Notes under the pieces: generated by a model | Seen by the model: only the letters and a program-made list of their open reading frames with translations | What the model was told of the DNA's origin: nothing | Databases searched by the model: none | In this document: positions 1-64,000 of the stretch, in pieces | Numbering within the stretch: position 1 is the stretch's first letter | How the letters are laid out: every line of letters starts with the position of its first letter | Assembly: GCA_963727625.1 (NCBI GenBank) | Contig: CAVSHR010000008.1 | Location: 345,944 to 409,943, forward strand | Direction: 5' to 3' | DNA from: an uncultured delta proteobacterium | Lineage (GTDB): Bacteria > Desulfobacterota > Binatia > UBA9968 | DNA length: 64,000 nucleotides | Made by a program: the position numbers and the translations under genes

Positions 1-1
1 C

Positions 2-2353
2 ACCTACGCGCGGGTCAATGATTTCGGTTTTATCGAGACGCCTTACCGTGAAGTGGAAAATGGCCGGGTGACGGATCGCATCCGTTATCTTTCCGCTCTA
101 GAAGAGGAGGACCATGTCATCGCCCAGGCCAACGCGCCGATCGACGGCCGCGGCAACTTCACACTTGATTTAATTTCGGCGCGCAAAGGTGGCGAGTTCG
201 TCATGGCTCGTCCGGAAGAAGTTAATTTCATGGACGTGTCGCCGAACCAGTTGGTGAGCGTGGCCGCCTCGTTGATTCCCTTCTTGGAAAACGATGACGC
301 GAACCGTGCGCTGATGGGCTCGAACATGCAGCGCCAGGCGGTACCTTTGCTCAGAACCGAAGCGCCGTTCGTTGGCACCGGAATGGAAAAAACTGTGGCG
401 CGGGATTCCGGCGTCACCATCGTTGCGCGACGCGACGGCGTGGTGGAAAGCGTGGATTCTGCGCGCATCGTTATCAAGGCCGACAAAACATCCGGTGCGC
501 GCGACACCGGCGTCGATATCTATAATTTGATTAAATATCAACGGTCGAACCAAAATACCTGCATCAATCAGCGCCCGATCGTCGTGGTTGGCGATCAAGT
601 AAAGGCCGGCGAAATCATTGCCGATGGTCCATCCACCGAAATGGGCGAACTTGCTCTGGGGCGCAACGTCGTGGTCGCTCTGATGCCCTGGGGTGGTTAT
701 AATTTCGAAGATTCGATTCTGATCAGCGAGCGGGTCGTGAAGGAGGATATTTATACCTCGATTCACATCGAAGAGTTCGAGTGCGTTTCGCGCGACACCA
801 AGCTCGGCCCCGAGGAGATCACCCGCGATATTCCCAACGTCGGCGACGAAGCGCTAACTGATCTCGATGAGAGCGGCATCATCCGTATCGGCGGCGAAGT
901 CAAGCCCGGCGATATTCTCGTCGGCAAAATTACGCCCAAGGGCGAAACGCAATTGTCGCCGGAAGAGAAACTCCTGCGGGCGATCTTCGGCGAGAAAGCG
1001 GGTGAAGTGCGCGATACTTCGCTGCGGGTTCCGCCCGGCGTCGAGGGCACGGTCATCAACGTGCGGATTTTTTCTCGCAAGGGCTTGGGCAAGGACGATC
1101 GCAGCCGAACGATCGAAGAGGAAGAGATTGTCCGGCTCAGAAAAGATCAGCACGACGAGATCCGCATTTTACAGGATGGCGCGCTCAGGCGTTTAAAGAA
1201 GCTTTTGACGAGCCGCAGGTTGGCGGGCCGGATCACCGACGACAGCCGGAAGGTCTTACTCAATAAGGGCCAAGAGTTGACCGAAGAAGACCTCGATCAG
1301 CTGCCGATGGCTTATTGGAGCGAAATTCGCGTTGATAATGAATCGGTGGAAAACGAGCTCGGCCGCATCATTGAGAGCACGACGAGCCAGGTTAGCCAGA
1401 TTAAGCGTAGTTTCGAAGACAAGATCGAAAAACTCAAAGGCGGCGATGAGCTGCCGCCCGGCGTAATCAAGATGGTCAAAGTTTTTGTCGCGATCAAGCG
1501 CAAGCTGCAGGTCGGCGACAAGATGGCCGGGCGCCATGGCAACAAAGGCGTCATCTCGCGAATTCTTCCGGAAGAAGACATGCCTTATTTAGAGGATGGC
1601 TCACCGGTGGACGTGGTTCTCAATCCCCTTGGCGTGCCCTCGCGAATGAACGTCGGCCAGATTTTAGAAGCGCATCTTGGTTGGGCCGCGCGCAGCCTCG
1701 GTCAGCAAATTGATGAGATGTTGCGCACTCAAGCCGGCGACGGTGACGCTCTGCGGCGCCGCTTGAAAGAATATCTCAGCACTCGCGAAGCTAACGAATT
1801 GATCGATGGAGCCAAGGAGGCTGAAATCGTAAAACTCGCCGAGAAGTACCGCGAAGGCGTTCATATCGCGTCGCCGGTGTTCGACGGCGCCGCGGAAGAG
1901 GAGATTTTCAATCTATTCAAAAAAGCCGGATTGCCAGTCACAGGACAGGTGACTCTCTACGACGGGCAAACCGGTGAACCTTTCGACAGCAAGGTTACCG
2001 TGGGCGTCATGTACATCATGAAGCTGCATCACTTGGTCGATGACAAGATTCACGCACGCTCGACGGGTCCTTATTCGTTGGTTACCCAGCAACCGCTTGG
2101 CGGTAAGGCGCAATTCGGCGGCCAGCGCTTGGGTGAAATGGAAGTTTGGGCCCTGGAAGCCTACGGCGCCGCTTACACGCTCCAGGAAATGCTTACTGTC
2201 AAATCCGACGACGTCGTCGGCAGAACGCGTATGTACGAGGCCATCGTCAAAGGGGACAATTTGCTCGAGCCGGGTTTGCCGGAGTCCTTTAACGTTATGG
2301 TCAAAGAACTTCAGAGCCTGGGCCTGGATGTGGAGCTAGTCGAGGAAAAATAG
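2..2353 (+). CDS. rpoB: RNA polymerase beta subunit, 5'-truncated by the window
   Basis: Motifs [40 protein letters not shown]; frame open from the window start. Confidence 0.99.
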
Positions 2354-2398
2354 CTGGGCCAAGATGGGTTGTGCCGCTCAAACCGGAGGTGGTGCGTT

Positions 2399-6526
<4,128 letters not shown>

Positions 6527-6528
6527 CT

Positions 6529-6557
6529 TTGACAATGTTAATATATTTTGTTAATAA
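6529..6557 (+). promoter_or_regulatory. sigma70-type promoter of the str operon
   Basis: TTGACA (6529-6534), 17-nt spacer, TGn-TAATAA extended -10 upstream of rpsL. Confidence 0.7.
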
Positions 6558-6620
6558 CAGGATTTCCCCGGGAGTTTGAGCTGATAGCTGCTCCCTAAAT
6601 CCAACTGCAAACGAGAATTT

Positions 6621-6992
6621 ATGCCGACGATCAGTCAATTAGTGCGCGAAAGCCGCGAAAAGCAACGACGTAAGAATACCGCACCGGCCCTACAGTCCTG
6701 TCCGCAGAAACGCGGCGTCTGTACGCGTGTTTACACATCGACACCCAAGAAACCAAACTCAGCTTTGCGGAAAGTCGCGCGCGTGCGGTTGACCAATGGG
6801 ATCGAGGTTACTTCATATATCCCGGGGGTAGGGCATAACTTACAAGAACACTCCGTGGTCTTGATTCGCGGGGGGCGTGTCAAGGACCTGCCTGGGGTAC
6901 GCTATCACATCGTTCGTGGAACACTGGATTCAATCGGTGTTCAAGAAAGGCGTCAGGGCCGTTCCAAGTACGGCGCCAAAAGACCGAAGTAG
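6621..6992 (+). CDS. rpsL: 30S ribosomal protein S12
   Basis: [20 protein letters not shown]. Confidence 0.99.
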
Positions 6993-6998
6993 GGATTT

Positions 6999-7469
6999 AT
7001 GCCACGCAAAGGTGAAGTAAGGAAGCGCGAAATTTTACCGGATCCCAAGTACGGAGATAAGGTGGTGGCCCGGTTCGTCAATACGATCATGGGCCGCGGC
7101 AAGAAAAGCGTTGCGGAATCCATTTTCTATCGCTCACTGGACATCGTCGCGGCGAAGACTAAGGAGGAATCTCTCGGCGTATTCAAGCGCGCCATCGAAA
7201 ATTCCCGGCCTACCGTCGAGGTCCGGTCCCGTCGCGTCGGCGGCGCGACCTACCAGGTGCCGGTGGAAGTGCGGCCGCAGCGACGGCTATCGCTGAGCAT
7301 GCGTTGGCTTATCGACGCGGCGCGCGCCCGAGCCGAGAAGTCGATGGAAGAGAAATTGGCAGCAGAATTGATCGACGCCGCCAATAATCGCGGCACGGCG
7401 ATTAAAAAGAAGGAAGATACGCATCGGATGGCGGAGGCCAATCGGGCCTTCGCGCATTACCGTTGGTAG
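6999..7469 (+). CDS. rpsG: 30S ribosomal protein S7
   Basis: [24 protein letters not shown]. Confidence 0.99.
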
Positions 7470-7495
7470 CCTAACGACGAAAATTATGTCGAGTG

Positions 7496-7525
7496 AAGGA
7501 GGCGGTTGACCCGCCTCCTTTTTTT
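7496..7525 (+). terminator. intrinsic terminator-like hairpin between rpsG and fusA
   Basis: AAGGAGGCGG-ttgac-CCGCCTCCTT followed by a T run. Confidence 0.65.
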
Positions 7526-7539
7526 CCACGTAAAGAGAA

Positions 7540-9632
<2,093 letters not shown>

Positions 9633-9636
<4 letters not shown>

Positions 9637-9941
9637 ACGAGAAAATTAGGATTCGGCTGAAAGCCTATGACCATCGCGTGCTGGATCAGTCGGTGGGTGA
9701 GATTGTCGAGACCGTCAGACGCACGGGAGGCCGAGTGGCAGGTCCCATTCCGCTGCCTACTCGGATCGAGCGATTTACCGTGAACCGCTCGCCCCACGTC
9801 GATAAGAAATCCCGGGATCAGTACGAGATTCGTACTCACAAACGGCTTCTCGATATTCTTGAACCGACGCAACAGACCATCGACGCGCTGGGCAAGCTCG
9901 ATATCGCGGCCGGCGTCGATGTCGAAATCAAATTGCAGTAA
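9633..9941 (+). CDS. rpsJ: 30S ribosomal protein S10
   Basis: [21 protein letters not shown]; ATGA overlap with fusA. Confidence 0.99.
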
Positions 9942-9988
9942 CCGATGAACAAACGGGGCCGTCAAGGCGCGCCAGCTGGAATGCGAAT

Positions 9989-10621
9989 ATGACAGGATTG
10001 ATTGGAAGAAAAGTCGGCATGACGCAATTCTACAATGCCGAGGGCAACGTAATACCCGTTACGGTGGTTGAGACGGGTCCCTGCGTCGTGGTGCAAAAAA
10101 AACAGAGCGATACAGACGGCTATAGCGCGCTCCAGGTCGGCTTTGGCAGCAAAAAAGCGCAACGCGTGAATAAGCCTGGCCAGGGGCATATGGCAAAGGC
10201 GGGCAAGGGCGCCTTCGAGGTGTTGAAGGAGTTTCGTGTCGACGATGTGTCGCCCTATGAAGTCGGCCAGGAGATCAAGGCCGGTGACCTGTTTAAAGTA
10301 GGCGACCGTATCGACGTATCGGGCATCTCGAAGGGGCACGGATTCGCCGGTGTGATCAAACGCTGGTCATTCGCGGGTTTTCCGGGTTCTCACGGTACCC
10401 ATGAGTATTTTCGTCACGGCGGTTCGATCGGTAACCGATCTTATCCGGGACGGGTGCGCAAGGGAAAAAAGATGGCTGGCCATTGGGGTAATGAAAATGT
10501 ATCCACCCAGAATTTGGAAGTGGTCGAGGTTCGCGCCGAGCAAAACCTGTTGTTGGTGCGCGGCGCGGTACCGGGCGCGAAGCGCGGTTTGGTGATCTTG
10601 CGGTCGGCGGTGAAAAGGTAA
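9989..10621 (+). CDS. rplC: 50S ribosomal protein L3
   Basis: GRKVGMTQ, KGHGFAGVIKR. Confidence 0.98.
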   Translation: MTGLIGRKVGMTQFYNAEGNVIPVTVVETGPCVVVQKKQSDTDGYSALQVGFGSKKAQRVNKPGQGHMAKAGKGAFEVLKEFRVDDVSPYEVGQEIKAGDLFKVGDRIDVSGISKGHGFAGVIKRWSFAGFPGSHGTHEYFRHGGSIGNRSYPGRVRKGKKMAGHWGNENVSTQNLEVVEVRAEQNLLLVRGAVPGAKRGLVILRSAVKR

Positions 10622-10626
10622 GCACC

Positions 10627-11223
10627 ATGGAAGTTCATGTTATTCAGCCAAAACTCAACGAAGTAATCTTCGGCGCCAAGACCCGCTCCCATCTGCTTCA
10701 TCAAGCGGTGGTCATGCAGCTCGCCAACCGGCGCGCCGGCAGCGCCGCCACTAAATCCAAGGGATTTGTCAGAGGCGGCGGCAAGAAACCGTGGCGGCAA
10801 AAAGGCACGGGGAGGGCGCGTGCGGGCAGCAGTCGCTCGCCGATCTGGGTCGGCGGCGGCACGACTTTCGGGCCGCAGCCACGCGATTATTCTTACCGCA
10901 TGCCGCGGACGGCCCGACGCGAGGCGCTGCTCTCGGCGCTCAGTCTTAAAAATCGCGAGGGCAAGTTGATTGTCGTGGATAAATTGGAACTTGACGAGGC
11001 TAAAACGAAGCGGATGGTGCAGGCTTTGGAGAAATTAAAAGTTGAGAGCGCGGTCATCGTCATTGCTCAGCCGGATGCGAAGATCGCGCGTTCGGCGCGC
11101 AATTTGCCCAAGGTCAAGGTGCTGCGCGTCGAGGGCTTGAATGTGTACGATCTTTTGCGCTATGAGCACTTGATTCTCACCGAAGCGGCGCTGCAGCGAT
11201 TGGAAGAAAGGTTGGCGGCATGA
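10627..11223 (+). CDS. rplD: 50S ribosomal protein L4
   Basis: KPWRQKGTGRARAG; short N-terminus. Confidence 0.98.
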   Translation: MEVHVIQPKLNEVIFGAKTRSHLLHQAVVMQLANRRAGSAATKSKGFVRGGGKKPWRQKGTGRARAGSSRSPIWVGGGTTFGPQPRDYSYRMPRTARREALLSALSLKNREGKLIVVDKLELDEAKTKRMVQALEKLKVESAVIVIAQPDAKIARSARNLPKVKVLRVEGLNVYDLLRYEHLILTEAALQRLEERLAA

Positions 11224-11510
11224 AAAGCTACCATGAGGTGATTAAGGCCCCGTTAATCTCGGAAAAGGGCACGCTCCTCACCGAGACAGCCAATCAAGTG
11301 TTGTTTAAGGTTCGCACTGGTGCCAACAAGATCGAAGTGAAAAACGCAGTCGAGGCGCTTTTCAAGGTGAAGGTAGAACAGGTGCGCATGGCGCGCTATC
11401 TCGGCAAGATGCGCCGTATCGGCAAAAGCATGGGGCGGCGTTCGGATTGGAAAAAGGCGTACGTCACGCTCAAAGAAGGCGACAAGATCGATTTCTTCGG
11501 CGGCGCATAA
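11220..11510 (+). CDS. rplW: 50S ribosomal protein L23
   Basis: PLISEK, WKKAYVTL. Confidence 0.98.
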   Translation: MKSYHEVIKAPLISEKGTLLTETANQVLFKVRTGANKIEVKNAVEALFKVKVEQVRMARYLGKMRRIGKSMGRRSDWKKAYVTLKEGDKIDFFGGA

Positions 11511-11534
11511 AGAGAGACAAGGCGAGAATCGTAA

Positions 11535-12362
11535 ATGGCAATCAAGACCTATCGGCCGACCTCGGCGGGAATGCGCTTTCGCACCGGGCTCGGTTTTGAC
11601 GAACTGACCAAGACGCGTCCAGAAAAGGGGCTGCGCGAGCGGCTCAATCAGAGCGGCGGCCGCAACAACACCGGCAGGGTTACTGCGGACCATCGCGGCG
11701 GTGGTCATAAGCGGCTTTACCGTTTGATCGATTTCAAGCGTAACAAGCGCAATGTGCCGGCGAAAGTGGAAGCGATCGAATATGATCCAAACCGTACGGC
11801 ACGCATCGCGCTGCTTTGCTATGCCGATGGGGAGCGCCGTTATATTCTCGCGCCCGAGCGCTTGCAGGTCGGCGCGACAGTGATCTCGGGCGACGATAAC
11901 GTCGATATTCAGCCGGGTAATTCTATGCCGCTCAAATGGATTCCCGTGGGTACCGTGGTTCATAATATCGAGCTTAAGATCGGCAAAGGCGGGCAACTGG
12001 TGCGGAGCGCCGGCTTAGGCGCCCAATTGATGGCGAAGGAAGGCACCTATGCGTTGCTGAAGCTCCCATCCGGCGAATTGCGTTACGTGCTGTCCGAGTG
12101 TCGTGCGACGGTGGGTCAAGTCGGAAACGCTGACCAGGAGAACGTATCATGGGGCAAGGCCGGTAGGATGCGCTGGTTGGGTTTTCGGCCGACGACTCGC
12201 GGCATCGCCAAGAATCCGGTAGACCATCCCCATGGCGGCGGCGAAGGACGCTCGAAAGGCAATCACCCGATGACTCCATGGGGCAAACCGACCAAGGGCT
12301 ACAAGACCAGAAAAAACCATTCGTCCGACAAATATATCGTGCAGCGGAGAAAAGGTAGATAG
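11535..12362 (+). CDS. rplB: 50S ribosomal protein L2
   Basis: [19 protein letters not shown]. Confidence 0.99.
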
Positions 12363-12364
12363 CG

Positions 12365-12694
12365 ATGGCACGTTCAGTTAAAAAAGGACCTTTTGTCGAC
12401 CAGCATTTATTGAAAAAAGTCGCAGCGATGAGTGATTCGCGCCAGAGGCAGGTGATTCGCACCTGGTCGCGGCGCTCGACGGTCACTCCCGAAATGGTCG
12501 GCCATACCATCGGCGTTCATAACGGCAGAAAATTTATCCCGGTTTTCGTAAGTGAGAATATGGTCGGTCACAAGCTTGGCGAGTTCTCGCCGACACGGAC
12601 ATTTTACGCTCATTCCGGCGACCGCAAGGCAGAGGCGAAGGAAACGACGGGCGCCGCAGCGGCGCCGCGACCGGCACCGGGAGCAAAGGCATAG
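12365..12694 (+). CDS. rpsS: 30S ribosomal protein S19
   Basis: [21 protein letters not shown]. Confidence 0.99.
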
Positions 12695-12768
12695 GCGGCA
12701 TCAGGCTAGCTCTAAAGCGATGCTTTGAGGGCGTCCAAAAAAGAGCTTGGATTCAGTTGGCGAGACTT

Positions 12769-13113
12769 ATGGAAGCAAGCGCAATCACGAAATTTGTCAG
12801 AGTGTCGCCGCGAAAGGTTCGGCTGGTGGTCGATCAAATTCGCGGTAAGGGTGTCGAGGACGCTTTGAACATCCTCAAGTTCATTCCCAAACGCTCGGCT
12901 GGAATCGTCGCTAAGACGGTGCGCACGGCGGTGGCGAACGCGGAGAACACCCAGAGCGTCGACGTCGATCGGCTGTTCATCAAGCGGGCGAAGGTGGACG
13001 AAGCCGGCATGTGGAAGCGCTTTACGTCACGTGCCCAAGGACGGGCCACGCGAGTACGCAAACGGCTCAGCCATGTTACGATTGTCCTCGATGAAGCGCA
13101 GGAGAGGAGTTAG
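12769..13113 (+). CDS. rplV: 50S ribosomal protein L22
   Basis: SPRKVRLVVDQIRG, AVANAE. Confidence 0.98.
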   Translation: MEASAITKFVRVSPRKVRLVVDQIRGKGVEDALNILKFIPKRSAGIVAKTVRTAVANAENTQSVDVDRLFIKRAKVDEAGMWKRFTSRAQGRATRVRKRLSHVTIVLDEAQERS

Positions 13114-13119
13114 TGCCTG

Positions 13120-13782
13120 ATGGGTCAGAAAACGCATCCGAAATTATTTCGTCTTGGCGTGATCGAGTCGTGGGACTCCAAGTGGTTCGCGCGTCACGAC
13201 TACTCCAAGCTGCTCCACGAAGACTTTCGAGTGAAAAAGTTTTTGAAGAGCCGGCTTTATCATGCGGGAATCTCGCGCATTGAGATCGAACGGGCGGCCA
13301 ACAAAGCGAAGATCAATATTCACACGGCGCGTCCGGGAATCGTGATCGGTAAAAAGGGCGCGGAGATCGAAAAACTCAAAGAGGAAATTACCAAACTGAC
13401 TCATCGTGAAACGTACATCAATATTCATGAGGTCCGAAGACCAGATCTCGACGGTCAGCTCGTTGCGGAAAACGTCGCCTTGCAGCTGGAGCGTCGCGTC
13501 GCTTTTCGCCGGGCTATGAAGGAAAGCGTCTCGCGCGCTATGCGCATGGGCGCGCAGGGAGTAAGAATCCAATCGGCCGGTCGGTTGGGCGGTTCTGAAA
13601 TCGCGCGCACGGAGTGGTACCGTGAAGGACGCGTGCCGCTGCACACACTCCGCGCCGACATTAGTTATGGTTTCGCCGAAGCGCGCACCACTTACGGCGT
13701 GATCGGTGTCAAAGTCTGGATCTTTCGCGGCGAAGTTTTGACCGAGGAAGAAGAGCAGCAAAAGGCCATGTTGGGCGGATGA
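13120..13782 (+). CDS. rpsC: 30S ribosomal protein S3
   Basis: [19 protein letters not shown]. Confidence 0.99.
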
Positions 13783-13834
13783 CGAAAGCGATTTTAGGCG
13801 CGGTGTTTTAATAAACAGATTAAAGTAAGCAAAA

Positions 13835-14260
13835 ATGCTCGAACCAAAAAAAGTCAAATATCGAAAAATCCAAAAGGGGCGCCGCCGCGGCACGGCTCAT
13901 CGCGGCTCGACCCTCGCTTTCGGTGACTACGGTCTCAAAGCGCTGCGTCGCGGATGGATGAGTGCGCGCGAAATCGAAGCCGCGCGCGTTGCATTGACCC
14001 GTTACCTCAAGCGCGGCGGCAAGGTTTGGATTCGCATCTTTCCTGACAAACCATTGACCAAGAAGCCGCTTGAAACCCGCATGGGCAAGGGTAAAGGCGC
14101 GCTGGAAATGTGGGTCGCGGTGATCCAGCCCGGACGGATTTTGTTCGAAATGGAGGGGGTGGAGGGCCCGCTCGCCAAGGAAGCCTTTCGATTGGCGTCG
14201 CACAAGCTGTCGATCCCGACCATCATGGTCGAACGCCGGGGGATGGCTCATGGACGCTAA
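13835..14260 (+). CDS. rplP: 50S ribosomal protein L16
   Basis: [16 protein letters not shown]. Confidence 0.99.
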
Positions 14261-14453
14261 GGAACTGCGCGAAATCAGCGCCCAAGACCTGGTTCAGAAG
14301 CTGACGTCCTTGCGCGAGGACATCGGCCACTTAAAACTTCGGCGCGCCACCGGCCGATTGGAAAACCCGATGAAGCTTCGAGAGGTCAAGAAGGACTTGG
14401 CTCGGGTCGAGACAATTCTGCGGGAGCGAGCGCTTAAAGGTCAGAAAGGCTGA
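14250..14453 (+). CDS. rpmC: 50S ribosomal protein L29
   Basis: Position and [19 protein letters not shown]. Confidence 0.96.
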
Positions 14454-14455
14454 GT

Positions 14456-14746
14456 ATGAACACCCGAGGATTAACCAAGGAACGGGCCGGGCTGGTGGTC
14501 AGCGATCGTATGCAAAAAACCGTGGTGGTGAGCGTAGAGCGCACGGTTATGCATCCAAGATATAAAAAGATTCTACGGCGGCGTACCAAAGTCAAGGCCC
14601 ACGACGAGAGAAACGAATGTCATGTGGGCGATCGGGTGTTGATCGTCGAGTGCCGACCGCTCAGCCGGGACAAGCGCTGGCGCGTCAGCAAGGTTCTTGA
14701 ACGGGCTCAAACGACCTCGGACGAAAAGCAAAATGCCAGCGCTTAG
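14456..14746 (+). CDS. rpsQ: 30S ribosomal protein S17
   Basis: [23 protein letters not shown]. Confidence 0.98.
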
Positions 14747-14779
14747 GAGTCAATTAGGAAGTGCGCTTAAGGTGGACTG

Positions 14780-15148
14780 ATGATTCAGACGCGAACAACG
14801 TTAGATGTGGCGGATAATTCCGGCGCGCGCCGAGTCCAGTGCATCAAGGTACTCGGCGGCAGCAAACGCAAATATGCCTCCATTGGCGATATTATCGTAG
14901 TTTCGGTGAAGGAAGCGATCCCCAACGCCAAAGTGAAAAAGGGCGACGTGATGAAAGCCGTCGTTGTGCGCACAGCTAAGGAGATTGGTCGCCCGGACGG
15001 CAGTTATATTCGCTTCGACAACAACTCCGCAGTATTGATCGACAACCAGAAAGAGCCGGTCGGGACGCGTATTTTCGGTCCGGTGGCGCGCGAGCTGAGA
15101 GCGAAAAAATTCATGAAAATCATCTCGCTCGCGCCCGAAGTGCTTTAG
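14780..15148 (+). CDS. rplN: 50S ribosomal protein L14
   Basis: [19 protein letters not shown]. Confidence 0.99.
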
Positions 15149-15165
15149 TCAAGGATCGGGAGAAG

Positions 15166-15483
15166 GTGCTCGTGCAGATTCGCAAAAATGACAGCGTGAT
15201 GGTGATCGCGGGTAAAGAGCGGGGCAAAACCGGCAAGGTTCTGCGCGTGTTGACGGATAGAGGCGCGGTCATCGTCGAGCGACTCAATATCGTCAAGCGC
15301 CATACCAAGCCGCGCGGCCCGCAACAATCGGGCGGTATCGTTGAAAAGGAAGCGGCCATTCACGCTTCCAACATCATGATCATGTGCGATAAATGCAACG
15401 CTCCCGTGCGAATCGGCCGGAAAATTCTCGCCGATGGCAAGAAGATTCGTATTTGCCGGCGCTGTCAGGAAGCATTGGAGTAG
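15166..15483 (+). CDS. rplX: 50S ribosomal protein L24
   Basis: KOW motif [21 protein letters not shown]. Confidence 0.97.
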
Positions 15484-15493
15484 TGGGATCAGC

Positions 15494-16033
15494 ATGGCAC
15501 GCTTGAAAACCAAATATCAGGACGACGTGGTTCCGAACATGATGAAAGAGTTCGCTTATAAGAACTCCATGCAAGTGCCCCGGCTCGAAAAGATCACGGT
15601 GAACGTGGGTCTCGGCGAGGCGACGCAGAATGCAAAGGCCGTGGACGCCGCAGTGGTGGAGATTACCGCGATCACCGGGCAGAAGCCGGTGGTGACCCGG
15701 TCGAAAAAGGCCATCGCCAATTTCAAGCTGCGCGAAGGCGTGCCGATCGGCTGCATGGTAACGCTACGGAGCGAGCGCATGTATGAGTTTTTAGACCGAC
15801 TAATCCATGTCGCGCTGCCGCGGGTGCGCGATTTCAAGGGCATTTCCAACCGCTCGTTCGACGGTAGGGGAAATTACTCCTTGGGCTTGCGCGAGCAAAT
15901 CATATTTCCCGAGATTCACGCGGATAAAGTTGAAAAGACCCGAGGGATGACGATCACGATTACGACCACGGCAAAAACCGATCAAGAAGGCCTAGCGCTG
16001 CTTCGATTGATGGGCATGCCGTTTTCGAGTTAG
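15494..16033 (+). CDS. rplE: 50S ribosomal protein L5
   Basis: [27 protein letters not shown]. Confidence 0.99.
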
Positions 16034-16052
16034 CTCACGAGGGAGAAGTCCA

Positions 16053-16238
16053 TTGGCGAAAAAGTGTCTTCGAATCAAGGCGGAACTGCCGAACAAGTTC
16101 AAGGTGCGCGAGTATAATCGTTGCCCGCTGTGCGGCCGGGCGCGGGCTTTTTTCCGGCGTTTTCGCATGTGTCGGCTTTGCCTACGCGATCATGCGCGCA
16201 AGGGGCATATCCCCGGACTCATTAAGGCCAGCTGGTAA
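16053..16238 (+). CDS. rpsN: 30S ribosomal protein S14, Zn-binding type
   Basis: 61 aa, CPLC...CRLC, KASW; TTG start. Confidence 0.97.
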
Positions 16239-16253
16239 GCTCCGGAGAAAAAT

Positions 16254-16658
16254 ATGGGAATGACAGATCCAATCGCCGACTTGTTAACTAGAATTCGCAA
16301 CGCCTCGCGGGCGCGTCACCAAAAGGTCGGGGTGCCGTGGTCGCGCCTGAAAGAGAATATCGTCAAGGTTCTAATCGAAGAAGGCTATTTGAAGGACCAG
16401 AAGAAGGTTAAGGCCGCGGTCGGAGGCGGCCAGGAAATCATCATTCAACTAAAGTTCGACCGTGAGAATAGGCCGATCATCATCGGCATGAAACGAGTCA
16501 GCAAGCCCGGGCGCCGGGTTTATGTCGGGGCGACAAATTTGACTCCGATTCGCAAGGGCTTGGGCATTCATATCCTGTCGACCTCCAGGGGAATCATGGT
16601 GGACCGTTCGGCGCAGCGCGCCAAGGTTGGCGGCGAAATCATTTGCACCGTGTGGTAA
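16254..16658 (+). CDS. rpsH: 30S ribosomal protein S8
   Basis: DPIADLLTRIRNA, SKPGRRVY. Confidence 0.99.
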   Translation: MGMTDPIADLLTRIRNASRARHQKVGVPWSRLKENIVKVLIEEGYLKDQKKVKAAVGGGQEIIIQLKFDRENRPIIIGMKRVSKPGRRVYVGATNLTPIRKGLGIHILSTSRGIMVDRSAQRAKVGGEIICTVW

Positions 16659-16675
16659 GTTGATCGAGGTGTAAC

Positions 16676-17227
16676 GTGTCACGCATTGGAAAATTGCCGG
16701 TAACAATCCCCGCGGGCGTTAAAGTTGCTGTCGACGCCAACTCCGTCTGTTTGGAGGGGCCGAAGGGTAAACTCCAAACTGCTGTTCCCGCCGGGGTTAC
16801 GATTAAGATTGAAGGAAATCTGTTGCGCGTCGAGCGCCAGGCCGAGGATCGCAAGATTCGCGCTCTACATGGTCTGACCCGAAAGCTCATCGCCAACATG
16901 ACGCAGGGGGTCAGCCAAGGTTTTACCCGCGTACTGGATATCAATGGCGTCGGCTATCGCGCCGAAGTGAAAGGTCAGGAACTCCACATCAGCTTGGGTT
17001 TTTCCCATCCGGTGGTCTTTAATCTGCCGCCGGCGGTGTCGGCTTCGGTGGAGCGCCAGGTTATCGTTACCTTAGGCAGTGCCGATCGCCAAGTGCTTGG
17101 CGAGACCGCGGCGAAGATTCGCAGTCTCCGGCCGCCCGAGCCCTACAAGGGCAAAGGCATCAAGTATCGTGAGGAAGTGATTCGGCGCAAGGCCGGTAAA
17201 GCGGTGGGGTCCGCTGGTGGAAAATAG
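16676..17227 (+). CDS. rplF: 50S ribosomal protein L6
   Basis: SRIGK, PEPYKGKGI. Confidence 0.99.
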   Translation: MSRIGKLPVTIPAGVKVAVDANSVCLEGPKGKLQTAVPAGVTIKIEGNLLRVERQAEDRKIRALHGLTRKLIANMTQGVSQGFTRVLDINGVGYRAEVKGQELHISLGFSHPVVFNLPPAVSASVERQVIVTLGSADRQVLGETAAKIRSLRPPEPYKGKGIKYREEVIRRKAGKAVGSAGGK

Positions 17228-17244
17228 AGTGTTGAGGATTGCAG

Positions 17245-17610
17245 ATGGTGAATAAACGGCAAGATGGCGCTAGGTTGCGCCGTAAAGCACGAGTGCGTAA
17301 GAAGGTCATCGGAACGGACGGACGCCCACGGGTCTGTGTCTTTCGCAGCAACAAGCATATCTACGTCCAAGTGATTTCCGACGACCAGCGTAAAACCTTG
17401 GCCGCGGTGTCGACGCTCACGGGCGAATTGGCCGATACGAACAATAAAAGCAAGGGCGTCGAAGCGGCAAAGATGGTCGGCCTCGCTGTGGCTAAGGCGT
17501 GCAAGGAAAAAAATATTACCAATGTGGTTTTTGACCGCAACGGTTTTCTCTATCACGGTCGAATAAAGGCCGTGGCCGACGGAGCGCGCGAAGGCGGCTT
17601 GGTATTTTAA
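17245..17610 (+). CDS. rplR: 50S ribosomal protein L18
   Basis: [21 protein letters not shown]. Confidence 0.98.
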
Positions 17611-17637
17611 CCGCAAACTTTGAAACGAGGGGTACCT

Positions 17638-18135
17638 TTGGAACGGATTGATCCACAGGGATTAGAGCTCAAAGAAAAAGTAGTCAACATTAACCGAGTG
17701 GCCAAGGTCGTCAAGGGTGGCCGGCGGTTCAGCTTCAGCGCTCTGGTGGTGGTCGGCGATAACCGCTCGGTGGTCGGCTACGGCATGGGCAAGGCGAACG
17801 AAGTGCCTGAGGCGATCCGCAAGGGCTTGGATCAGGCGAAGAAGAGCTTGATTCGCGTACCGGTGACGGACGGCACCATCCCGTTCGAAGTGACCGGCCG
17901 CTACGGCGCGGGCTACGTGATCCTCAAACCGGCCTCGGAGGGCACCGGCGTGATCGCCGGGGGGGGGGTTCGCGCGGTAGTCGAAGCCTCGGGAATACAG
18001 AATGTCTTGACCAAGTGTCTCGGTTCAAACAATCCACATAACATGGTCAAGGCGACGATCGAGGCTTTGCGCGAATTGCGCGCACCGGAAGAAATCGCCA
18101 GCCGGCGCGGCAAGGAATTGGCGGAGATTCGTTGA
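17638..18135 (+). CDS. rpsE: 30S ribosomal protein S5
   Basis: [20 protein letters not shown]; TTG start after GAGGGG. Confidence 0.98.
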
Positions 18136-18137
18136 TT

Positions 18138-18582
18138 ATGAGACTCGATGATCTAAAACCAGCGACGGGTTCAAACAAAAAACGTAAACGGGTCGGCCGC
18201 GGCGATGGCTCCGGCCATGGCAAAACCTCGTGCCGCGGCCACAAGGGCCAGGGCGCTCGCTCCGGCGGCAATACCAAACCCGGCTTTGAAGGCGGCCAAA
18301 TGCCGTTGCAGCGTCGCTTGCCCAAGCGCGGCTTTCGCAATCCGTTCCGGGTTGAGATGTCGGTGGTGAATCTTGGCCAGATCGAGGCGCTGCCTGCGGG
18401 CAGCGAAGTGACGCCGGAACTTTTGACGCAGCACGGCTTTGTGACTGGCAAGAACCGCCGCGTGAAAGTGCTCGGTGACGGTGCTTTGTCTAAAGCGTTA
18501 ACGGTTCGGGCTCATGGATTTTCCGCCAAGGCGAAAGAAAAGATCGAAGCCGCCGGCGGAAAGGCGGAGTTGATTTCCGTTT

Positions 18583-18590
<8 letters not shown>
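18138..18590 (+). CDS. rplO: 50S ribosomal protein L15
   Basis: [28 protein letters not shown]. Confidence 0.98.
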
Positions 18591-19893
<1,303 letters not shown>

Positions 19894-19899
19894 AACATC

Positions 19900-20565
19900 G
19901 TGACCGCAGGTGCGCGCGTCGTTTTGCTCGGACCGCCCGGGGCCGGAAAAGGAACCCAGGCTAAGCTGCTCCAGGAACAATTTGCCGCCTGCCAAATTTC
20001 GACGGGAGACATTCTGCGCCAAGCCGTAGCGCAGCAAACTCCGCTGGGTCGAGAGGCGGGCCAGTACATCAATCGCGGCGCTCTCGTTCCGGATGGCGTC
20101 ATCGTTAATCTGGTGGCCGAGCGGCTGAAAGAGAAAGACTGCGAGAAGGGGTTTATTCTCGATGGGTTTCCACGGACGATCCCGCAGGCGGAAAGTCTCG
20201 ACGCGATCCTGAGCCGGATGAACTTGAGCCTTAACGGCGTTTTGTCCGTTCAGGTGCCGCGGCAGACCATTATCGAAAGGCTGGCCGGTCGCCGCACCTG
20301 CAAGAGCTGCGGCGCGCTCTGTCACGTGGTTTTCGATCCGCCGACAAAAGCAGGAGTCTGCGACCGCTGCGGCGGCGAGCTATTCCAGCGGGACGACGAT
20401 CGCGAGGAGACGATTGCCAATCGTCTCAAGGTTTACGAGAGCCAGACCGCACCCTTGGTCGGTTATTACCGCGAGCGCGGTTTGCTGCAAGAAATCGATG
20501 GCGTTGGCGCCATCGACGAGATTCGCGCCCGGGTGACCCGGGCGCTGGGAGATCTAGTGGCGTGA
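19900..20565 (+). CDS. adk: adenylate kinase with Zn-LID
   Basis: GPPGAGKGTQA, LDGFPRT, CKSC/CDRC. Confidence 0.98.
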   Translation: MTAGARVVLLGPPGAGKGTQAKLLQEQFAACQISTGDILRQAVAQQTPLGREAGQYINRGALVPDGVIVNLVAERLKEKDCEKGFILDGFPRTIPQAESLDAILSRMNLSLNGVLSVQVPRQTIIERLAGRRTCKSCGALCHVVFDPPTKAGVCDRCGGELFQRDDDREETIANRLKVYESQTAPLVGYYRERGLLQEIDGVGAIDEIRARVTRALGDLVA

Positions 20566-21320
20566 TTTCGCTCAAGTCACCTCGAGAAATCGAGATCATG
20601 AGACGGGCGAACATTATCGTCGCGGAGGTTCTGCAAGAGTTGAAACAGCGCGTCGCACCGGGGGTGACGACGCTCGACTTGGATGCTATCGCCGAGGAGA
20701 TGACGCTTAAGAAAAAAGCGATCCCGGCATTCAAAGGATACGATGTCGCGGGGAGAGTCTATCCGCGCTGTCTATGCGCTTCGGTGAACGACGAAATCGT
20801 CCATGGGATTCCAAGCAACCGAGCGCTGCGCGAGGGCGATATTATCGGTCTCGATTACGGCGTTATCTATGAAGGGTTTTACGGCGATTCGGCGATTACC
20901 GTGGGAATAGGCAAGGTCAGCGACGATGCTCAGCGCTTGATGGATGTAACCGAAGAGTCGCTGTACAAAGGCATCGAACAGCTGCGCGACGGTAAAAGGT
21001 TGGGAGATCTTGGCGCCGCGGTGCAAAAAGTCGCGGAAGGCGCCGGTTATTCCGTCGTTCGCGCGTTTGTCGGCCATGGCATCGGTAAAAAACTGCACGA
21101 AGAGCCGCCGGTGCCCAATTACGGAGAGTCCGACCGCGGGCTTCGACTTAAAGAAGGGATGGTCTTGGCCATCGAGCCGATGGTGAACGCTGGAGGCTAC
21201 GAGGTGGAAATTAAAGAGGACGGTTGGACGGCGGTGACGAAAGATGGTAGCTTAGCTGCCCATTTTGAGCATTCGGTGGCGATTGCCAAGAATGGGCCGT
21301 ATATTTTGAGTCGATTATAG
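20562..21320 (+). CDS. map: methionine aminopeptidase type I
   Basis: HGIP, GHGIG, AIEPM, HFEHS. Confidence 0.98.
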   Translation: MISLKSPREIEIMRRANIIVAEVLQELKQRVAPGVTTLDLDAIAEEMTLKKKAIPAFKGYDVAGRVYPRCLCASVNDEIVHGIPSNRALREGDIIGLDYGVIYEGFYGDSAITVGIGKVSDDAQRLMDVTEESLYKGIEQLRDGKRLGDLGAAVQKVAEGAGYSVVRAFVGHGIGKKLHEEPPVPNYGESDRGLRLKEGMVLAIEPMVNAGGYEVEIKEDGWTAVTKDGSLAAHFEHSVAIAKNGPYILSRL

Positions 21321-21350
21321 TCTCGGGGAGAAGCGCATTAGGCAGGGTTT

Positions 21351-21569
21351 ATGCCAAAAGAAGATTCCATCGAAGTCACTGGCAAGGTTTTGGAGACACT
21401 GCCCAACGCGATGTTTCGGGTGGAGCTGGATAACGGGCATAAAGTGCTCGCTCATATATCCGGCAAGATGCGCATGCATTACATCAAGATCCTCCCCGGC
21501 GACAAAGTGAAAATTGAGCTGTCGCCTTACGACTTGGCGCGGGGACGAATTGTTTTCCGGGAACGATAA
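21351..21569 (+). CDS. infA: translation initiation factor IF-1
   Basis: [21 protein letters not shown]. Confidence 0.99.
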
Positions 21570-21583
21570 GATGAGGAGCGGCC

Positions 21584-21697
21584 GTGAAAGTCAGAGCATC
21601 GGTTAAAAAGATCTGCAACAAATGCAAAGTCATTCGCCGCAAGGGCGTGGTGCGGGTATTGTGCGAGAATACCAAACACAAGCAGCGGCAAGGCTAA
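21584..21697 (+). CDS. rpmJ: 50S ribosomal protein L36 (not in ORF track)
   Basis: Manual translation [37 protein letters not shown]; GTG after GAGGAG. Confidence 0.98.
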
Positions 21698-21782
21698 AAG
21701 TTGATTTTGGGGTTTAATAAGAACGATTATCTGGAACCTGTTAGAGCGCGTTTCGGAGTGAAGCCGCGAACGGAGTAACGAT

Positions 21783-22166
21783 ATGGCACGTATTGCAGGT
21801 GTGGACTTGCCGAAAAGCAAGAGAATGGAAATCGCGCTGACGTATATTTACGGCATCGGCCGCAACTCGTCGCGTGATATCCTCGACAAAGCCGGTATTT
21901 CGCTGAATCTCAAGAGCGATGATTTGAGCGACGACGATGTCGCTAAAATCCGCCAAATCATGGATCAGAGTTGCAAGGTCGAAGGCGATCTCAGGCGCGA
22001 CGTAACGGCGAATATCAAGCGCCACCTCGACATGGGGTCGTACCGCGGCTTGCGTCACCGCAAAAATTTGCCGGTGCGCGGCCAGCGTACGCACACCAAC
22101 GCGCGCACCCGAAAAGGGCCGCGCAGAACCGTCGCGGGCAAAAAGCCGGCGCCGTCGAAGGGCTAA
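21783..22166 (+). CDS. rpsM: 30S ribosomal protein S13
   Basis: [24 protein letters not shown]. Confidence 0.99.
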
Positions 22167-22177
22167 AGGAGAAGATA

Positions 22178-22618
22178 ATGGCAGAGGCCGGCGACGAGAA
22201 ACCGAAGGCTGAAGGACAAGCGGACGCCAAGGCCGCCGAGCGGGCGGCGCGCCGCAAACGCGGCCGCAAGAATATCGCTGAAGGAGTGGTGCATATCCAC
22301 TCGACGTTTAACAACACGATCGTCACGATCACGGATTATCAGGGCAACGTGATATCCTGGTCCAGCGCCGGCGCGATGGGCTTCAAGGGCTCGCGCAAGG
22401 GAACCCCGTTCGCGGCCCAGCAGGCGGCCGACAGCGCCGCAAAAAAAGCCATGGATCACGGCTTGCGCAGCGTGCAAATTTTCGTGCGCGGGCCGGGAGC
22501 GGGCCGGGAATCAGCGCTGCGTGCGCTGCAATCGGCGGGCATCAACATCAGCTTGATAAAAGACGTCACGCCGATCCCGCATAACGGTTGCCGGCCGCCG
22601 AAACGACGACGCGTTTGA
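22178..22618 (+). CDS. rpsK: 30S ribosomal protein S11
   Basis: [30 protein letters not shown]; ATG 22178 after AAGGAG. Confidence 0.99.
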
Positions 22619-22639
22619 TGATTATTAGGAGGAAGAAGA

Positions 22640-23266
22640 TTGGCTAGATACACAGATTCTGTTTGCCGGCTGTGCAGGCGCGAAAACTTGAAGCTTTTTC
22701 TCAAGGGTGAGCGCTGCTACACCGACAAATGCGCGATTGAAAGACGTAATTACCCCCCCGGGGAGCATGGCCAGGGCAGGCCGAAGTTTTCGGAGTACAG
22801 CATTCAGCTGCGGGAAAAGCAAAAGGTCAAGCGCATGTACGGCCTGTTGGAAAAGCAATTTCGCCGCACTTTCGCCGAGGCCGCACGAACCAAGGGGATT
22901 ACCGGCGAGACCTTATTAACCCTGCTCGAACGCCGTCTGGACAGCGTGTCTTACCGGATCGGGTTTGCCAGTTCGCGCGCCGAGGCGAGAACTTTGGTTC
23001 GGCATGGCCATATCCATGTCAATGGCAAGAAGATCAACATCCCTTCCTACACCGTCCGTGCCGGCGACGTGATTTCGGTCAAAGAGAAAAGCCGTCAGAT
23101 CTCGCGGGTGGTATCGGCCATGGAAGGGTCGCAACGGCGTGGCGTGCCCGACTGGGCGGAAGTGGATCGCGAAGCGTTCAGCGGCAGGATAAAGATTCTG
23201 CCGTCGCGCGGCGATGTCACCATGCCCATCAATGAAAAACTGATCGTCGAATTGTATTCGAAATGA
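22640..23266 (+). CDS. rpsD: 30S ribosomal protein S4
   Basis: CRLCRRE, QLREKQK, LERRLD; TTG start. Confidence 0.99.
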
Positions 23267-23286
23267 GTTCGATATTGGGAGACGCT

Positions 23287-24315
23287 ATGTCGACAATGTA
23301 CAAGCATTGGACGGAAATGATCAAACCCAAACAATTGGAGGTAGAAGAGAAAACTCTGACCCCAACCTATGGTAAATTTTACGCGGAGCCCTTTGAGCGC
23401 GGCTTCGGCCAAACGGTCGGTAATTCGCTGCGGCGTATTCTCTTGTCCTCGCTTATGGGCGCGTCCATTGTCGCCGTGCGCATCAAGGGTATCCTGCACG
23501 AATTCTCCACCGTGCCCGGCGTGACCGAGGACGTCGCCGATATTATTCTGAATCTCAAAGAAATCCGCCTGCGGATCAACGATAGCGAGCAACAGACCCT
23601 TAAGATCGAAGCCAAAGGTCCGGGGACTATTTATGCCAAGGATATTATTGCGCCCCCTTCGGTCGAGATTCTTAATCCCGACCATAAGATCGCCACGCTT
23701 TCGCGCGATGCCAAGCTGGAAGTCGAGTTGCTCGCCAAGCTCGGCCGCGGCTACGTTCCGGCGGAGCGCAACAAGGAAGAGGGCGCGCCGGTGGACACGA
23801 TCTTTATCGACGCGATCTTCTCGCCCGTGCAAAAGGTGAATTTCAACGTCACTAACGCGCGCGTCGGCCAGCGCACCGATTACGACCGAGTGGTGTTCGA
23901 GGTCCATACCGACGGCAGCGTCAAGCCGGACGACGCGATGGCCTATGCCGCCAAGATTCTTCAGGACCAAGTGAGCATCTTCGTCAACTTTCAGGAAGAA
24001 CCGCGCGCGGAGAAAAAAGACGACGGCCCGCCGGTGCCGCTCAACGAAAATTTATTTCGCAGCGTCGATGAGCTCGAGTTTTCAGTGCGTTCGCAGAACT
24101 GTCTGCAGAATGCCGACATCAAATATATCGGCGAGCTGGTGCAAAAGAGCGAACAAGAGATGCTGCGCACCAAGAATTTCGGCCATAAGTCGCTCAATGA
24201 AATCAAAGAAATTCTCAAAGAAATGGGTCTTGAGCTGGGCATGAAGGTCGATCACTTTCCTTCGCGCGAAGAGATCGACGCCCGCAAACGGGCCGCTGAG
24301 AAGGAGCCAGTCTAG
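23287..24315 (+). CDS. rpoA: RNA polymerase alpha subunit
   Basis: [27 protein letters not shown]. Confidence 0.99.
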
Positions 24316-24318
24316 GCC

Positions 24319-24765
24319 ATGCGCCATCAAAAATCAGGAAGACAATTGAGTCGGAATTCAGCGCACCGCTGGGCGCTGATGCGCAACCTTATCACCGCGC
24401 TGTTGCGCGAGGAAAAGATCAAAACCACCGACCCCAAGGCCAAAGAACTGCGTCGCTGGGTCGATCGTGTGATCACTCTCGGTAAACAAGGTACCCTGCA
24501 CGCGCGCCGGCAAGTTTTGAGCATCGTCCTGGACAAGGCCGTGGTGCGAAAGCTTTTTGATTCGATCGGACCGCGCTTCAAAGACCGGCCAGGCGGTTAC
24601 ACGCGCATCATCAAGCTCGGCATCCGGCGCGGCGACGCAGCGCAGATGTCTTTGATCGAGCTGGTCGGAGCCGAAGGCGCTGCCTCGGAAGCGTCCAAAG
24701 GCGGCGCGAAGAAAGGCCGCAGAGCACGGCGCCGACCGGCACAGCAGCAAGAAGCAGCCGCTTAG
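24319..24765 (+). CDS. rplQ: 50S ribosomal protein L17
   Basis: MRHQK, RPGGYTRIIK. Confidence 0.99.
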   Translation: MRHQKSGRQLSRNSAHRWALMRNLITALLREEKIKTTDPKAKELRRWVDRVITLGKQGTLHARRQVLSIVLDKAVVRKLFDSIGPRFKDRPGGYTRIIKLGIRRGDAAQMSLIELVGAEGAASEASKGGAKKGRRARRRPAQQQEAAA

Positions 24766-24789
24766 ATTTTGCTTAAACTCGCCGCAACA

Positions 24790-24836
24790 AACGGCCCGCG
24801 CGTGATTCGCAAGAATCCGGCGGGCTGTTCCATTTT
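24790..24836 (+). terminator. hairpin after rplQ, probable operon terminator
   Basis: AACGGCCCGC...GATTC-GCAA-GAATC...GCGGGCTGTT then CCATTTT. Confidence 0.5.
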
Positions 24837-25269
24837 CCGCGACATTGCAGTACTCATGTCAAGAAATCACTGACAAGCTAATCGGCAACGCGACACTTCG
24901 CTTCGAAGAAAAAAAATGTCAGGCGGTTGAGAAAATTGGGAGGGCGTGCCCGCGTCAAATTTCTACAAGTTGACGATCACCCGCAGATTTGTTGCCAGTC
25001 CGGTATACGACGGGCGCGTAATGACACAGCCGGGTCTTCGAAACGCGACCCTGTTTCCACCGCGCTCTAAACTCTCTTTCCGAGGGGTTAGCCCCCCGAG
25101 CAAAAGGCTTGCCTGACGGGGCGCGCATGAGGAGGTCGGAGATTGATCTAAGGCCATGAATATGGATTTAGTTCGGTTGTATGGTATGTAAATTAGAGGG
25201 TTTCTCATTCGGCAGCTTCGATCGACGAAGTGAGTCGGTGATTTACCGAAACTAGAAAGGTCATGACTG

Positions 25270-25995
25270 GTGGAACGACGGCATTTGCTGATCATCGGCG
25301 CGCCTCGCTCGGGCACAACGCTGCTTGCGACGATAATTAGCCGGCATACGGAAATTGGTGTTTTGAATGAGGATAAGGGATGGGCGCTGCGGCGTTTGCT
25401 CGGCAAGGCGATCGTCGGCAATAAGCGTTGCATCCCCAATCAGATAGAAATTAAAAAGCGCAATCGGTTCCATATTCGCCTTTGGAAAAGGCTTGGGTTG
25501 GCCAAAGAATACCCAACATCGCAGTTTTCTATCGAGGAGTACTTGACGCTGCCGCATATCCAAGTGATTGCGCTTATCCGGGATGGTAATGATGCCATTT
25601 TATCCGGCATGCGCCGCGGTAAGAAGAATTTTCGCGGTGCAGCATACCGATGGTGCCGGGCCGTTGAAATCATCCACGAGATCAAATCACGATATCCCGA
25701 GCAGGTGCTGGTGGTATCCTTCGAAGATCTCGTGTTGCGTCCTACACAAAACATCAAGCGAATCGCCAGATTCCTCAAAGTCGAGTACCAAGAACGCATG
25801 CTAGAGGGACCGGTCTACAACCCCTGGTATCCCGAAAGCGGCATGAATGAAAACAAAGTCAATCGTTCAAAAAAGGAACAGATCGACTTTAAAATCCCGG
25901 AGCGCTTCCCCGCCGCCGAACGCCAGTACCGAGAACTATTGCGCCTATGCGATATTGTCGAGGTCACAGATGCACCGAAGGTAGTACACGGTTGA
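25270..25995 (+). CDS. sulfotransferase family protein
   Basis: 5'-PSB loop GAPRSGTT, IRDG..AILS, VSFEDLV. Confidence 0.85.
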   Translation: MERRHLLIIGAPRSGTTLLATIISRHTEIGVLNEDKGWALRRLLGKAIVGNKRCIPNQIEIKKRNRFHIRLWKRLGLAKEYPTSQFSIEEYLTLPHIQVIALIRDGNDAILSGMRRGKKNFRGAAYRWCRAVEIIHEIKSRYPEQVLVVSFEDLVLRPTQNIKRIARFLKVEYQERMLEGPVYNPWYPESGMNENKVNRSKKEQIDFKIPERFPAAERQYRELLRLCDIVEVTDAPKVVHG

Positions 25996-26180
25996 TCTTC
26001 TGCCGAGACCGGTTGTTATCCCAGGCTAAGGACGCTTCCGAGTCAAGCGTGACTTTTGCTATTTGGCGGCGGGCCATGCTGGAGCACAGAGCCTTCTAGC
26101 GTGCCAGCCGGTAGTTTGCGCCGGAAAGCACAGAGGCGACGAGTACTATACATCGATTAGTCAAATTGAAGGGATCGCGA

Positions 26181-26756
26181 ATGAATGGCCTGGTTAGACT
26201 CATTTTAATGCTAATGATGATCCTAACGCTTGCTACGTGTTGGAAAGCACCAACCACGACACAGTCGTCGGTCGCAAGAGGAAAATATTTAGTTGTCCTA
26301 GCGGGCTGTAACGACTGTCATACGCCGAAAATTCCCGGGCCGAACGGCGCGCCCGTGCCGGACAACTCGAAGCTCCTGGCCGGCCATTTGGAGAAAACCC
26401 CGGTGCCGTCGTGGTCGCCGGAGGATGCCAAAGATAAGGGCGTGGTCGCGGCGACGAATGGTTCGCTTACCGCCTGGGCGGGTCCGTGGGGCGTAAGCTT
26501 CGCGATCAATCTGACTCCGGACAAGGCCACGGGCATCGGCGAGTGGAGCGAGGAAATGTTCATTGAGATGGCGCGCACCGGCAAACATCAAGGCCAGCCC
26601 ACCGGCCGGGAAATTTTACCGCCCATGCCCTGGTTCAACATGAAGGATCTGACCGACGCCGACTTGAAGGCGATCTGGGCTTATCTGAGAAGCTTGCCGC
26701 CGGTGACCAACCCAGTGCCGCTGCCGATCCTGCCCACGGCGACCGCGCCAAAATAA
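26181..26756 (+). CDS. exported/lipoprotein monoheme c-type cytochrome
   Basis: Signal ending LATC, CNDCH heme motif, NLTPD..TGIGEWS, PPMPW. Confidence 0.88.
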   Translation: MNGLVRLILMLMMILTLATCWKAPTTTQSSVARGKYLVVLAGCNDCHTPKIPGPNGAPVPDNSKLLAGHLEKTPVPSWSPEDAKDKGVVAATNGSLTAWAGPWGVSFAINLTPDKATGIGEWSEEMFIEMARTGKHQGQPTGREILPPMPWFNMKDLTDADLKAIWAYLRSLPPVTNPVPLPILPTATAPK

Positions 26757-26944
26757 ATCCATAGGTGCTTTGGAGACTGGCGCGTCGCAGTCAGTTTCTG
26801 CCGACTTTGAGATGCGGTCATTGAGCATCGTTCATGGTTCGCCCTAATGGGCCGGCGAAAGTGGCGATAATTTCCCGCACGCGGCTGCTTGAACAATTTC
26901 CCAGCGTTCTTTTGTTAGCCAAACAGTCGTGATATTTAAGCCAC

Positions 26945-27325
26945 GTGGACCAGGATCCGACTGGCATGTTGCGCCGCTCGCTGAATGATTTTTTAAGCTT
27001 CGAGCTCGATGAAGCCGCGCTGGAGCGACTTTCCTGGCGCGACTTCGGCAACGGTCTCTCAATGGCTCGTCTGGCGCGCGTGGATCAGCGTGAGTTGGTT
27101 CTCTACCGAATCCGCGCGGGCGCGGCAACGGACGCGTTTTTAAAGCATGAACATATCGGCGGCGAGTTCTATCTGGTGCTCAAAGGCAAGATCGCCGACG
27201 AGATCGGTGAGTACGCCAAGGGTGATCTGGTATTTTTAGATCCGCGCTCGATGCACACGCCGCGGGCGGTCGGCGAGACGGTGGTGCTGGTGTTATGGCC
27301 AGCCGGTGTGCGCATCGTCGATTAA
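26945..27325 (+). CDS. cupin domain protein (ChrR-like)
   Basis: HEH.GGEFYLVLKG...GD....P.SMHTP. Confidence 0.8.
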   Translation: MDQDPTGMLRRSLNDFLSFELDEAALERLSWRDFGNGLSMARLARVDQRELVLYRIRAGAATDAFLKHEHIGGEFYLVLKGKIADEIGEYAKGDLVFLDPRSMHTPRAVGETVVLVLWPAGVRIVD

Positions 27326-27362
27326 CGGACTCAATTCGATCAAACGAACATCAGGAGGGAAA

Positions 27363-28247
27363 ATGAAAAATCTAGGATTCATCGGTACCGGCGGCATGGG
27401 CAGCGGCATGGCGGCCAACCTGATCAAGGCGGGCAACAAACTGGTTATCAACGACCTGCGCCGCGAGCAGTGCAAGGGGCTAGAGAGCCAGGGCGCGGTC
27501 TATAAAGAATCGCCCAAAGCTGTGGCCGAGTCCTGTGAAATCGTATTGTCCATGCTTCCTTACAATGAAGCGGTGCGCGCGGTTGGGCTCGGCAACGGCG
27601 GGCTCCATGAAGCGAGCAGCGGGGCGAAGCTATGGATCGATTTCAGCAGCATCGATAAGAAAACCATCGTCGGCGTCAGCGCCGAGCTGGCCAAAAAAGG
27701 CTGGACCGTCGTCGATGGCTCGGCGGGCGGTGTCGAGGAGGCCGCGGCGGCGGGCACTTTGTCGCTTTGGCTGTCGGGATCCAAAGCGGTTTTTGACGAG
27801 AACCAGGCGGTGTTCAAGGCGATGGGAAACAAAGTGCTTTACGTCGGCGAGTTGGGCAACGCCAAGCTGGTGAAGAACGCCATGGCGATGTTTGCCGCGG
27901 TGACCCATTTGACACTAGCTGAAATTTGCTCGTGGTTAAAAAAGGGTGGACTCAGCGAAGAAACCTTTCGTACGATTCTGAAAAATTCCGCACAGGACTC
28001 CGTGGCCATCGACCGGATCATGGAAATTGTTGTCAGCCGCAACTACAAACCGCGCAAGTCCTGGATGCCGAAGGACGTCGGTTTCGGCCTGGACATGGCG
28101 CGCGAGATGGAAGTACCGATGCCGTTCGTTGCCCTGGCATACCAATTGTTTTCGATCGCCCAGGCCACCGGCATGGACGGCTACGAAGCCACCGGCATTG
28201 CCTGCAACGTTTACGATGTCATCACCGGGCAGAAGCGGGGTGTCTGA
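27363..28247 (+). CDS. NAD(P)-dependent beta-hydroxyacid dehydrogenase family protein
   Basis: GFIGTGGMGSGMA Rossmann motif, AKLVKN lysine, KDVG..LD; RBS AGGAGG. Confidence 0.9.
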   Translation: MKNLGFIGTGGMGSGMAANLIKAGNKLVINDLRREQCKGLESQGAVYKESPKAVAESCEIVLSMLPYNEAVRAVGLGNGGLHEASSGAKLWIDFSSIDKKTIVGVSAELAKKGWTVVDGSAGGVEEAAAAGTLSLWLSGSKAVFDENQAVFKAMGNKVLYVGELGNAKLVKNAMAMFAAVTHLTLAEICSWLKKGGLSEETFRTILKNSAQDSVAIDRIMEIVVSRNYKPRKSWMPKDVGFGLDMAREMEVPMPFVALAYQLFSIAQATGMDGYEATGIACNVYDVITGQKRGV

Positions 28248-28251
28248 GGAG

Positions 28252-28791
28252 ATGGCCGGTCTACCGCATGAACGCATTTCCCGGTTTCTCACTTATCTTT
28301 TGCGCCACCGGCCCAAGGAGTATCCGCTGGTTTTCGATAAGCGCGGCTTTGTCGACTGGGGCGATGTCGTCGAAATGGTCCAAGAGCGTTTCTATGACGT
28401 CACCGAAGCGCAGGTCCACACCGCAGTCAGCGATTCGGAGAAGCAGCGTTTCGAGTTGATCGACGGCAAAGTACGCGCCACCTACGGCCATTCCTTCCCC
28501 ATCGATCTTGCCGACAACGCCACCGAACCGCCTCCGAGACTTTACTGCGGCGCAGCGCGGGATTTGGCGCGGTCCATGCTGCGCAACGGCCTCAATCCGC
28601 GCGATCGCCAATACGTCCATCTCAGTCTGACTGCGGAAGAAGCTGAATCAGTGGCTCGGCGCCACGATCCCGCGCCGGCTCTTTTGATCGTTGACGCCCA
28701 GGCCGCGCACGACGACGGAGTTGTGTTCTATCAGTCCGGACCGTTATTTTTGGCGGAAAGCATTCCGGCAAAGTTTTTGTCGCTCAGGTAA
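28252..28791 (+). CDS. kptA: RNA 2'-phosphotransferase Tpt1/KptA family
   Basis: SRFLTYLLRH, KQRF, RATYGHS, RQYVHLS. Confidence 0.88.
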   Translation: MAGLPHERISRFLTYLLRHRPKEYPLVFDKRGFVDWGDVVEMVQERFYDVTEAQVHTAVSDSEKQRFELIDGKVRATYGHSFPIDLADNATEPPPRLYCGAARDLARSMLRNGLNPRDRQYVHLSLTAEEAESVARRHDPAPALLIVDAQAAHDDGVVFYQSGPLFLAESIPAKFLSLR

Positions 28792-29199
28792 TCGAGCGTT
28801 AGGCTTTGAAGCGCGGCGAACCAGAAAGGATCTCGGCATACCCAGCGGACGGCGGCGTGTCGTCATAGGCCGCGGCAGGGCTGGCCCCAGTAAAAATCAA
28901 GCGGCCCTCCTTGCTAGTTTCATCGGTGCTCGGCCCGTTTGGGTGCGCGGTCAGGTTTCCGGCCTAGCTTCGCGCCAGTGTTTAGGAAAGTTGTTCGATC
29001 CTAGTTACCTCGGCGGGAGCGTTCGGTTTGGCGGTTACCGCGCTATGTTTGAGATCCCAAGGGCGGCTCGCCGCCGGATTGCACGCCATAAATCATTACG
29101 TTAAAGTAACTTCGAAGCAGCCATCGTTTCCGCTTTCGTTAGGGAAGTTGCCCGATCGCGGCTCCTAAGCCCGACACAGACCTAACTATAACAAAATAA

Positions 29200-30882
29200 A
29201 TGCGCAGCCATCTCAGAGAGCTTCTGAACCGGGCCGTTGAAAAGACGGCTAAAGGCGGAGAGCTGGATTCAGCACAGCTCCCGGCTTTGCTTCTTGAGCC
29301 GCCGAAGCAGCGCGAATTCGGCGACCTGGCGAGCAACATTGCCATGCTCTGGGCCAACAGCGCCAAGAAACCGCCTCGAGCGATCGCCGAAACGATTCTC
29401 AGGAACATCGAAGATCCACTGGGTATTCTCGCGCGCATGGAAATCGCCGGGCCGGGTTTTTTGAATTTTACTTTCTCGCCTCAATTCTACTATCAGCAGC
29501 TGCGCGAAATTAGCGCCGGCAAGGGCGCCGATCTCGATCTTGGCCACGGGCAAAAAGTGCAAGTGGAATTTGCCAGCGTTAACCCGACCGGACCGTTACA
29601 TGTCGGCCATGGGCGTGTGGCGGTGATCGGTGATGTGTTGGCCCGGCTGCACGAGGCGACCGGTTTTCAGGTTGAGCGCGAGTATTACGTCAACGACGCC
29701 GGCAATCAGATGGAGAACCTAGGACTGTCGCTCTATGCCCGCTACCGCGAAGCATTCGGCGAGACCGTCGAATTTCCCGAGGGCGGCTATCCGGGTGACT
29801 ACGTCAAAGAGATTGCCGCTCAGGTGAAGCAGAAATACGGCGAGAAGTTTTTGCACGAGGACAAAGCGGTCGCGGTAAAATTTTTTCGCCAATACGGCGG
29901 TGCTGCGTTGCTCGAAACGATCCGCGCGCAGCTAAAATCTTTCGGCATCGAGTTTGATTCGTTTTTCAGCGAAAAGGCGATGCGTGAGAGTGACGAAGTG
30001 GCGGCGTCGATGAACCTATTGCGCGCGCGCGATTTGCTTTACGCCCACGATGGCGCCGAGTGGTACCGATCGACGCAGTTCGGCGACGACAAAGACCGCG
30101 CGGTGATCAAGAGCGACGGCGAGTTGACCTACTTTGCCAGCGACATCGCCTACCATCGGAACAAATTCGAGCGCAAGTTCAACAAGCTCATTAACGTCTG
30201 GGGCGCCGACCACCATGGCTACGTGCCGCGCTTGAAGGCGGCGATGCAAGGTCTGGGTTACGATCCCGAACTTCTCAAGGTCGTTTTGGTGCAGATGGTC
30301 CAGCTGACGCGCGGCGGCGAACCGGTGCGGATGGGCAAACGGACCGGCGAATTCGTTTCCCTCGAAGAAATATTGGAAGAAGTCGGAAGCGACGCGGCAC
30401 GATTTTTCTTCTTGATGCGCAAATCGGACAGTCACCTCGACTTCGATTTGGAGCTGGCCAAAAAGCAGTCGAGTGAGAATCCGGTATTTTACGTGCAGTA
30501 TGCCCATGCGCGGGTATCGAGCATCTTCGAGCAGGCGAGCAAGAGCGGCCTAGCGCCGGGCGCGCGGGAATCGATTCCGGTGGAGCGTCTGGTGCTTTCA
30601 GAGGAGTTGGAGTTGATTCGCAAAATGATCCAGTTTAACGATGTGCTCGAGGATAGCGTCCGCGAGCTTGAACCCCATCGCATGGTTTTTTATCTGTTGG
30701 ATCTGGCCGGCGAATTCCATCGTTATTACAACCGCCACCGGGTGATTTCCGGGGACGCTGAATTGACCCAAGCGCGTTTGCTGCTGATCAAGAATATTCA
30801 AAAGACGGTTCGCCGCGGACTGGAAATTCTGGGCATCGAGGCGCCAGTGAGAATGGCCGCCCGCGCGGAAGTGGGCATCTAA
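29200..30882 (+). CDS. argS: arginyl-tRNA synthetase
   Basis: NPTGPLHVGH, YYVNDAG, NPVFYVQYAHAR. Confidence 0.98.
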   Translation: MRSHLRELLNRAVEKTAKGGELDSAQLPALLLEPPKQREFGDLASNIAMLWANSAKKPPRAIAETILRNIEDPLGILARMEIAGPGFLNFTFSPQFYYQQLREISAGKGADLDLGHGQKVQVEFASVNPTGPLHVGHGRVAVIGDVLARLHEATGFQVEREYYVNDAGNQMENLGLSLYARYREAFGETVEFPEGGYPGDYVKEIAAQVKQKYGEKFLHEDKAVAVKFFRQYGGAALLETIRAQLKSFGIEFDSFFSEKAMRESDEVAASMNLLRARDLLYAHDGAEWYRSTQFGDDKDRAVIKSDGELTYFASDIAYHRNKFERKFNKLINVWGADHHGYVPRLKAAMQGLGYDPELLKVVLVQMVQLTRGGEPVRMGKRTGEFVSLEEILEEVGSDAARFFFLMRKSDSHLDFDLELAKKQSSENPVFYVQYAHARVSSIFEQASKSGLAPGARESIPVERLVLSEELELIRKMIQFNDVLEDSVRELEPHRMVFYLLDLAGEFHRYYNRHRVISGDAELTQARLLLIKNIQKTVRRGLEILGIEAPVRMAARAEVGI

Positions 30883-30915
30883 AGCTTCGCGTTGCGGTAG
30901 CAAGAGGGAAAATTC

Positions 30916-31629
30916 ATGGCGGAAAATCGCAAAGGCAAAGAAAATCGCTTTTACTTCAGTCGCGGGCAGATGGTATTGCTCGGCGCAGGTTTTACGCTCG
31001 CTTCGGTCATCATATTCGTGCTGGGAATTTTTGTTGGGAAAGGTATCGAAGCAAGAAAGATGTTCAAGCCGGAGGAACCCCTGGTCAAGATTCCGATCCA
31101 ACCGGGAGCGCAGCAGTCAAGCAGCGCGTCGACTCCGGCACCTAAAGACGAAATTACCTTTAACGACACGCTGCCTAAATCCTCCGGTGCGGCTGCAGCG
31201 GCCGAGAAGAAACCGGGGGCTGGAAAGCCGGTAGAAAAAGTCGCTAGGGTCGAACCCAGGAAAAGTCTGCCTCTACCCAAGCCTGAAGCTCCCGCGCCGA
31301 AGGCAGCGGAAAAGAAAACCGAAAAGGCCGCACTGTCTGGGGAGACGGCTCGGAAGCCGGAAACCGGGGCGAACGGCGGGTCCAAGGAGCCGGGCAAGAC
31401 CTGGCGCGCGCAAGTGAATGCTTTTCCCGACGAGCGCTCGGCTAAGCTGGCAGTTGATCGACTCAAAATTAAAGGCTACAACGCCTATGTTACCGAGGTA
31501 CAGAACCGGGGAAAGACCTGGTATCGCGTTAACGTAGGTAAGTTCAGCACGCGCGATGAAGCCGACAAAATGGTAGAGTTACTGCGGGCCAAAGAGAATT
31601 TCCCGAAGGCTTTTGCCGCGTCCCGGTGA
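30916..31629 (+). CDS. SPOR domain cell-division protein (FtsN/DedD-like)
   Basis: N-terminal TM helix, Pro/Lys linker, C-terminal QVNAF...WYRVNVG; follows argS. Confidence 0.88.
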
Positions 31630-31646
31630 GCCGGCGGAATTCCACA

Positions 31647-32663
31647 ATGAATATTCGCGAAGCGATCGAAAAAATGGTTAATCGCGCCGACCTTTCCGAG
31701 GCCGAAACCATCGACGTCATGAACCAAATCATGACCGGCGAAGCGACTCCGCTGCAGGTGGCGTCTTTTCTCACCGCTTTGCGCATGAAAGGGGAGACGG
31801 TCGAGGAAATAACCGGCGCGGCGCGGGTCATGCGCGAGAAGGCCCACCGTGTGGAAGTCGGCGCAAAAACCGTTCTCGATACCTGCGGCACAGGCGGCGA
31901 CCAGAAGGGCACGTTCAATATCTCGACGACGGCGGCGTTCGTTCTCGCGGGCGCCGGCGTGAATATCGCCAAGCATGGCAATCGCTCGGTGTCGAGCCAA
32001 TCCGGCAGCGCCGACGTGCTGGGCGCTCTAGGCGTCAAGGTCGACGCGCCGAAGGAGCGGGTTGAGCAATGCATCGCCAAGATCGGCATCGGTTTTTTAT
32101 TCGCGCCGCTGCTCCATGAGGCGATGAAATACGCCGTGCAGCCGCGCCGCGACATCGGCATCCGTACGATTTTCAATATCCTCGGTCCGCTGACCAATCC
32201 GGCGATGGCGACGCATCAGCTGATCGGCATTTACAGCGGCGATATGGTAGCGATGATCGCCCATGTGCTCAAGAATCTCGGCAGCGCGCGGGCCATGGTC
32301 GTGCATGGCGTGGAAGGGCTGGATGAAATTTCCCTGTGCGGTCCGACTCAAGTCGCCGAGCTGCGCGACGGCCAGGTGAAAGAGTACGTTATCGAGCCGG
32401 AGCAGTTCGCTTTCACGCGCTGCCGCCTGGAGGAATTGCATGGCGGCAACGCGGAACAAAGCGCCGCGATCGTGCGCGGCATCCTTGACGGCGAGCTAGG
32501 GCCCGCCCGTGACGTAGTCTTACTCAACAGCGCCGCGGCGCTCTACGTCAGCGGCAGCGCCGCGACGATTCAGGAGGGCATCCGGCTCGCCGCTCAATCC
32601 ATCGATTCGGGGAACGCGCGTCAAAAACTTGCACAGCTGGTCGAAATGACCAACGCCGCGTGA
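31647..32663 (+). CDS. trpD: anthranilate phosphoribosyltransferase
   Basis: [22 protein letters not shown]. Confidence 0.98.
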
Positions 32664-32669
32664 TCGGGC

Positions 32670-33449
32670 ATGGCGGAAATTCTGGCCACCATCGCCGACC
32701 ATGTGCGCGAGGTCGTGGAGCGTCGCCGGCGCGAGGCGCCACTCGAGGCTCTGCGCGATCGGCCGCTGTTCAATCTGCCGACCCGGGGATTCGCTAGAAA
32801 TCTGGCAGGCGCCGAGCGGCGCATCATCGCCGAGGTCAAAAAAGCCTCGCCGTCCAAGGGACTCATTCGCGCTGATTTCGATCCGGTAACGATCGCCAAG
32901 GATTATGCCGCCCACGGCGCCGGGGCGATCTCGGTGTTGACCGAGGAGCGCTTTTTTCAGGGCAGCCTGCGCTACTTGGAAGAGATCCGCGCGGCGGTTG
33001 AGGTCCCGTTGCTGCGCAAGGATTTCACCCTCGATCCCTATCAGATCGTCGAAGCCAAGAGTTACGGCGCCGACGCGGTGCTGTTGATCGCGGCCATGCT
33101 CGACGCTCGGCGGATGGCCGGATTGCGCGCGCAGGCGAGCGAATTGAAATTGGATACATTGATCGAAGTCCATACGGAAGACGAATTGGCCGCTGCCGTT
33201 GAAGCGGGCGCGCAGATGATCGGCGTCAACAACCGCGATTTAAAAACTTTTCAGGTGAGCCTCGCAACGACCGAGCGGCTGGCGCCGCTGATTCCAGCCG
33301 GCACGGTGGCGGTGTGCGAAAGCGGAATTGACAGTCTCGATCAGATTCGCCGGGTCGAACAGTGGGGCATTCATGTTTTCCTGGTCGGCGAGTCGTTGAT
33401 GCGCGCGCCGGAGCCGGGAAAGAAGCTGGCGGAGTTATTCAAGGACTGA
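32670..33449 (+). CDS. trpC: indole-3-glycerol phosphate synthase
   Basis: IAEVKKASPSKG, LRKDF, GVNNRDL, ESGI. Confidence 0.98.
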   Translation: MAEILATIADHVREVVERRRREAPLEALRDRPLFNLPTRGFARNLAGAERRIIAEVKKASPSKGLIRADFDPVTIAKDYAAHGAGAISVLTEERFFQGSLRYLEEIRAAVEVPLLRKDFTLDPYQIVEAKSYGADAVLLIAAMLDARRMAGLRAQASELKLDTLIEVHTEDELAAAVEAGAQMIGVNNRDLKTFQVSLATTERLAPLIPAGTVAVCESGIDSLDQIRRVEQWGIHVFLVGESLMRAPEPGKKLAELFKD

Positions 33450-33462
33450 GCTATGGGTTTGT

Positions 33463-33506
33463 CGAAGGGGACAGTCCCCCTTCCGAAAGGGGGACTGTCC
33501 CCTTCG
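33463..33506. repeat. REP-like palindrome, copy 1
   Basis: Perfect 20-bp stem CGAAGGGGACAGTCCCCCTT / AAGGGGGACTGTCCCCTTCG, 4-nt loop. Confidence 0.9.
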
Positions 33507-33525
33507 TGGGTTTTGGCATTAACTT

Positions 33526-34140
33526 ATGGCTGTTAAAGTTAAGGTTTGCGGCATCACCAGTCTAATCGACGCGGAAACGGCGCTCGGGTTTGGCGCCGAC
33601 ATGCTCGGGTTTAATTTTTATTTGGCGAGCCCGCGCGTGATCGCGCCTGAAACAGCGGCGCAAATTATCGAGCGACTGCCTGCGAGCTCGTTCAACATTG
33701 CGCTGTTCGTCAACGAGAGCCGAGAAAAGGTTTTAGAGGTGATTGCCACAGGGAAGCAGGCTTACCGCGGCCTGCAATTTCACGGCGAAGAGAGCGCGGC
33801 TTATTGCGAAGGTTGGGGCATGAAAGTCATCAAGGCATTTCGCCTGAGGGAAAAAGCATCGCTGGCCGCGATAAGCGGCTTTCCCGCGGACTATTATTTG
33901 CTCGACTCCTGGTCGGCGGGCTATGGCGGATCAGGATCGCAATTTCCTTGGGAGTGGCTTGACGGGCTCGACACCGGCAAGCTTATTCTCTCCGGCGGGC
34001 TGCGGGTGGAGAACGTCGCCGAGGCGATCCGTCGGGTTCGCCCCTATGGCGTCGATGTGTGCAGCGGTGTGGAAGCGCGTCCAGGTGTCAAGGATCATGG
34101 AAAACTCAAAGAATTTATCGATGCTGCCAAAGGTGCCTGA
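33526..34140 (+). CDS. trpF: phosphoribosylanthranilate isomerase
   Basis: [27 protein letters not shown]. Confidence 0.97.
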
Positions 34141-35317
34141 CCGGCGCGGCCACTTCGGCGCGTACGGCGGCCGCTACGTCGCCGAGACGCTGATGCCGGC
34201 GCTCACCGAGTTGGAAAAAGCTTACTCTAAGGCGCGGCGGGATCGCGCGTTTCGCAAGGAAATACAGTTTTATCTGCGCGAATACGTCGGCCGCGAGACG
34301 CCGCTTTACTTCGCCGAACGGCTCTCGGCCAAGCTCGGCGGCGCAAAAATTTATCTAAAGCGCGAAGATCTCTGTCACACGGGCGCGCATAAAATCAACA
34401 ACACCATCGGCCAAATCCTGCTGGCCAGGCGCATGGGTAAGCAGCGTATCATCGCCGAGACCGGGGCGGGACAGCATGGCGTGGCCACGGCGACGGTGGC
34501 GGCACGATTCGGTCTTGAGTGTGAGATCTTCATGGGCGAAGAAGACGTGCGGCGCCAGTCGCTGAACGTTTTTCGCATGAAGCTTCTCGGCGCCAAAGTC
34601 CGGGTCGTGGAAGCGGGCAGCCGTACGCTCAAAGATGCCATGAACGAGGCGCTGCGCGATTGGGTGACCAACGTGCGCAACACTTATTATTTAATCGGAT
34701 CGGTGGCCGGGCCGCATCCCTATCCGATGATGGTGCGCGACTTTCAATCGGTGATCGGCCGGGAAGCTCGCCGGCAGATTGTCAAAAAAGAACGCAGGCT
34801 GCCGGATTACCTGGTGGCCTGCGTCGGCGGCGGCAGTAATTCGATGGGCCTGTTTTTTCCCTTCGTGCGCGATCTCAAGGTGAAAATGCTCGGCGTGGAG
34901 GCCGCCGGATTGGGCTTGCGCAGCGGCAAGCATTCGGCGTCGATCCAGGGGGGTGCGGTGGGGGTGTTGCATGGCAGCAAAAGCTACGTGTTGCAGGACC
35001 GGCGCGGTCAAATTACCGAAACCCACTCCATCGCCGCGGGGCTCGACTATCCCGGCGTCGGCCCGGAGCTGAGCTACCTGCGCGACTGCGGCAGGGCGCA
35101 ATTCACCGCGGCCACCGATCGCGAAGCGATCGCCGCGATCAAGCTGCTCGCCGAAATTGAGGGAATTATCCCGGCGCTCGAAAGCGCGCATGCGATCGCT
35201 GCGGTGGCCAAGCTGGCGCCGCGCTTGAGCAAGCGCCAGATCATCATCGTCAACCTGTCGGGCCGGGGCGACAAGGACATGCTGACCGTCGGGGATTATC
35301 TGGGAGTGAAACTGTAA
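34121..35317 (+). CDS. trpB: tryptophan synthase beta chain
   Basis: [33 protein letters not shown]. Confidence 0.99.
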
Positions 35318-35321
35318 GAAG

Positions 35322-35430
35322 AGAGTCCAGAGTCGAGGGTTGAGAGCTGAAGTCTGTGTTTAGAATTTTCGGTGGCGCACACGCATTCGTATAACCTTAG
35401 ACCTTAGACCCTAGACACTAAACCTGAAAT
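35322..35430. repeat. degenerate inverted heptamer arrays between trpB and trpA
   Basis: Left GAGTCCA GAGTCGA GGGTTGA GAGCTGA; right TAGACCT TAGACCC TAGACAC TAAACCT (approximate reverse complements). Confidence 0.65.
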
Positions 35431-35434
35431 TGCC

Positions 35435-36256
35435 ATGAGCCGAATCGAAAAAACTTTTAGCGAATTAAAAAAGCGCGGTGAAGCGGCGCTAATTCCCTTT
35501 GTCACTGCGGGAGATCCCGATCTTCCAACCACGCTCAAGATCTTGCGCGCGCTCGACCAGGGCGGCGCCGACTGTATCGAGCTGGGCATCCCGTTTTCCG
35601 ATCCGACAGCGGATGGGCCGACCATCCAGCGCTCCTCCGAACGGGCGCTCAAGAAACCCGTTTCTCTGGCGGCTATTTTTCACTTGGTGCGCGAATTTCG
35701 CAGCGCTTCGCAAGTGCCGGTGGTGCTTTTCGGCTATTTCAATCCGATTTTCCGCTTTGGCCTGGAAAAGTTTGCCCGGCAAGCCGCCCAGGCAGGCGCC
35801 GACGGCGTGCTCTGCGTCGATCTGCCGCCGGAAGAGAGCGGCGAGCTCAAGCGTTGGACCGATGCCGCGGGCATGGATTTGATATTCCTATTGTCACCGA
35901 CCAGCGGCCCCGACCGCGTCCATCAGGTCGCGCGCCAGGGGCGCGGATTTATTTATTACGTGTCGGTCACCGGCGTGACCGGCGCGCGCCGCTCCTTCGA
36001 TGACGGCTTACGTTTCCAAGTGGAGCGCGTGCGCAAGGCTGCAGCGCTGCCCGTGGGTGTCGGTTTCGGTATTTCAACGCCCAAGCAGGCTGCCTGGATC
36101 GCCGGTTTTGCCGACGCCGCAGTGGTCGGCAGCGCGCTGGTCGAGCGGATTGAAAAGGCCAAGGGCAGCAATCAAAAGGCGAAGCAGGCGGGAAGATTTA
36201 TCGCGCAGCTCAAGCGGGCGATCAGGCGCGCGGCGCGAACCAAGCGCGCCTCTTGA
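35435..36256 (+). CDS. trpA: tryptophan synthase alpha chain
   Basis: ELGIPFSDPTADGPTIQ, SVTGVTG, GFGIS. Confidence 0.99.
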   Translation: MSRIEKTFSELKKRGEAALIPFVTAGDPDLPTTLKILRALDQGGADCIELGIPFSDPTADGPTIQRSSERALKKPVSLAAIFHLVREFRSASQVPVVLFGYFNPIFRFGLEKFARQAAQAGADGVLCVDLPPEESGELKRWTDAAGMDLIFLLSPTSGPDRVHQVARQGRGFIYYVSVTGVTGARRSFDDGLRFQVERVRKAAALPVGVGFGISTPKQAAWIAGFADAAVVGSALVERIEKAKGSNQKAKQAGRFIAQLKRAIRRAARTKRAS

Positions 36257-36275
36257 ACTCGGATGATGCGAGCTG

Positions 36276-36317
36276 GAAGGGGACAGTCCCCCTTCCGGAA
36301 AGGGGACTGTCCCCCTC
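36276..36317. repeat. REP-like palindrome, copy 2
   Basis: GAAGGGGACAGTCCCCCTTCCGGAAAGGGGACTGTCCCCCTC. Confidence 0.88.
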
Positions 36318-36338
36318 GGACTCCCCTCGGACTGCTCC

Positions 36339-37649
36339 ATGGAAAATTATCTCGCGACACTGCAAAATATTTACAACTTACAAGGCGGTATCATCGATCT
36401 GCGCCTGGATCGAATGAATCGCGCGCTGGCGCTTTTTGATCATCCAGAGGCCGCGTTCCCGTCGATTCATATTGCCGGCACCAACGGTAAGGGATCGACG
36501 GCGGCGATGCTGCATAGCATATTATCCAGCGCCGGCTACCGAACCGCGCTCTACACCTCCCCCCACCTGGTTTCTTTTACCGAACGCATGCGCGTCGACG
36601 ACTATGAAATTTCACCACAGGAGGTGCTGGACATCGCCGACGAGATCTGGCGGCGAACCGGCGCCGCCGAAGTGCAACTGACCTTTTTCGAGTTTGTCAC
36701 CATGATGGCTTTTATCTATCTCGCACGCCAGCATGTCGATATTGCCGTTGTCGAGGTCGGTCTGGGCGGCAGGCTCGATGCGACCAATGTCGTCACACCG
36801 CTGGTTTCGCTGATTACGACGATTTCCAAGGATCATGAGGCATACCTTGGGCCCGATGAGCTTTCGATCGCGCGCGAGAAAGGCGGCATTATCAAGCCGG
36901 GCGTGCCAGTGGTTTGCGGCAAGATTTCCTCAGAAGTTTCGCGCTTGCTTTTAGAAATCGCGGCGGAGCGGCAATCGCGGGCTTATTTGTTAGGTGCCGA
37001 TTTCAGTTTTTCCTTGAAAAATGACGGGCATTTCGACTATAGAGGTATAAAACAAAGTTTTCTTGATGTTACGGTGGCGCTTTGCGGCCGCCACCAGCGA
37101 GCCAACGCTTCGTTAGCCTTGGCGGCGCTGGAATTGGTTGAGAACCGTTTCCCGGTTCCTGAAAAAGCGCTGCGGGCCGGCTTGCAAAAGGTGCTCTGGC
37201 CGGGACGTCTGGAGGTTATGTCACAGCGGCCGACGGTTATCCTGGACGGTGCTCACAACCCTGAAGGGGTTCAAGTCCTTGTCGAGGAGCTGAACGGCAT
37301 TGGCCAGGGTCGGAAAATAAAGCTGCTGTTTGCGACCATGGCGGACAAAGAATGGGAAATCATGCTGCGTGCGCTGGCAAAAGTAGTGGATGAAATTGTT
37401 CTTACGAAGGTGGGCATGGAGCGCAGCGCCGATCCCGATCAATTGGCAACCAAGCTCGGCGAATCGCTTCCCCATCGCGTGCTCGACAACCCCCGAGTCG
37501 CACTGGGCACGCTATTAGATGAAGCGCAAGCCGAAGATGTCATCGTGGTGGCGGGGTCGCTTTATTTGCTGGGAGAAGTGCGTCCCATGCTGCAAGAGCT
37601 GGCAATGGCTAGAACGGACGAGAGCGGCACGGCGAATTCATCGATCTGA
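36339..37649 (+). CDS. folC: folylpolyglutamate synthase/dihydrofolate synthase
   Basis: AGTNGKGS, SPHL, EVGLGGRLDATN, WPGR, DGAHNP. Confidence 0.98.
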   Translation: MENYLATLQNIYNLQGGIIDLRLDRMNRALALFDHPEAAFPSIHIAGTNGKGSTAAMLHSILSSAGYRTALYTSPHLVSFTERMRVDDYEISPQEVLDIADEIWRRTGAAEVQLTFFEFVTMMAFIYLARQHVDIAVVEVGLGGRLDATNVVTPLVSLITTISKDHEAYLGPDELSIAREKGGIIKPGVPVVCGKISSEVSRLLLEIAAERQSRAYLLGADFSFSLKNDGHFDYRGIKQSFLDVTVALCGRHQRANASLALAALELVENRFPVPEKALRAGLQKVLWPGRLEVMSQRPTVILDGAHNPEGVQVLVEELNGIGQGRKIKLLFATMADKEWEIMLRALAKVVDEIVLTKVGMERSADPDQLATKLGESLPHRVLDNPRVALGTLLDEAQAEDVIVVAGSLYLLGEVRPMLQELAMARTDESGTANSSI

Positions 37650-37660
37650 AGCAAGCTAAA

Positions 37661-40021
37661 ATGAAATTCATCACAGGGTTTTTAACCGGCGCGCTTCTCG
37701 GCGCACTTTGCATTTTCGTTGCGCCCTCGGGTGCCGCTCAATCGACTGCCCGCGGGGCGCAGACTCAAGCCAGCGAGATCAATCTTGAAGCGGACAAACT
37801 CGAGACCGGAGACGGCTCCAGCCAGATCGAGGCCACGGGCAACGTGGTGATCAAGCGCGAAGCGACCACGTTGAAAGCCGACGAGGTCCGTTTCAATCGT
37901 GAGACTCAAGATATGGAGGCGAAGGGCAATGTCACCCTGGATGACCCCGAGTGGAAGGTCAAATCGGCGGATTCTATTCAGATGAACATGGAGAATGAGA
38001 CCGGCTTGATTCAAAACGGCGATCTTTTTCTCGAACAAGGGCATATCAGCATGTCCGGGCGGCGCTTCGAAAAATTTGGCGGCCAGACCTACCACGTGGA
38101 CGACGGCTTTTTCACCACTTGCTTATGTGAGTCGGGCCCGCCGTCGTGGAAGTTTTCCGCCGACCAAATAGACCTCACGCTCGACGGGTCCGGCACGATT
38201 AGGAGCGGCTATTTCTATATCATGGACGTGCCGGTTTTCTACCTGCCCTATGGCTATTTCCCCTTAAATACCGACCGGCAGACCGGCTTTCTCTTTCCCA
38301 AGATCGGCCACTCCTCGAAAGATGGCTTTCGCTATCTCCAACCGTTCTTTTGGGCGATCTCGAAGAGCACGGACGCTACGGTCCAATTCGACGTCGAGAC
38401 CCGCGCGCGCTTCGGCTTTCTCGGTGAATTCCGGACGCTGTTCGATCGCGAGTCGGATTTTCGGATCAATGGATCCTACTTCAACGAAGCCATGCGCACG
38501 GACCAAAACCGGGCGGTCGTCGACCGATCGATCGCCGACCAAAGAATTCCGCAAGATCGCTGGAGCGTGGTCGGTACCCATCGCTACACCACGTCGTCCG
38601 ACTGGCTGACCTTCAGCGACTATGCCGCGTACAGCGATGATCTGTTTACCCGTGAGTTGGCCGACCGTTTCGATGTGACGGGAGGACAAGAGACGGATTT
38701 GCGGCGCAGCCGCTTCGGCAGCTCGAGTTTCGGTCTGTTCAAAAACTGGGGCGACGCATTTTTTAAGGGTGAATGGAATTTTTATCAAGATTTCATCCAG
38801 CCCGATGCCGGCACGCTGCACCGCACCCCACAAATCGCTTTCTGGGGCCGCCGTTTGCTAACCGGTTTTCCCCTGGAATTCCGCTGGCGCGCGGAAGGCG
38901 TCAATTATCTCAGACGAGAGGGCGGCGACGGGCTCCGTTTCGATTTGCGACCTGAGTTGGTTCTCCCTTTTCGTCTGCCGCCGCACTTTTTCGGATCGTT
39001 GAGCGCGGCGCCGCGGGAGACGCTGTATCACGTTTATGCGCCGGTCAAATCTTCAGACCACAATCTCTCGCGCGAGCTGATCGAGCTGCGCGGCAATGTC
39101 GGCACCTCGTTTAGCCGGGTGTTCGGCTTCGATAGCTTGGGCATCAGCCGGGTCAAACATGTCATCGAGCCCGAGCTCAGTTATTTGTTCGTGCCCGGTG
39201 TCAACCAAAGCCGCATACCGATCATGGACGACGTCGATCGGGTCAACCGGCGCAATGTGTTGACGTTCGCTTTGAACAATCGGTTATGGGGAAAAACTTC
39301 CAGCGGTATCACGGCGCCGTCGGGTGACAGCAACGTCGAGCTGCTTAGCTCGGGCCTGATCGGCGACGTGCGCGAGATGGCGTCGCTTCGCCTCGCGCTG
39401 AGCTACGATATCGACAAAGAACGCAAAGGCGGCGACAGTCTGTCGGATCTCGACATGAATTTGCGGTTTGCGCCGCTGTCGTACCTCGACATCGCTTTTG
39501 ACGGCGGCATCAATCCCGGAGCCTGGCAGGTTAGCCAAGCCCGGATGGCTTTTAGCATTACCGACCCGCGGCCGATGTTGCGCCGGACGCTGGATCCCGA
39601 CTTCAACCGGCCCAACTCGCTCGGTTTCGCCTATCATTACCTGCGCCGCGGCCCGAACAGCTTTCTCGCCGACGACGCTAACATTGATATTGATGTCCCT
39701 GTGAATCCGACGACTTGCGTGCTCCATCCGCTCGATCCGCGCTGCCCCGGGACCGGCTTCGACCGCAACACCGTGGGCAACATCAACGCGAACTTGCTCT
39801 ACCATGTCCACGACAACGTGCTCTTCAATTTCAGCAGCACCTACGATGTGCGCGACAGCCGCTTCATCGGTTTTCGCGCTACCACCAAACTGCTTTCTTT
39901 TTGCGAGTGCTGGACGCTGACCTTTGCCGTCAAGCATGACGTGAACCCAGCCAAGACCAGCTTCGGGTTCGATTTCAGCTTGCTTGGATTAGGAAACACC
40001 AAGAGCAGCTTGAATAGGTAA
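37661..40021 (+). CDS. lptD: LPS assembly protein LptD
   Basis: Signal peptide, OstA-like N-terminus, FTTC, R.TGFLFP, KHVIEP, beta-barrel C-terminus. Confidence 0.9.
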   Translation: MKFITGFLTGALLGALCIFVAPSGAAQSTARGAQTQASEINLEADKLETGDGSSQIEATGNVVIKREATTLKADEVRFNRETQDMEAKGNVTLDDPEWKVKSADSIQMNMENETGLIQNGDLFLEQGHISMSGRRFEKFGGQTYHVDDGFFTTCLCESGPPSWKFSADQIDLTLDGSGTIRSGYFYIMDVPVFYLPYGYFPLNTDRQTGFLFPKIGHSSKDGFRYLQPFFWAISKSTDATVQFDVETRARFGFLGEFRTLFDRESDFRINGSYFNEAMRTDQNRAVVDRSIADQRIPQDRWSVVGTHRYTTSSDWLTFSDYAAYSDDLFTRELADRFDVTGGQETDLRRSRFGSSSFGLFKNWGDAFFKGEWNFYQDFIQPDAGTLHRTPQIAFWGRRLLTGFPLEFRWRAEGVNYLRREGGDGLRFDLRPELVLPFRLPPHFFGSLSAAPRETLYHVYAPVKSSDHNLSRELIELRGNVGTSFSRVFGFDSLGISRVKHVIEPELSYLFVPGVNQSRIPIMDDVDRVNRRNVLTFALNNRLWGKTSSGITAPSGDSNVELLSSGLIGDVREMASLRLALSYDIDKERKGGDSLSDLDMNLRFAPLSYLDIAFDGGINPGAWQVSQARMAFSITDPRPMLRRTLDPDFNRPNSLGFAYHYLRRGPNSFLADDANIDIDVPVNPTTCVLHPLDPRCPGTGFDRNTVGNINANLLYHVHDNVLFNFSSTYDVRDSRFIGFRATTKLLSFCECWTLTFAVKHDVNPAKTSFGFDFSLLGLGNTKSSLNR

Positions 40022-40050
40022 ATCTCCAACCCGCCGGCAGGGAGAATCTC

Positions 40051-40967
40051 TCAACGCACCTCATGGTGGGCGTCGCGGTTATGTTTTGCTTCGATCATGC
40101 CGAGGTAGTGATAAATTCGCCCTTTGCTGCGATAACGTTCACGCTCTTTACCGATCAGCGTGAAAAAGGCAAACTGGCCCGCGGCGCGAACGAGATCAAA
40201 TAAGTATCCCAGCGGTAGTGCGCCTGCGAAACAGCAACCGACTGGCGCCTTGGCGCCGGTGGATCTGCTTGAAATATTCCTCGGTCAACCGATCCCGGTC
40301 GACGCGGTGGTAGACGATGGCCTGGGGAGCGTAACCGATGGCAATGCCCGCGCTTACCAGCCGGCGGGCGAGATCGACGTCCTCGGAAGTACCGGACGCC
40401 CCTGGGCCGAGCCGCTCATCTAAGCCGCCGACCTGGTTGAAAACGGCACGATGCATAAAAAAATTGGCGCCATTGAGGGAATGAACCGACTCAGTATCGA
40501 CGTCATGTTCCAGCTGCGGGATGGTGCGGTAGCGCTGCACGAGTTTGAGAATTTCCTGATCGGTGCTCGCCGGGGATTGGAGTTGAATCTGACCCTGCCC
40601 GACGCGGTATTTACCCTCGCGAAAAAAACTTTCCACCGCCTTGAGCCAATTTTGGTCTACAACCACGTCATCGTCCAGAAAGGCCACCATGTCGCTGGTA
40701 ACCGCCCTTACTGCGTCATTAATAGCCGCAGACTTGCCTGCGCGCGTCGACCTTGTCGATTCTGAGGGGCGTGGGAAAACCGTTATTAGCAATGGCGCGG
40801 AGGCATGGTGGGGTATCGTCGTCGGAGTTATTATCGACCACGATCACCTCCGGCCGGATTCTGTCCAGCCCGCGGAGTTGGCTAATGCTCCGCAAAAGCT
40901 GGGTCACAACTCTAGCGCGATTTCTGGTCGGAACAATGATCGCAATGCGCGGCGGGCAAGCGTTCAT
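40051..40967 (-). pseudogene. GT2 glycosyltransferase with two frameshifts
   Basis: IIVPTRNR/VIVVDNNSDD (40967-40740), GKSAAIN/FLDDD/GANF/SEDVDL (40740-40200), LFDLVRAAGQ...HEVR* (40200-40051) lie in successive frames. Confidence 0.85.
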
Positions 40968-41267
40968 GAACTGGGTCGAGACGTTGCGATTAGTTTTTTT
41001 GTATTCCTATCGATGGAGCTAGTTAATCGGCGCCGGATAATTTTCTACATTATACTTTACCGGTTTTGTTACATGAATGGTAGTATTAAATAGCGCCTCT
41101 TTAAAAAAAATCGGAGAGCGGGGTTTCTTAGCGCACTTGGCGGGCCGCTGTAGGTGAAATTACTTCACTTCATAGTTCTCGCGTAGGATTTCCACCCTTT
41201 CCCTGGGATTGCGCCAACGTTCAATTTCAATCAGCGCCAACTGGGTCATGAAACGTGTAATTGAATT
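40873..41267. repeat. ~395-bp direct repeat, copy A
   Basis: Aligns with 43574-43971; first 97 bp differ at only 2 positions, the rest is diverged. Confidence 0.92.
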
Positions 41268-41423
41268 TAAATATGCTGCAGCCGCCAGATTTTAATTTGA
41301 CTCAAAATTTGAGCGCGTAGTATAAGCTCGGCAAACAAAATTCGGCTGCTGTAATTTTGAAGTCTTCTATTTGTAGCGGCGTCAAGCAGCTAAGTGTAGC
41401 GATTGTTTCTGGGAACGGGCGCG

Positions 41424-42120
41424 ATGTACAGACAAACCTGTCGGCAAACTACGGCGTGGCTGTGCATCATGCTTGGCCTCTACTGGTTCATGCCGGGTTG
41501 CGCAACAGCGGGGACGGAACCTCGCGCAGGCGTCGGCCAGCGGGTCTCGAAAATCGCGTCCGAATTGATCGAGCTTCACGAGAAATACGCTTCCTACTTG
41601 GCGCAGGCAGGGATACCGAAAATACGAATTTCTACAGAGCCGGGGACAAAACCCAGACAAGGCGTCAGGCATACTGACGGGTTCCAGAATGGTGGGCGTC
41701 ACGGAAATGAGACAACAGGCACAAAAGGCCAAAGAAGACGCAAGGAAGTATCAGGAGCAGGTTACGCAAGAGCAAACGGCCAGGTCGATCCTTGGATTCG
41801 TTCCCTACGTTGGCTGGGCAGAGGCTCTAGTTCCTGGCAGTCAGCCTCCGCCGGAGCGGGATATTAAGGAACCCAGCAGTCTTCAAGTGACGATGTTGCT
41901 ACAGTCCACGGGAGAAAAGCAGACCCAAATCCGCTTCAAGATGCAAAAAGACGGCGAGCCAGTTTGGGATCAAGTGACAATCGACAAGCTGTGGGTGACC
42001 ACTCAAAGAGAGGCTATGATCGAATCCGGCCCGCCGCCCAGTGAAAATGCGCCGGTGACTCAACCGCCAACGAGTTCTACCGATCAAAAAGCAAAACAGT
42101 CGACAAAAAAGAAGAACTGA
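41424..42120 (+). pseudogene. frameshifted or chimeric exported lipoprotein-like gene
   Basis: Signal/lipobox-like ...FMPGCAT in one frame; the protein-like continuation YEFLQS..DKASGILTGSRMVGVTEM...KKN* is in another. Confidence 0.5.
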
Positions 42121-42141
42121 TCGTGCGTATGCCGCGAGGAA

Positions 42142-42166
42142 AGAAGGAGTGTCTGACACCCTTTCT
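42142..42166. terminator. hairpin between convergent genes
   Basis: AGAAGGAGTGTC-T-GACACCCTTTCT. Confidence 0.4.
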
Positions 42167-42249
42167 GCACAAGGTTAGGCGGAAACGATGGGCGAAGAGC
42201 ACGCAGCTGACGAACACAAGGTCATAAGATGGAGTCGAGGCCACGCCCA

Positions 42250-42597
42250 CTAGCCGCCGACCGCTTCTTGCAAGGAAGGACTGAGAAGCGTGGCGCTTAT
42301 TCCCTGCTTTCCCGTGGTGATACTGAGAAACTGGTTAACCGGAGCGGAGCCAAGAATGCGCAGGAGCAACGGCTTAACATCAGAATGTTCTTCGACCCCC
42401 GACAAAGGAATCTGCCGCGAGGCGGACGTGTGATGGGAATAATTAAAAATCGTCAGACCGCTAGCCAGCTGCGTCTTAGGATCGACCCTCAGCAAGATTT
42501 GGTCCGAGAGTTGATAGCCGGTGGATGGAGCGGGCTGCCCAAAGGTAACGTAGAGGATGTCCCCATCGGGGTCATAGGTGATGCGGGTCGCTCTCAT
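42250..42597 (-). CDS. DUF2283-family putative antitoxin
   Basis: ITYDPDGDILYVTF N-terminal motif; downstream of a small toxin-like gene. Confidence 0.8.
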   Translation of the reverse strand: MRATRITYDPDGDILYVTFGQPAPSTGYQLSDQILLRVDPKTQLASGLTIFNYSHHTSASRQIPLSGVEEHSDVKPLLLRILGSAPVNQFLSITTGKQGISATLLSPSLQEAVGG

Positions 42598-42603
42598 CGA
42601 TTC

Positions 42604-42909
42604 TCACCTCCTGTGCCGAAGGATCTGGTAAGCGGTCACGATAAAATTGTTCTCGGTGCCGCCGGGAGTAATGCCGAAACGAACCACGGCGACGATGGTA
42701 CTGTTGCCGGCGGGCAAATCTTCAAAGTCTCGGTAATAGAGGAACACGTCGGGACGGATCGAATCTTGAAATCTTCGGCCTCTCTGAATCGTCTCCAACA
42801 CCTGGCTTTCATAGCCCTGCATTTCCGGATGCTCTTCGCAGATGTGATTCCAGCGTTCATCGGTCAAATAAATCTCATGGCCCAGATGGTCTTTGGCGGT
42901 TTGCGGCAT
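42604..42909 (-). CDS. putative BECR/RelE-fold ribonuclease toxin
   Basis: IYLTDERWNHICEEHPEM...FIVTAY pattern, 101 aa, paired with DUF2283. Confidence 0.7.
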   Translation of the reverse strand: MPQTAKDHLGHEIYLTDERWNHICEEHPEMQGYESQVLETIQRGRRFQDSIRPDVFLYYRDFEDLPAGNSTIVAVVRFGITPGGTENNFIVTAYQILRHRR

Positions 42910-43050
42910 TGCATGGAACCAATCATTAAAGTCGACTTGCTTGGACTCCGGGTCTCATCGTGGCGCCCAAAGATTAGGCCCGTGACAGCTCCATGGGAGA
43001 AGATTTTAGTCGGGAGTTGCTATGAAAACAATAGGAGTAGATTGAGGTCG

Positions 43051-43257
43051 GATCCATCTCTTCCCGCCGGGCATCCGTTCAGCGGCGTTCAGTCGGATTT
43101 TTATCGGTCGATTACTGCCGATTCTAACTTCGCGACCAATGCGTGGGTCTTAAACCTTGAAGACGGCGAGGTGAACACGACACCGAGAACTCAGTTGCGT
43201 TTCCGGTGGTGCGTCCGCGGAGGGATTGGCTATCCGGCAACTGGGGGAGCCGGCTAA
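43051..43257 (+). pseudogene. C-terminal remnant of a DUF1566 (Lcl/CLec-fold) protein
   Basis: PSLPAGHPFSGVQSDFY(R)S...AWVLNL..G.V......WCVRGG; no start or N-terminal part. Confidence 0.75.
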
Positions 43258-43350
43258 TGAGTCGGGACATCGTGCAGACTACTGGATTCCAGGTCCGTTG
43301 CAAGCGACGCGAAAATTAACAGCAACCCGTGGCATGCGAGTTTTGCTATC

Positions 43351-43476
43351 GGTGAATCCGGGTGTGGAATCAGACCGTGATCGACCGGCTGTGGGTAAGG
43401 ACACAAAGAGAAGCGATGATCGAGTCAAGGCCGACGACAATAACTCGACGACCAACCGTTACGCCAGAGCAGAATT
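43351..43476 (+). pseudogene. fragment paralogous to the 3' end of the 41689-42120 ORF
   Basis: VWNQTVIDRLWVRTQREAMIESRP vs VWDQVTIDKLWVTTQREAMIESGP. Confidence 0.8.
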
Positions 43477-43573
43477 GACTCAGGGGCGGCCGAAAAAATA
43501 GCCGGTCTCGCTTCGATGCAGGAAGTGTAACGAGCGAGTTTATGAAAAGACTCCCGAACCCTTTTTCCCACTC

Positions 43574-43971
43574 CGGAGTTGGCAAATGCTCCGCAAAAGC
43601 TGGGTCACAATTCTAGCGCGATTTCTGGTCGGAACAATGATCGCAATGCGCGGCGGGCAAGCGTTCATGACCTAAGGCGAGAGATGGCGCGATTATCTTT
43701 TTTGCATTCCTGATTGATGGAGCCGGCTTGTGGACCTGAGGCAATCGTATATAACGCACATTACCGAATTTATTACATGAACGGTAGTATTAAGCGGCGT
43801 TTTTTAAAAAAAACCGGAGGCTGCGGTTTCGTGATGCAGTTGCCAGGCCGTTGTAGGGGAAATCACTTCATTTCATATTTCTACCGCAATAATTCCACCC
43901 TTTCATTGGGATTCCTTCAATGTTCAAGTTCGGCCAGGGTTAGCTCGATCATAAACGCGCGTAATTGAATT
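43574..43971. repeat. ~398-bp direct repeat, copy B
   Basis: Second copy of 40873-41267, including the first ~31 codons of the GT2 gene. Confidence 0.92.
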
Positions 43972-43989
43972 GGTGAAACCCCGAATTCG

Positions 43990-43998
43990 TGCTATATA
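43990..43998 (+). promoter_or_regulatory. possible extended -10 promoter of the glycan locus
   Basis: TG-C-TATATA about 30 nt upstream of the first gene. Confidence 0.35.
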
Positions 43999-44029
43999 GA
44001 TTTGAGTTTTTCCTGAACCTTTATCTTCT

Positions 44030-44968
44030 ATGAGTACTCGGGTTCTTGTTACAGGCGGCGCCGGTTATCTTGGTTCGGTGCTCTGTGAGCACTTGCTCGG
44101 CGCCGGCTACCATGTGACCGTCCTTGATAGCCTAATCTATCAGCAAAATACCCTCTTCCATCTCTGCTCTAATTCTAATTTCGATTTTATTCATGGAGAT
44201 GCGCGGGACGAACGCGTGCTGCAGCGGTTAGTTCCTAAAGCTGATGTTCTGATACCTCTCGCGGCGCTCGTCGGGGCACCAGCTTGTGACCGCGATCCGT
44301 CGTTTGCCAGATCGGTTAATTTGGAAGCTGTGCAACTAATCAAGCGATTGCGCAGCCCGCGCCAGCTTGTCGTCTATCCCACAACCAACAGCGGCTATGG
44401 TACAAAAACCGGTGATGTCTTCTGCACGGAGGACACACCTTTAGAGCCGATATCGCTCTACGGCCAAACCAAGATTCAAGCGGAGCAGGAGCTGCTGGAG
44501 AGTCCGAACGCCATTACCCTGCGCCTCGCCACCGTTTTTGGCATGTCGCCGCGGCTACGACTTGATCTCTTAGTCAATCATTTTGTTTACGCTGCGGCGA
44601 CCGATGGATACATTGTAATTTTTGAGAAGGATTTCAAGCGCAACTACATTCATATCCGCGACGTCGCCGACTGCTTTGTTCACTGCATTGAAAATTCTAG
44701 CCGGATGACCGGCAGGCCTTATAATGCCGGGCTTGATGCTGCGAATTTATCCAAGGAAGAGCTGGCGCTCAAAGTTAAACAGTACGTGCCCACCTTCTAC
44801 CTACATTTTTCCGAAGTCGGGTCAGATCCGGACAAGCGCAACTACATTGTCTCGAATCAGCGACTGCGGGAGGTGGGGTTTGAAGCGAAGCGTTCGCTCG
44901 ACGAAGGGATTCAGGAACTCATCAAGGGTTACCGTATGATGGGCCGTGGGCCGTTCAAAAACGCTTAA
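44030..44968 (+). CDS. NDP-sugar SDR, GDP-heptose C4-dehydrogenase-like (Cj1427/WcaG type)
   Basis: TGGAGYLGS, PLAALVGAP, YPTTNSGYG, YGQTK, RLATVFG.SPR.RLDLLVN, DPDKR match the Cj1427 pattern as recalled. Confidence 0.8.
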   Translation: MSTRVLVTGGAGYLGSVLCEHLLGAGYHVTVLDSLIYQQNTLFHLCSNSNFDFIHGDARDERVLQRLVPKADVLIPLAALVGAPACDRDPSFARSVNLEAVQLIKRLRSPRQLVVYPTTNSGYGTKTGDVFCTEDTPLEPISLYGQTKIQAEQELLESPNAITLRLATVFGMSPRLRLDLLVNHFVYAAATDGYIVIFEKDFKRNYIHIRDVADCFVHCIENSSRMTGRPYNAGLDAANLSKEELALKVKQYVPTFYLHFSEVGSDPDKRNYIVSNQRLREVGFEAKRSLDEGIQELIKGYRMMGRGPFKNA

Positions 44969-44996
44969 TCTATCTCCCTAAAGGCTTCCCTGATAA

Positions 44997-46292
44997 ATGA
45001 CGGGCACAAAGGAGATGGAGCTTTCAAGGGTCACCGTGGCTGTGCTTGCGGGCGGACTTGGCACGCGTTTGCGTTCCAGAGTTTCGGATCGTCCGAAGGT
45101 ATTAGCTGAGGTCGGGTCCCATCCTTTTCTTGCTTATTTGTTGGATCAGCTTGTAGCCGGCGGCTGCCGGACCGCTGTGCTGTGCACGGGATATCTAGGG
45201 GAGCAAGTCTCCCGCGCGTTTGGCGAAACCTATGGGCCCCTTCGCCTGGTGTATTCCCGAGAGCAGACGCCGTTGGGTACGGCAGGCGCCTTGAGGTTCG
45301 CGCTGCCGAACATCGAATCTGACCCAGTTCTCGTCATGAATGGAGATTCCTATTGCGACCTGGACATCCGTGCTTTTTGGAACTGGCATCGCCGGCGAGA
45401 AGTTGCGGCAAGCATCGCGCTGGCGCGCGTGGCACGAAGCGAACGGTACGGCCGGGTTAGGGTCGATGAAGATGCTCGGGTGACGGAGTTTGCCGAGAAG
45501 CAAAAAGGCGCGGGACCGGCTTGGATTAACGCCGGTGTTTATCTGCTTAGCCGGGCAGTCGTTCAATCCATCCCAGAGGCGACAATCGCTTCGTTGGAAA
45601 AGGACGTCTTTCCGCGCTGGGTGGACCAGGGCCTCTGTGGTTACAGGAGCCTCGCGCGTTTTATTGATATCGGCACGCCGGAAGATTTTGCCGCGGCGGA
45701 AAATTTCTTTTCGCGGCCAAACAAATCACAACGACGCCGTTATGTGGTGCTCGATCGGGACGGCACGATTATCGAAGAACGCGGGTATCTCGCCCAACCG
45801 GAACAAGTAACCTTGCTACCGGGAGCCGGAGCCGCCCTTCGCCAACTCCAGCGGATGGGATTCGGACTGGTGGTCGTTACCAACCAATCGGGTTTAGGGC
45901 GCGGCCTCTTCGATGAGCAGCAGTTGAAACGCATTCATGAGCGCCTGGAGCAATTGCTAGAGGGGCAGGGCGTTCGTTTAGGTGGTTTTTACGTTTGTCC
46001 GCACAAACCTGACGATGATTGCCTCTGTCGCAAGCCCAGACTCGGTCTCTTGCAAAAAGCTGCATTGGACCTGAACTTTAGCTTGGAAGAGAGCATTGTT
46101 ATCGGAGACAAACCTTGCGATATTGATATGGGTCGTTTGGCGGGAGCGAGGACCTTCCTGGTGCGTACAGGCTATGGCGGCCAATTTGAAAATGAAACGG
46201 CGGCTGATTTCGTGGTGGATGACCTAGCGGCTGCGGCAGAGTTTATTGGGCGTCTGTTGGAAACTGGCGGAGGACTCATTCATGGTCATTAG
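44997..46292 (+). CDS. fused heptose-1-P guanylyltransferase (HddC-like) and heptose bisphosphate phosphatase (GmhB-like)
   Basis: LAGGLGTRL, PLGTAGA, NGDS, FIDIGTPED; then DRDGT, TNQSG, CPH..DDDCLCRKP, IGDK. Confidence 0.92.
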   Translation: MTGTKEMELSRVTVAVLAGGLGTRLRSRVSDRPKVLAEVGSHPFLAYLLDQLVAGGCRTAVLCTGYLGEQVSRAFGETYGPLRLVYSREQTPLGTAGALRFALPNIESDPVLVMNGDSYCDLDIRAFWNWHRRREVAASIALARVARSERYGRVRVDEDARVTEFAEKQKGAGPAWINAGVYLLSRAVVQSIPEATIASLEKDVFPRWVDQGLCGYRSLARFIDIGTPEDFAAAENFFSRPNKSQRRRYVVLDRDGTIIEERGYLAQPEQVTLLPGAGAALRQLQRMGFGLVVVTNQSGLGRGLFDEQQLKRIHERLEQLLEGQGVRLGGFYVCPHKPDDDCLCRKPRLGLLQKAALDLNFSLEESIVIGDKPCDIDMGRLAGARTFLVRTGYGGQFENETAADFVVDDLAAAAEFIGRLLETGGGLIHGH

Positions 46293-47382
46293 TCGAACTC
46301 CATTTCGGATCTCGTTCTTTGGTGGCGGTACCGACTATCCCGTCTGGTATCGGGATCACGGCGGCACGGTACTAGCCACGACCATTGATAAATATTGCTA
46401 TCTCAGCTGCCGGTATCTGCCGCCATTTTTCGAACATCGAATTCGCCTGGTTTATTCGCGCATTGAAAACTGTCAGAACGTCGATGAAATCACCCACCCA
46501 GCGGCTCGCGAGGTGCTGCGCTTTTCGGGCATCGAGCGCGGCGTGGAGATACATCACGACGGCGACCTTCCGGCGCGCAGTGGCATGGGATCCAGCTCCT
46601 CGTTCACCGTTGGACTGCTGCACGCGCTTTACGCTCTCCAGGGACAAATGCCGAGTAAACGCCAACTGGCGTTGGAAAGCATTCGAATCGAGCAGGAATT
46701 AATCAAGGAAACTGTCGGCTCGCAAGATCAAATGTTGGCGGCCTTCGGGGGATTCAATCACGTCGTATTTGCGCCGACTGGCGAGATTTCAGTGCGACCC
46801 GTAACTGTCTCGGCCGATCGTTTGAAAGAGCTGAATTCGCATCTTATGCTTTTTTATTCGGGAATCGAACGTACGGCGTCGGATATTGCCGAAAGCTACA
46901 TTACGGATCTTAACGGGAAAAAGAGCCAGTTGCGGATCATGAAAGGTCTGGTGGAAGAAAGTCTTGCGGTCTTGAACGGCAGCCAGGATATTCGAGCGTT
47001 CGGCACATTGCTGCACGAGGCATGGCAGGCCAAGCGCGGTTTGAGCGCCCAGGTCTCTAATAGTCACATTGATCAGATTTATGAGCTGGCGATGGCGAAC
47101 GGCGCCCTCGGCGGCAAACTGCTCGGCGCCGGAGGCGGGGGGTTCATGCTCCTTTTTGTTCCGCCGGAGAGGCAAGAGCGAGTGAGAGAATGTCTCAAAA
47201 AGCTTATCTATGTGCCTTTCCGGTTCGAATTTTCCGGCAGCCAAGTTATTTATTTCGATCCGCGAGAGGAGTACTACACCGAAGAAATGGTCCGTGCTTC
47301 CCGTGATGGGGAGCTGAGGAGTGATGGCTCGATCGGGCCATTGGGTTGGGAGCCGGCTAAAACCAGCGACAGAGAGCTGTAA
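46282..47382 (+). CDS. hddA: D-glycero-alpha-D-manno-heptose-7-phosphate kinase (GHMP)
   Basis: TPFRISFFGGGTD, PARSGMGSSS, GSQDQ, GKLLGAGGGGF. Confidence 0.9.
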   Translation: MVISRTPFRISFFGGGTDYPVWYRDHGGTVLATTIDKYCYLSCRYLPPFFEHRIRLVYSRIENCQNVDEITHPAAREVLRFSGIERGVEIHHDGDLPARSGMGSSSSFTVGLLHALYALQGQMPSKRQLALESIRIEQELIKETVGSQDQMLAAFGGFNHVVFAPTGEISVRPVTVSADRLKELNSHLMLFYSGIERTASDIAESYITDLNGKKSQLRIMKGLVEESLAVLNGSQDIRAFGTLLHEAWQAKRGLSAQVSNSHIDQIYELAMANGALGGKLLGAGGGGFMLLFVPPERQERVRECLKKLIYVPFRFEFSGSQVIYFDPREEYYTEEMVRASRDGELRSDGSIGPLGWEPAKTSDREL

Positions 47383-47424
47383 GATTAGCCGCTGCCAGTT
47401 AACTTCAGATTGTTGTCGGTGAAC

Positions 47425-48387
47425 ATGGATAAAAATGCCAGAATCTACATAGCCGACGATGAAGGCCTTGTGGGAAATGCGATCCGGCTCGAGCTTCAAC
47501 GTGAGGGCTACACGAATCTTCTGGCAGGACCGAACGGTCCGAGATTGACGGATTCCGCTGAGGTCGATGATTTCTTCGCGCGTACCCAGCCGACATACGT
47601 CTTCTTGATCGGAGGAAAGACGGGCGGCATCAAAGCGAATCAAAATTACCCGGCGAGTCTGATGCGCGATAATTTGCTAGCAAATTGTCATGTTATCGAT
47701 AGTGCTCAGCGTCATCGTGTGCAAAAATTGCTCTATCTCGCCAGCGCCTGTGTCTATCCGAAGTTTTCCGACCAGCCGATGAAGGTAGAATATTTGACCA
47801 CGGGTAGGCTGGAGCCGACCAATGAACCATATGCCATCGCCAAGCTTGCCGGGCTGTTTCTGTGCCAAGCCTACCGCCAACAGTTTGGAAACCATTTGAT
47901 TACGGCGATTCCGGCCAACGTTTTTGGTCCAGGCGATAATTTCAACGTTGATGATGCCCACGTCATCGGCGCCCTCATGCGCCGGATGCACGACGCCAAA
48001 ATGCGTAGCGAGAAGCGTGTCGAGGTTTGGGGTAGCGGCACGCCGCGCCGCGAATTTATTTTTTCCCGGGATCTCGCCCGTGCTTGCCTGTTTCTAATGG
48101 ACGCTTGCGAAAGTGCCGAGCCCGTCAATATCGGGGTCGGATTCGACTGGTCGATCAAAGAGATCGCTGAGATGATCCGCGAAATCGTGGGGTATTGCGG
48201 CGAGTTAAGCTTTGATCGCACTAAACCGGACGGCATGCCGGCAAAGCTACTGGACTCCAGCCTCCTGGAGCAGCTGGGCTGGCAACCGCGCACGCCGATT
48301 AGCGAAGCTCTGGCGCTCACCTATGAATGGTTCCGGCAACACGAATCGCAAGGTAAAGGTATGGAAGATGCGCGAGCGTTTCTATAG
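47425..48387 (+). CDS. GDP-fucose synthase (Fcl/ColC)-like epimerase/reductase
   Basis: GGIKAN, CVYPK, LEPTNEPYAIAK, HVIGAL, WGSGTPRREF, KPDG. Confidence 0.9.
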   Translation: MDKNARIYIADDEGLVGNAIRLELQREGYTNLLAGPNGPRLTDSAEVDDFFARTQPTYVFLIGGKTGGIKANQNYPASLMRDNLLANCHVIDSAQRHRVQKLLYLASACVYPKFSDQPMKVEYLTTGRLEPTNEPYAIAKLAGLFLCQAYRQQFGNHLITAIPANVFGPGDNFNVDDAHVIGALMRRMHDAKMRSEKRVEVWGSGTPRREFIFSRDLARACLFLMDACESAEPVNIGVGFDWSIKEIAEMIREIVGYCGELSFDRTKPDGMPAKLLDSSLLEQLGWQPRTPISEALALTYEWFRQHESQGKGMEDARAFL

Positions 48388-49306
48388 GGCCCTGTACCGA
48401 ATCCGGCGAGTCGAAGAGGAGATTGCCGCCGTTTATCCGACGGACAAGATCAAGAGCCCCGTCCATCTTTCCATCGGCCAGGAGGCCGTCTCCGTCGGTG
48501 TCTGCGAAGCGCTCGCAAAGGACGACGTTGTTTTTGGCACCTACCGAAGCCACGCGCTCTATTTGGCCAAAGGCGGGGACCTGCGCAGGATGATCGCCGA
48601 GCTTTACGGCAAAGTCGACGGATGCGCCAAGGGCAAAGGCGGATCGATGCATTTGGTCGATATTGATGCCGGCGCCATGGGCGCATCGGCGGTGGTTGCC
48701 ACGACAATTCCACACGCTGCCGGCTACGCGTACGCGATGAAGCTCCAAGGGAGGCCTACCGTCGTCGTCAGTTTTTTCGGCGATGGTGCGGTTGATGAAG
48801 GCGTGTTTCACGAAACGATGAATTTTGCCGCGCTTAAAGCGCTGCCAATTATTTTTGTCTGCGAGAATAATTTTTACGCGATCCACACCCATCAGTTGCG
48901 CCGCCAATACCTCGGTAACATCTGTGATAAGGCGCGGTCCTACGGCATGACCGCCAAACAGATTCCCGACAACGATATATTCGCAATCCACGAAAACGTG
49001 AGTGCGGCAGTGACACGGTTGCGTAGCGGCGTGTCGGAACCGTGTTTTTTTGAATGCTTGACCTACCGGTTAAAGGAGCATGTCGGCCCCAATGATGACT
49101 ACCATTTGGGCTATCGGACGCGGGAAGAGGCGGAGCCGTGGATTAGAAACGATCCGATGACAAAGCTCGCGGCGCAGATCGAACCGACGCGGCGTAGGCA
49201 AATCGAAGCGGCGGTGAACGCCGAAATTCGCGACGCCTTTGATTTTGCCGAGGCCGGCGCTTTCCCGCCCGCGGAAGAACTCTATACTGACGTTGTCGAG
49301 GGCTAG
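48368..49306 (+). CDS. TPP-dependent E1 alpha-like subunit
   Basis: HLSIGQEA, GKGGSMH, GDGA...ENN TPP motif. Confidence 0.93.
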   Translation: MRERFYRALYRIRRVEEEIAAVYPTDKIKSPVHLSIGQEAVSVGVCEALAKDDVVFGTYRSHALYLAKGGDLRRMIAELYGKVDGCAKGKGGSMHLVDIDAGAMGASAVVATTIPHAAGYAYAMKLQGRPTVVVSFFGDGAVDEGVFHETMNFAALKALPIIFVCENNFYAIHTHQLRRQYLGNICDKARSYGMTAKQIPDNDIFAIHENVSAAVTRLRSGVSEPCFFECLTYRLKEHVGPNDDYHLGYRTREEAEPWIRNDPMTKLAAQIEPTRRRQIEAAVNAEIRDAFDFAEAGAFPPAEELYTDVVEG

Positions 49307-49353
49307 TGGGGTGTTTCGAAATCCATTGACAATCGACTCGGCACACTTCCCCC

Positions 49354-49395
49354 AGGGGGACAGTCCCCCTTCCGGAAAGGGGGCTGTCCCCTTTC
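49354..49395. repeat. REP-like palindrome, copy 3
   Basis: AGGGGGACAGTCCCCCTTCCGGAAAGGGGGCTGTCCCCTTTC. Confidence 0.85.
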
Positions 49396-49425
49396 TTCCA
49401 ATTTACAAAACCGGAAAAGAGATGA

Positions 49426-49496
49426 CTCGCGCAAAGACGCAAAGCACGCGAATTCGGAAAATATTCCTAACTTTGCGCCTTGGCGTCTTGGCGGGA
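49426..49496. repeat. CGCAAAG-type imperfect inverted repeat
   Basis: CGCAAAGACGCAAAG ... CTTTGCGCCTTGGCGTCTTGGCG. Confidence 0.7.
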
Positions 49497-49552
49497 TAAA
49501 TTTCCTTGCAGTCGTGTTGTCCAACGTTTCTGAGGTGAGTATCTAAAGTGAT

Positions 49553-50599
49553 ATGAAGCGCGAGCTTACCTACGTCGAAGCGATACGGGAGGCGACGGAT
49601 CAAGAGATGGAGCGCGATCCCTCGGTTCTCATCTTTGGTTTGGATGTCGACGATCCCAAAGCGATTCAGGGCACCACGCGCGGTTTGTTGGAAAAATTTG
49701 GTCCCGAGCGCGTCTTCGGCACGCCCTTGTCGGAGGACGCAATGACCGGCGTTGCGATCGGCCTTGCCCTCGCTGGCTTGCGGCCGATTCACGTCCACAT
49801 CCGCATGGATTTTCTCATGCTGGCGATGAACCAGCTGGTCAACATCGCCGCTAAAAGCCGGTATATGTATGGTGGCCAAGTGCAAGTCCCGATTGTGGTT
49901 CGCTCGATGATCGGGAAAAGTTGGGGCCAGGGCGCACAGCATTCCCAGGGGCTTTATTCGTTTTTTATGCATGTGCCGGGTCTTAAGGTCGTCGCGCCGA
50001 CCACGCCCTTCGATGCCAAGGGGTGTCTGGTCCAGGCGATTCGCGATAACGATCCGGTGATTTACGTCGAGCACCGCATTCTGCATTTTCAAAAGGGGCC
50101 GGTGCCGGAATCGCTCTACGAGTCTGCCCCCGGCAAAGCCCGCATTGCGGTGCCGGGTTCCGACGCTACTCTCGTCGGGATTTCGCATATGCAAATCGAG
50201 TGTTTGCGCGCGCAGCGTTACCTAGAGGCGATCGGCGTGCAAGCCGAGGTCATCGATCCGATTTGGTTGCAGCCGCTCGATATTGAGACGATCGCGGCGT
50301 CAGTGCGCAAAACCGGCCGCCTATGCGTTGTCGATAATGGCTGGATCACCTGCGGCGCCGGCGCCGAGATCGTTGCGGCGGTGTTGGAGCGGGTGCAGGA
50401 CACGCGCTCGATTCAAGTACGGCGCTTGGGTTTCGCTCCGGTGACTTGTCCGCCCGCGCCGACGCTTGAGAATCTCTACTACCCCAATGGCCGCACCATC
50501 GCCGCGGCGGTTCGCAAGCTCGTCACTGGCACCAAGGACGAGTGGATGCCTGAAGAACGCGCCGATCTTCGCGAGATCGAATTCAAGGGACCGTTTTAA
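49553..50599 (+). CDS. TPP-dependent E1 beta-like subunit
   Basis: TPLSE, GLRPI, GAQHSQ, PGLKVVAP, DPVIYVEH. Confidence 0.93.
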   Translation: MKRELTYVEAIREATDQEMERDPSVLIFGLDVDDPKAIQGTTRGLLEKFGPERVFGTPLSEDAMTGVAIGLALAGLRPIHVHIRMDFLMLAMNQLVNIAAKSRYMYGGQVQVPIVVRSMIGKSWGQGAQHSQGLYSFFMHVPGLKVVAPTTPFDAKGCLVQAIRDNDPVIYVEHRILHFQKGPVPESLYESAPGKARIAVPGSDATLVGISHMQIECLRAQRYLEAIGVQAEVIDPIWLQPLDIETIAASVRKTGRLCVVDNGWITCGAGAEIVAAVLERVQDTRSIQVRRLGFAPVTCPPAPTLENLYYPNGRTIAAAVRKLVTGTKDEWMPEERADLREIEFKGPF

Positions 50600-50644
50600 T
50601 TTATGGGTCTTCAGGTTTTCTTGTGAACCAGAGATCGGAAATAG

Positions 50645-50773
50645 CACCGCAGGGGCGCGGAGGGCGGAGTAAGGAGTTTTTGATTGATAAGTACTCCGGA
50701 CTCTGCGAACCCCGTGTCTCTGTGGTGAAAAAGAATCCGGATATCTCACCGCGGAGGCGCTGAGGGCGCTGAG
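50645..50773. repeat. CACCGCAGAG-type imperfect inverted repeats
   Basis: CACCGCAGGGGCGCGGAG ... CTCTGCGAACCCCGTGTCTCTGTGGTG, plus a second left arm CACCGCGGAGGCGCTGAG. Confidence 0.7.
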
Positions 50774-50914
50774 AAAAGCGTTTTATATTACAAAATAACC
50801 ACTCTTACGAGCGGTCTTCAGTATTTTGCTCCGACCTTTGCGCCCTTTGCAGGACATGCTTTTCGGGAGAAACTCCGGATTCGACGAAAGGTTGTTTATC
50901 TTTGGTTGATATTT

Positions 50915-52111
50915 ATGAGCGTGATTGATTTAGATTGGCCGCTGATGCGCAACAACATCACTCCTTCAGATCTCGAAGGCGTGATCCAATTTCTCAAACA
51001 GGAAGTGCCGATTCTTACGCAATCGACCCAGGTGAAATCCTTCGAGCAAGAATGGTCGCGCTGGCTTGGCGTAAAGCATAGCGTGTTCGTCAATTCCGGT
51101 TCGTCGGCGAATTTGCTCACGATGACGGCGTTACGGGAAACTTTCGGTGCGGGCGAGATCATTGTGCCCACGCTCACCTGGGTTTCGGACATCGCTTCGG
51201 TGCTCCAGTGCGGCTTTACGCCGGTATTTGTCGACATCAATCCCAAAACTCTGGGCATGGATAGCGAACAGGTAGTAAAGAAAATTACGCCGCAGACCAA
51301 AGCAGTCTTTTTGACTCATGTGCTCGGCTTTAACGCCTTGGACGAGCGGTTGCTAGCGGAGCTGGAAGCCCGCAAGGTGCCGCTGATCGAGGATGTCTGC
51401 GAGTCCCATGGCGCAACCTTCAAGGGGCGGAAACTCGGCACCTTCGGACTGGCGTCGAATTTTTCCTTCTACTACGCGCATCACATGAGTACGATCGAAG
51501 GGGGCGTGATTTCGACCGATGACTCACGGCTCTATGAAATACTACGCATGTTGCGCTCGCACGGCATGGTGCGCGAGGCGGAGTCGGCCGATTTGAAACA
51601 GTCCTATATCGATCGGCACCCAGACTTGAATCCGGATTTCATCTTCGCTTTTCCCGCTTACAACGTGCGCAGCACGGAGATCAACGCGGTGATCGGGCGT
51701 TCTCAGCTAAAACGCCTCGATGAGAATAACCGCGAGCGCACCGCGAACCTTAAGTTGTTTCTGGATGATTTGGATCCGCAAAAGTATCAGACCGATTTTG
51801 TCACCGAGGGCAGTTGCAATTACGCCTTTACGCTGATTTTGAAACATGCCGACGGGGTACTGCGCGATAACGTCATGCAGGCGTTACGGCAGGCTCGCGT
51901 GGAGTTTCGCCGCGGCACCTCCGGGGGCGGAAACCAGCTGCGCCAGCCCTATCTGAAAAGGCTATTGGGCGAGCGAGAATTTGACAAGTATCCAAACGTA
52001 AATCACGTTCATTTCCATGGGTTTTATATCGGCAATTTTCCTGGTCTGGAGCGGGAGAAGATTCTCGCTTTGACGAAGATGCTGAACGCGCTGCCTGCCG
52101 GCTCCGCGTAA
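50915..52111 (+). CDS. PLP-dependent DegT-family enzyme, ColD-like C3-dehydratase
   Basis: NSGSSANL, EDVCESHGA, SFYYAHHMSTIEGG (His at the Schiff-base Lys position); no Fe-S Cys motif after HG. Confidence 0.85.
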   Translation: MSVIDLDWPLMRNNITPSDLEGVIQFLKQEVPILTQSTQVKSFEQEWSRWLGVKHSVFVNSGSSANLLTMTALRETFGAGEIIVPTLTWVSDIASVLQCGFTPVFVDINPKTLGMDSEQVVKKITPQTKAVFLTHVLGFNALDERLLAELEARKVPLIEDVCESHGATFKGRKLGTFGLASNFSFYYAHHMSTIEGGVISTDDSRLYEILRMLRSHGMVREAESADLKQSYIDRHPDLNPDFIFAFPAYNVRSTEINAVIGRSQLKRLDENNRERTANLKLFLDDLDPQKYQTDFVTEGSCNYAFTLILKHADGVLRDNVMQALRQARVEFRRGTSGGGNQLRQPYLKRLLGEREFDKYPNVNHVHFHGFYIGNFPGLEREKILALTKMLNALPAGSA

Positions 52112-52164
52112 CCCGCGCGCTCGCGGATCAGTCCGCGAGAAATGCTCTGGCGAAAGGTCGATTG

Positions 52165-53706
52165 ATGAGCAGAAAATTAGACCTCCTCTTGGTTCACCCG
52201 GGTAGCAGAAGGCAAATCTATCAGTCGCTGGGCGATAATCTTGCGGCGGTGGAGTCGCCGGTGTGGGCCGGCTTGATCGCGACGTTTGTTCGCAAGCGCG
52301 GCATGGCCGTGGAAATTCTCGACGGCGAAGCCGACGAGCTCGGTCCCGAGGAGACGGCGGCGCGAGTCGTCGAAGCCTCACCCAAATTGACGGCGGTCAT
52401 TGTCTATGGCCACCAGCCTTCCGCGTCGACGCAGAATATGACGGCTGCCGGCGCTATCTGCACCGCCATCAAACAGGCCGACCCCAGCCGGAAAGTGATC
52501 CTGGTCGGCGGCCATGTGGCGGCGTTGCCGGAACGCACGTTGCGCGAAGAAGATGCGGATTTCACCTGCAACGGCGAGGGGCCGTATACGATCCTGGAGC
52601 TTTTGCAAGCGCTCCAGTCGACGGCTCCCGACTACAGCCGGGTGCGCGGGCTCTGCTACCGCCAGGGTGACGGCGTTATGCAGAATCCGCCTTCGCCTCT
52701 AGTGAAGGACCCCGATCAGGAAATGCCGGAGATGGCGTGGGATTTGTTGCCGATGAAAAAATATCGCGCCCACAACTGGCACTGTTTCGACGACTTGCAG
52801 CGCCAGCCCTATGCCTCCTTTTACACCACCTTTGGCTGTCCCTATCACTGTAGTTTTTGTTGCATCCAGGCGCCGTTTAAGACCGGCGAGAAACTCGCGG
52901 GTTTGAAAGAAACCGTCAACAGCTATCGCTTCTGGAGCCCGCAGACCATCATTGCGCAGATTGACAAATTGGTTGTCCAGTATGGGGTGCGCAACATCAA
53001 AATCGCCGACGAAATGTTTGTGCTCAATCCGCGGCACGTGCTCGGAATCTGCGACGCGATCATCGAGCGCGGCTACAATCTGAACATCTGGGCGTATGCG
53101 CGGGTCGATACGGTGCGAGACGGCATGTTGGAAAAGCTCAAACGCGCCGGCGTCAATTGGCTCGCCTTCGGCATCGAGGCGGCCAGCGAGCGCGTGCGCG
53201 ATAGTGTGGACAAGGGATTCGGACAAGAAGAGATTTTTCGGACGATCAAGAACGTTAGAAGCGCCGGCATCAATGTCATCGGCAACTATATATTCGGCTT
53301 GCCTGAAGATAATCTGGAGAGCATGCAGGCGACGCTGGACCTCGCCGTTGAATTGAATTGTGAATTTGCCAATTTCTATTCTGCGATGGCGTATCCCGGC
53401 TCGCAGCTTTACAATCTAGCGCTCAAAGAGGGCTGGCCGCTGCCGGGAAAATGGTCGGGCTATTCGCAGCACGCCGTTGATACTCTACCCTTGCCGACAA
53501 AATACCTGTCCGGGGGCGAAGTGCTGCGCTTCAGGGATCATGCGTTTCAAGTGTACTTTAGCAATCAAAGCTATCTCGATATGGTCACGCAGAAGTTCGG
53601 CCGGGAAACGGCGGAACACATTCGGCAAATGGCGTCTCATAATCTGGAGAGAAAACATATTCCATCGCAGGTCTCCGAGCCGAACCGTGTCGTGGGGCAG
53701 CAATAA
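52165..53706 (+). CDS. cobalamin-dependent radical SAM enzyme
   Basis: B12-binding N-terminus (GGHV, GEG), GCPYHCSFC, ADE, GIEA, IFGLP. Confidence 0.92.
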   Translation: MSRKLDLLLVHPGSRRQIYQSLGDNLAAVESPVWAGLIATFVRKRGMAVEILDGEADELGPEETAARVVEASPKLTAVIVYGHQPSASTQNMTAAGAICTAIKQADPSRKVILVGGHVAALPERTLREEDADFTCNGEGPYTILELLQALQSTAPDYSRVRGLCYRQGDGVMQNPPSPLVKDPDQEMPEMAWDLLPMKKYRAHNWHCFDDLQRQPYASFYTTFGCPYHCSFCCIQAPFKTGEKLAGLKETVNSYRFWSPQTIIAQIDKLVVQYGVRNIKIADEMFVLNPRHVLGICDAIIERGYNLNIWAYARVDTVRDGMLEKLKRAGVNWLAFGIEAASERVRDSVDKGFGQEEIFRTIKNVRSAGINVIGNYIFGLPEDNLESMQATLDLAVELNCEFANFYSAMAYPGSQLYNLALKEGWPLPGKWSGYSQHAVDTLPLPTKYLSGGEVLRFRDHAFQVYFSNQSYLDMVTQKFGRETAEHIRQMASHNLERKHIPSQVSEPNRVVGQQ

Positions 53707-53741
53707 GTCGCTTCAGGTGAAAGCGATCGAAGGATCGACCA

Positions 53742-54326
53742 ATGGCGTCGCAACCGATGTTGGCAAAGCGGAGACTTGCCTGCGAGAACAGCCGATTCTC
53801 GGTTTACTTTGACGATCTGACGCGCGACGGGGAACCTTGCGCGCAGGATTATCTGGTCGTCGCGCCCAAGCAGGTCTCGGGCGATCTTGTTACGGGAGTC
53901 GCGATACTTCCGGTGTGTGAGGATAAGATTGGCCTGCTTAAAGTTTATCGGCATGCCATCCAAGGCGATTCCTGGGAGATTCCACGGGGGTTCATAGAGG
54001 AAGGCGAAAGCGATCTGACTTCGGCCTTGCGCGAGCTGGAGGAAGAAACCGGTCTTACTTGCGATCCGGACGAAATGAAACTGCTTGGGATGATTACCCC
54101 CGACGCGGGCATCTTAGCTGCGCGGGTCCAGATCTATGTCGCTTTGCGCTGCAGCCGGACCCGAGGGTTCGCGCCTTCGGAGTTAGGCCACCACGAGTTT
54201 CGCCTTTTTGCGCGCGAAGAGATCGAGGATTTGATATCGAGATCCGAGATTCAAGATCCTTGCACGCTGGTGGCGTATTTTAGGCATTCATTCCGTCCAG
54301 AAAGTTTCACCTCGGTTGTGACGTGA
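53742..54326 (+). CDS. NUDIX hydrolase (ADP-ribose/NDP-sugar pyrophosphatase-like)
   Basis: EIPRGFIEEGE....ALRELEEETG Nudix box. Confidence 0.9.
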   Translation: MASQPMLAKRRLACENSRFSVYFDDLTRDGEPCAQDYLVVAPKQVSGDLVTGVAILPVCEDKIGLLKVYRHAIQGDSWEIPRGFIEEGESDLTSALRELEEETGLTCDPDEMKLLGMITPDAGILAARVQIYVALRCSRTRGFAPSELGHHEFRLFAREEIEDLISRSEIQDPCTLVAYFRHSFRPESFTSVVT

Positions 54327-54404
54327 GAGCATTGTGTTGGGGAACGGTTTTCTCGTGCGGCAATTTTGTTTTACGAAAGCAGGTGTTCTTGCTAGGGGTC
54401 TCCT

Positions 54405-55205
54405 TTGCTACGCATAATTGCTTTTTTAGGAAAACTGTATCGTTACCGCGGTGTAATTTGGGCGATGGCCAAGCACGATTTGGCGTCCCGATATGTCGGC
54501 ACAATCGCCGGGCCTCTATGGGCCATCTTTCATCCGCTTGCGACGGTCGTCATCTACTGGTTTGTGTTCTCGGTTGGCTTCAAGGCGAAGGGTCCTTCAG
54601 GAATGCCTTTTGTCCTTTATTTTGTGAGCGGCCTTGTCCCGTGGCTCCTTTTTAACAACACCATCATGACGAGCGTGTCGGCGGTCACTGGTCAGCCGCA
54701 CCTGGTAAAGAAGATTGTTTTTCCAACCGAAGTTTTGCCTATTGTCAATTTGGTTTCGGAGACTTTTACGCACATCGTCATGCTGTTCATTCTCCTGGTG
54801 GTGATCTGGTATTATGGCTATCATCTAGATCCCTTCATGCTCCAGACCGCGTACTACTTTATCGCTCTTTGTTTCTTCGTGATCGGCTTGTCGTGGCTGC
54901 TAAGCTCGCTTCAGGTTTTTCATCGCGACGTGGGTCAAGGTATGGCCGTGATATTGAATTTTTGGTTTTGGCTGACGCCAGTCGTCTGGACCGAAGAGGT
55001 GGTGCCGGAAAAATACCGCTGGTTTTTGCAGCTCAATCCTCTCGCCTATGTGGTTGAGGGATATCGCAAGTCCCTGCTGCACCAACGGCCGGCATGGGGG
55101 GATGTCAACGGCGGGGCGTGTTATTGGCTGGCGGCGGCCGTGATATTTGTCGCCGGCGCCTATGTGTTCAGGCGTCTCAAGCCCGAATTCGCAGACGTGT
55201 TGTGA
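54405..55205 (+). CDS. wzm: ABC-2 polysaccharide exporter permease
   Basis: RYVGT..G.LW, GLVPW, LVKKIVFP, TPVVW, LNPL, EFADVL. Confidence 0.95.
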   Translation: MLRIIAFLGKLYRYRGVIWAMAKHDLASRYVGTIAGPLWAIFHPLATVVIYWFVFSVGFKAKGPSGMPFVLYFVSGLVPWLLFNNTIMTSVSAVTGQPHLVKKIVFPTEVLPIVNLVSETFTHIVMLFILLVVIWYYGYHLDPFMLQTAYYFIALCFFVIGLSWLLSSLQVFHRDVGQGMAVILNFWFWLTPVVWTEEVVPEKYRWFLQLNPLAYVVEGYRKSLLHQRPAWGDVNGGACYWLAAAVIFVAGAYVFRRLKPEFADVL

Positions 55206-55224
55206 CCAGCGCAAGGTATCAAGG

Positions 55225-56598
55225 GTGACAGAAGAAATCGCCATTTCGGTCCGGGATGTCTCCAAGAAGTATCGTCTCTTCGGCTCTCCGCAGGAAAGAC
55301 TTAAGGAAGCCTTGCACCCGTTTCGTAAACGGTATCACAAAGAATTCTGGGCGTTAAAAGGGGTTAGCTTCGATGTGCCGAAGGGTCAGACTGTAGGAAT
55401 CCTCGGGCGTAACGGTTCCGGCAAGTCGACCCTCCTACAAATTATCGCCGGCATTATGCAGCCGACGAGCGGGGAAGTGACTGTTAATGGCCGAGTGTCG
55501 GCTTTACTCGAGCTCGGCACAGGGTTCAATCCTGAGTTCACCGGCCGGGAGAATGTGATTTTTCAAGCCCAGGTTGTAGGCCTGCCCCGAGAAGAAATCA
55601 ATCGTCGCCTTCCGGAGATTGAAGCATTCGCCGACATCGGGGAATTCTTCGATCAACCCGTGAAAACTTATTCCTCCGGTATGTTTGTGCGCGTGGCTTT
55701 CGCCGTAGCCGTTAGCGTTGACCCGGAGATACTTATCGTTGACGAAGCGCTGGCTGTGGGGGATGCTAAGTTTCAGCATAAATGCTTCCAGACATTTCGG
55801 CAATTTCTCGACGCGGGTAAAACTTTGCTTTTAGTTTCGCACGATATGGGTACGTTACTGCGGCTCTGTAGCGTGGGTGTAGTCCTAGAGGGGGGGGCGG
55901 TCCATTCCTACGGTACTATCTCGCAGGCGACCAACAGCTACCAAGCACTGCTATTCGGCCACTATTCCGGAGCGATTACTGACGATCTTACAAGTGAGCG
56001 GACTGACGGTGATGCTCGAAGCAAGGATGACAATACGACGAGAACGAATTCTGACGGAAAATTGTTGGGCGATAGGAGTTTGGTCTCGCTAATGCGCAAT
56101 GGAATCGATGATCATTGCCCACAACGACCTTCATATAACAAAAACGAAACTAGGCTCGGCGATGGGCGCGTAAAAATACTCGATTACGTCATTGTCTCAA
56201 ATGATCGCTTGGAGCCCGCCGTCATTTCCTTTGATTCAATAATTTCGATTTATTTGAAGATTCACTTCTTTTTTGATGTGAAAAACGTATCTCTCGGATT
56301 TGCGATTACTTCTAAAGATTGTGTTTCCGTATATGGTACCAATTTATTTCTCCAGGGCAGACCCTTGTTGAGCGGTCGGGCCGGCGAAACGTTATTGGCC
56401 AGATTTGCCTGGAATGCGACATTGACAGGCGGTGACTATTTCCTGAACCTTGGCTGCAATCAAATTACGCCGCAACAGGACGTTTTTCTGGACGTTCGAC
56501 GGTCGGTAGCGCACCTTAGATTTGCGGATACGAGTTGGTGCACGGGGTTTCTTGCTGCTGAGGCCAAGCTAGATGAGTTGGATCGCTTCATTGCCTGA
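55225..56598 (+). CDS. wzt: polysaccharide ABC ATPase with C-terminal Wzt_C domain
   Basis: GRNGSGKST, YSSGM, DEALAVGD..FQ.KC, ~200-aa C-terminal extension (R.GDG..KI...GDYFL). Confidence 0.95.
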   Translation: MTEEIAISVRDVSKKYRLFGSPQERLKEALHPFRKRYHKEFWALKGVSFDVPKGQTVGILGRNGSGKSTLLQIIAGIMQPTSGEVTVNGRVSALLELGTGFNPEFTGRENVIFQAQVVGLPREEINRRLPEIEAFADIGEFFDQPVKTYSSGMFVRVAFAVAVSVDPEILIVDEALAVGDAKFQHKCFQTFRQFLDAGKTLLLVSHDMGTLLRLCSVGVVLEGGAVHSYGTISQATNSYQALLFGHYSGAITDDLTSERTDGDARSKDDNTTRTNSDGKLLGDRSLVSLMRNGIDDHCPQRPSYNKNETRLGDGRVKILDYVIVSNDRLEPAVISFDSIISIYLKIHFFFDVKNVSLGFAITSKDCVSVYGTNLFLQGRPLLSGRAGETLLARFAWNATLTGGDYFLNLGCNQITPQQDVFLDVRRSVAHLRFADTSWCTGFLAAEAKLDELDRFIA

Positions 56599-56732
56599 GG
56601 ACGTCTTGTCTCCGAACACTTTAAAAGAAGCATCGATTGTTTTGAGTGAGGATGAATGTGGTATGCTTAATACCATAAGCGGCAGCAACGCTTTGCCCGT
56701 TTAAACCTAGTAAGGAAAAAAGTGTAACGAAC

Positions 56733-58280
56733 GTGGTGGTTCATAAAGGACAATACCTGGTCGTTGGCCCCCCTCGGGGCGGATTCACCTTGCTGCTTTC
56801 TGTTCTGGCGATTCTCTATCGGGATCGGGGATTGCGCAAACCGAGGGCGCAGGAAATCGCTGATCCGTACATCACTATTGCTGGAGAATATTTGGATGCC
56901 GCCATTCGCGACTGGTTTCACGCGCAAGTTGGCGAGGACCGCCTTTTTTACAATAAGGAATTTTCGATCCTGGTGGGAGGACCAAAGTGGATTTCACCGA
57001 CTGACGCGGACTCTGTTTGTATCCGAAAGTATGTGGGCATCAAAGGATCAGGTGACTTTACGTTTATCCTGCATCTTCCCCGCTGGGTCCTCGCCTTCGA
57101 CGAATTAATTCATTCGCATAGCCATCCTGCACGCTGGGTAAGCATGGCGGATTATTCCGGCTATCTGAAATTCGCGTCGATACGAAACCCCATCGACATC
57201 ATTCATTCTTCAGTGTTTTCGATCAATGCATTAGCGAGTGAATACATCCAGCGCGAGTTGAAGTTGGACGAACACCAGATACGGCGCGAACTTGCGTTGA
57301 ACAAATTAACCAATCCGGGATTCATCTCGGGCTTGATAATTTTCCTAAAAAGATATCTCGATGAGTTCATTCCGGTAGCTGACAGGTACGATTACCTCAT
57401 GCGCTGGGAAGATTTGATTCAATCTCCCATAGACGAGATTCAGCGCATTGCCGAAGCTACCGGAGAGCCCGTGGACGCCCCATATGCGGGACGCATATGG
57501 GCTGAATTGGAACATCGAAACCTTACGCGCTACCACAAGCACAGTTTCCGGCGCGGTGTGCTGGACGATTGGCAGTTAAATATCACCAACACGCACCTGA
57601 AACTTTTCGAAGAGGCCGGTATTGCGAGGTATCTCGAGAAATTCGGCTATTCGTCGATCCAATACTTTGATGAAAATGACTATACGCCCGATCAGAAACT
57701 GATCGAGGAGCACATCCGTCGTGGGCAACCGTACGTTGAAAATCTGGATCGAGATGTCATTACTTTCGCGTTCAACAAGACTAACTTCATTCCTACCCCG
57801 CAGTTCAAGTTCAAGCACTATCCTCGCCAGGGCGCCATCGAAATTGAAAAATCGACCTTGCAGAACGAGGACTTAGCGACGGGATTCATGGCCCGGATGG
57901 GTGTCGCTTCGGATACGGTTTATCGTTATCTGCTGGAGTTGCATCCCGCGGCCCAAGAGGCGGCGTTGGGGGATGACGCTCGACTGGCAGACTTGCGAGT
58001 TCGCTATGGGCAAGTATTCTCGGAGTGGCTGGGCGATCGTTGTCGATCGCGGTTCGACGCGCTGATAAAGCTCGATGATCCGGTGATGCCACCGCGACTT
58101 GTTGGAAGCGCCGCCGGATACAACATTGTTTATTTTGGAGAGCGTCATTATTCGGTCCCGCAGTCGCTCGGTCCAATGGATCTGGGAAAACTCGATATCT
58201 CTGCATTGCCCTCCACGATTCTCCTCACTCGTACATACGAGGAAGCGCTGCAAGCCATTGCGGAGGTGACCACGGCGTGA
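56733..58280 (+). CDS. atypical sulfotransferase-fold protein with a C-terminal repeat module
   Basis: GPPRGGFT loop, IRNPIDIIHS, RWEDL, FRRG...DW. Confidence 0.7.
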   Translation: MVVHKGQYLVVGPPRGGFTLLLSVLAILYRDRGLRKPRAQEIADPYITIAGEYLDAAIRDWFHAQVGEDRLFYNKEFSILVGGPKWISPTDADSVCIRKYVGIKGSGDFTFILHLPRWVLAFDELIHSHSHPARWVSMADYSGYLKFASIRNPIDIIHSSVFSINALASEYIQRELKLDEHQIRRELALNKLTNPGFISGLIIFLKRYLDEFIPVADRYDYLMRWEDLIQSPIDEIQRIAEATGEPVDAPYAGRIWAELEHRNLTRYHKHSFRRGVLDDWQLNITNTHLKLFEEAGIARYLEKFGYSSIQYFDENDYTPDQKLIEEHIRRGQPYVENLDRDVITFAFNKTNFIPTPQFKFKHYPRQGAIEIEKSTLQNEDLATGFMARMGVASDTVYRYLLELHPAAQEAALGDDARLADLRVRYGQVFSEWLGDRCRSRFDALIKLDDPVMPPRLVGSAAGYNIVYFGERHYSVPQSLGPMDLGKLDISALPSTILLTRTYEEALQAIAEVTTA

Positions 58281-60328
58281 AACGGACTTTAGCGTTCTTT
58301 GAGCCCGACATGCACGGTTCTATGGAGGAGCCGCTCAAATACGCCTTCGAAAACGGTGCCCGCAAAGCTGCGTTGATAAGCACGGAGGGTTGTGACAGAG
58401 CCTCGGTGACCGCCCTGCAGAAGACGGGGTTCTCGTGCGTTGAAAAGCAACTGACGACCTTCCAGAAGTCGGATATCGCCGATGCTGACGTTGTTCTCGT
58501 ATCTAATGGTAGTTGCACGGAAGTTTCACGGGCGCTCCACGCCTGCATTGACTCGGACATCACAGTGATTGCTCCGGTTACCGAGCACCACTACAGTAGA
58601 CGCACGGTGTTCCTGATGGCCATTCCCAAGGCCGGAACCCACATGGTCATCCGGCTTCTTGACCTGATGGGGTTGGGGCGATCGTTAGATCGCGCACCCC
58701 GGGTGGGCACATGGTGCACTCCGGTCGGATATGCATATCACGCCCCTTGCAGGGAGTTGATGGCCGACGACTGGTTCGATCCGATCGGTCGCCAGTTATT
58801 ATTCCGATCGCCAGCGATTTTCGTCTATCGCAATCCGCTCGATATCGTTGTTTCTGAATTGGACTGGTTCGTGAGGCCTGAGAATGCCTTCTCCGGGTAC
58901 CTAAACTGCTGCGCAGACGAGTCCGAACAATTGGACCGGCTGATTGCAGACGACACAGTCATGGGAAATATCCGCGATCGCATTAACAGATATGCCGGTT
59001 GGATGCACTTCAGCAATGTTATTCCTGTAAGCTACGAAGAGCTAGTGGGAAGTCGCGGTGGCGGAAGCGATTCCGAACAACTCGACGCGATCTGGGCTCT
59101 GCAATTGAAGCTCCATATCCCCGGCAGCCCGAAAGAATATGGGGCACGTATTTATGACCCAACCAGCGCCACGTTTTCTCAGGGACGGATTAGGCGCCAT
59201 ATGGGGCGTTTTAAAGAGTGCCATTTTAAGTTGGTTGATTCCTTGCCACAAGATTTCATGCAAGCCTTGGGATATTTTCGCGGCTCAAAGATATCTTCGA
59301 AGGTGGCGGTCTTACGTCATCGGCCCCTGACGGTCAAGGAACTTTCTCCGGACAGTCTCTACACGCCGCGACTGGTGCGCGAGGGCATAAAGGGCTGGAA
59401 CATCATTGAGTCAGCCGGAATGTATTTTCCGGTGAGGCTGGGTGAGAACATTATGTCAGCGGTAGAAGCCGAGAAGATCTTGTCTACAAAAGAGGGGTTT
59501 GTGACATTGCGTGATGCCATAGACGCTGTCATTTTTGGCCAAGGAACAATCCCTGTTGAGACGCAACCGCATGAAGCCACTGGGACAGAGTTGGTTGTCG
59601 AAGGCTATTTGGGTTTTAATGTGGTCCGTCACGGTGGTTGCTGGTATGGATTTGATCAGGCGACGGGGCCGCTTAATATCGACAGCCTGGGAGAGTCCGC
59701 CGTCGAGCAGATGAAAAAAATCGGAACATGTGTAAGTGGGGTCAGCTCCGCTGACGTCAAAACGGAAATTCTCCGCCTTGTTATTCAAAAAAGGCAGCGC
59801 TGCGACTCGGAACTGTCAGCCCAGGTGGTTGAAGGTCTGGCCGGCATGAAAAGCCACGTGGTAGAGACGCAGGAATTTCTGTCGAAACACATTGCCCCCG
59901 CGCCGGAATTTAGCAAGGAGCCACGATTGCTGGAAGAAAACTGTCACGGCTTCAATCTAATGGCCTATGATGGCAAGGTCTGGGCGGCGGCAATAGCCAT
60001 CGGTCCGGTAGATTTGCATGATGCCGAAGCGCGTGAGCGACTATTGGCCAAGGGTCAATTGCTGGAAGCGATGACTTTGGATGGTGCGCGGGCAGCGATC
60101 CATACGCAAATCCTCGAGCAACGTGTGCGTGCGATGGAAACGAGGCTGGATGAAATAAATTCCCTCATGTCGGAACTTAAGTTGAGTAAGCAGCTGGCAC
60201 AGGACACGGCCCGCGAACTGGCTGGGTTGCGCGGCCACCTGTTTGAGATTTCAGAGAGCCTGGAGAAATTACGCGAAGAATCTTGGCAAGCCATCAAGAA
60301 TAATAAGCTTCGAAAAACGGAGTCGTGA
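58277..60328 (+). CDS. sulfotransferase-fold protein with three repeat modules and a C-terminal coiled coil
   Basis: IPKAGTH, YRNPLDIVVS, VSYEEL, TF..GRI; heptad-rich tail; GTGA overlap with the upstream gene. Confidence 0.75.
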   Translation: MKRTLAFFEPDMHGSMEEPLKYAFENGARKAALISTEGCDRASVTALQKTGFSCVEKQLTTFQKSDIADADVVLVSNGSCTEVSRALHACIDSDITVIAPVTEHHYSRRTVFLMAIPKAGTHMVIRLLDLMGLGRSLDRAPRVGTWCTPVGYAYHAPCRELMADDWFDPIGRQLLFRSPAIFVYRNPLDIVVSELDWFVRPENAFSGYLNCCADESEQLDRLIADDTVMGNIRDRINRYAGWMHFSNVIPVSYEELVGSRGGGSDSEQLDAIWALQLKLHIPGSPKEYGARIYDPTSATFSQGRIRRHMGRFKECHFKLVDSLPQDFMQALGYFRGSKISSKVAVLRHRPLTVKELSPDSLYTPRLVREGIKGWNIIESAGMYFPVRLGENIMSAVEAEKILSTKEGFVTLRDAIDAVIFGQGTIPVETQPHEATGTELVVEGYLGFNVVRHGGCWYGFDQATGPLNIDSLGESAVEQMKKIGTCVSGVSSADVKTEILRLVIQKRQRCDSELSAQVVEGLAGMKSHVVETQEFLSKHIAPAPEFSKEPRLLEENCHGFNLMAYDGKVWAAAIAIGPVDLHDAEARERLLAKGQLLEAMTLDGARAAIHTQILEQRVRAMETRLDEINSLMSELKLSKQLAQDTARELAGLRGHLFEISESLEKLREESWQAIKNNKLRKTES

Positions 60329-60471
60329 TCGATATCAAACGCTTTGAAGAGGCCATCATTTCGGAATCGGTTGCGAAAATGTGGTTGTCGATCGGGATTG
60401 CACTTGTGTACGGGAAAAGAATATTTCGACAACGGGTAGTTTTGCGTGCACCCTAGCAGCCAAAATTGAGT

Positions 60472-60924
60472 ATGACGAACAAAAAGACGTACGACCTTTT
60501 TATAACTCACGCCTGGCGGTACCATCAGGACTGGACCAAAATCTGCGATCTGCTGGACAATTCACCGGGACTGGCATGGCGGAACTTCAGCCTTCCCTGG
60601 CATGATCCCGCTATGAGTCCAAACTCCGCAGTGGGTGGTGCTTTTATCAGGAATTTTCTCGAGACCCAGATAATTCCCGTGCAAGGCGTGATCTTGTTAG
60701 CCGGTGTCTATGCGATCAAGAGCGCCCAGGGTTGGCTGGACTTGGAAATCGAGTTTGCCCGTAAGCACAACAAACCCGTGGTCGGGATTCCCCCATTGAA
60801 CGAAACCGTAGTGCCCGACGAGATCAGGTCAAAGTGCGATGGTAGCGCGGGCTGGCATGCCGAGGAGATCATAGTTGCGCTGGATGAAGCGCTAGCCCTT
60901 CCCAGATACGCGCGGGCGATATAA
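60472..60924 (+). CDS. TIR-like domain protein (DUF1863/ThsB-like)
   Basis: YDLFITHAW, VILLAGVYA, WLDLEIEFA (catalytic Glu position), KPVVGI. Confidence 0.85.
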   Translation: MTNKKTYDLFITHAWRYHQDWTKICDLLDNSPGLAWRNFSLPWHDPAMSPNSAVGGAFIRNFLETQIIPVQGVILLAGVYAIKSAQGWLDLEIEFARKHNKPVVGIPPLNETVVPDEIRSKCDGSAGWHAEEIIVALDEALALPRYARAI

Positions 60925-61068
60925 AACAACTTGTCGACATGAATCGCCTACCTTGGTCAAGTGCAAAATGCATGGTAAAGTCACCCATAGGTTTTCGTGG
61001 TTTCATTTTGTTGTGAGTTTCTCTGGTCACCGATTTCGGATCCGCTGAGTTAAGGGAGGAGCGCGCAA

Positions 61069-64000
61069 ATGAACGAAAGCTCTGTCGTTGTAACCTTGAA
61101 AAAGGGAAACCGGCTAGCAAAGGTCGAGGGCACGCGCGTCACATTCTCTTCTCATCGCTGTTTTGCATTTGATGATGGGCGAGAAGATCTCGCGTGTTTG
61201 CGCATTCTCGCGGCCCACCTAAAGTCTTTGCCGGGACTTGCATTATTCGGTAGTGGGCGCTTGCTGGACTACCTGCTCAAGCACGCTCCCGAGGTCAAGC
61301 CCCACATACTTTGGATTATCCCCAGCAAAGAGCACGCTCAACAGACGCAAATTCAAGGGATTCCAGTCGCCGTTGCTGAAAATTTACCGTCCGATGTTAG
61401 GTCTGTATTCCTTTGCGAAACGACGACGTTTTCGCGAATGCAGATGCGGCGCCGGCTGCCTCCATCGGTGACTGTGGTGGAACCCATGATCCTCGGAGAA
61501 CTTGCTCCAGACGCCGTGCCTTTCCGGGCTTGGACGCCGGTGCCGAAGAACATCTATCCGATTGACGTTCCGGAGATCAACTTCAAAAAAGGCCTGGACC
61601 TTATCTTGATTGACTGTCCGTCGCGCAATTTGGCGTTGATGCCTAACGGTCTTGGCTACGTCAATAATGCACTCAAGAGCACCTCGGTGAGATATCAGAT
61701 CTTTGATCTGGATGTAGTGGCTTACCATCGGTTTCATATCCATGGCCTGTTCGACCTCGGGGGGCGCGTCACCCTTCCGAGCGGCAGGGTTCTGCCGAAA
61801 GACCCCTGGCAGGCGGAACATTACGATGTTTGGACCTCGGCGTCAGAAATGGCGACCAGTCGCGGTGGACACTCCGATGTTCTGGATTTTTTCCGTCCGT
61901 TAATCGACGAAACCATTGAGGCGCTGGTGGCGGCCGAGCCGAAGATTCTCGGTCTATCTATTCAGCAGTGCAACGAAGCTATTTCCCGGGAAATTGTTCG
62001 TGGGGTCAAGGCCAAATTGCCGAATATCGTCATCGTTGTGGGCGGCTTTAGCTGCTACAATGCTGACATCGGCCGACGAGTATTTCCCGAGTGTGATTAC
62101 ATGTGCGTCGGCGAAGCGGATCTGACGGTTGGGCTATTATTCGAAGCCTTGGCAAGCGGCGAGCGTCCGCGTAACCAGCCCGGTGTGCTTTCCCGTTACG
62201 ACACGCCAGACTACCGCTTCATTCCAGCTCCTATGGTCCATAACCTCGACCATATCGAATTCCCGAAATACGAGTGGTGCGACCTTAGCGTTTATCGAAA
62301 CTACAACGGCTATCAATTGACTCCTATCATCGCCAGTCGGGGCTGCCGTTGGTCGCGCTGTACTTTCTGCGCTGAACGATTTTACTGGCGGATTCGTACA
62401 CCGGAAAACTTTGTGGACGAGCTGGAATGGCTGGTCGACAACGGCTGTCATCTGTTCATGTTTAACGAGAGCGACCTTGGCGGTATGCCTGAGCGAGTGA
62501 TGGAAATCTGTGACGAGATCATTCACCGCGGCCTTCATCGCAAAGTGAAGCTCACCGGCCAACTGCGTGTTAACAAGAAGCAAAATAAAGCATTCTTCGA
62601 GAAGCTGCGAGAGGCTAATTTCGTCGCTCTCAGATTTGGCGTCGATGCGTTTTCTGAAAACACGCTGCGCCTACAGATGAAGGGTTACACGGTCGAGATG
62701 ATCTCGCAAAACTTAAAGGACTGCTGGGAGGCGGGCATCTTCACGGAGGTGAACTGGGTAATCGGCGTGCCTGGAGAAACCGAAGACGACGTCAAGGAAG
62801 GCATCGACCTCATCCTCAAGAATCGAAGATATATCGGGCGGCTTGCGAACATCAACCCGTTAATCCTGGTTAATGGCGGGGTCTATTGGATCGACCCTGA
62901 TGCCCACAAGATTGGATTCCGTGAGCCGAAAGAGGAGTTGTACGCCAAATATCCGAGAGCCCTACCGGCAGACTCATGGTACAGCGTCGATCCCTATATC
63001 GATGCTCAAGTACGCAAAGAACGGTTTGAGCGAATCGTACGCGCTTTGCACGAGGCAGGATTTCCGGTGGGAGCTTGGGCGAACAGGATCATCGACGACG
63101 TACATTTAGAACGTGACCCAAATCGTGCGGCAGTTGGAAAAACGGTATTGGACGCCGGCGTGTCATCGCAGCGGGAAGTGGCGACGGCAGGTTCGAGTCA
63201 ATCCGGACGCGATTCGGAAAGAAAAGCGCAATACCCAGCTTCGGTTCCGACGCCGGTAATGAAAGAAGATGATACGAATGAGCACAAGCCCGCTGCGACG
63301 CCTCCGCTCTACGGCGTGGCGGGCGCTCCCCCGCGTGTGGTGCGTAAGTTACAAACGCATAATCTCGTGTTCTTCGATGGCTGGTATTACGGCATTCCTC
63401 ACGCGCTTAAGGAAGTCAGTTTGGCTGATTCGGATCCGTCCACGCTGCCGGGATTAATCAAGCACACGTCGGAGGAAGGTGTGATTGCCGCCATCGAGGA
63501 AGCATCGATGTGGGCAAATAGCCGCGGACAGTATGACTCGCAGGAACAACAGCGCGCGAGTGAGTCCTATATCCGGGCGGGCAGTGCTTTAGGGGAAACT
63601 AAGTTGCCAGATATGCCTGACAACGCCAAGATTTTTCCCTTTACAAACGGAACGTTCCTCGCGATTGACCGGGACGCCGTTCAGCAGACGTTCAAGTTGA
63701 GTCCGCTCCGCTGGTTCGACTGGAGCCAACATTCGATAGACATTGGTGACGCGCGTTCACCGCTACGGCGGTTGGCGACTAAATTGCCTCCGGCTTTGCG
63801 CTACAAAATCAAGCATGTCATTCGCGAGCAGTCCTTAAAGGAGCAGAATCTTACCGGCGGACTTATCAAGAAAACCGACAAACATCTGCTCGGTATGCTT
63901 TTGCGTGGGTCGATGGACGCTTATTTGAAAAGGCCTTTCACTCGCGTTTTGAATCGCGGTCAAAGCGGCCGGGCTTGGCAGGCCTCGAAAGGGGTTCATG
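61069..64000 (+). CDS. large multidomain cobalamin-dependent radical SAM protein, 3'-truncated by the window (absent from ORF track)
   Basis: ATG 61069 after GGAGGA; frame open to the window end; LGYV, VVGG, VGEAD, SRGCRWSRCTFC (62338-62370), IGVPGET. Confidence 0.9.
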   Translation, partial: MNESSVVVTLKKGNRLAKVEGTRVTFSSHRCFAFDDGREDLACLRILAAHLKSLPGLALFGSGRLLDYLLKHAPEVKPHILWIIPSKEHAQQTQIQGIPVAVAENLPSDVRSVFLCETTTFSRMQMRRRLPPSVTVVEPMILGELAPDAVPFRAWTPVPKNIYPIDVPEINFKKGLDLILIDCPSRNLALMPNGLGYVNNALKSTSVRYQIFDLDVVAYHRFHIHGLFDLGGRVTLPSGRVLPKDPWQAEHYDVWTSASEMATSRGGHSDVLDFFRPLIDETIEALVAAEPKILGLSIQQCNEAISREIVRGVKAKLPNIVIVVGGFSCYNADIGRRVFPECDYMCVGEADLTVGLLFEALASGERPRNQPGVLSRYDTPDYRFIPAPMVHNLDHIEFPKYEWCDLSVYRNYNGYQLTPIIASRGCRWSRCTFCAERFYWRIRTPENFVDELEWLVDNGCHLFMFNESDLGGMPERVMEICDEIIHRGLHRKVKLTGQLRVNKKQNKAFFEKLREANFVALRFGVDAFSENTLRLQMKGYTVEMISQNLKDCWEAGIFTEVNWVIGVPGETEDDVKEGIDLILKNRRYIGRLANINPLILVNGGVYWIDPDAHKIGFREPKEELYAKYPRALPADSWYSVDPYIDAQVRKERFERIVRALHEAGFPVGAWANRIIDDVHLERDPNRAAVGKTVLDAGVSSQREVATAGSSQSGRDSERKAQYPASVPTPVMKEDDTNEHKPAATPPLYGVAGAPPRVVRKLQTHNLVFFDGWYYGIPHALKEVSLADSDPSTLPGLIKHTSEEGVIAAIEEASMWANSRGQYDSQEQQRASESYIRAGSALGETKLPDMPDNAKIFPFTNGTFLAIDRDAVQQTFKLSPLRWFDWSQHSIDIGDARSPLRRLATKLPPALRYKIKHVIREQSLKEQNLTGGLIKKTDKHLLGMLLRGSMDAYLKRPFTRVLNRGQSGRAWQASKGVH

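What the first reader, a model, noticed from the sequence alone, without database searches (positions are those of the whole stretch)
55225..60328. Possible sulfate-capped chain termination: sulfotransferase plus coiled coil next to Wzt with a C-terminal domain
Seen: wzt has a C-terminal extension and is followed by two coupled sulfotransferase-fold genes; the second ends in a ~70-aa heptad-rich helix (about 60110-60325, LEQRVRAMETRLDEINSLMSELKL...). Known: in E. coli O9a, WbdD sits after wzm-wzt, caps the chain (phosphate/methyl), uses a coiled coil as a length ruler, and Wzt_C reads the cap. Inference: here the cap may be sulfate, or phosphate given the P-loop-related fold.
Basis: inference. 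Interest (0 to 1): 0.7.

Follow-up and report, generated by a model that had tools for sequence, protein, structure and literature searches.

The report
Sulfotransferase pair beside glycan exporter
Two linked sulfate-adding enzymes sit next to a surface-sugar export pump and probably sulfate an unusual sugar, but the helical stalk that suggested a chain-length ruler is missing in many relatives, so a sulfate "stop-and-export" cap is possible but unproven; both enzymes also carry a small unnamed repeat that recurs on many enzymes of this pathway.

Summary
Observation confirmed. Wzt has an O9a-like Wzt_C, followed by two coupled sulfotransferases (ST1, ST2). ST2 ends in an 82-residue helix that models as a coiled-coil trimer (0.65 vs best control 0.00).

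Phosphate is not supported: PAPS motifs are conserved, there is no Walker A, APS kinase lies in 15 of 80 related loci, and some ST2 relatives are fused to it.

The WbdD-like ruler is only partly supported:
- ST1+ST2 travel as a unit (adjacent in 54 of 66; 12 fusions) with a branched-sugar cassette, also beside a Wzx flippase.
- Only 10 of 73 complete ST2 have a coiled coil (6 of 11 beside an O9a-like Wzt_C).
- A complete Methylomonas cluster has Wzt_C and the pair but no coiled-coil protein.
- The window's ST2 lacks about 58 codons, including the basic tail of its closest relatives.

Best reading: sulfation of a specific sugar, with an optional stalk (0.5); sulfate cap with ruler 0.3. The scan noted sulfate-cap candidates before on other DNA, but not these proteins.

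The parts
44030..54326 (+). Nucleotide-sugar cassette: NAD epimerase/dehydratase, HddC-like nucleotidyltransferase fused to GmhB-like phosphatase, HddA-like kinase, Fcl-like reductase, ThDP enzyme alpha and beta, RfbH-like PLP enzyme, B12 radical SAM, NUDIX
   Evidence: Pfam/NCBIfam best matches, nearly all below the equivalog cut-offs
54405..55205 (+). wzm, ABC-2 membrane subunit
   Evidence: PF01061 72 bits
55225..56598 (+). wzt, NBD plus C-terminal carbohydrate-binding domain
   Evidence: PF00005, PF14524
56143..56550 (+). Wzt_C domain (residues 307-442)
   Evidence: PF14524 77 bits; PDB 2R5O E 2e-13
56733..58280 (+). ST1: sulfotransferase domain (2-308) with beta insertion, helical domain, one repeat module; no coiled coil
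   Evidence: AF2 pLDDT 94.8; Foldseek and VIA-align to SULTs; motifs
58086..58277 (+). Repeat module of ST1 (residues 452-515)
58277..60328 (+). ST2: Rossmann-like N domain, sulfotransferase, three repeat modules, two long helices
   Evidence: AF2 pLDDT 91.1, pTM 0.67
58598..59326 (+). ST2 sulfotransferase domain (about residues 108-350): IPKAGTH loop 116-122, His155, YRNPLD..S 184-193
59360..59542 (+). ST2 repeat module 1 (residues 362-422)
59579..59887 (+). ST2 repeat module 2 (435-505) running into long helix 491-537
59915..60112 (+). ST2 repeat module 3 (547-612)
60077..60322 (+). C-terminal coiled-coil helix (601-682; heptads 610-672); about 58 codons shorter than in L002/L003 and lacking their basic tail
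60472..60924 (+). TIR-like (ThsB_TIR) small protein, a recurring member of the cassette
   Evidence: PF08937 22.3 bits
61069..64000 (+). Large B12 radical SAM protein with a repeat module (63325-63516), cut by the contig end
   Evidence: 91% identical to the 1145-aa protein of L002

Best explanation
ST1 and ST2 are an obligate pair of PAPS-dependent sulfotransferases in a mobile cassette that makes an unusual sugar and puts it into a lipid-linked surface glycan.

Shown computationally: the fold, the PAPS motifs, the pairing, co-location with PAPS supply, and the coiled coil.

Inferred: (1) the cassette makes a GDP-activated, heptose-derived, probably deoxy and C-branched sugar (HddA/HddC/GmhB, RfbH-like enzyme, ThDP alpha/beta, reductase, B12 radical SAMs); (2) the two STs sulfate it, or its neighbour, at two positions on the cytoplasmic side; (3) Wzm/Wzt exports the product here, with Wzt_C probably binding the distal, possibly sulfated end; (4) the ST2 coiled coil is a lineage-specific oligomerising stalk of variable length, not an essential length ruler; (5) the ~62-aa repeat module is a shared tag, binding either the glycan or partner enzymes, that gathers the pathway's enzymes.
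For: ST1 lies directly upstream of, or fused to, ST2 in 54 of 66 loci where the upstream gene is visible. 12 of 307 fetched proteins are ST1-ST2 fusions, one in reverse order. In 18 loci with at least 7 kb on both sides: ST1 15, a sugar-cassette gene 14, wzt 11. L043 has the pair with a Wzx flippase, APS kinase and a CysQ-like gene. A coiled coil is present in 10 of 73 complete ST2 and needs at least 6 changes on the tree. The M. rivi cluster (ST2 72% identical over the core) has Wzt_C (70.7 bits) and no coiled-coil protein. APS kinase in 15 of 80 loci; ST2-APS kinase fusions P0067, P0068, P0084. The window genome has cysD/cysNC. Repeat-unit sulfation in an ABC-exported polysaccharide is known (PMC11766843, passages).
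Against: Where ST2 has a coiled coil it mostly sits beside an O9a-like Wzt_C (6 of 11 such loci vs 4 of the other 62, many with short flanks and related by descent). The clade members without wzt nearby (L019, L020) have the shortest tails. Many close relatives show the full WbdD layout of catalytic domain, coil and basic hydrophobic tail. In the M. rivi cluster no methyl, kinase or Kdo terminator was recognised either, so the STs remain the best candidates for a mark that Wzt_C reads. My coiled-coil score is crude and under-calls (L008 and P0028 have heptad-like repeats scored 0). No glycan structure is known.
Confidence: 0.5

Rival explanations
1. WbdD-like terminator. ST2, helped by ST1, sulfates the non-reducing end; its coiled coil, lengthened or shortened between strains, sets chain length; Wzt_C exports only sulfate-capped chains. 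Coil-less relatives would make short chains.
For: Position right after wzm-wzt. Wzt_C is closest to the O9a CBM, with R20 and D133 invariant in 15 of 15 aligned domains and D-x-R-R in most. Trimer model 0.65 vs 0.00; WbdD is a trimer through its C-terminal helix (PMC3482155, passages). Coil length in close relatives runs from 0 to 184 residues, often followed by a basic hydrophobic tail. No methyl/kinase terminator in view.
Against: No coil in 63 of 73 complete ST2, nor anywhere in the complete M. rivi cluster. The pair is also used with Wzx. Two STs are more than one cap needs. The window allele lacks the tail that would anchor a ruler. Only three single-GT2-type genes and no clear polymerase in M. 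rivi. Methyltransf_24 genes sit between wzt and ST1 in several relatives and carry the coil in L054, L057 and L062.
Confidence: 0.3
2. Sulfation is a transient activation step. One or both enzymes sulfate a nucleotide-sugar or glycan intermediate to make a leaving group for elimination or ring closure, so the final glycan need carry no sulfate.
For: The pair tracks the sugar cassette (radical SAM, ThDP, PLP enzymes) at least as closely as the exporter. ST1 has an atypical loop, P-R-x-G-F (F in 47 of 52). Fold matches include retinol dehydratase, LGS1 and the olefin-synthase ST. An Aeromonas wzt-adjacent ST gene has no sulfate found in its O-antigen (PMC4483657, passages).
Against: Those fold matches are no better than ordinary SULTs. 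Membrane-type tails and the shared module point to a lipid-linked glycan acceptor. No direct evidence.
Confidence: 0.1
3. The two proteins are P-loop-related kinases that add a phosphate cap.
For: Distant fold kinship only: NMP-kinase-like chains at Z 7.3 or lower for ST1.
Against: No GxxxxGK[ST] in either protein. PK-x-G-T-H in 102 of 102 (T in 99) and Y-R-x-P-x-D...S in 105 of 105 ST2 rows; R151 in 58 of 59 ST1 rows. SULTs score Z 13-14. APS kinase neighbours and fusions.
Confidence: 0.02

Closest known systems
WbdD of E. coli O9a/O8 and K. pneumoniae O3/O5 with Wzm-Wzt(CBM)
   Same: Follows wzm-wzt; CBM-bearing Wzt (2R5O match); N-terminal catalytic domain, then an oligomerising coiled coil; a basic hydrophobic tail in relatives (layout as described in PMC11231755 and PMC3482155, passages read).
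   Different: Sulfotransferase instead of kinase/methyltransferase; an obligate second enzyme (ST1); repeat modules between enzyme and coil; coil short (about 70 aa) and often absent; tail lost in this allele; the pair is also used without an ABC exporter nearby; no polymerase identified.
K. pneumoniae O12 WbbB, O4 ORF7 (GT137), O7 ORF6 terminators
   Same: ABC export with a Wzt CBM and a coiled-coil protein; O7 ORF6 also has an extra CBM-like domain before the coil (PMC11231755, passages).
   Different: Their caps are Kdo or methyl-phosphate and were shown biochemically; 'sulf' occurs 0 times in that paper's main text.
Sulfated capsular polysaccharides of Cobetia marina KMM 1449 and Vibrio sp. 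KMM 8419
   Same: ABC exporter, PAPS synthesis, CysQ and sulfotransferase genes in one cluster (PMC11766843, PMC11641403, passages).
   Different: Kps-type exporter; sulfate on each repeat unit (Rha2S in Cobetia); no Wzt CBM or ST1/ST2-type pair seen in the passages read.
Acyl-branched sugar pathways (yersiniose YerE/YerF, erwiniose, caryophyllose)
   Same: A ThDP enzyme plus reductase acting on a 3,6-dideoxy-4-keto nucleotide sugar (PMC9306805, first of three parts read).
   Different: Here GDP-heptose-type genes, a split alpha/beta ThDP enzyme, B12 radical SAMs and sulfotransferases; the product is unknown.
Cytosolic SULT / Pfam Sulfotransfer_1
   Same: Fold, 5'-PSB, 3'-PB, His position and the C-terminal F-x-K-G-x-x-G motif.
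   Different: 11-18% identity; extra insertion and helical domain (ST1), Rossmann-like N domain (ST2), repeat modules.

Membership tests
PAPS-dependent sulfotransferases | Sulfotransferase fold | tested here: met
   VIA-align Z 13.8 to SULTs for both; all of the top 22 rows (ST1) and top 16 rows (ST2) are sulfotransferase-family chains
PAPS-dependent sulfotransferases | 5'-phosphosulfate-binding loop (P-K/R-x-G-T) | tested here: met
   ST2 IPKAGTH, K in 102 of 102; ST1 P-R-G-G-F-T is a variant, R in 49 of 52
PAPS-dependent sulfotransferases | 3'-phosphate-binding R...S motif and conserved His before it | tested here: met
   ST2 R185 and S193 in 105 of 105, H155 in 103 of 103; ST1 R151 in 58 of 59, H129 in 58 of 59; ST1 RNP...S aligns to SULT. 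Catalytic role of the His is inferred
Pfam Sulfotransfer_1 (PF00685) | Gathering score of 22 bits | tested here: not met
   16.6 and 20.3 bits for the window proteins; many relatives pass
PAPS-dependent sulfotransferases | Sulfuryl transfer from PAPS | not testable with these tools
   needs an assay
WbdD-type terminator / molecular ruler | Cognate Wzt carries a CBM | tested here: met
   PF14524 77 bits; 2R5O E 2e-13
WbdD-type terminator / molecular ruler | Catalytic domain N-terminal to an oligomeric coiled coil | tested here: met
   (models only)
WbdD-type terminator / molecular ruler | C-terminal membrane-binding amphipathic helix after the coil | tested here: not met
   window ST2 lacks about 58 codons incl. 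the tail of L002/L003; many relatives have such a tail
WbdD-type terminator / molecular ruler | Coiled coil kept wherever the CBM-bearing exporter is | tested here: inconclusive
   6 of 11 loci with O9a-like Wzt_C; none in the complete M. rivi cluster; crude scorer
WbdD-type terminator / molecular ruler | A polymerase partner in the locus | tested here: inconclusive
   no GT in the visible operon; contig ends; relatives' GT2 genes not found in this assembly at E 1e-3
WbdD-type terminator / molecular ruler | Modification is terminal, stops growth and is required for export | not testable with these tools
   needs glycan structure and mutants
P-loop kinases | Walker A GxxxxGK[ST] | tested here: not met
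   no match in either protein

The most novel reading that the evidence does not exclude
In this clade ST2 is a sulfate-capping terminator whose reach is tuned by adding repeat-module/helix segments and heptads. The unnamed ~62-residue module is a new glycan-binding or docking domain that tags sulfotransferases, glycosyltransferases, radical SAM enzymes, methyltransferases and even one Wzt, assembling a line that builds, sulfates and exports a glycan ending in a branched heptose-derived sugar.
Probability: 0.25. Interest if true: 0.8.

Novelty: new variant of a known kind. Interest (0 to 1): 0.5.

Why it matters
A sulfate cap would add a new chemistry to the methyl, phospho-methyl and Kdo caps shown for ABC-exported glycans. 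This family also offers natural ruler variants (0-184 coil residues on near-identical enzymes) for testing. Even without a cap, it defines an uncharacterised two-enzyme sulfation unit and a sugar cassette that moves between phyla and exporters. It also defines a small repeat domain without a Pfam or PDB match, shared by many enzymes of one pathway. A cultured carrier (Methylomonas rivi WSC-6, coil-less) makes the glycan chemistry directly testable.

Tried and rejected
Phosphate/kinase reading: rejected.

Naming the module: no Pfam family matched more than 2 of 81 members at E up to 1; best PDB sequence match E 0.68; two Atlas searches gave no usable hit. The module was not folded alone, so its fold was barely tested and I do not call it a new fold.

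Rest of the locus: the window end is the contig end, no overlapping contig was found, and relatives' GT2 and Methyltransf_24 genes had no tblastn hit at E 1e-3 in this assembly. Six Methyltransf_24 matches lie elsewhere in the genome, none on C8.

Kin survey: ST2 found in 0 of 400 other genomes sampled from the phylum; the genome-contig scan with a single protein found 1 locus.

Sequencing runs: no RNA holder listed; two DNA runs with small shares hold only relatives and do not cover the ST2 tail usefully, so the 58-codon loss could not be checked against reads.

Profile comparison of ST1 vs ST2 was an artefact of fusion proteins in the alignment and was discarded. The careful tree did not finish; the quick IQ-TREE tree was used. 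L027 was dropped from the ST2 table because its ST2 frame lost out in my ORF selection.

Papers not held: Mann, Kimber and Whitfield 2019, PMC6791312, PMC4850311, PMC4650267, PMC2148323, PMC7397119. PMC13721041, PMC12595478 and PMC9445017 (passages) gave nothing on sulfate caps. No supplements were read.
Full report
SETTING. The window is the last 64 kb of contig C8 of a 6.6-Mb, 15-contig genome. From 44030 on, one + strand run of genes encodes an epimerase/dehydratase, an HddC-GmhB-like fusion, an HddA-like kinase, an Fcl-like reductase, ThDP alpha and beta subunits, an RfbH-like PLP enzyme, a B12 radical SAM, a NUDIX, Wzm, Wzt, ST1, ST2, a TIR-like protein and a second B12 radical SAM cut by the contig end. 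No glycosyltransferase is visible in this run, and relatives' GT2 genes were not found elsewhere in the assembly, so the locus is incomplete. ST2 was found in none of 400 other genomes sampled from the phylum, while relatives carry labels such as Methylomonas, Nitrospira, Chloroflexi, Omnitrophica and Binatia. I infer a mobile cassette.

OBSERVATION. It is confirmed. Wzt has Wzt_C (77 bits), and its only solved relative by sequence is 2R5O (E 2e-13), recalled as the O9a CBM. ST1 and ST2 overlap by 4 nt. AlphaFold2 models (pLDDT 94.8 and 91.1) match cytosolic SULTs best (Z 13.8 each). ST2 ends in one helix, residues 601-682, with hydrophobic a/d positions in 7 of 8 and 6 of 9; 10 of 1000 shuffles reach a like score on my own crude heptad scale. 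Three copies of residues 545-683 form an in-register bundle over residues 600-676: score 0.65, best control 0.00, runs agreeing in at least 95% of contacts, partner pLDDT at least 83. The mark was met by 21 of 30 solved pairs and 0 of 23 single chains, on a two-copy calibration. This supports self-association; it does not fix the oligomer number.

SULFATE, NOT PHOSPHATE. ST2 has P-K-x-G-T-H (K in 102 of 102 rows), His155 (103 of 103) and Y-R-x-P-x-D...S (105 of 105). ST1 has P-R-x-G-F (R in 49 of 52), H-S-H and R-N-P. Neither has a Walker A. APS kinase lies in 15 of 80 related loci, with CysD or CysQ-like genes in L029, L031 and L043, and is fused to ST2 in P0067, P0068 and P0084. The window's genome has cysD and cysNC on another contig.

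THE PAIR IS THE CONSERVED UNIT. ST1 is directly upstream of or fused to ST2 in 54 of 66 loci with a visible upstream gene; 12 of 307 fetched proteins are fusions. Among 18 loci with at least 7 kb on both sides, 15 have ST1, 14 a sugar-cassette gene, 11 a wzt and 7 none (some loci are near-duplicates, and wzt may lie farther away). L043 has the pair with a Wzx flippase, a pathway for which no cap-reading CBM is known (established knowledge).

THE COILED COIL IS OPTIONAL. It is found in 10 of 73 complete ST2 (8 truncated rows set aside, L027 dropped), 9 of them in the 21-row clade of the window, and needs at least 6 changes on a quick tree. Beside an O9a-like Wzt_C it is present in 6 of 11. Against: the whole 63-kb M. 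rivi contig shows the cluster with Wzt_C, ST1, a 512-aa ST2, three GT2-type genes and no coiled-coil protein in it. In L054, L057 and L062 a methyltransferase carries module plus coil upstream of a coil-less ST2. The window's ST2 is 59 residues shorter than its closest relatives (L002, L003): the missing stretch is flanked in L002 by a 6-base repeat 168 bp apart and holds the last heptads and the tail. WbdD is described as using such a C-terminal amphipathic helix for membrane association (PMC11231755, passages). Whether this loss is biological or an assembly error could not be checked.

THE UNNOTICED MODULE. ST1 residues 450-513 hit, as its top two non-self matches among 21,778 genome ORFs, the radical SAM protein (E 0.00035) and ST2 (E 0.033). 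A profile built from the ST1-search hits finds exactly three proteins in the genome: ST1 (1 copy), ST2 (3) and the radical SAM (1). The consensus is about P-x-L-V-x-x-Y-x-G-Y-N-I-V-x-Y-x-G-x-Y-Y-x-V-P-Q-x-L-G-P-V-D-L, then a short strand and a helix; the models show a three-stranded meander. It occurs in 222 of 307 fetched proteins (a set biased by how it was fetched), 47 of them without an ST domain, in tandem arrays of up to 11 with a 62-64 residue period. Carriers include GT2, GT2-GT4, methyltransferase, radical SAM, sulfatase, acyltransferase and adenylation proteins, and one Wzt. It has no Pfam, PDB-sequence or Atlas match, but its fold was not searched alone. The long helices of ST2 grow directly out of the last helix of modules 2 and 3. 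I infer a glycan-binding or docking tag; conserved N, P, Q, G, D and aromatic residues fit either.

MECHANISM. Most likely (0.5) the cassette makes a heptose-derived deoxy, branched sugar, by analogy with YerE/YerF-type chemistry (PMC9306805, part 1 of 3 read). ST1 and ST2 sulfate it on a lipid-linked glycan, Wzm/Wzt exports it, and the coil is an optional stalk. Sulfate may still be what Wzt_C reads, since M. rivi shows no other recognisable terminator. A full sulfate-cap-plus-ruler system gets 0.3, transient activating sulfation 0.1 and phosphate 0.02; the remainder is for readings not considered.

KNOWN VERSUS NEW. It works partly like WbdD but fails one defining feature in this allele (membrane tail) and leaves others open, so I do not file it as a WbdD-type terminator. 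Repeat-unit sulfation with ABC export is in print. Four searches aimed at sulfotransferases with Wzt, O-antigen or chain termination showed no demonstrated sulfate cap in the open library, judged from listings and passages of a few papers. The 2019 census of terminator chemistries (Mann, Kimber, Whitfield) was not held; I recall, unverified, that it predicts further chemistries, possibly sulfation. This scan has noted sulfotransferase-coil-Wzt_C candidates in at least 6 other genomes (unchecked AI notes, not used as support); sequence look-ups for ST1 and ST2 found none.

VERDICT. A real, uncharacterised sulfation unit in an ABC-linked glycan locus, a new variant of a known kind. The cap-and-ruler reading is plausible but less well supported here than the single window suggests. 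Interest 0.5.

Noticed in passing
G000:C8:263723-276382 (L090): A second ABC-glycan locus in the same genome also has Wzt_C directly followed by a sulfotransferase gene (267 aa, PF13469 55 bits, no coiled coil), with wzt apparently in two frames.
   Followed up: partly
window 60472-60924: A TIR-like (ThsB_TIR) gene is a recurring member of this glycan cassette, between ST2 or GT2 and the large radical SAM, in the window and 13 related loci; its role in glycan synthesis is unexplained.
   Followed up: partly
window 25270-25995: A lone sulfotransferase (PF13469 64 bits) just after the ribosomal protein/rpoA cluster.
   Followed up: partly
window 42250-42909: Two small coupled ORFs (115 and 101 aa) just upstream of the locus with no Pfam match at E 1e-4; they look to me like a toxin-antitoxin-type pair (recalled resemblance only).
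   Followed up: no
L036, L039, L044, L046, L050, L052, L060, L077: A distant subgroup follows ST2 with a class II aldolase-SDR fusion and an MtnA-like isomerase, and L019 has a nucleoside phosphorylase; possibly salvage of radical-SAM 5'-deoxyadenosine or supply of a carbon chain for the sugar.
   Followed up: no
L039, L046, L061, L077: Two different Wzt-like genes flank one wzm, one with a long N-terminal extension and one with a C-terminal GT2-like region.
   Followed up: no
P0182, P0199, P0212, P0240 (protein ids): Proteins with 8-11 tandem copies of the module, some between a GT2 and a GT4 domain; good material for solving the module's structure.
   Followed up: partly
L054, L057, L062: Methyltransf_24 + module + ~110-residue coiled coil upstream of a coil-less ST2: a candidate methyl-type terminator in the same cassette family.
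   Followed up: partly
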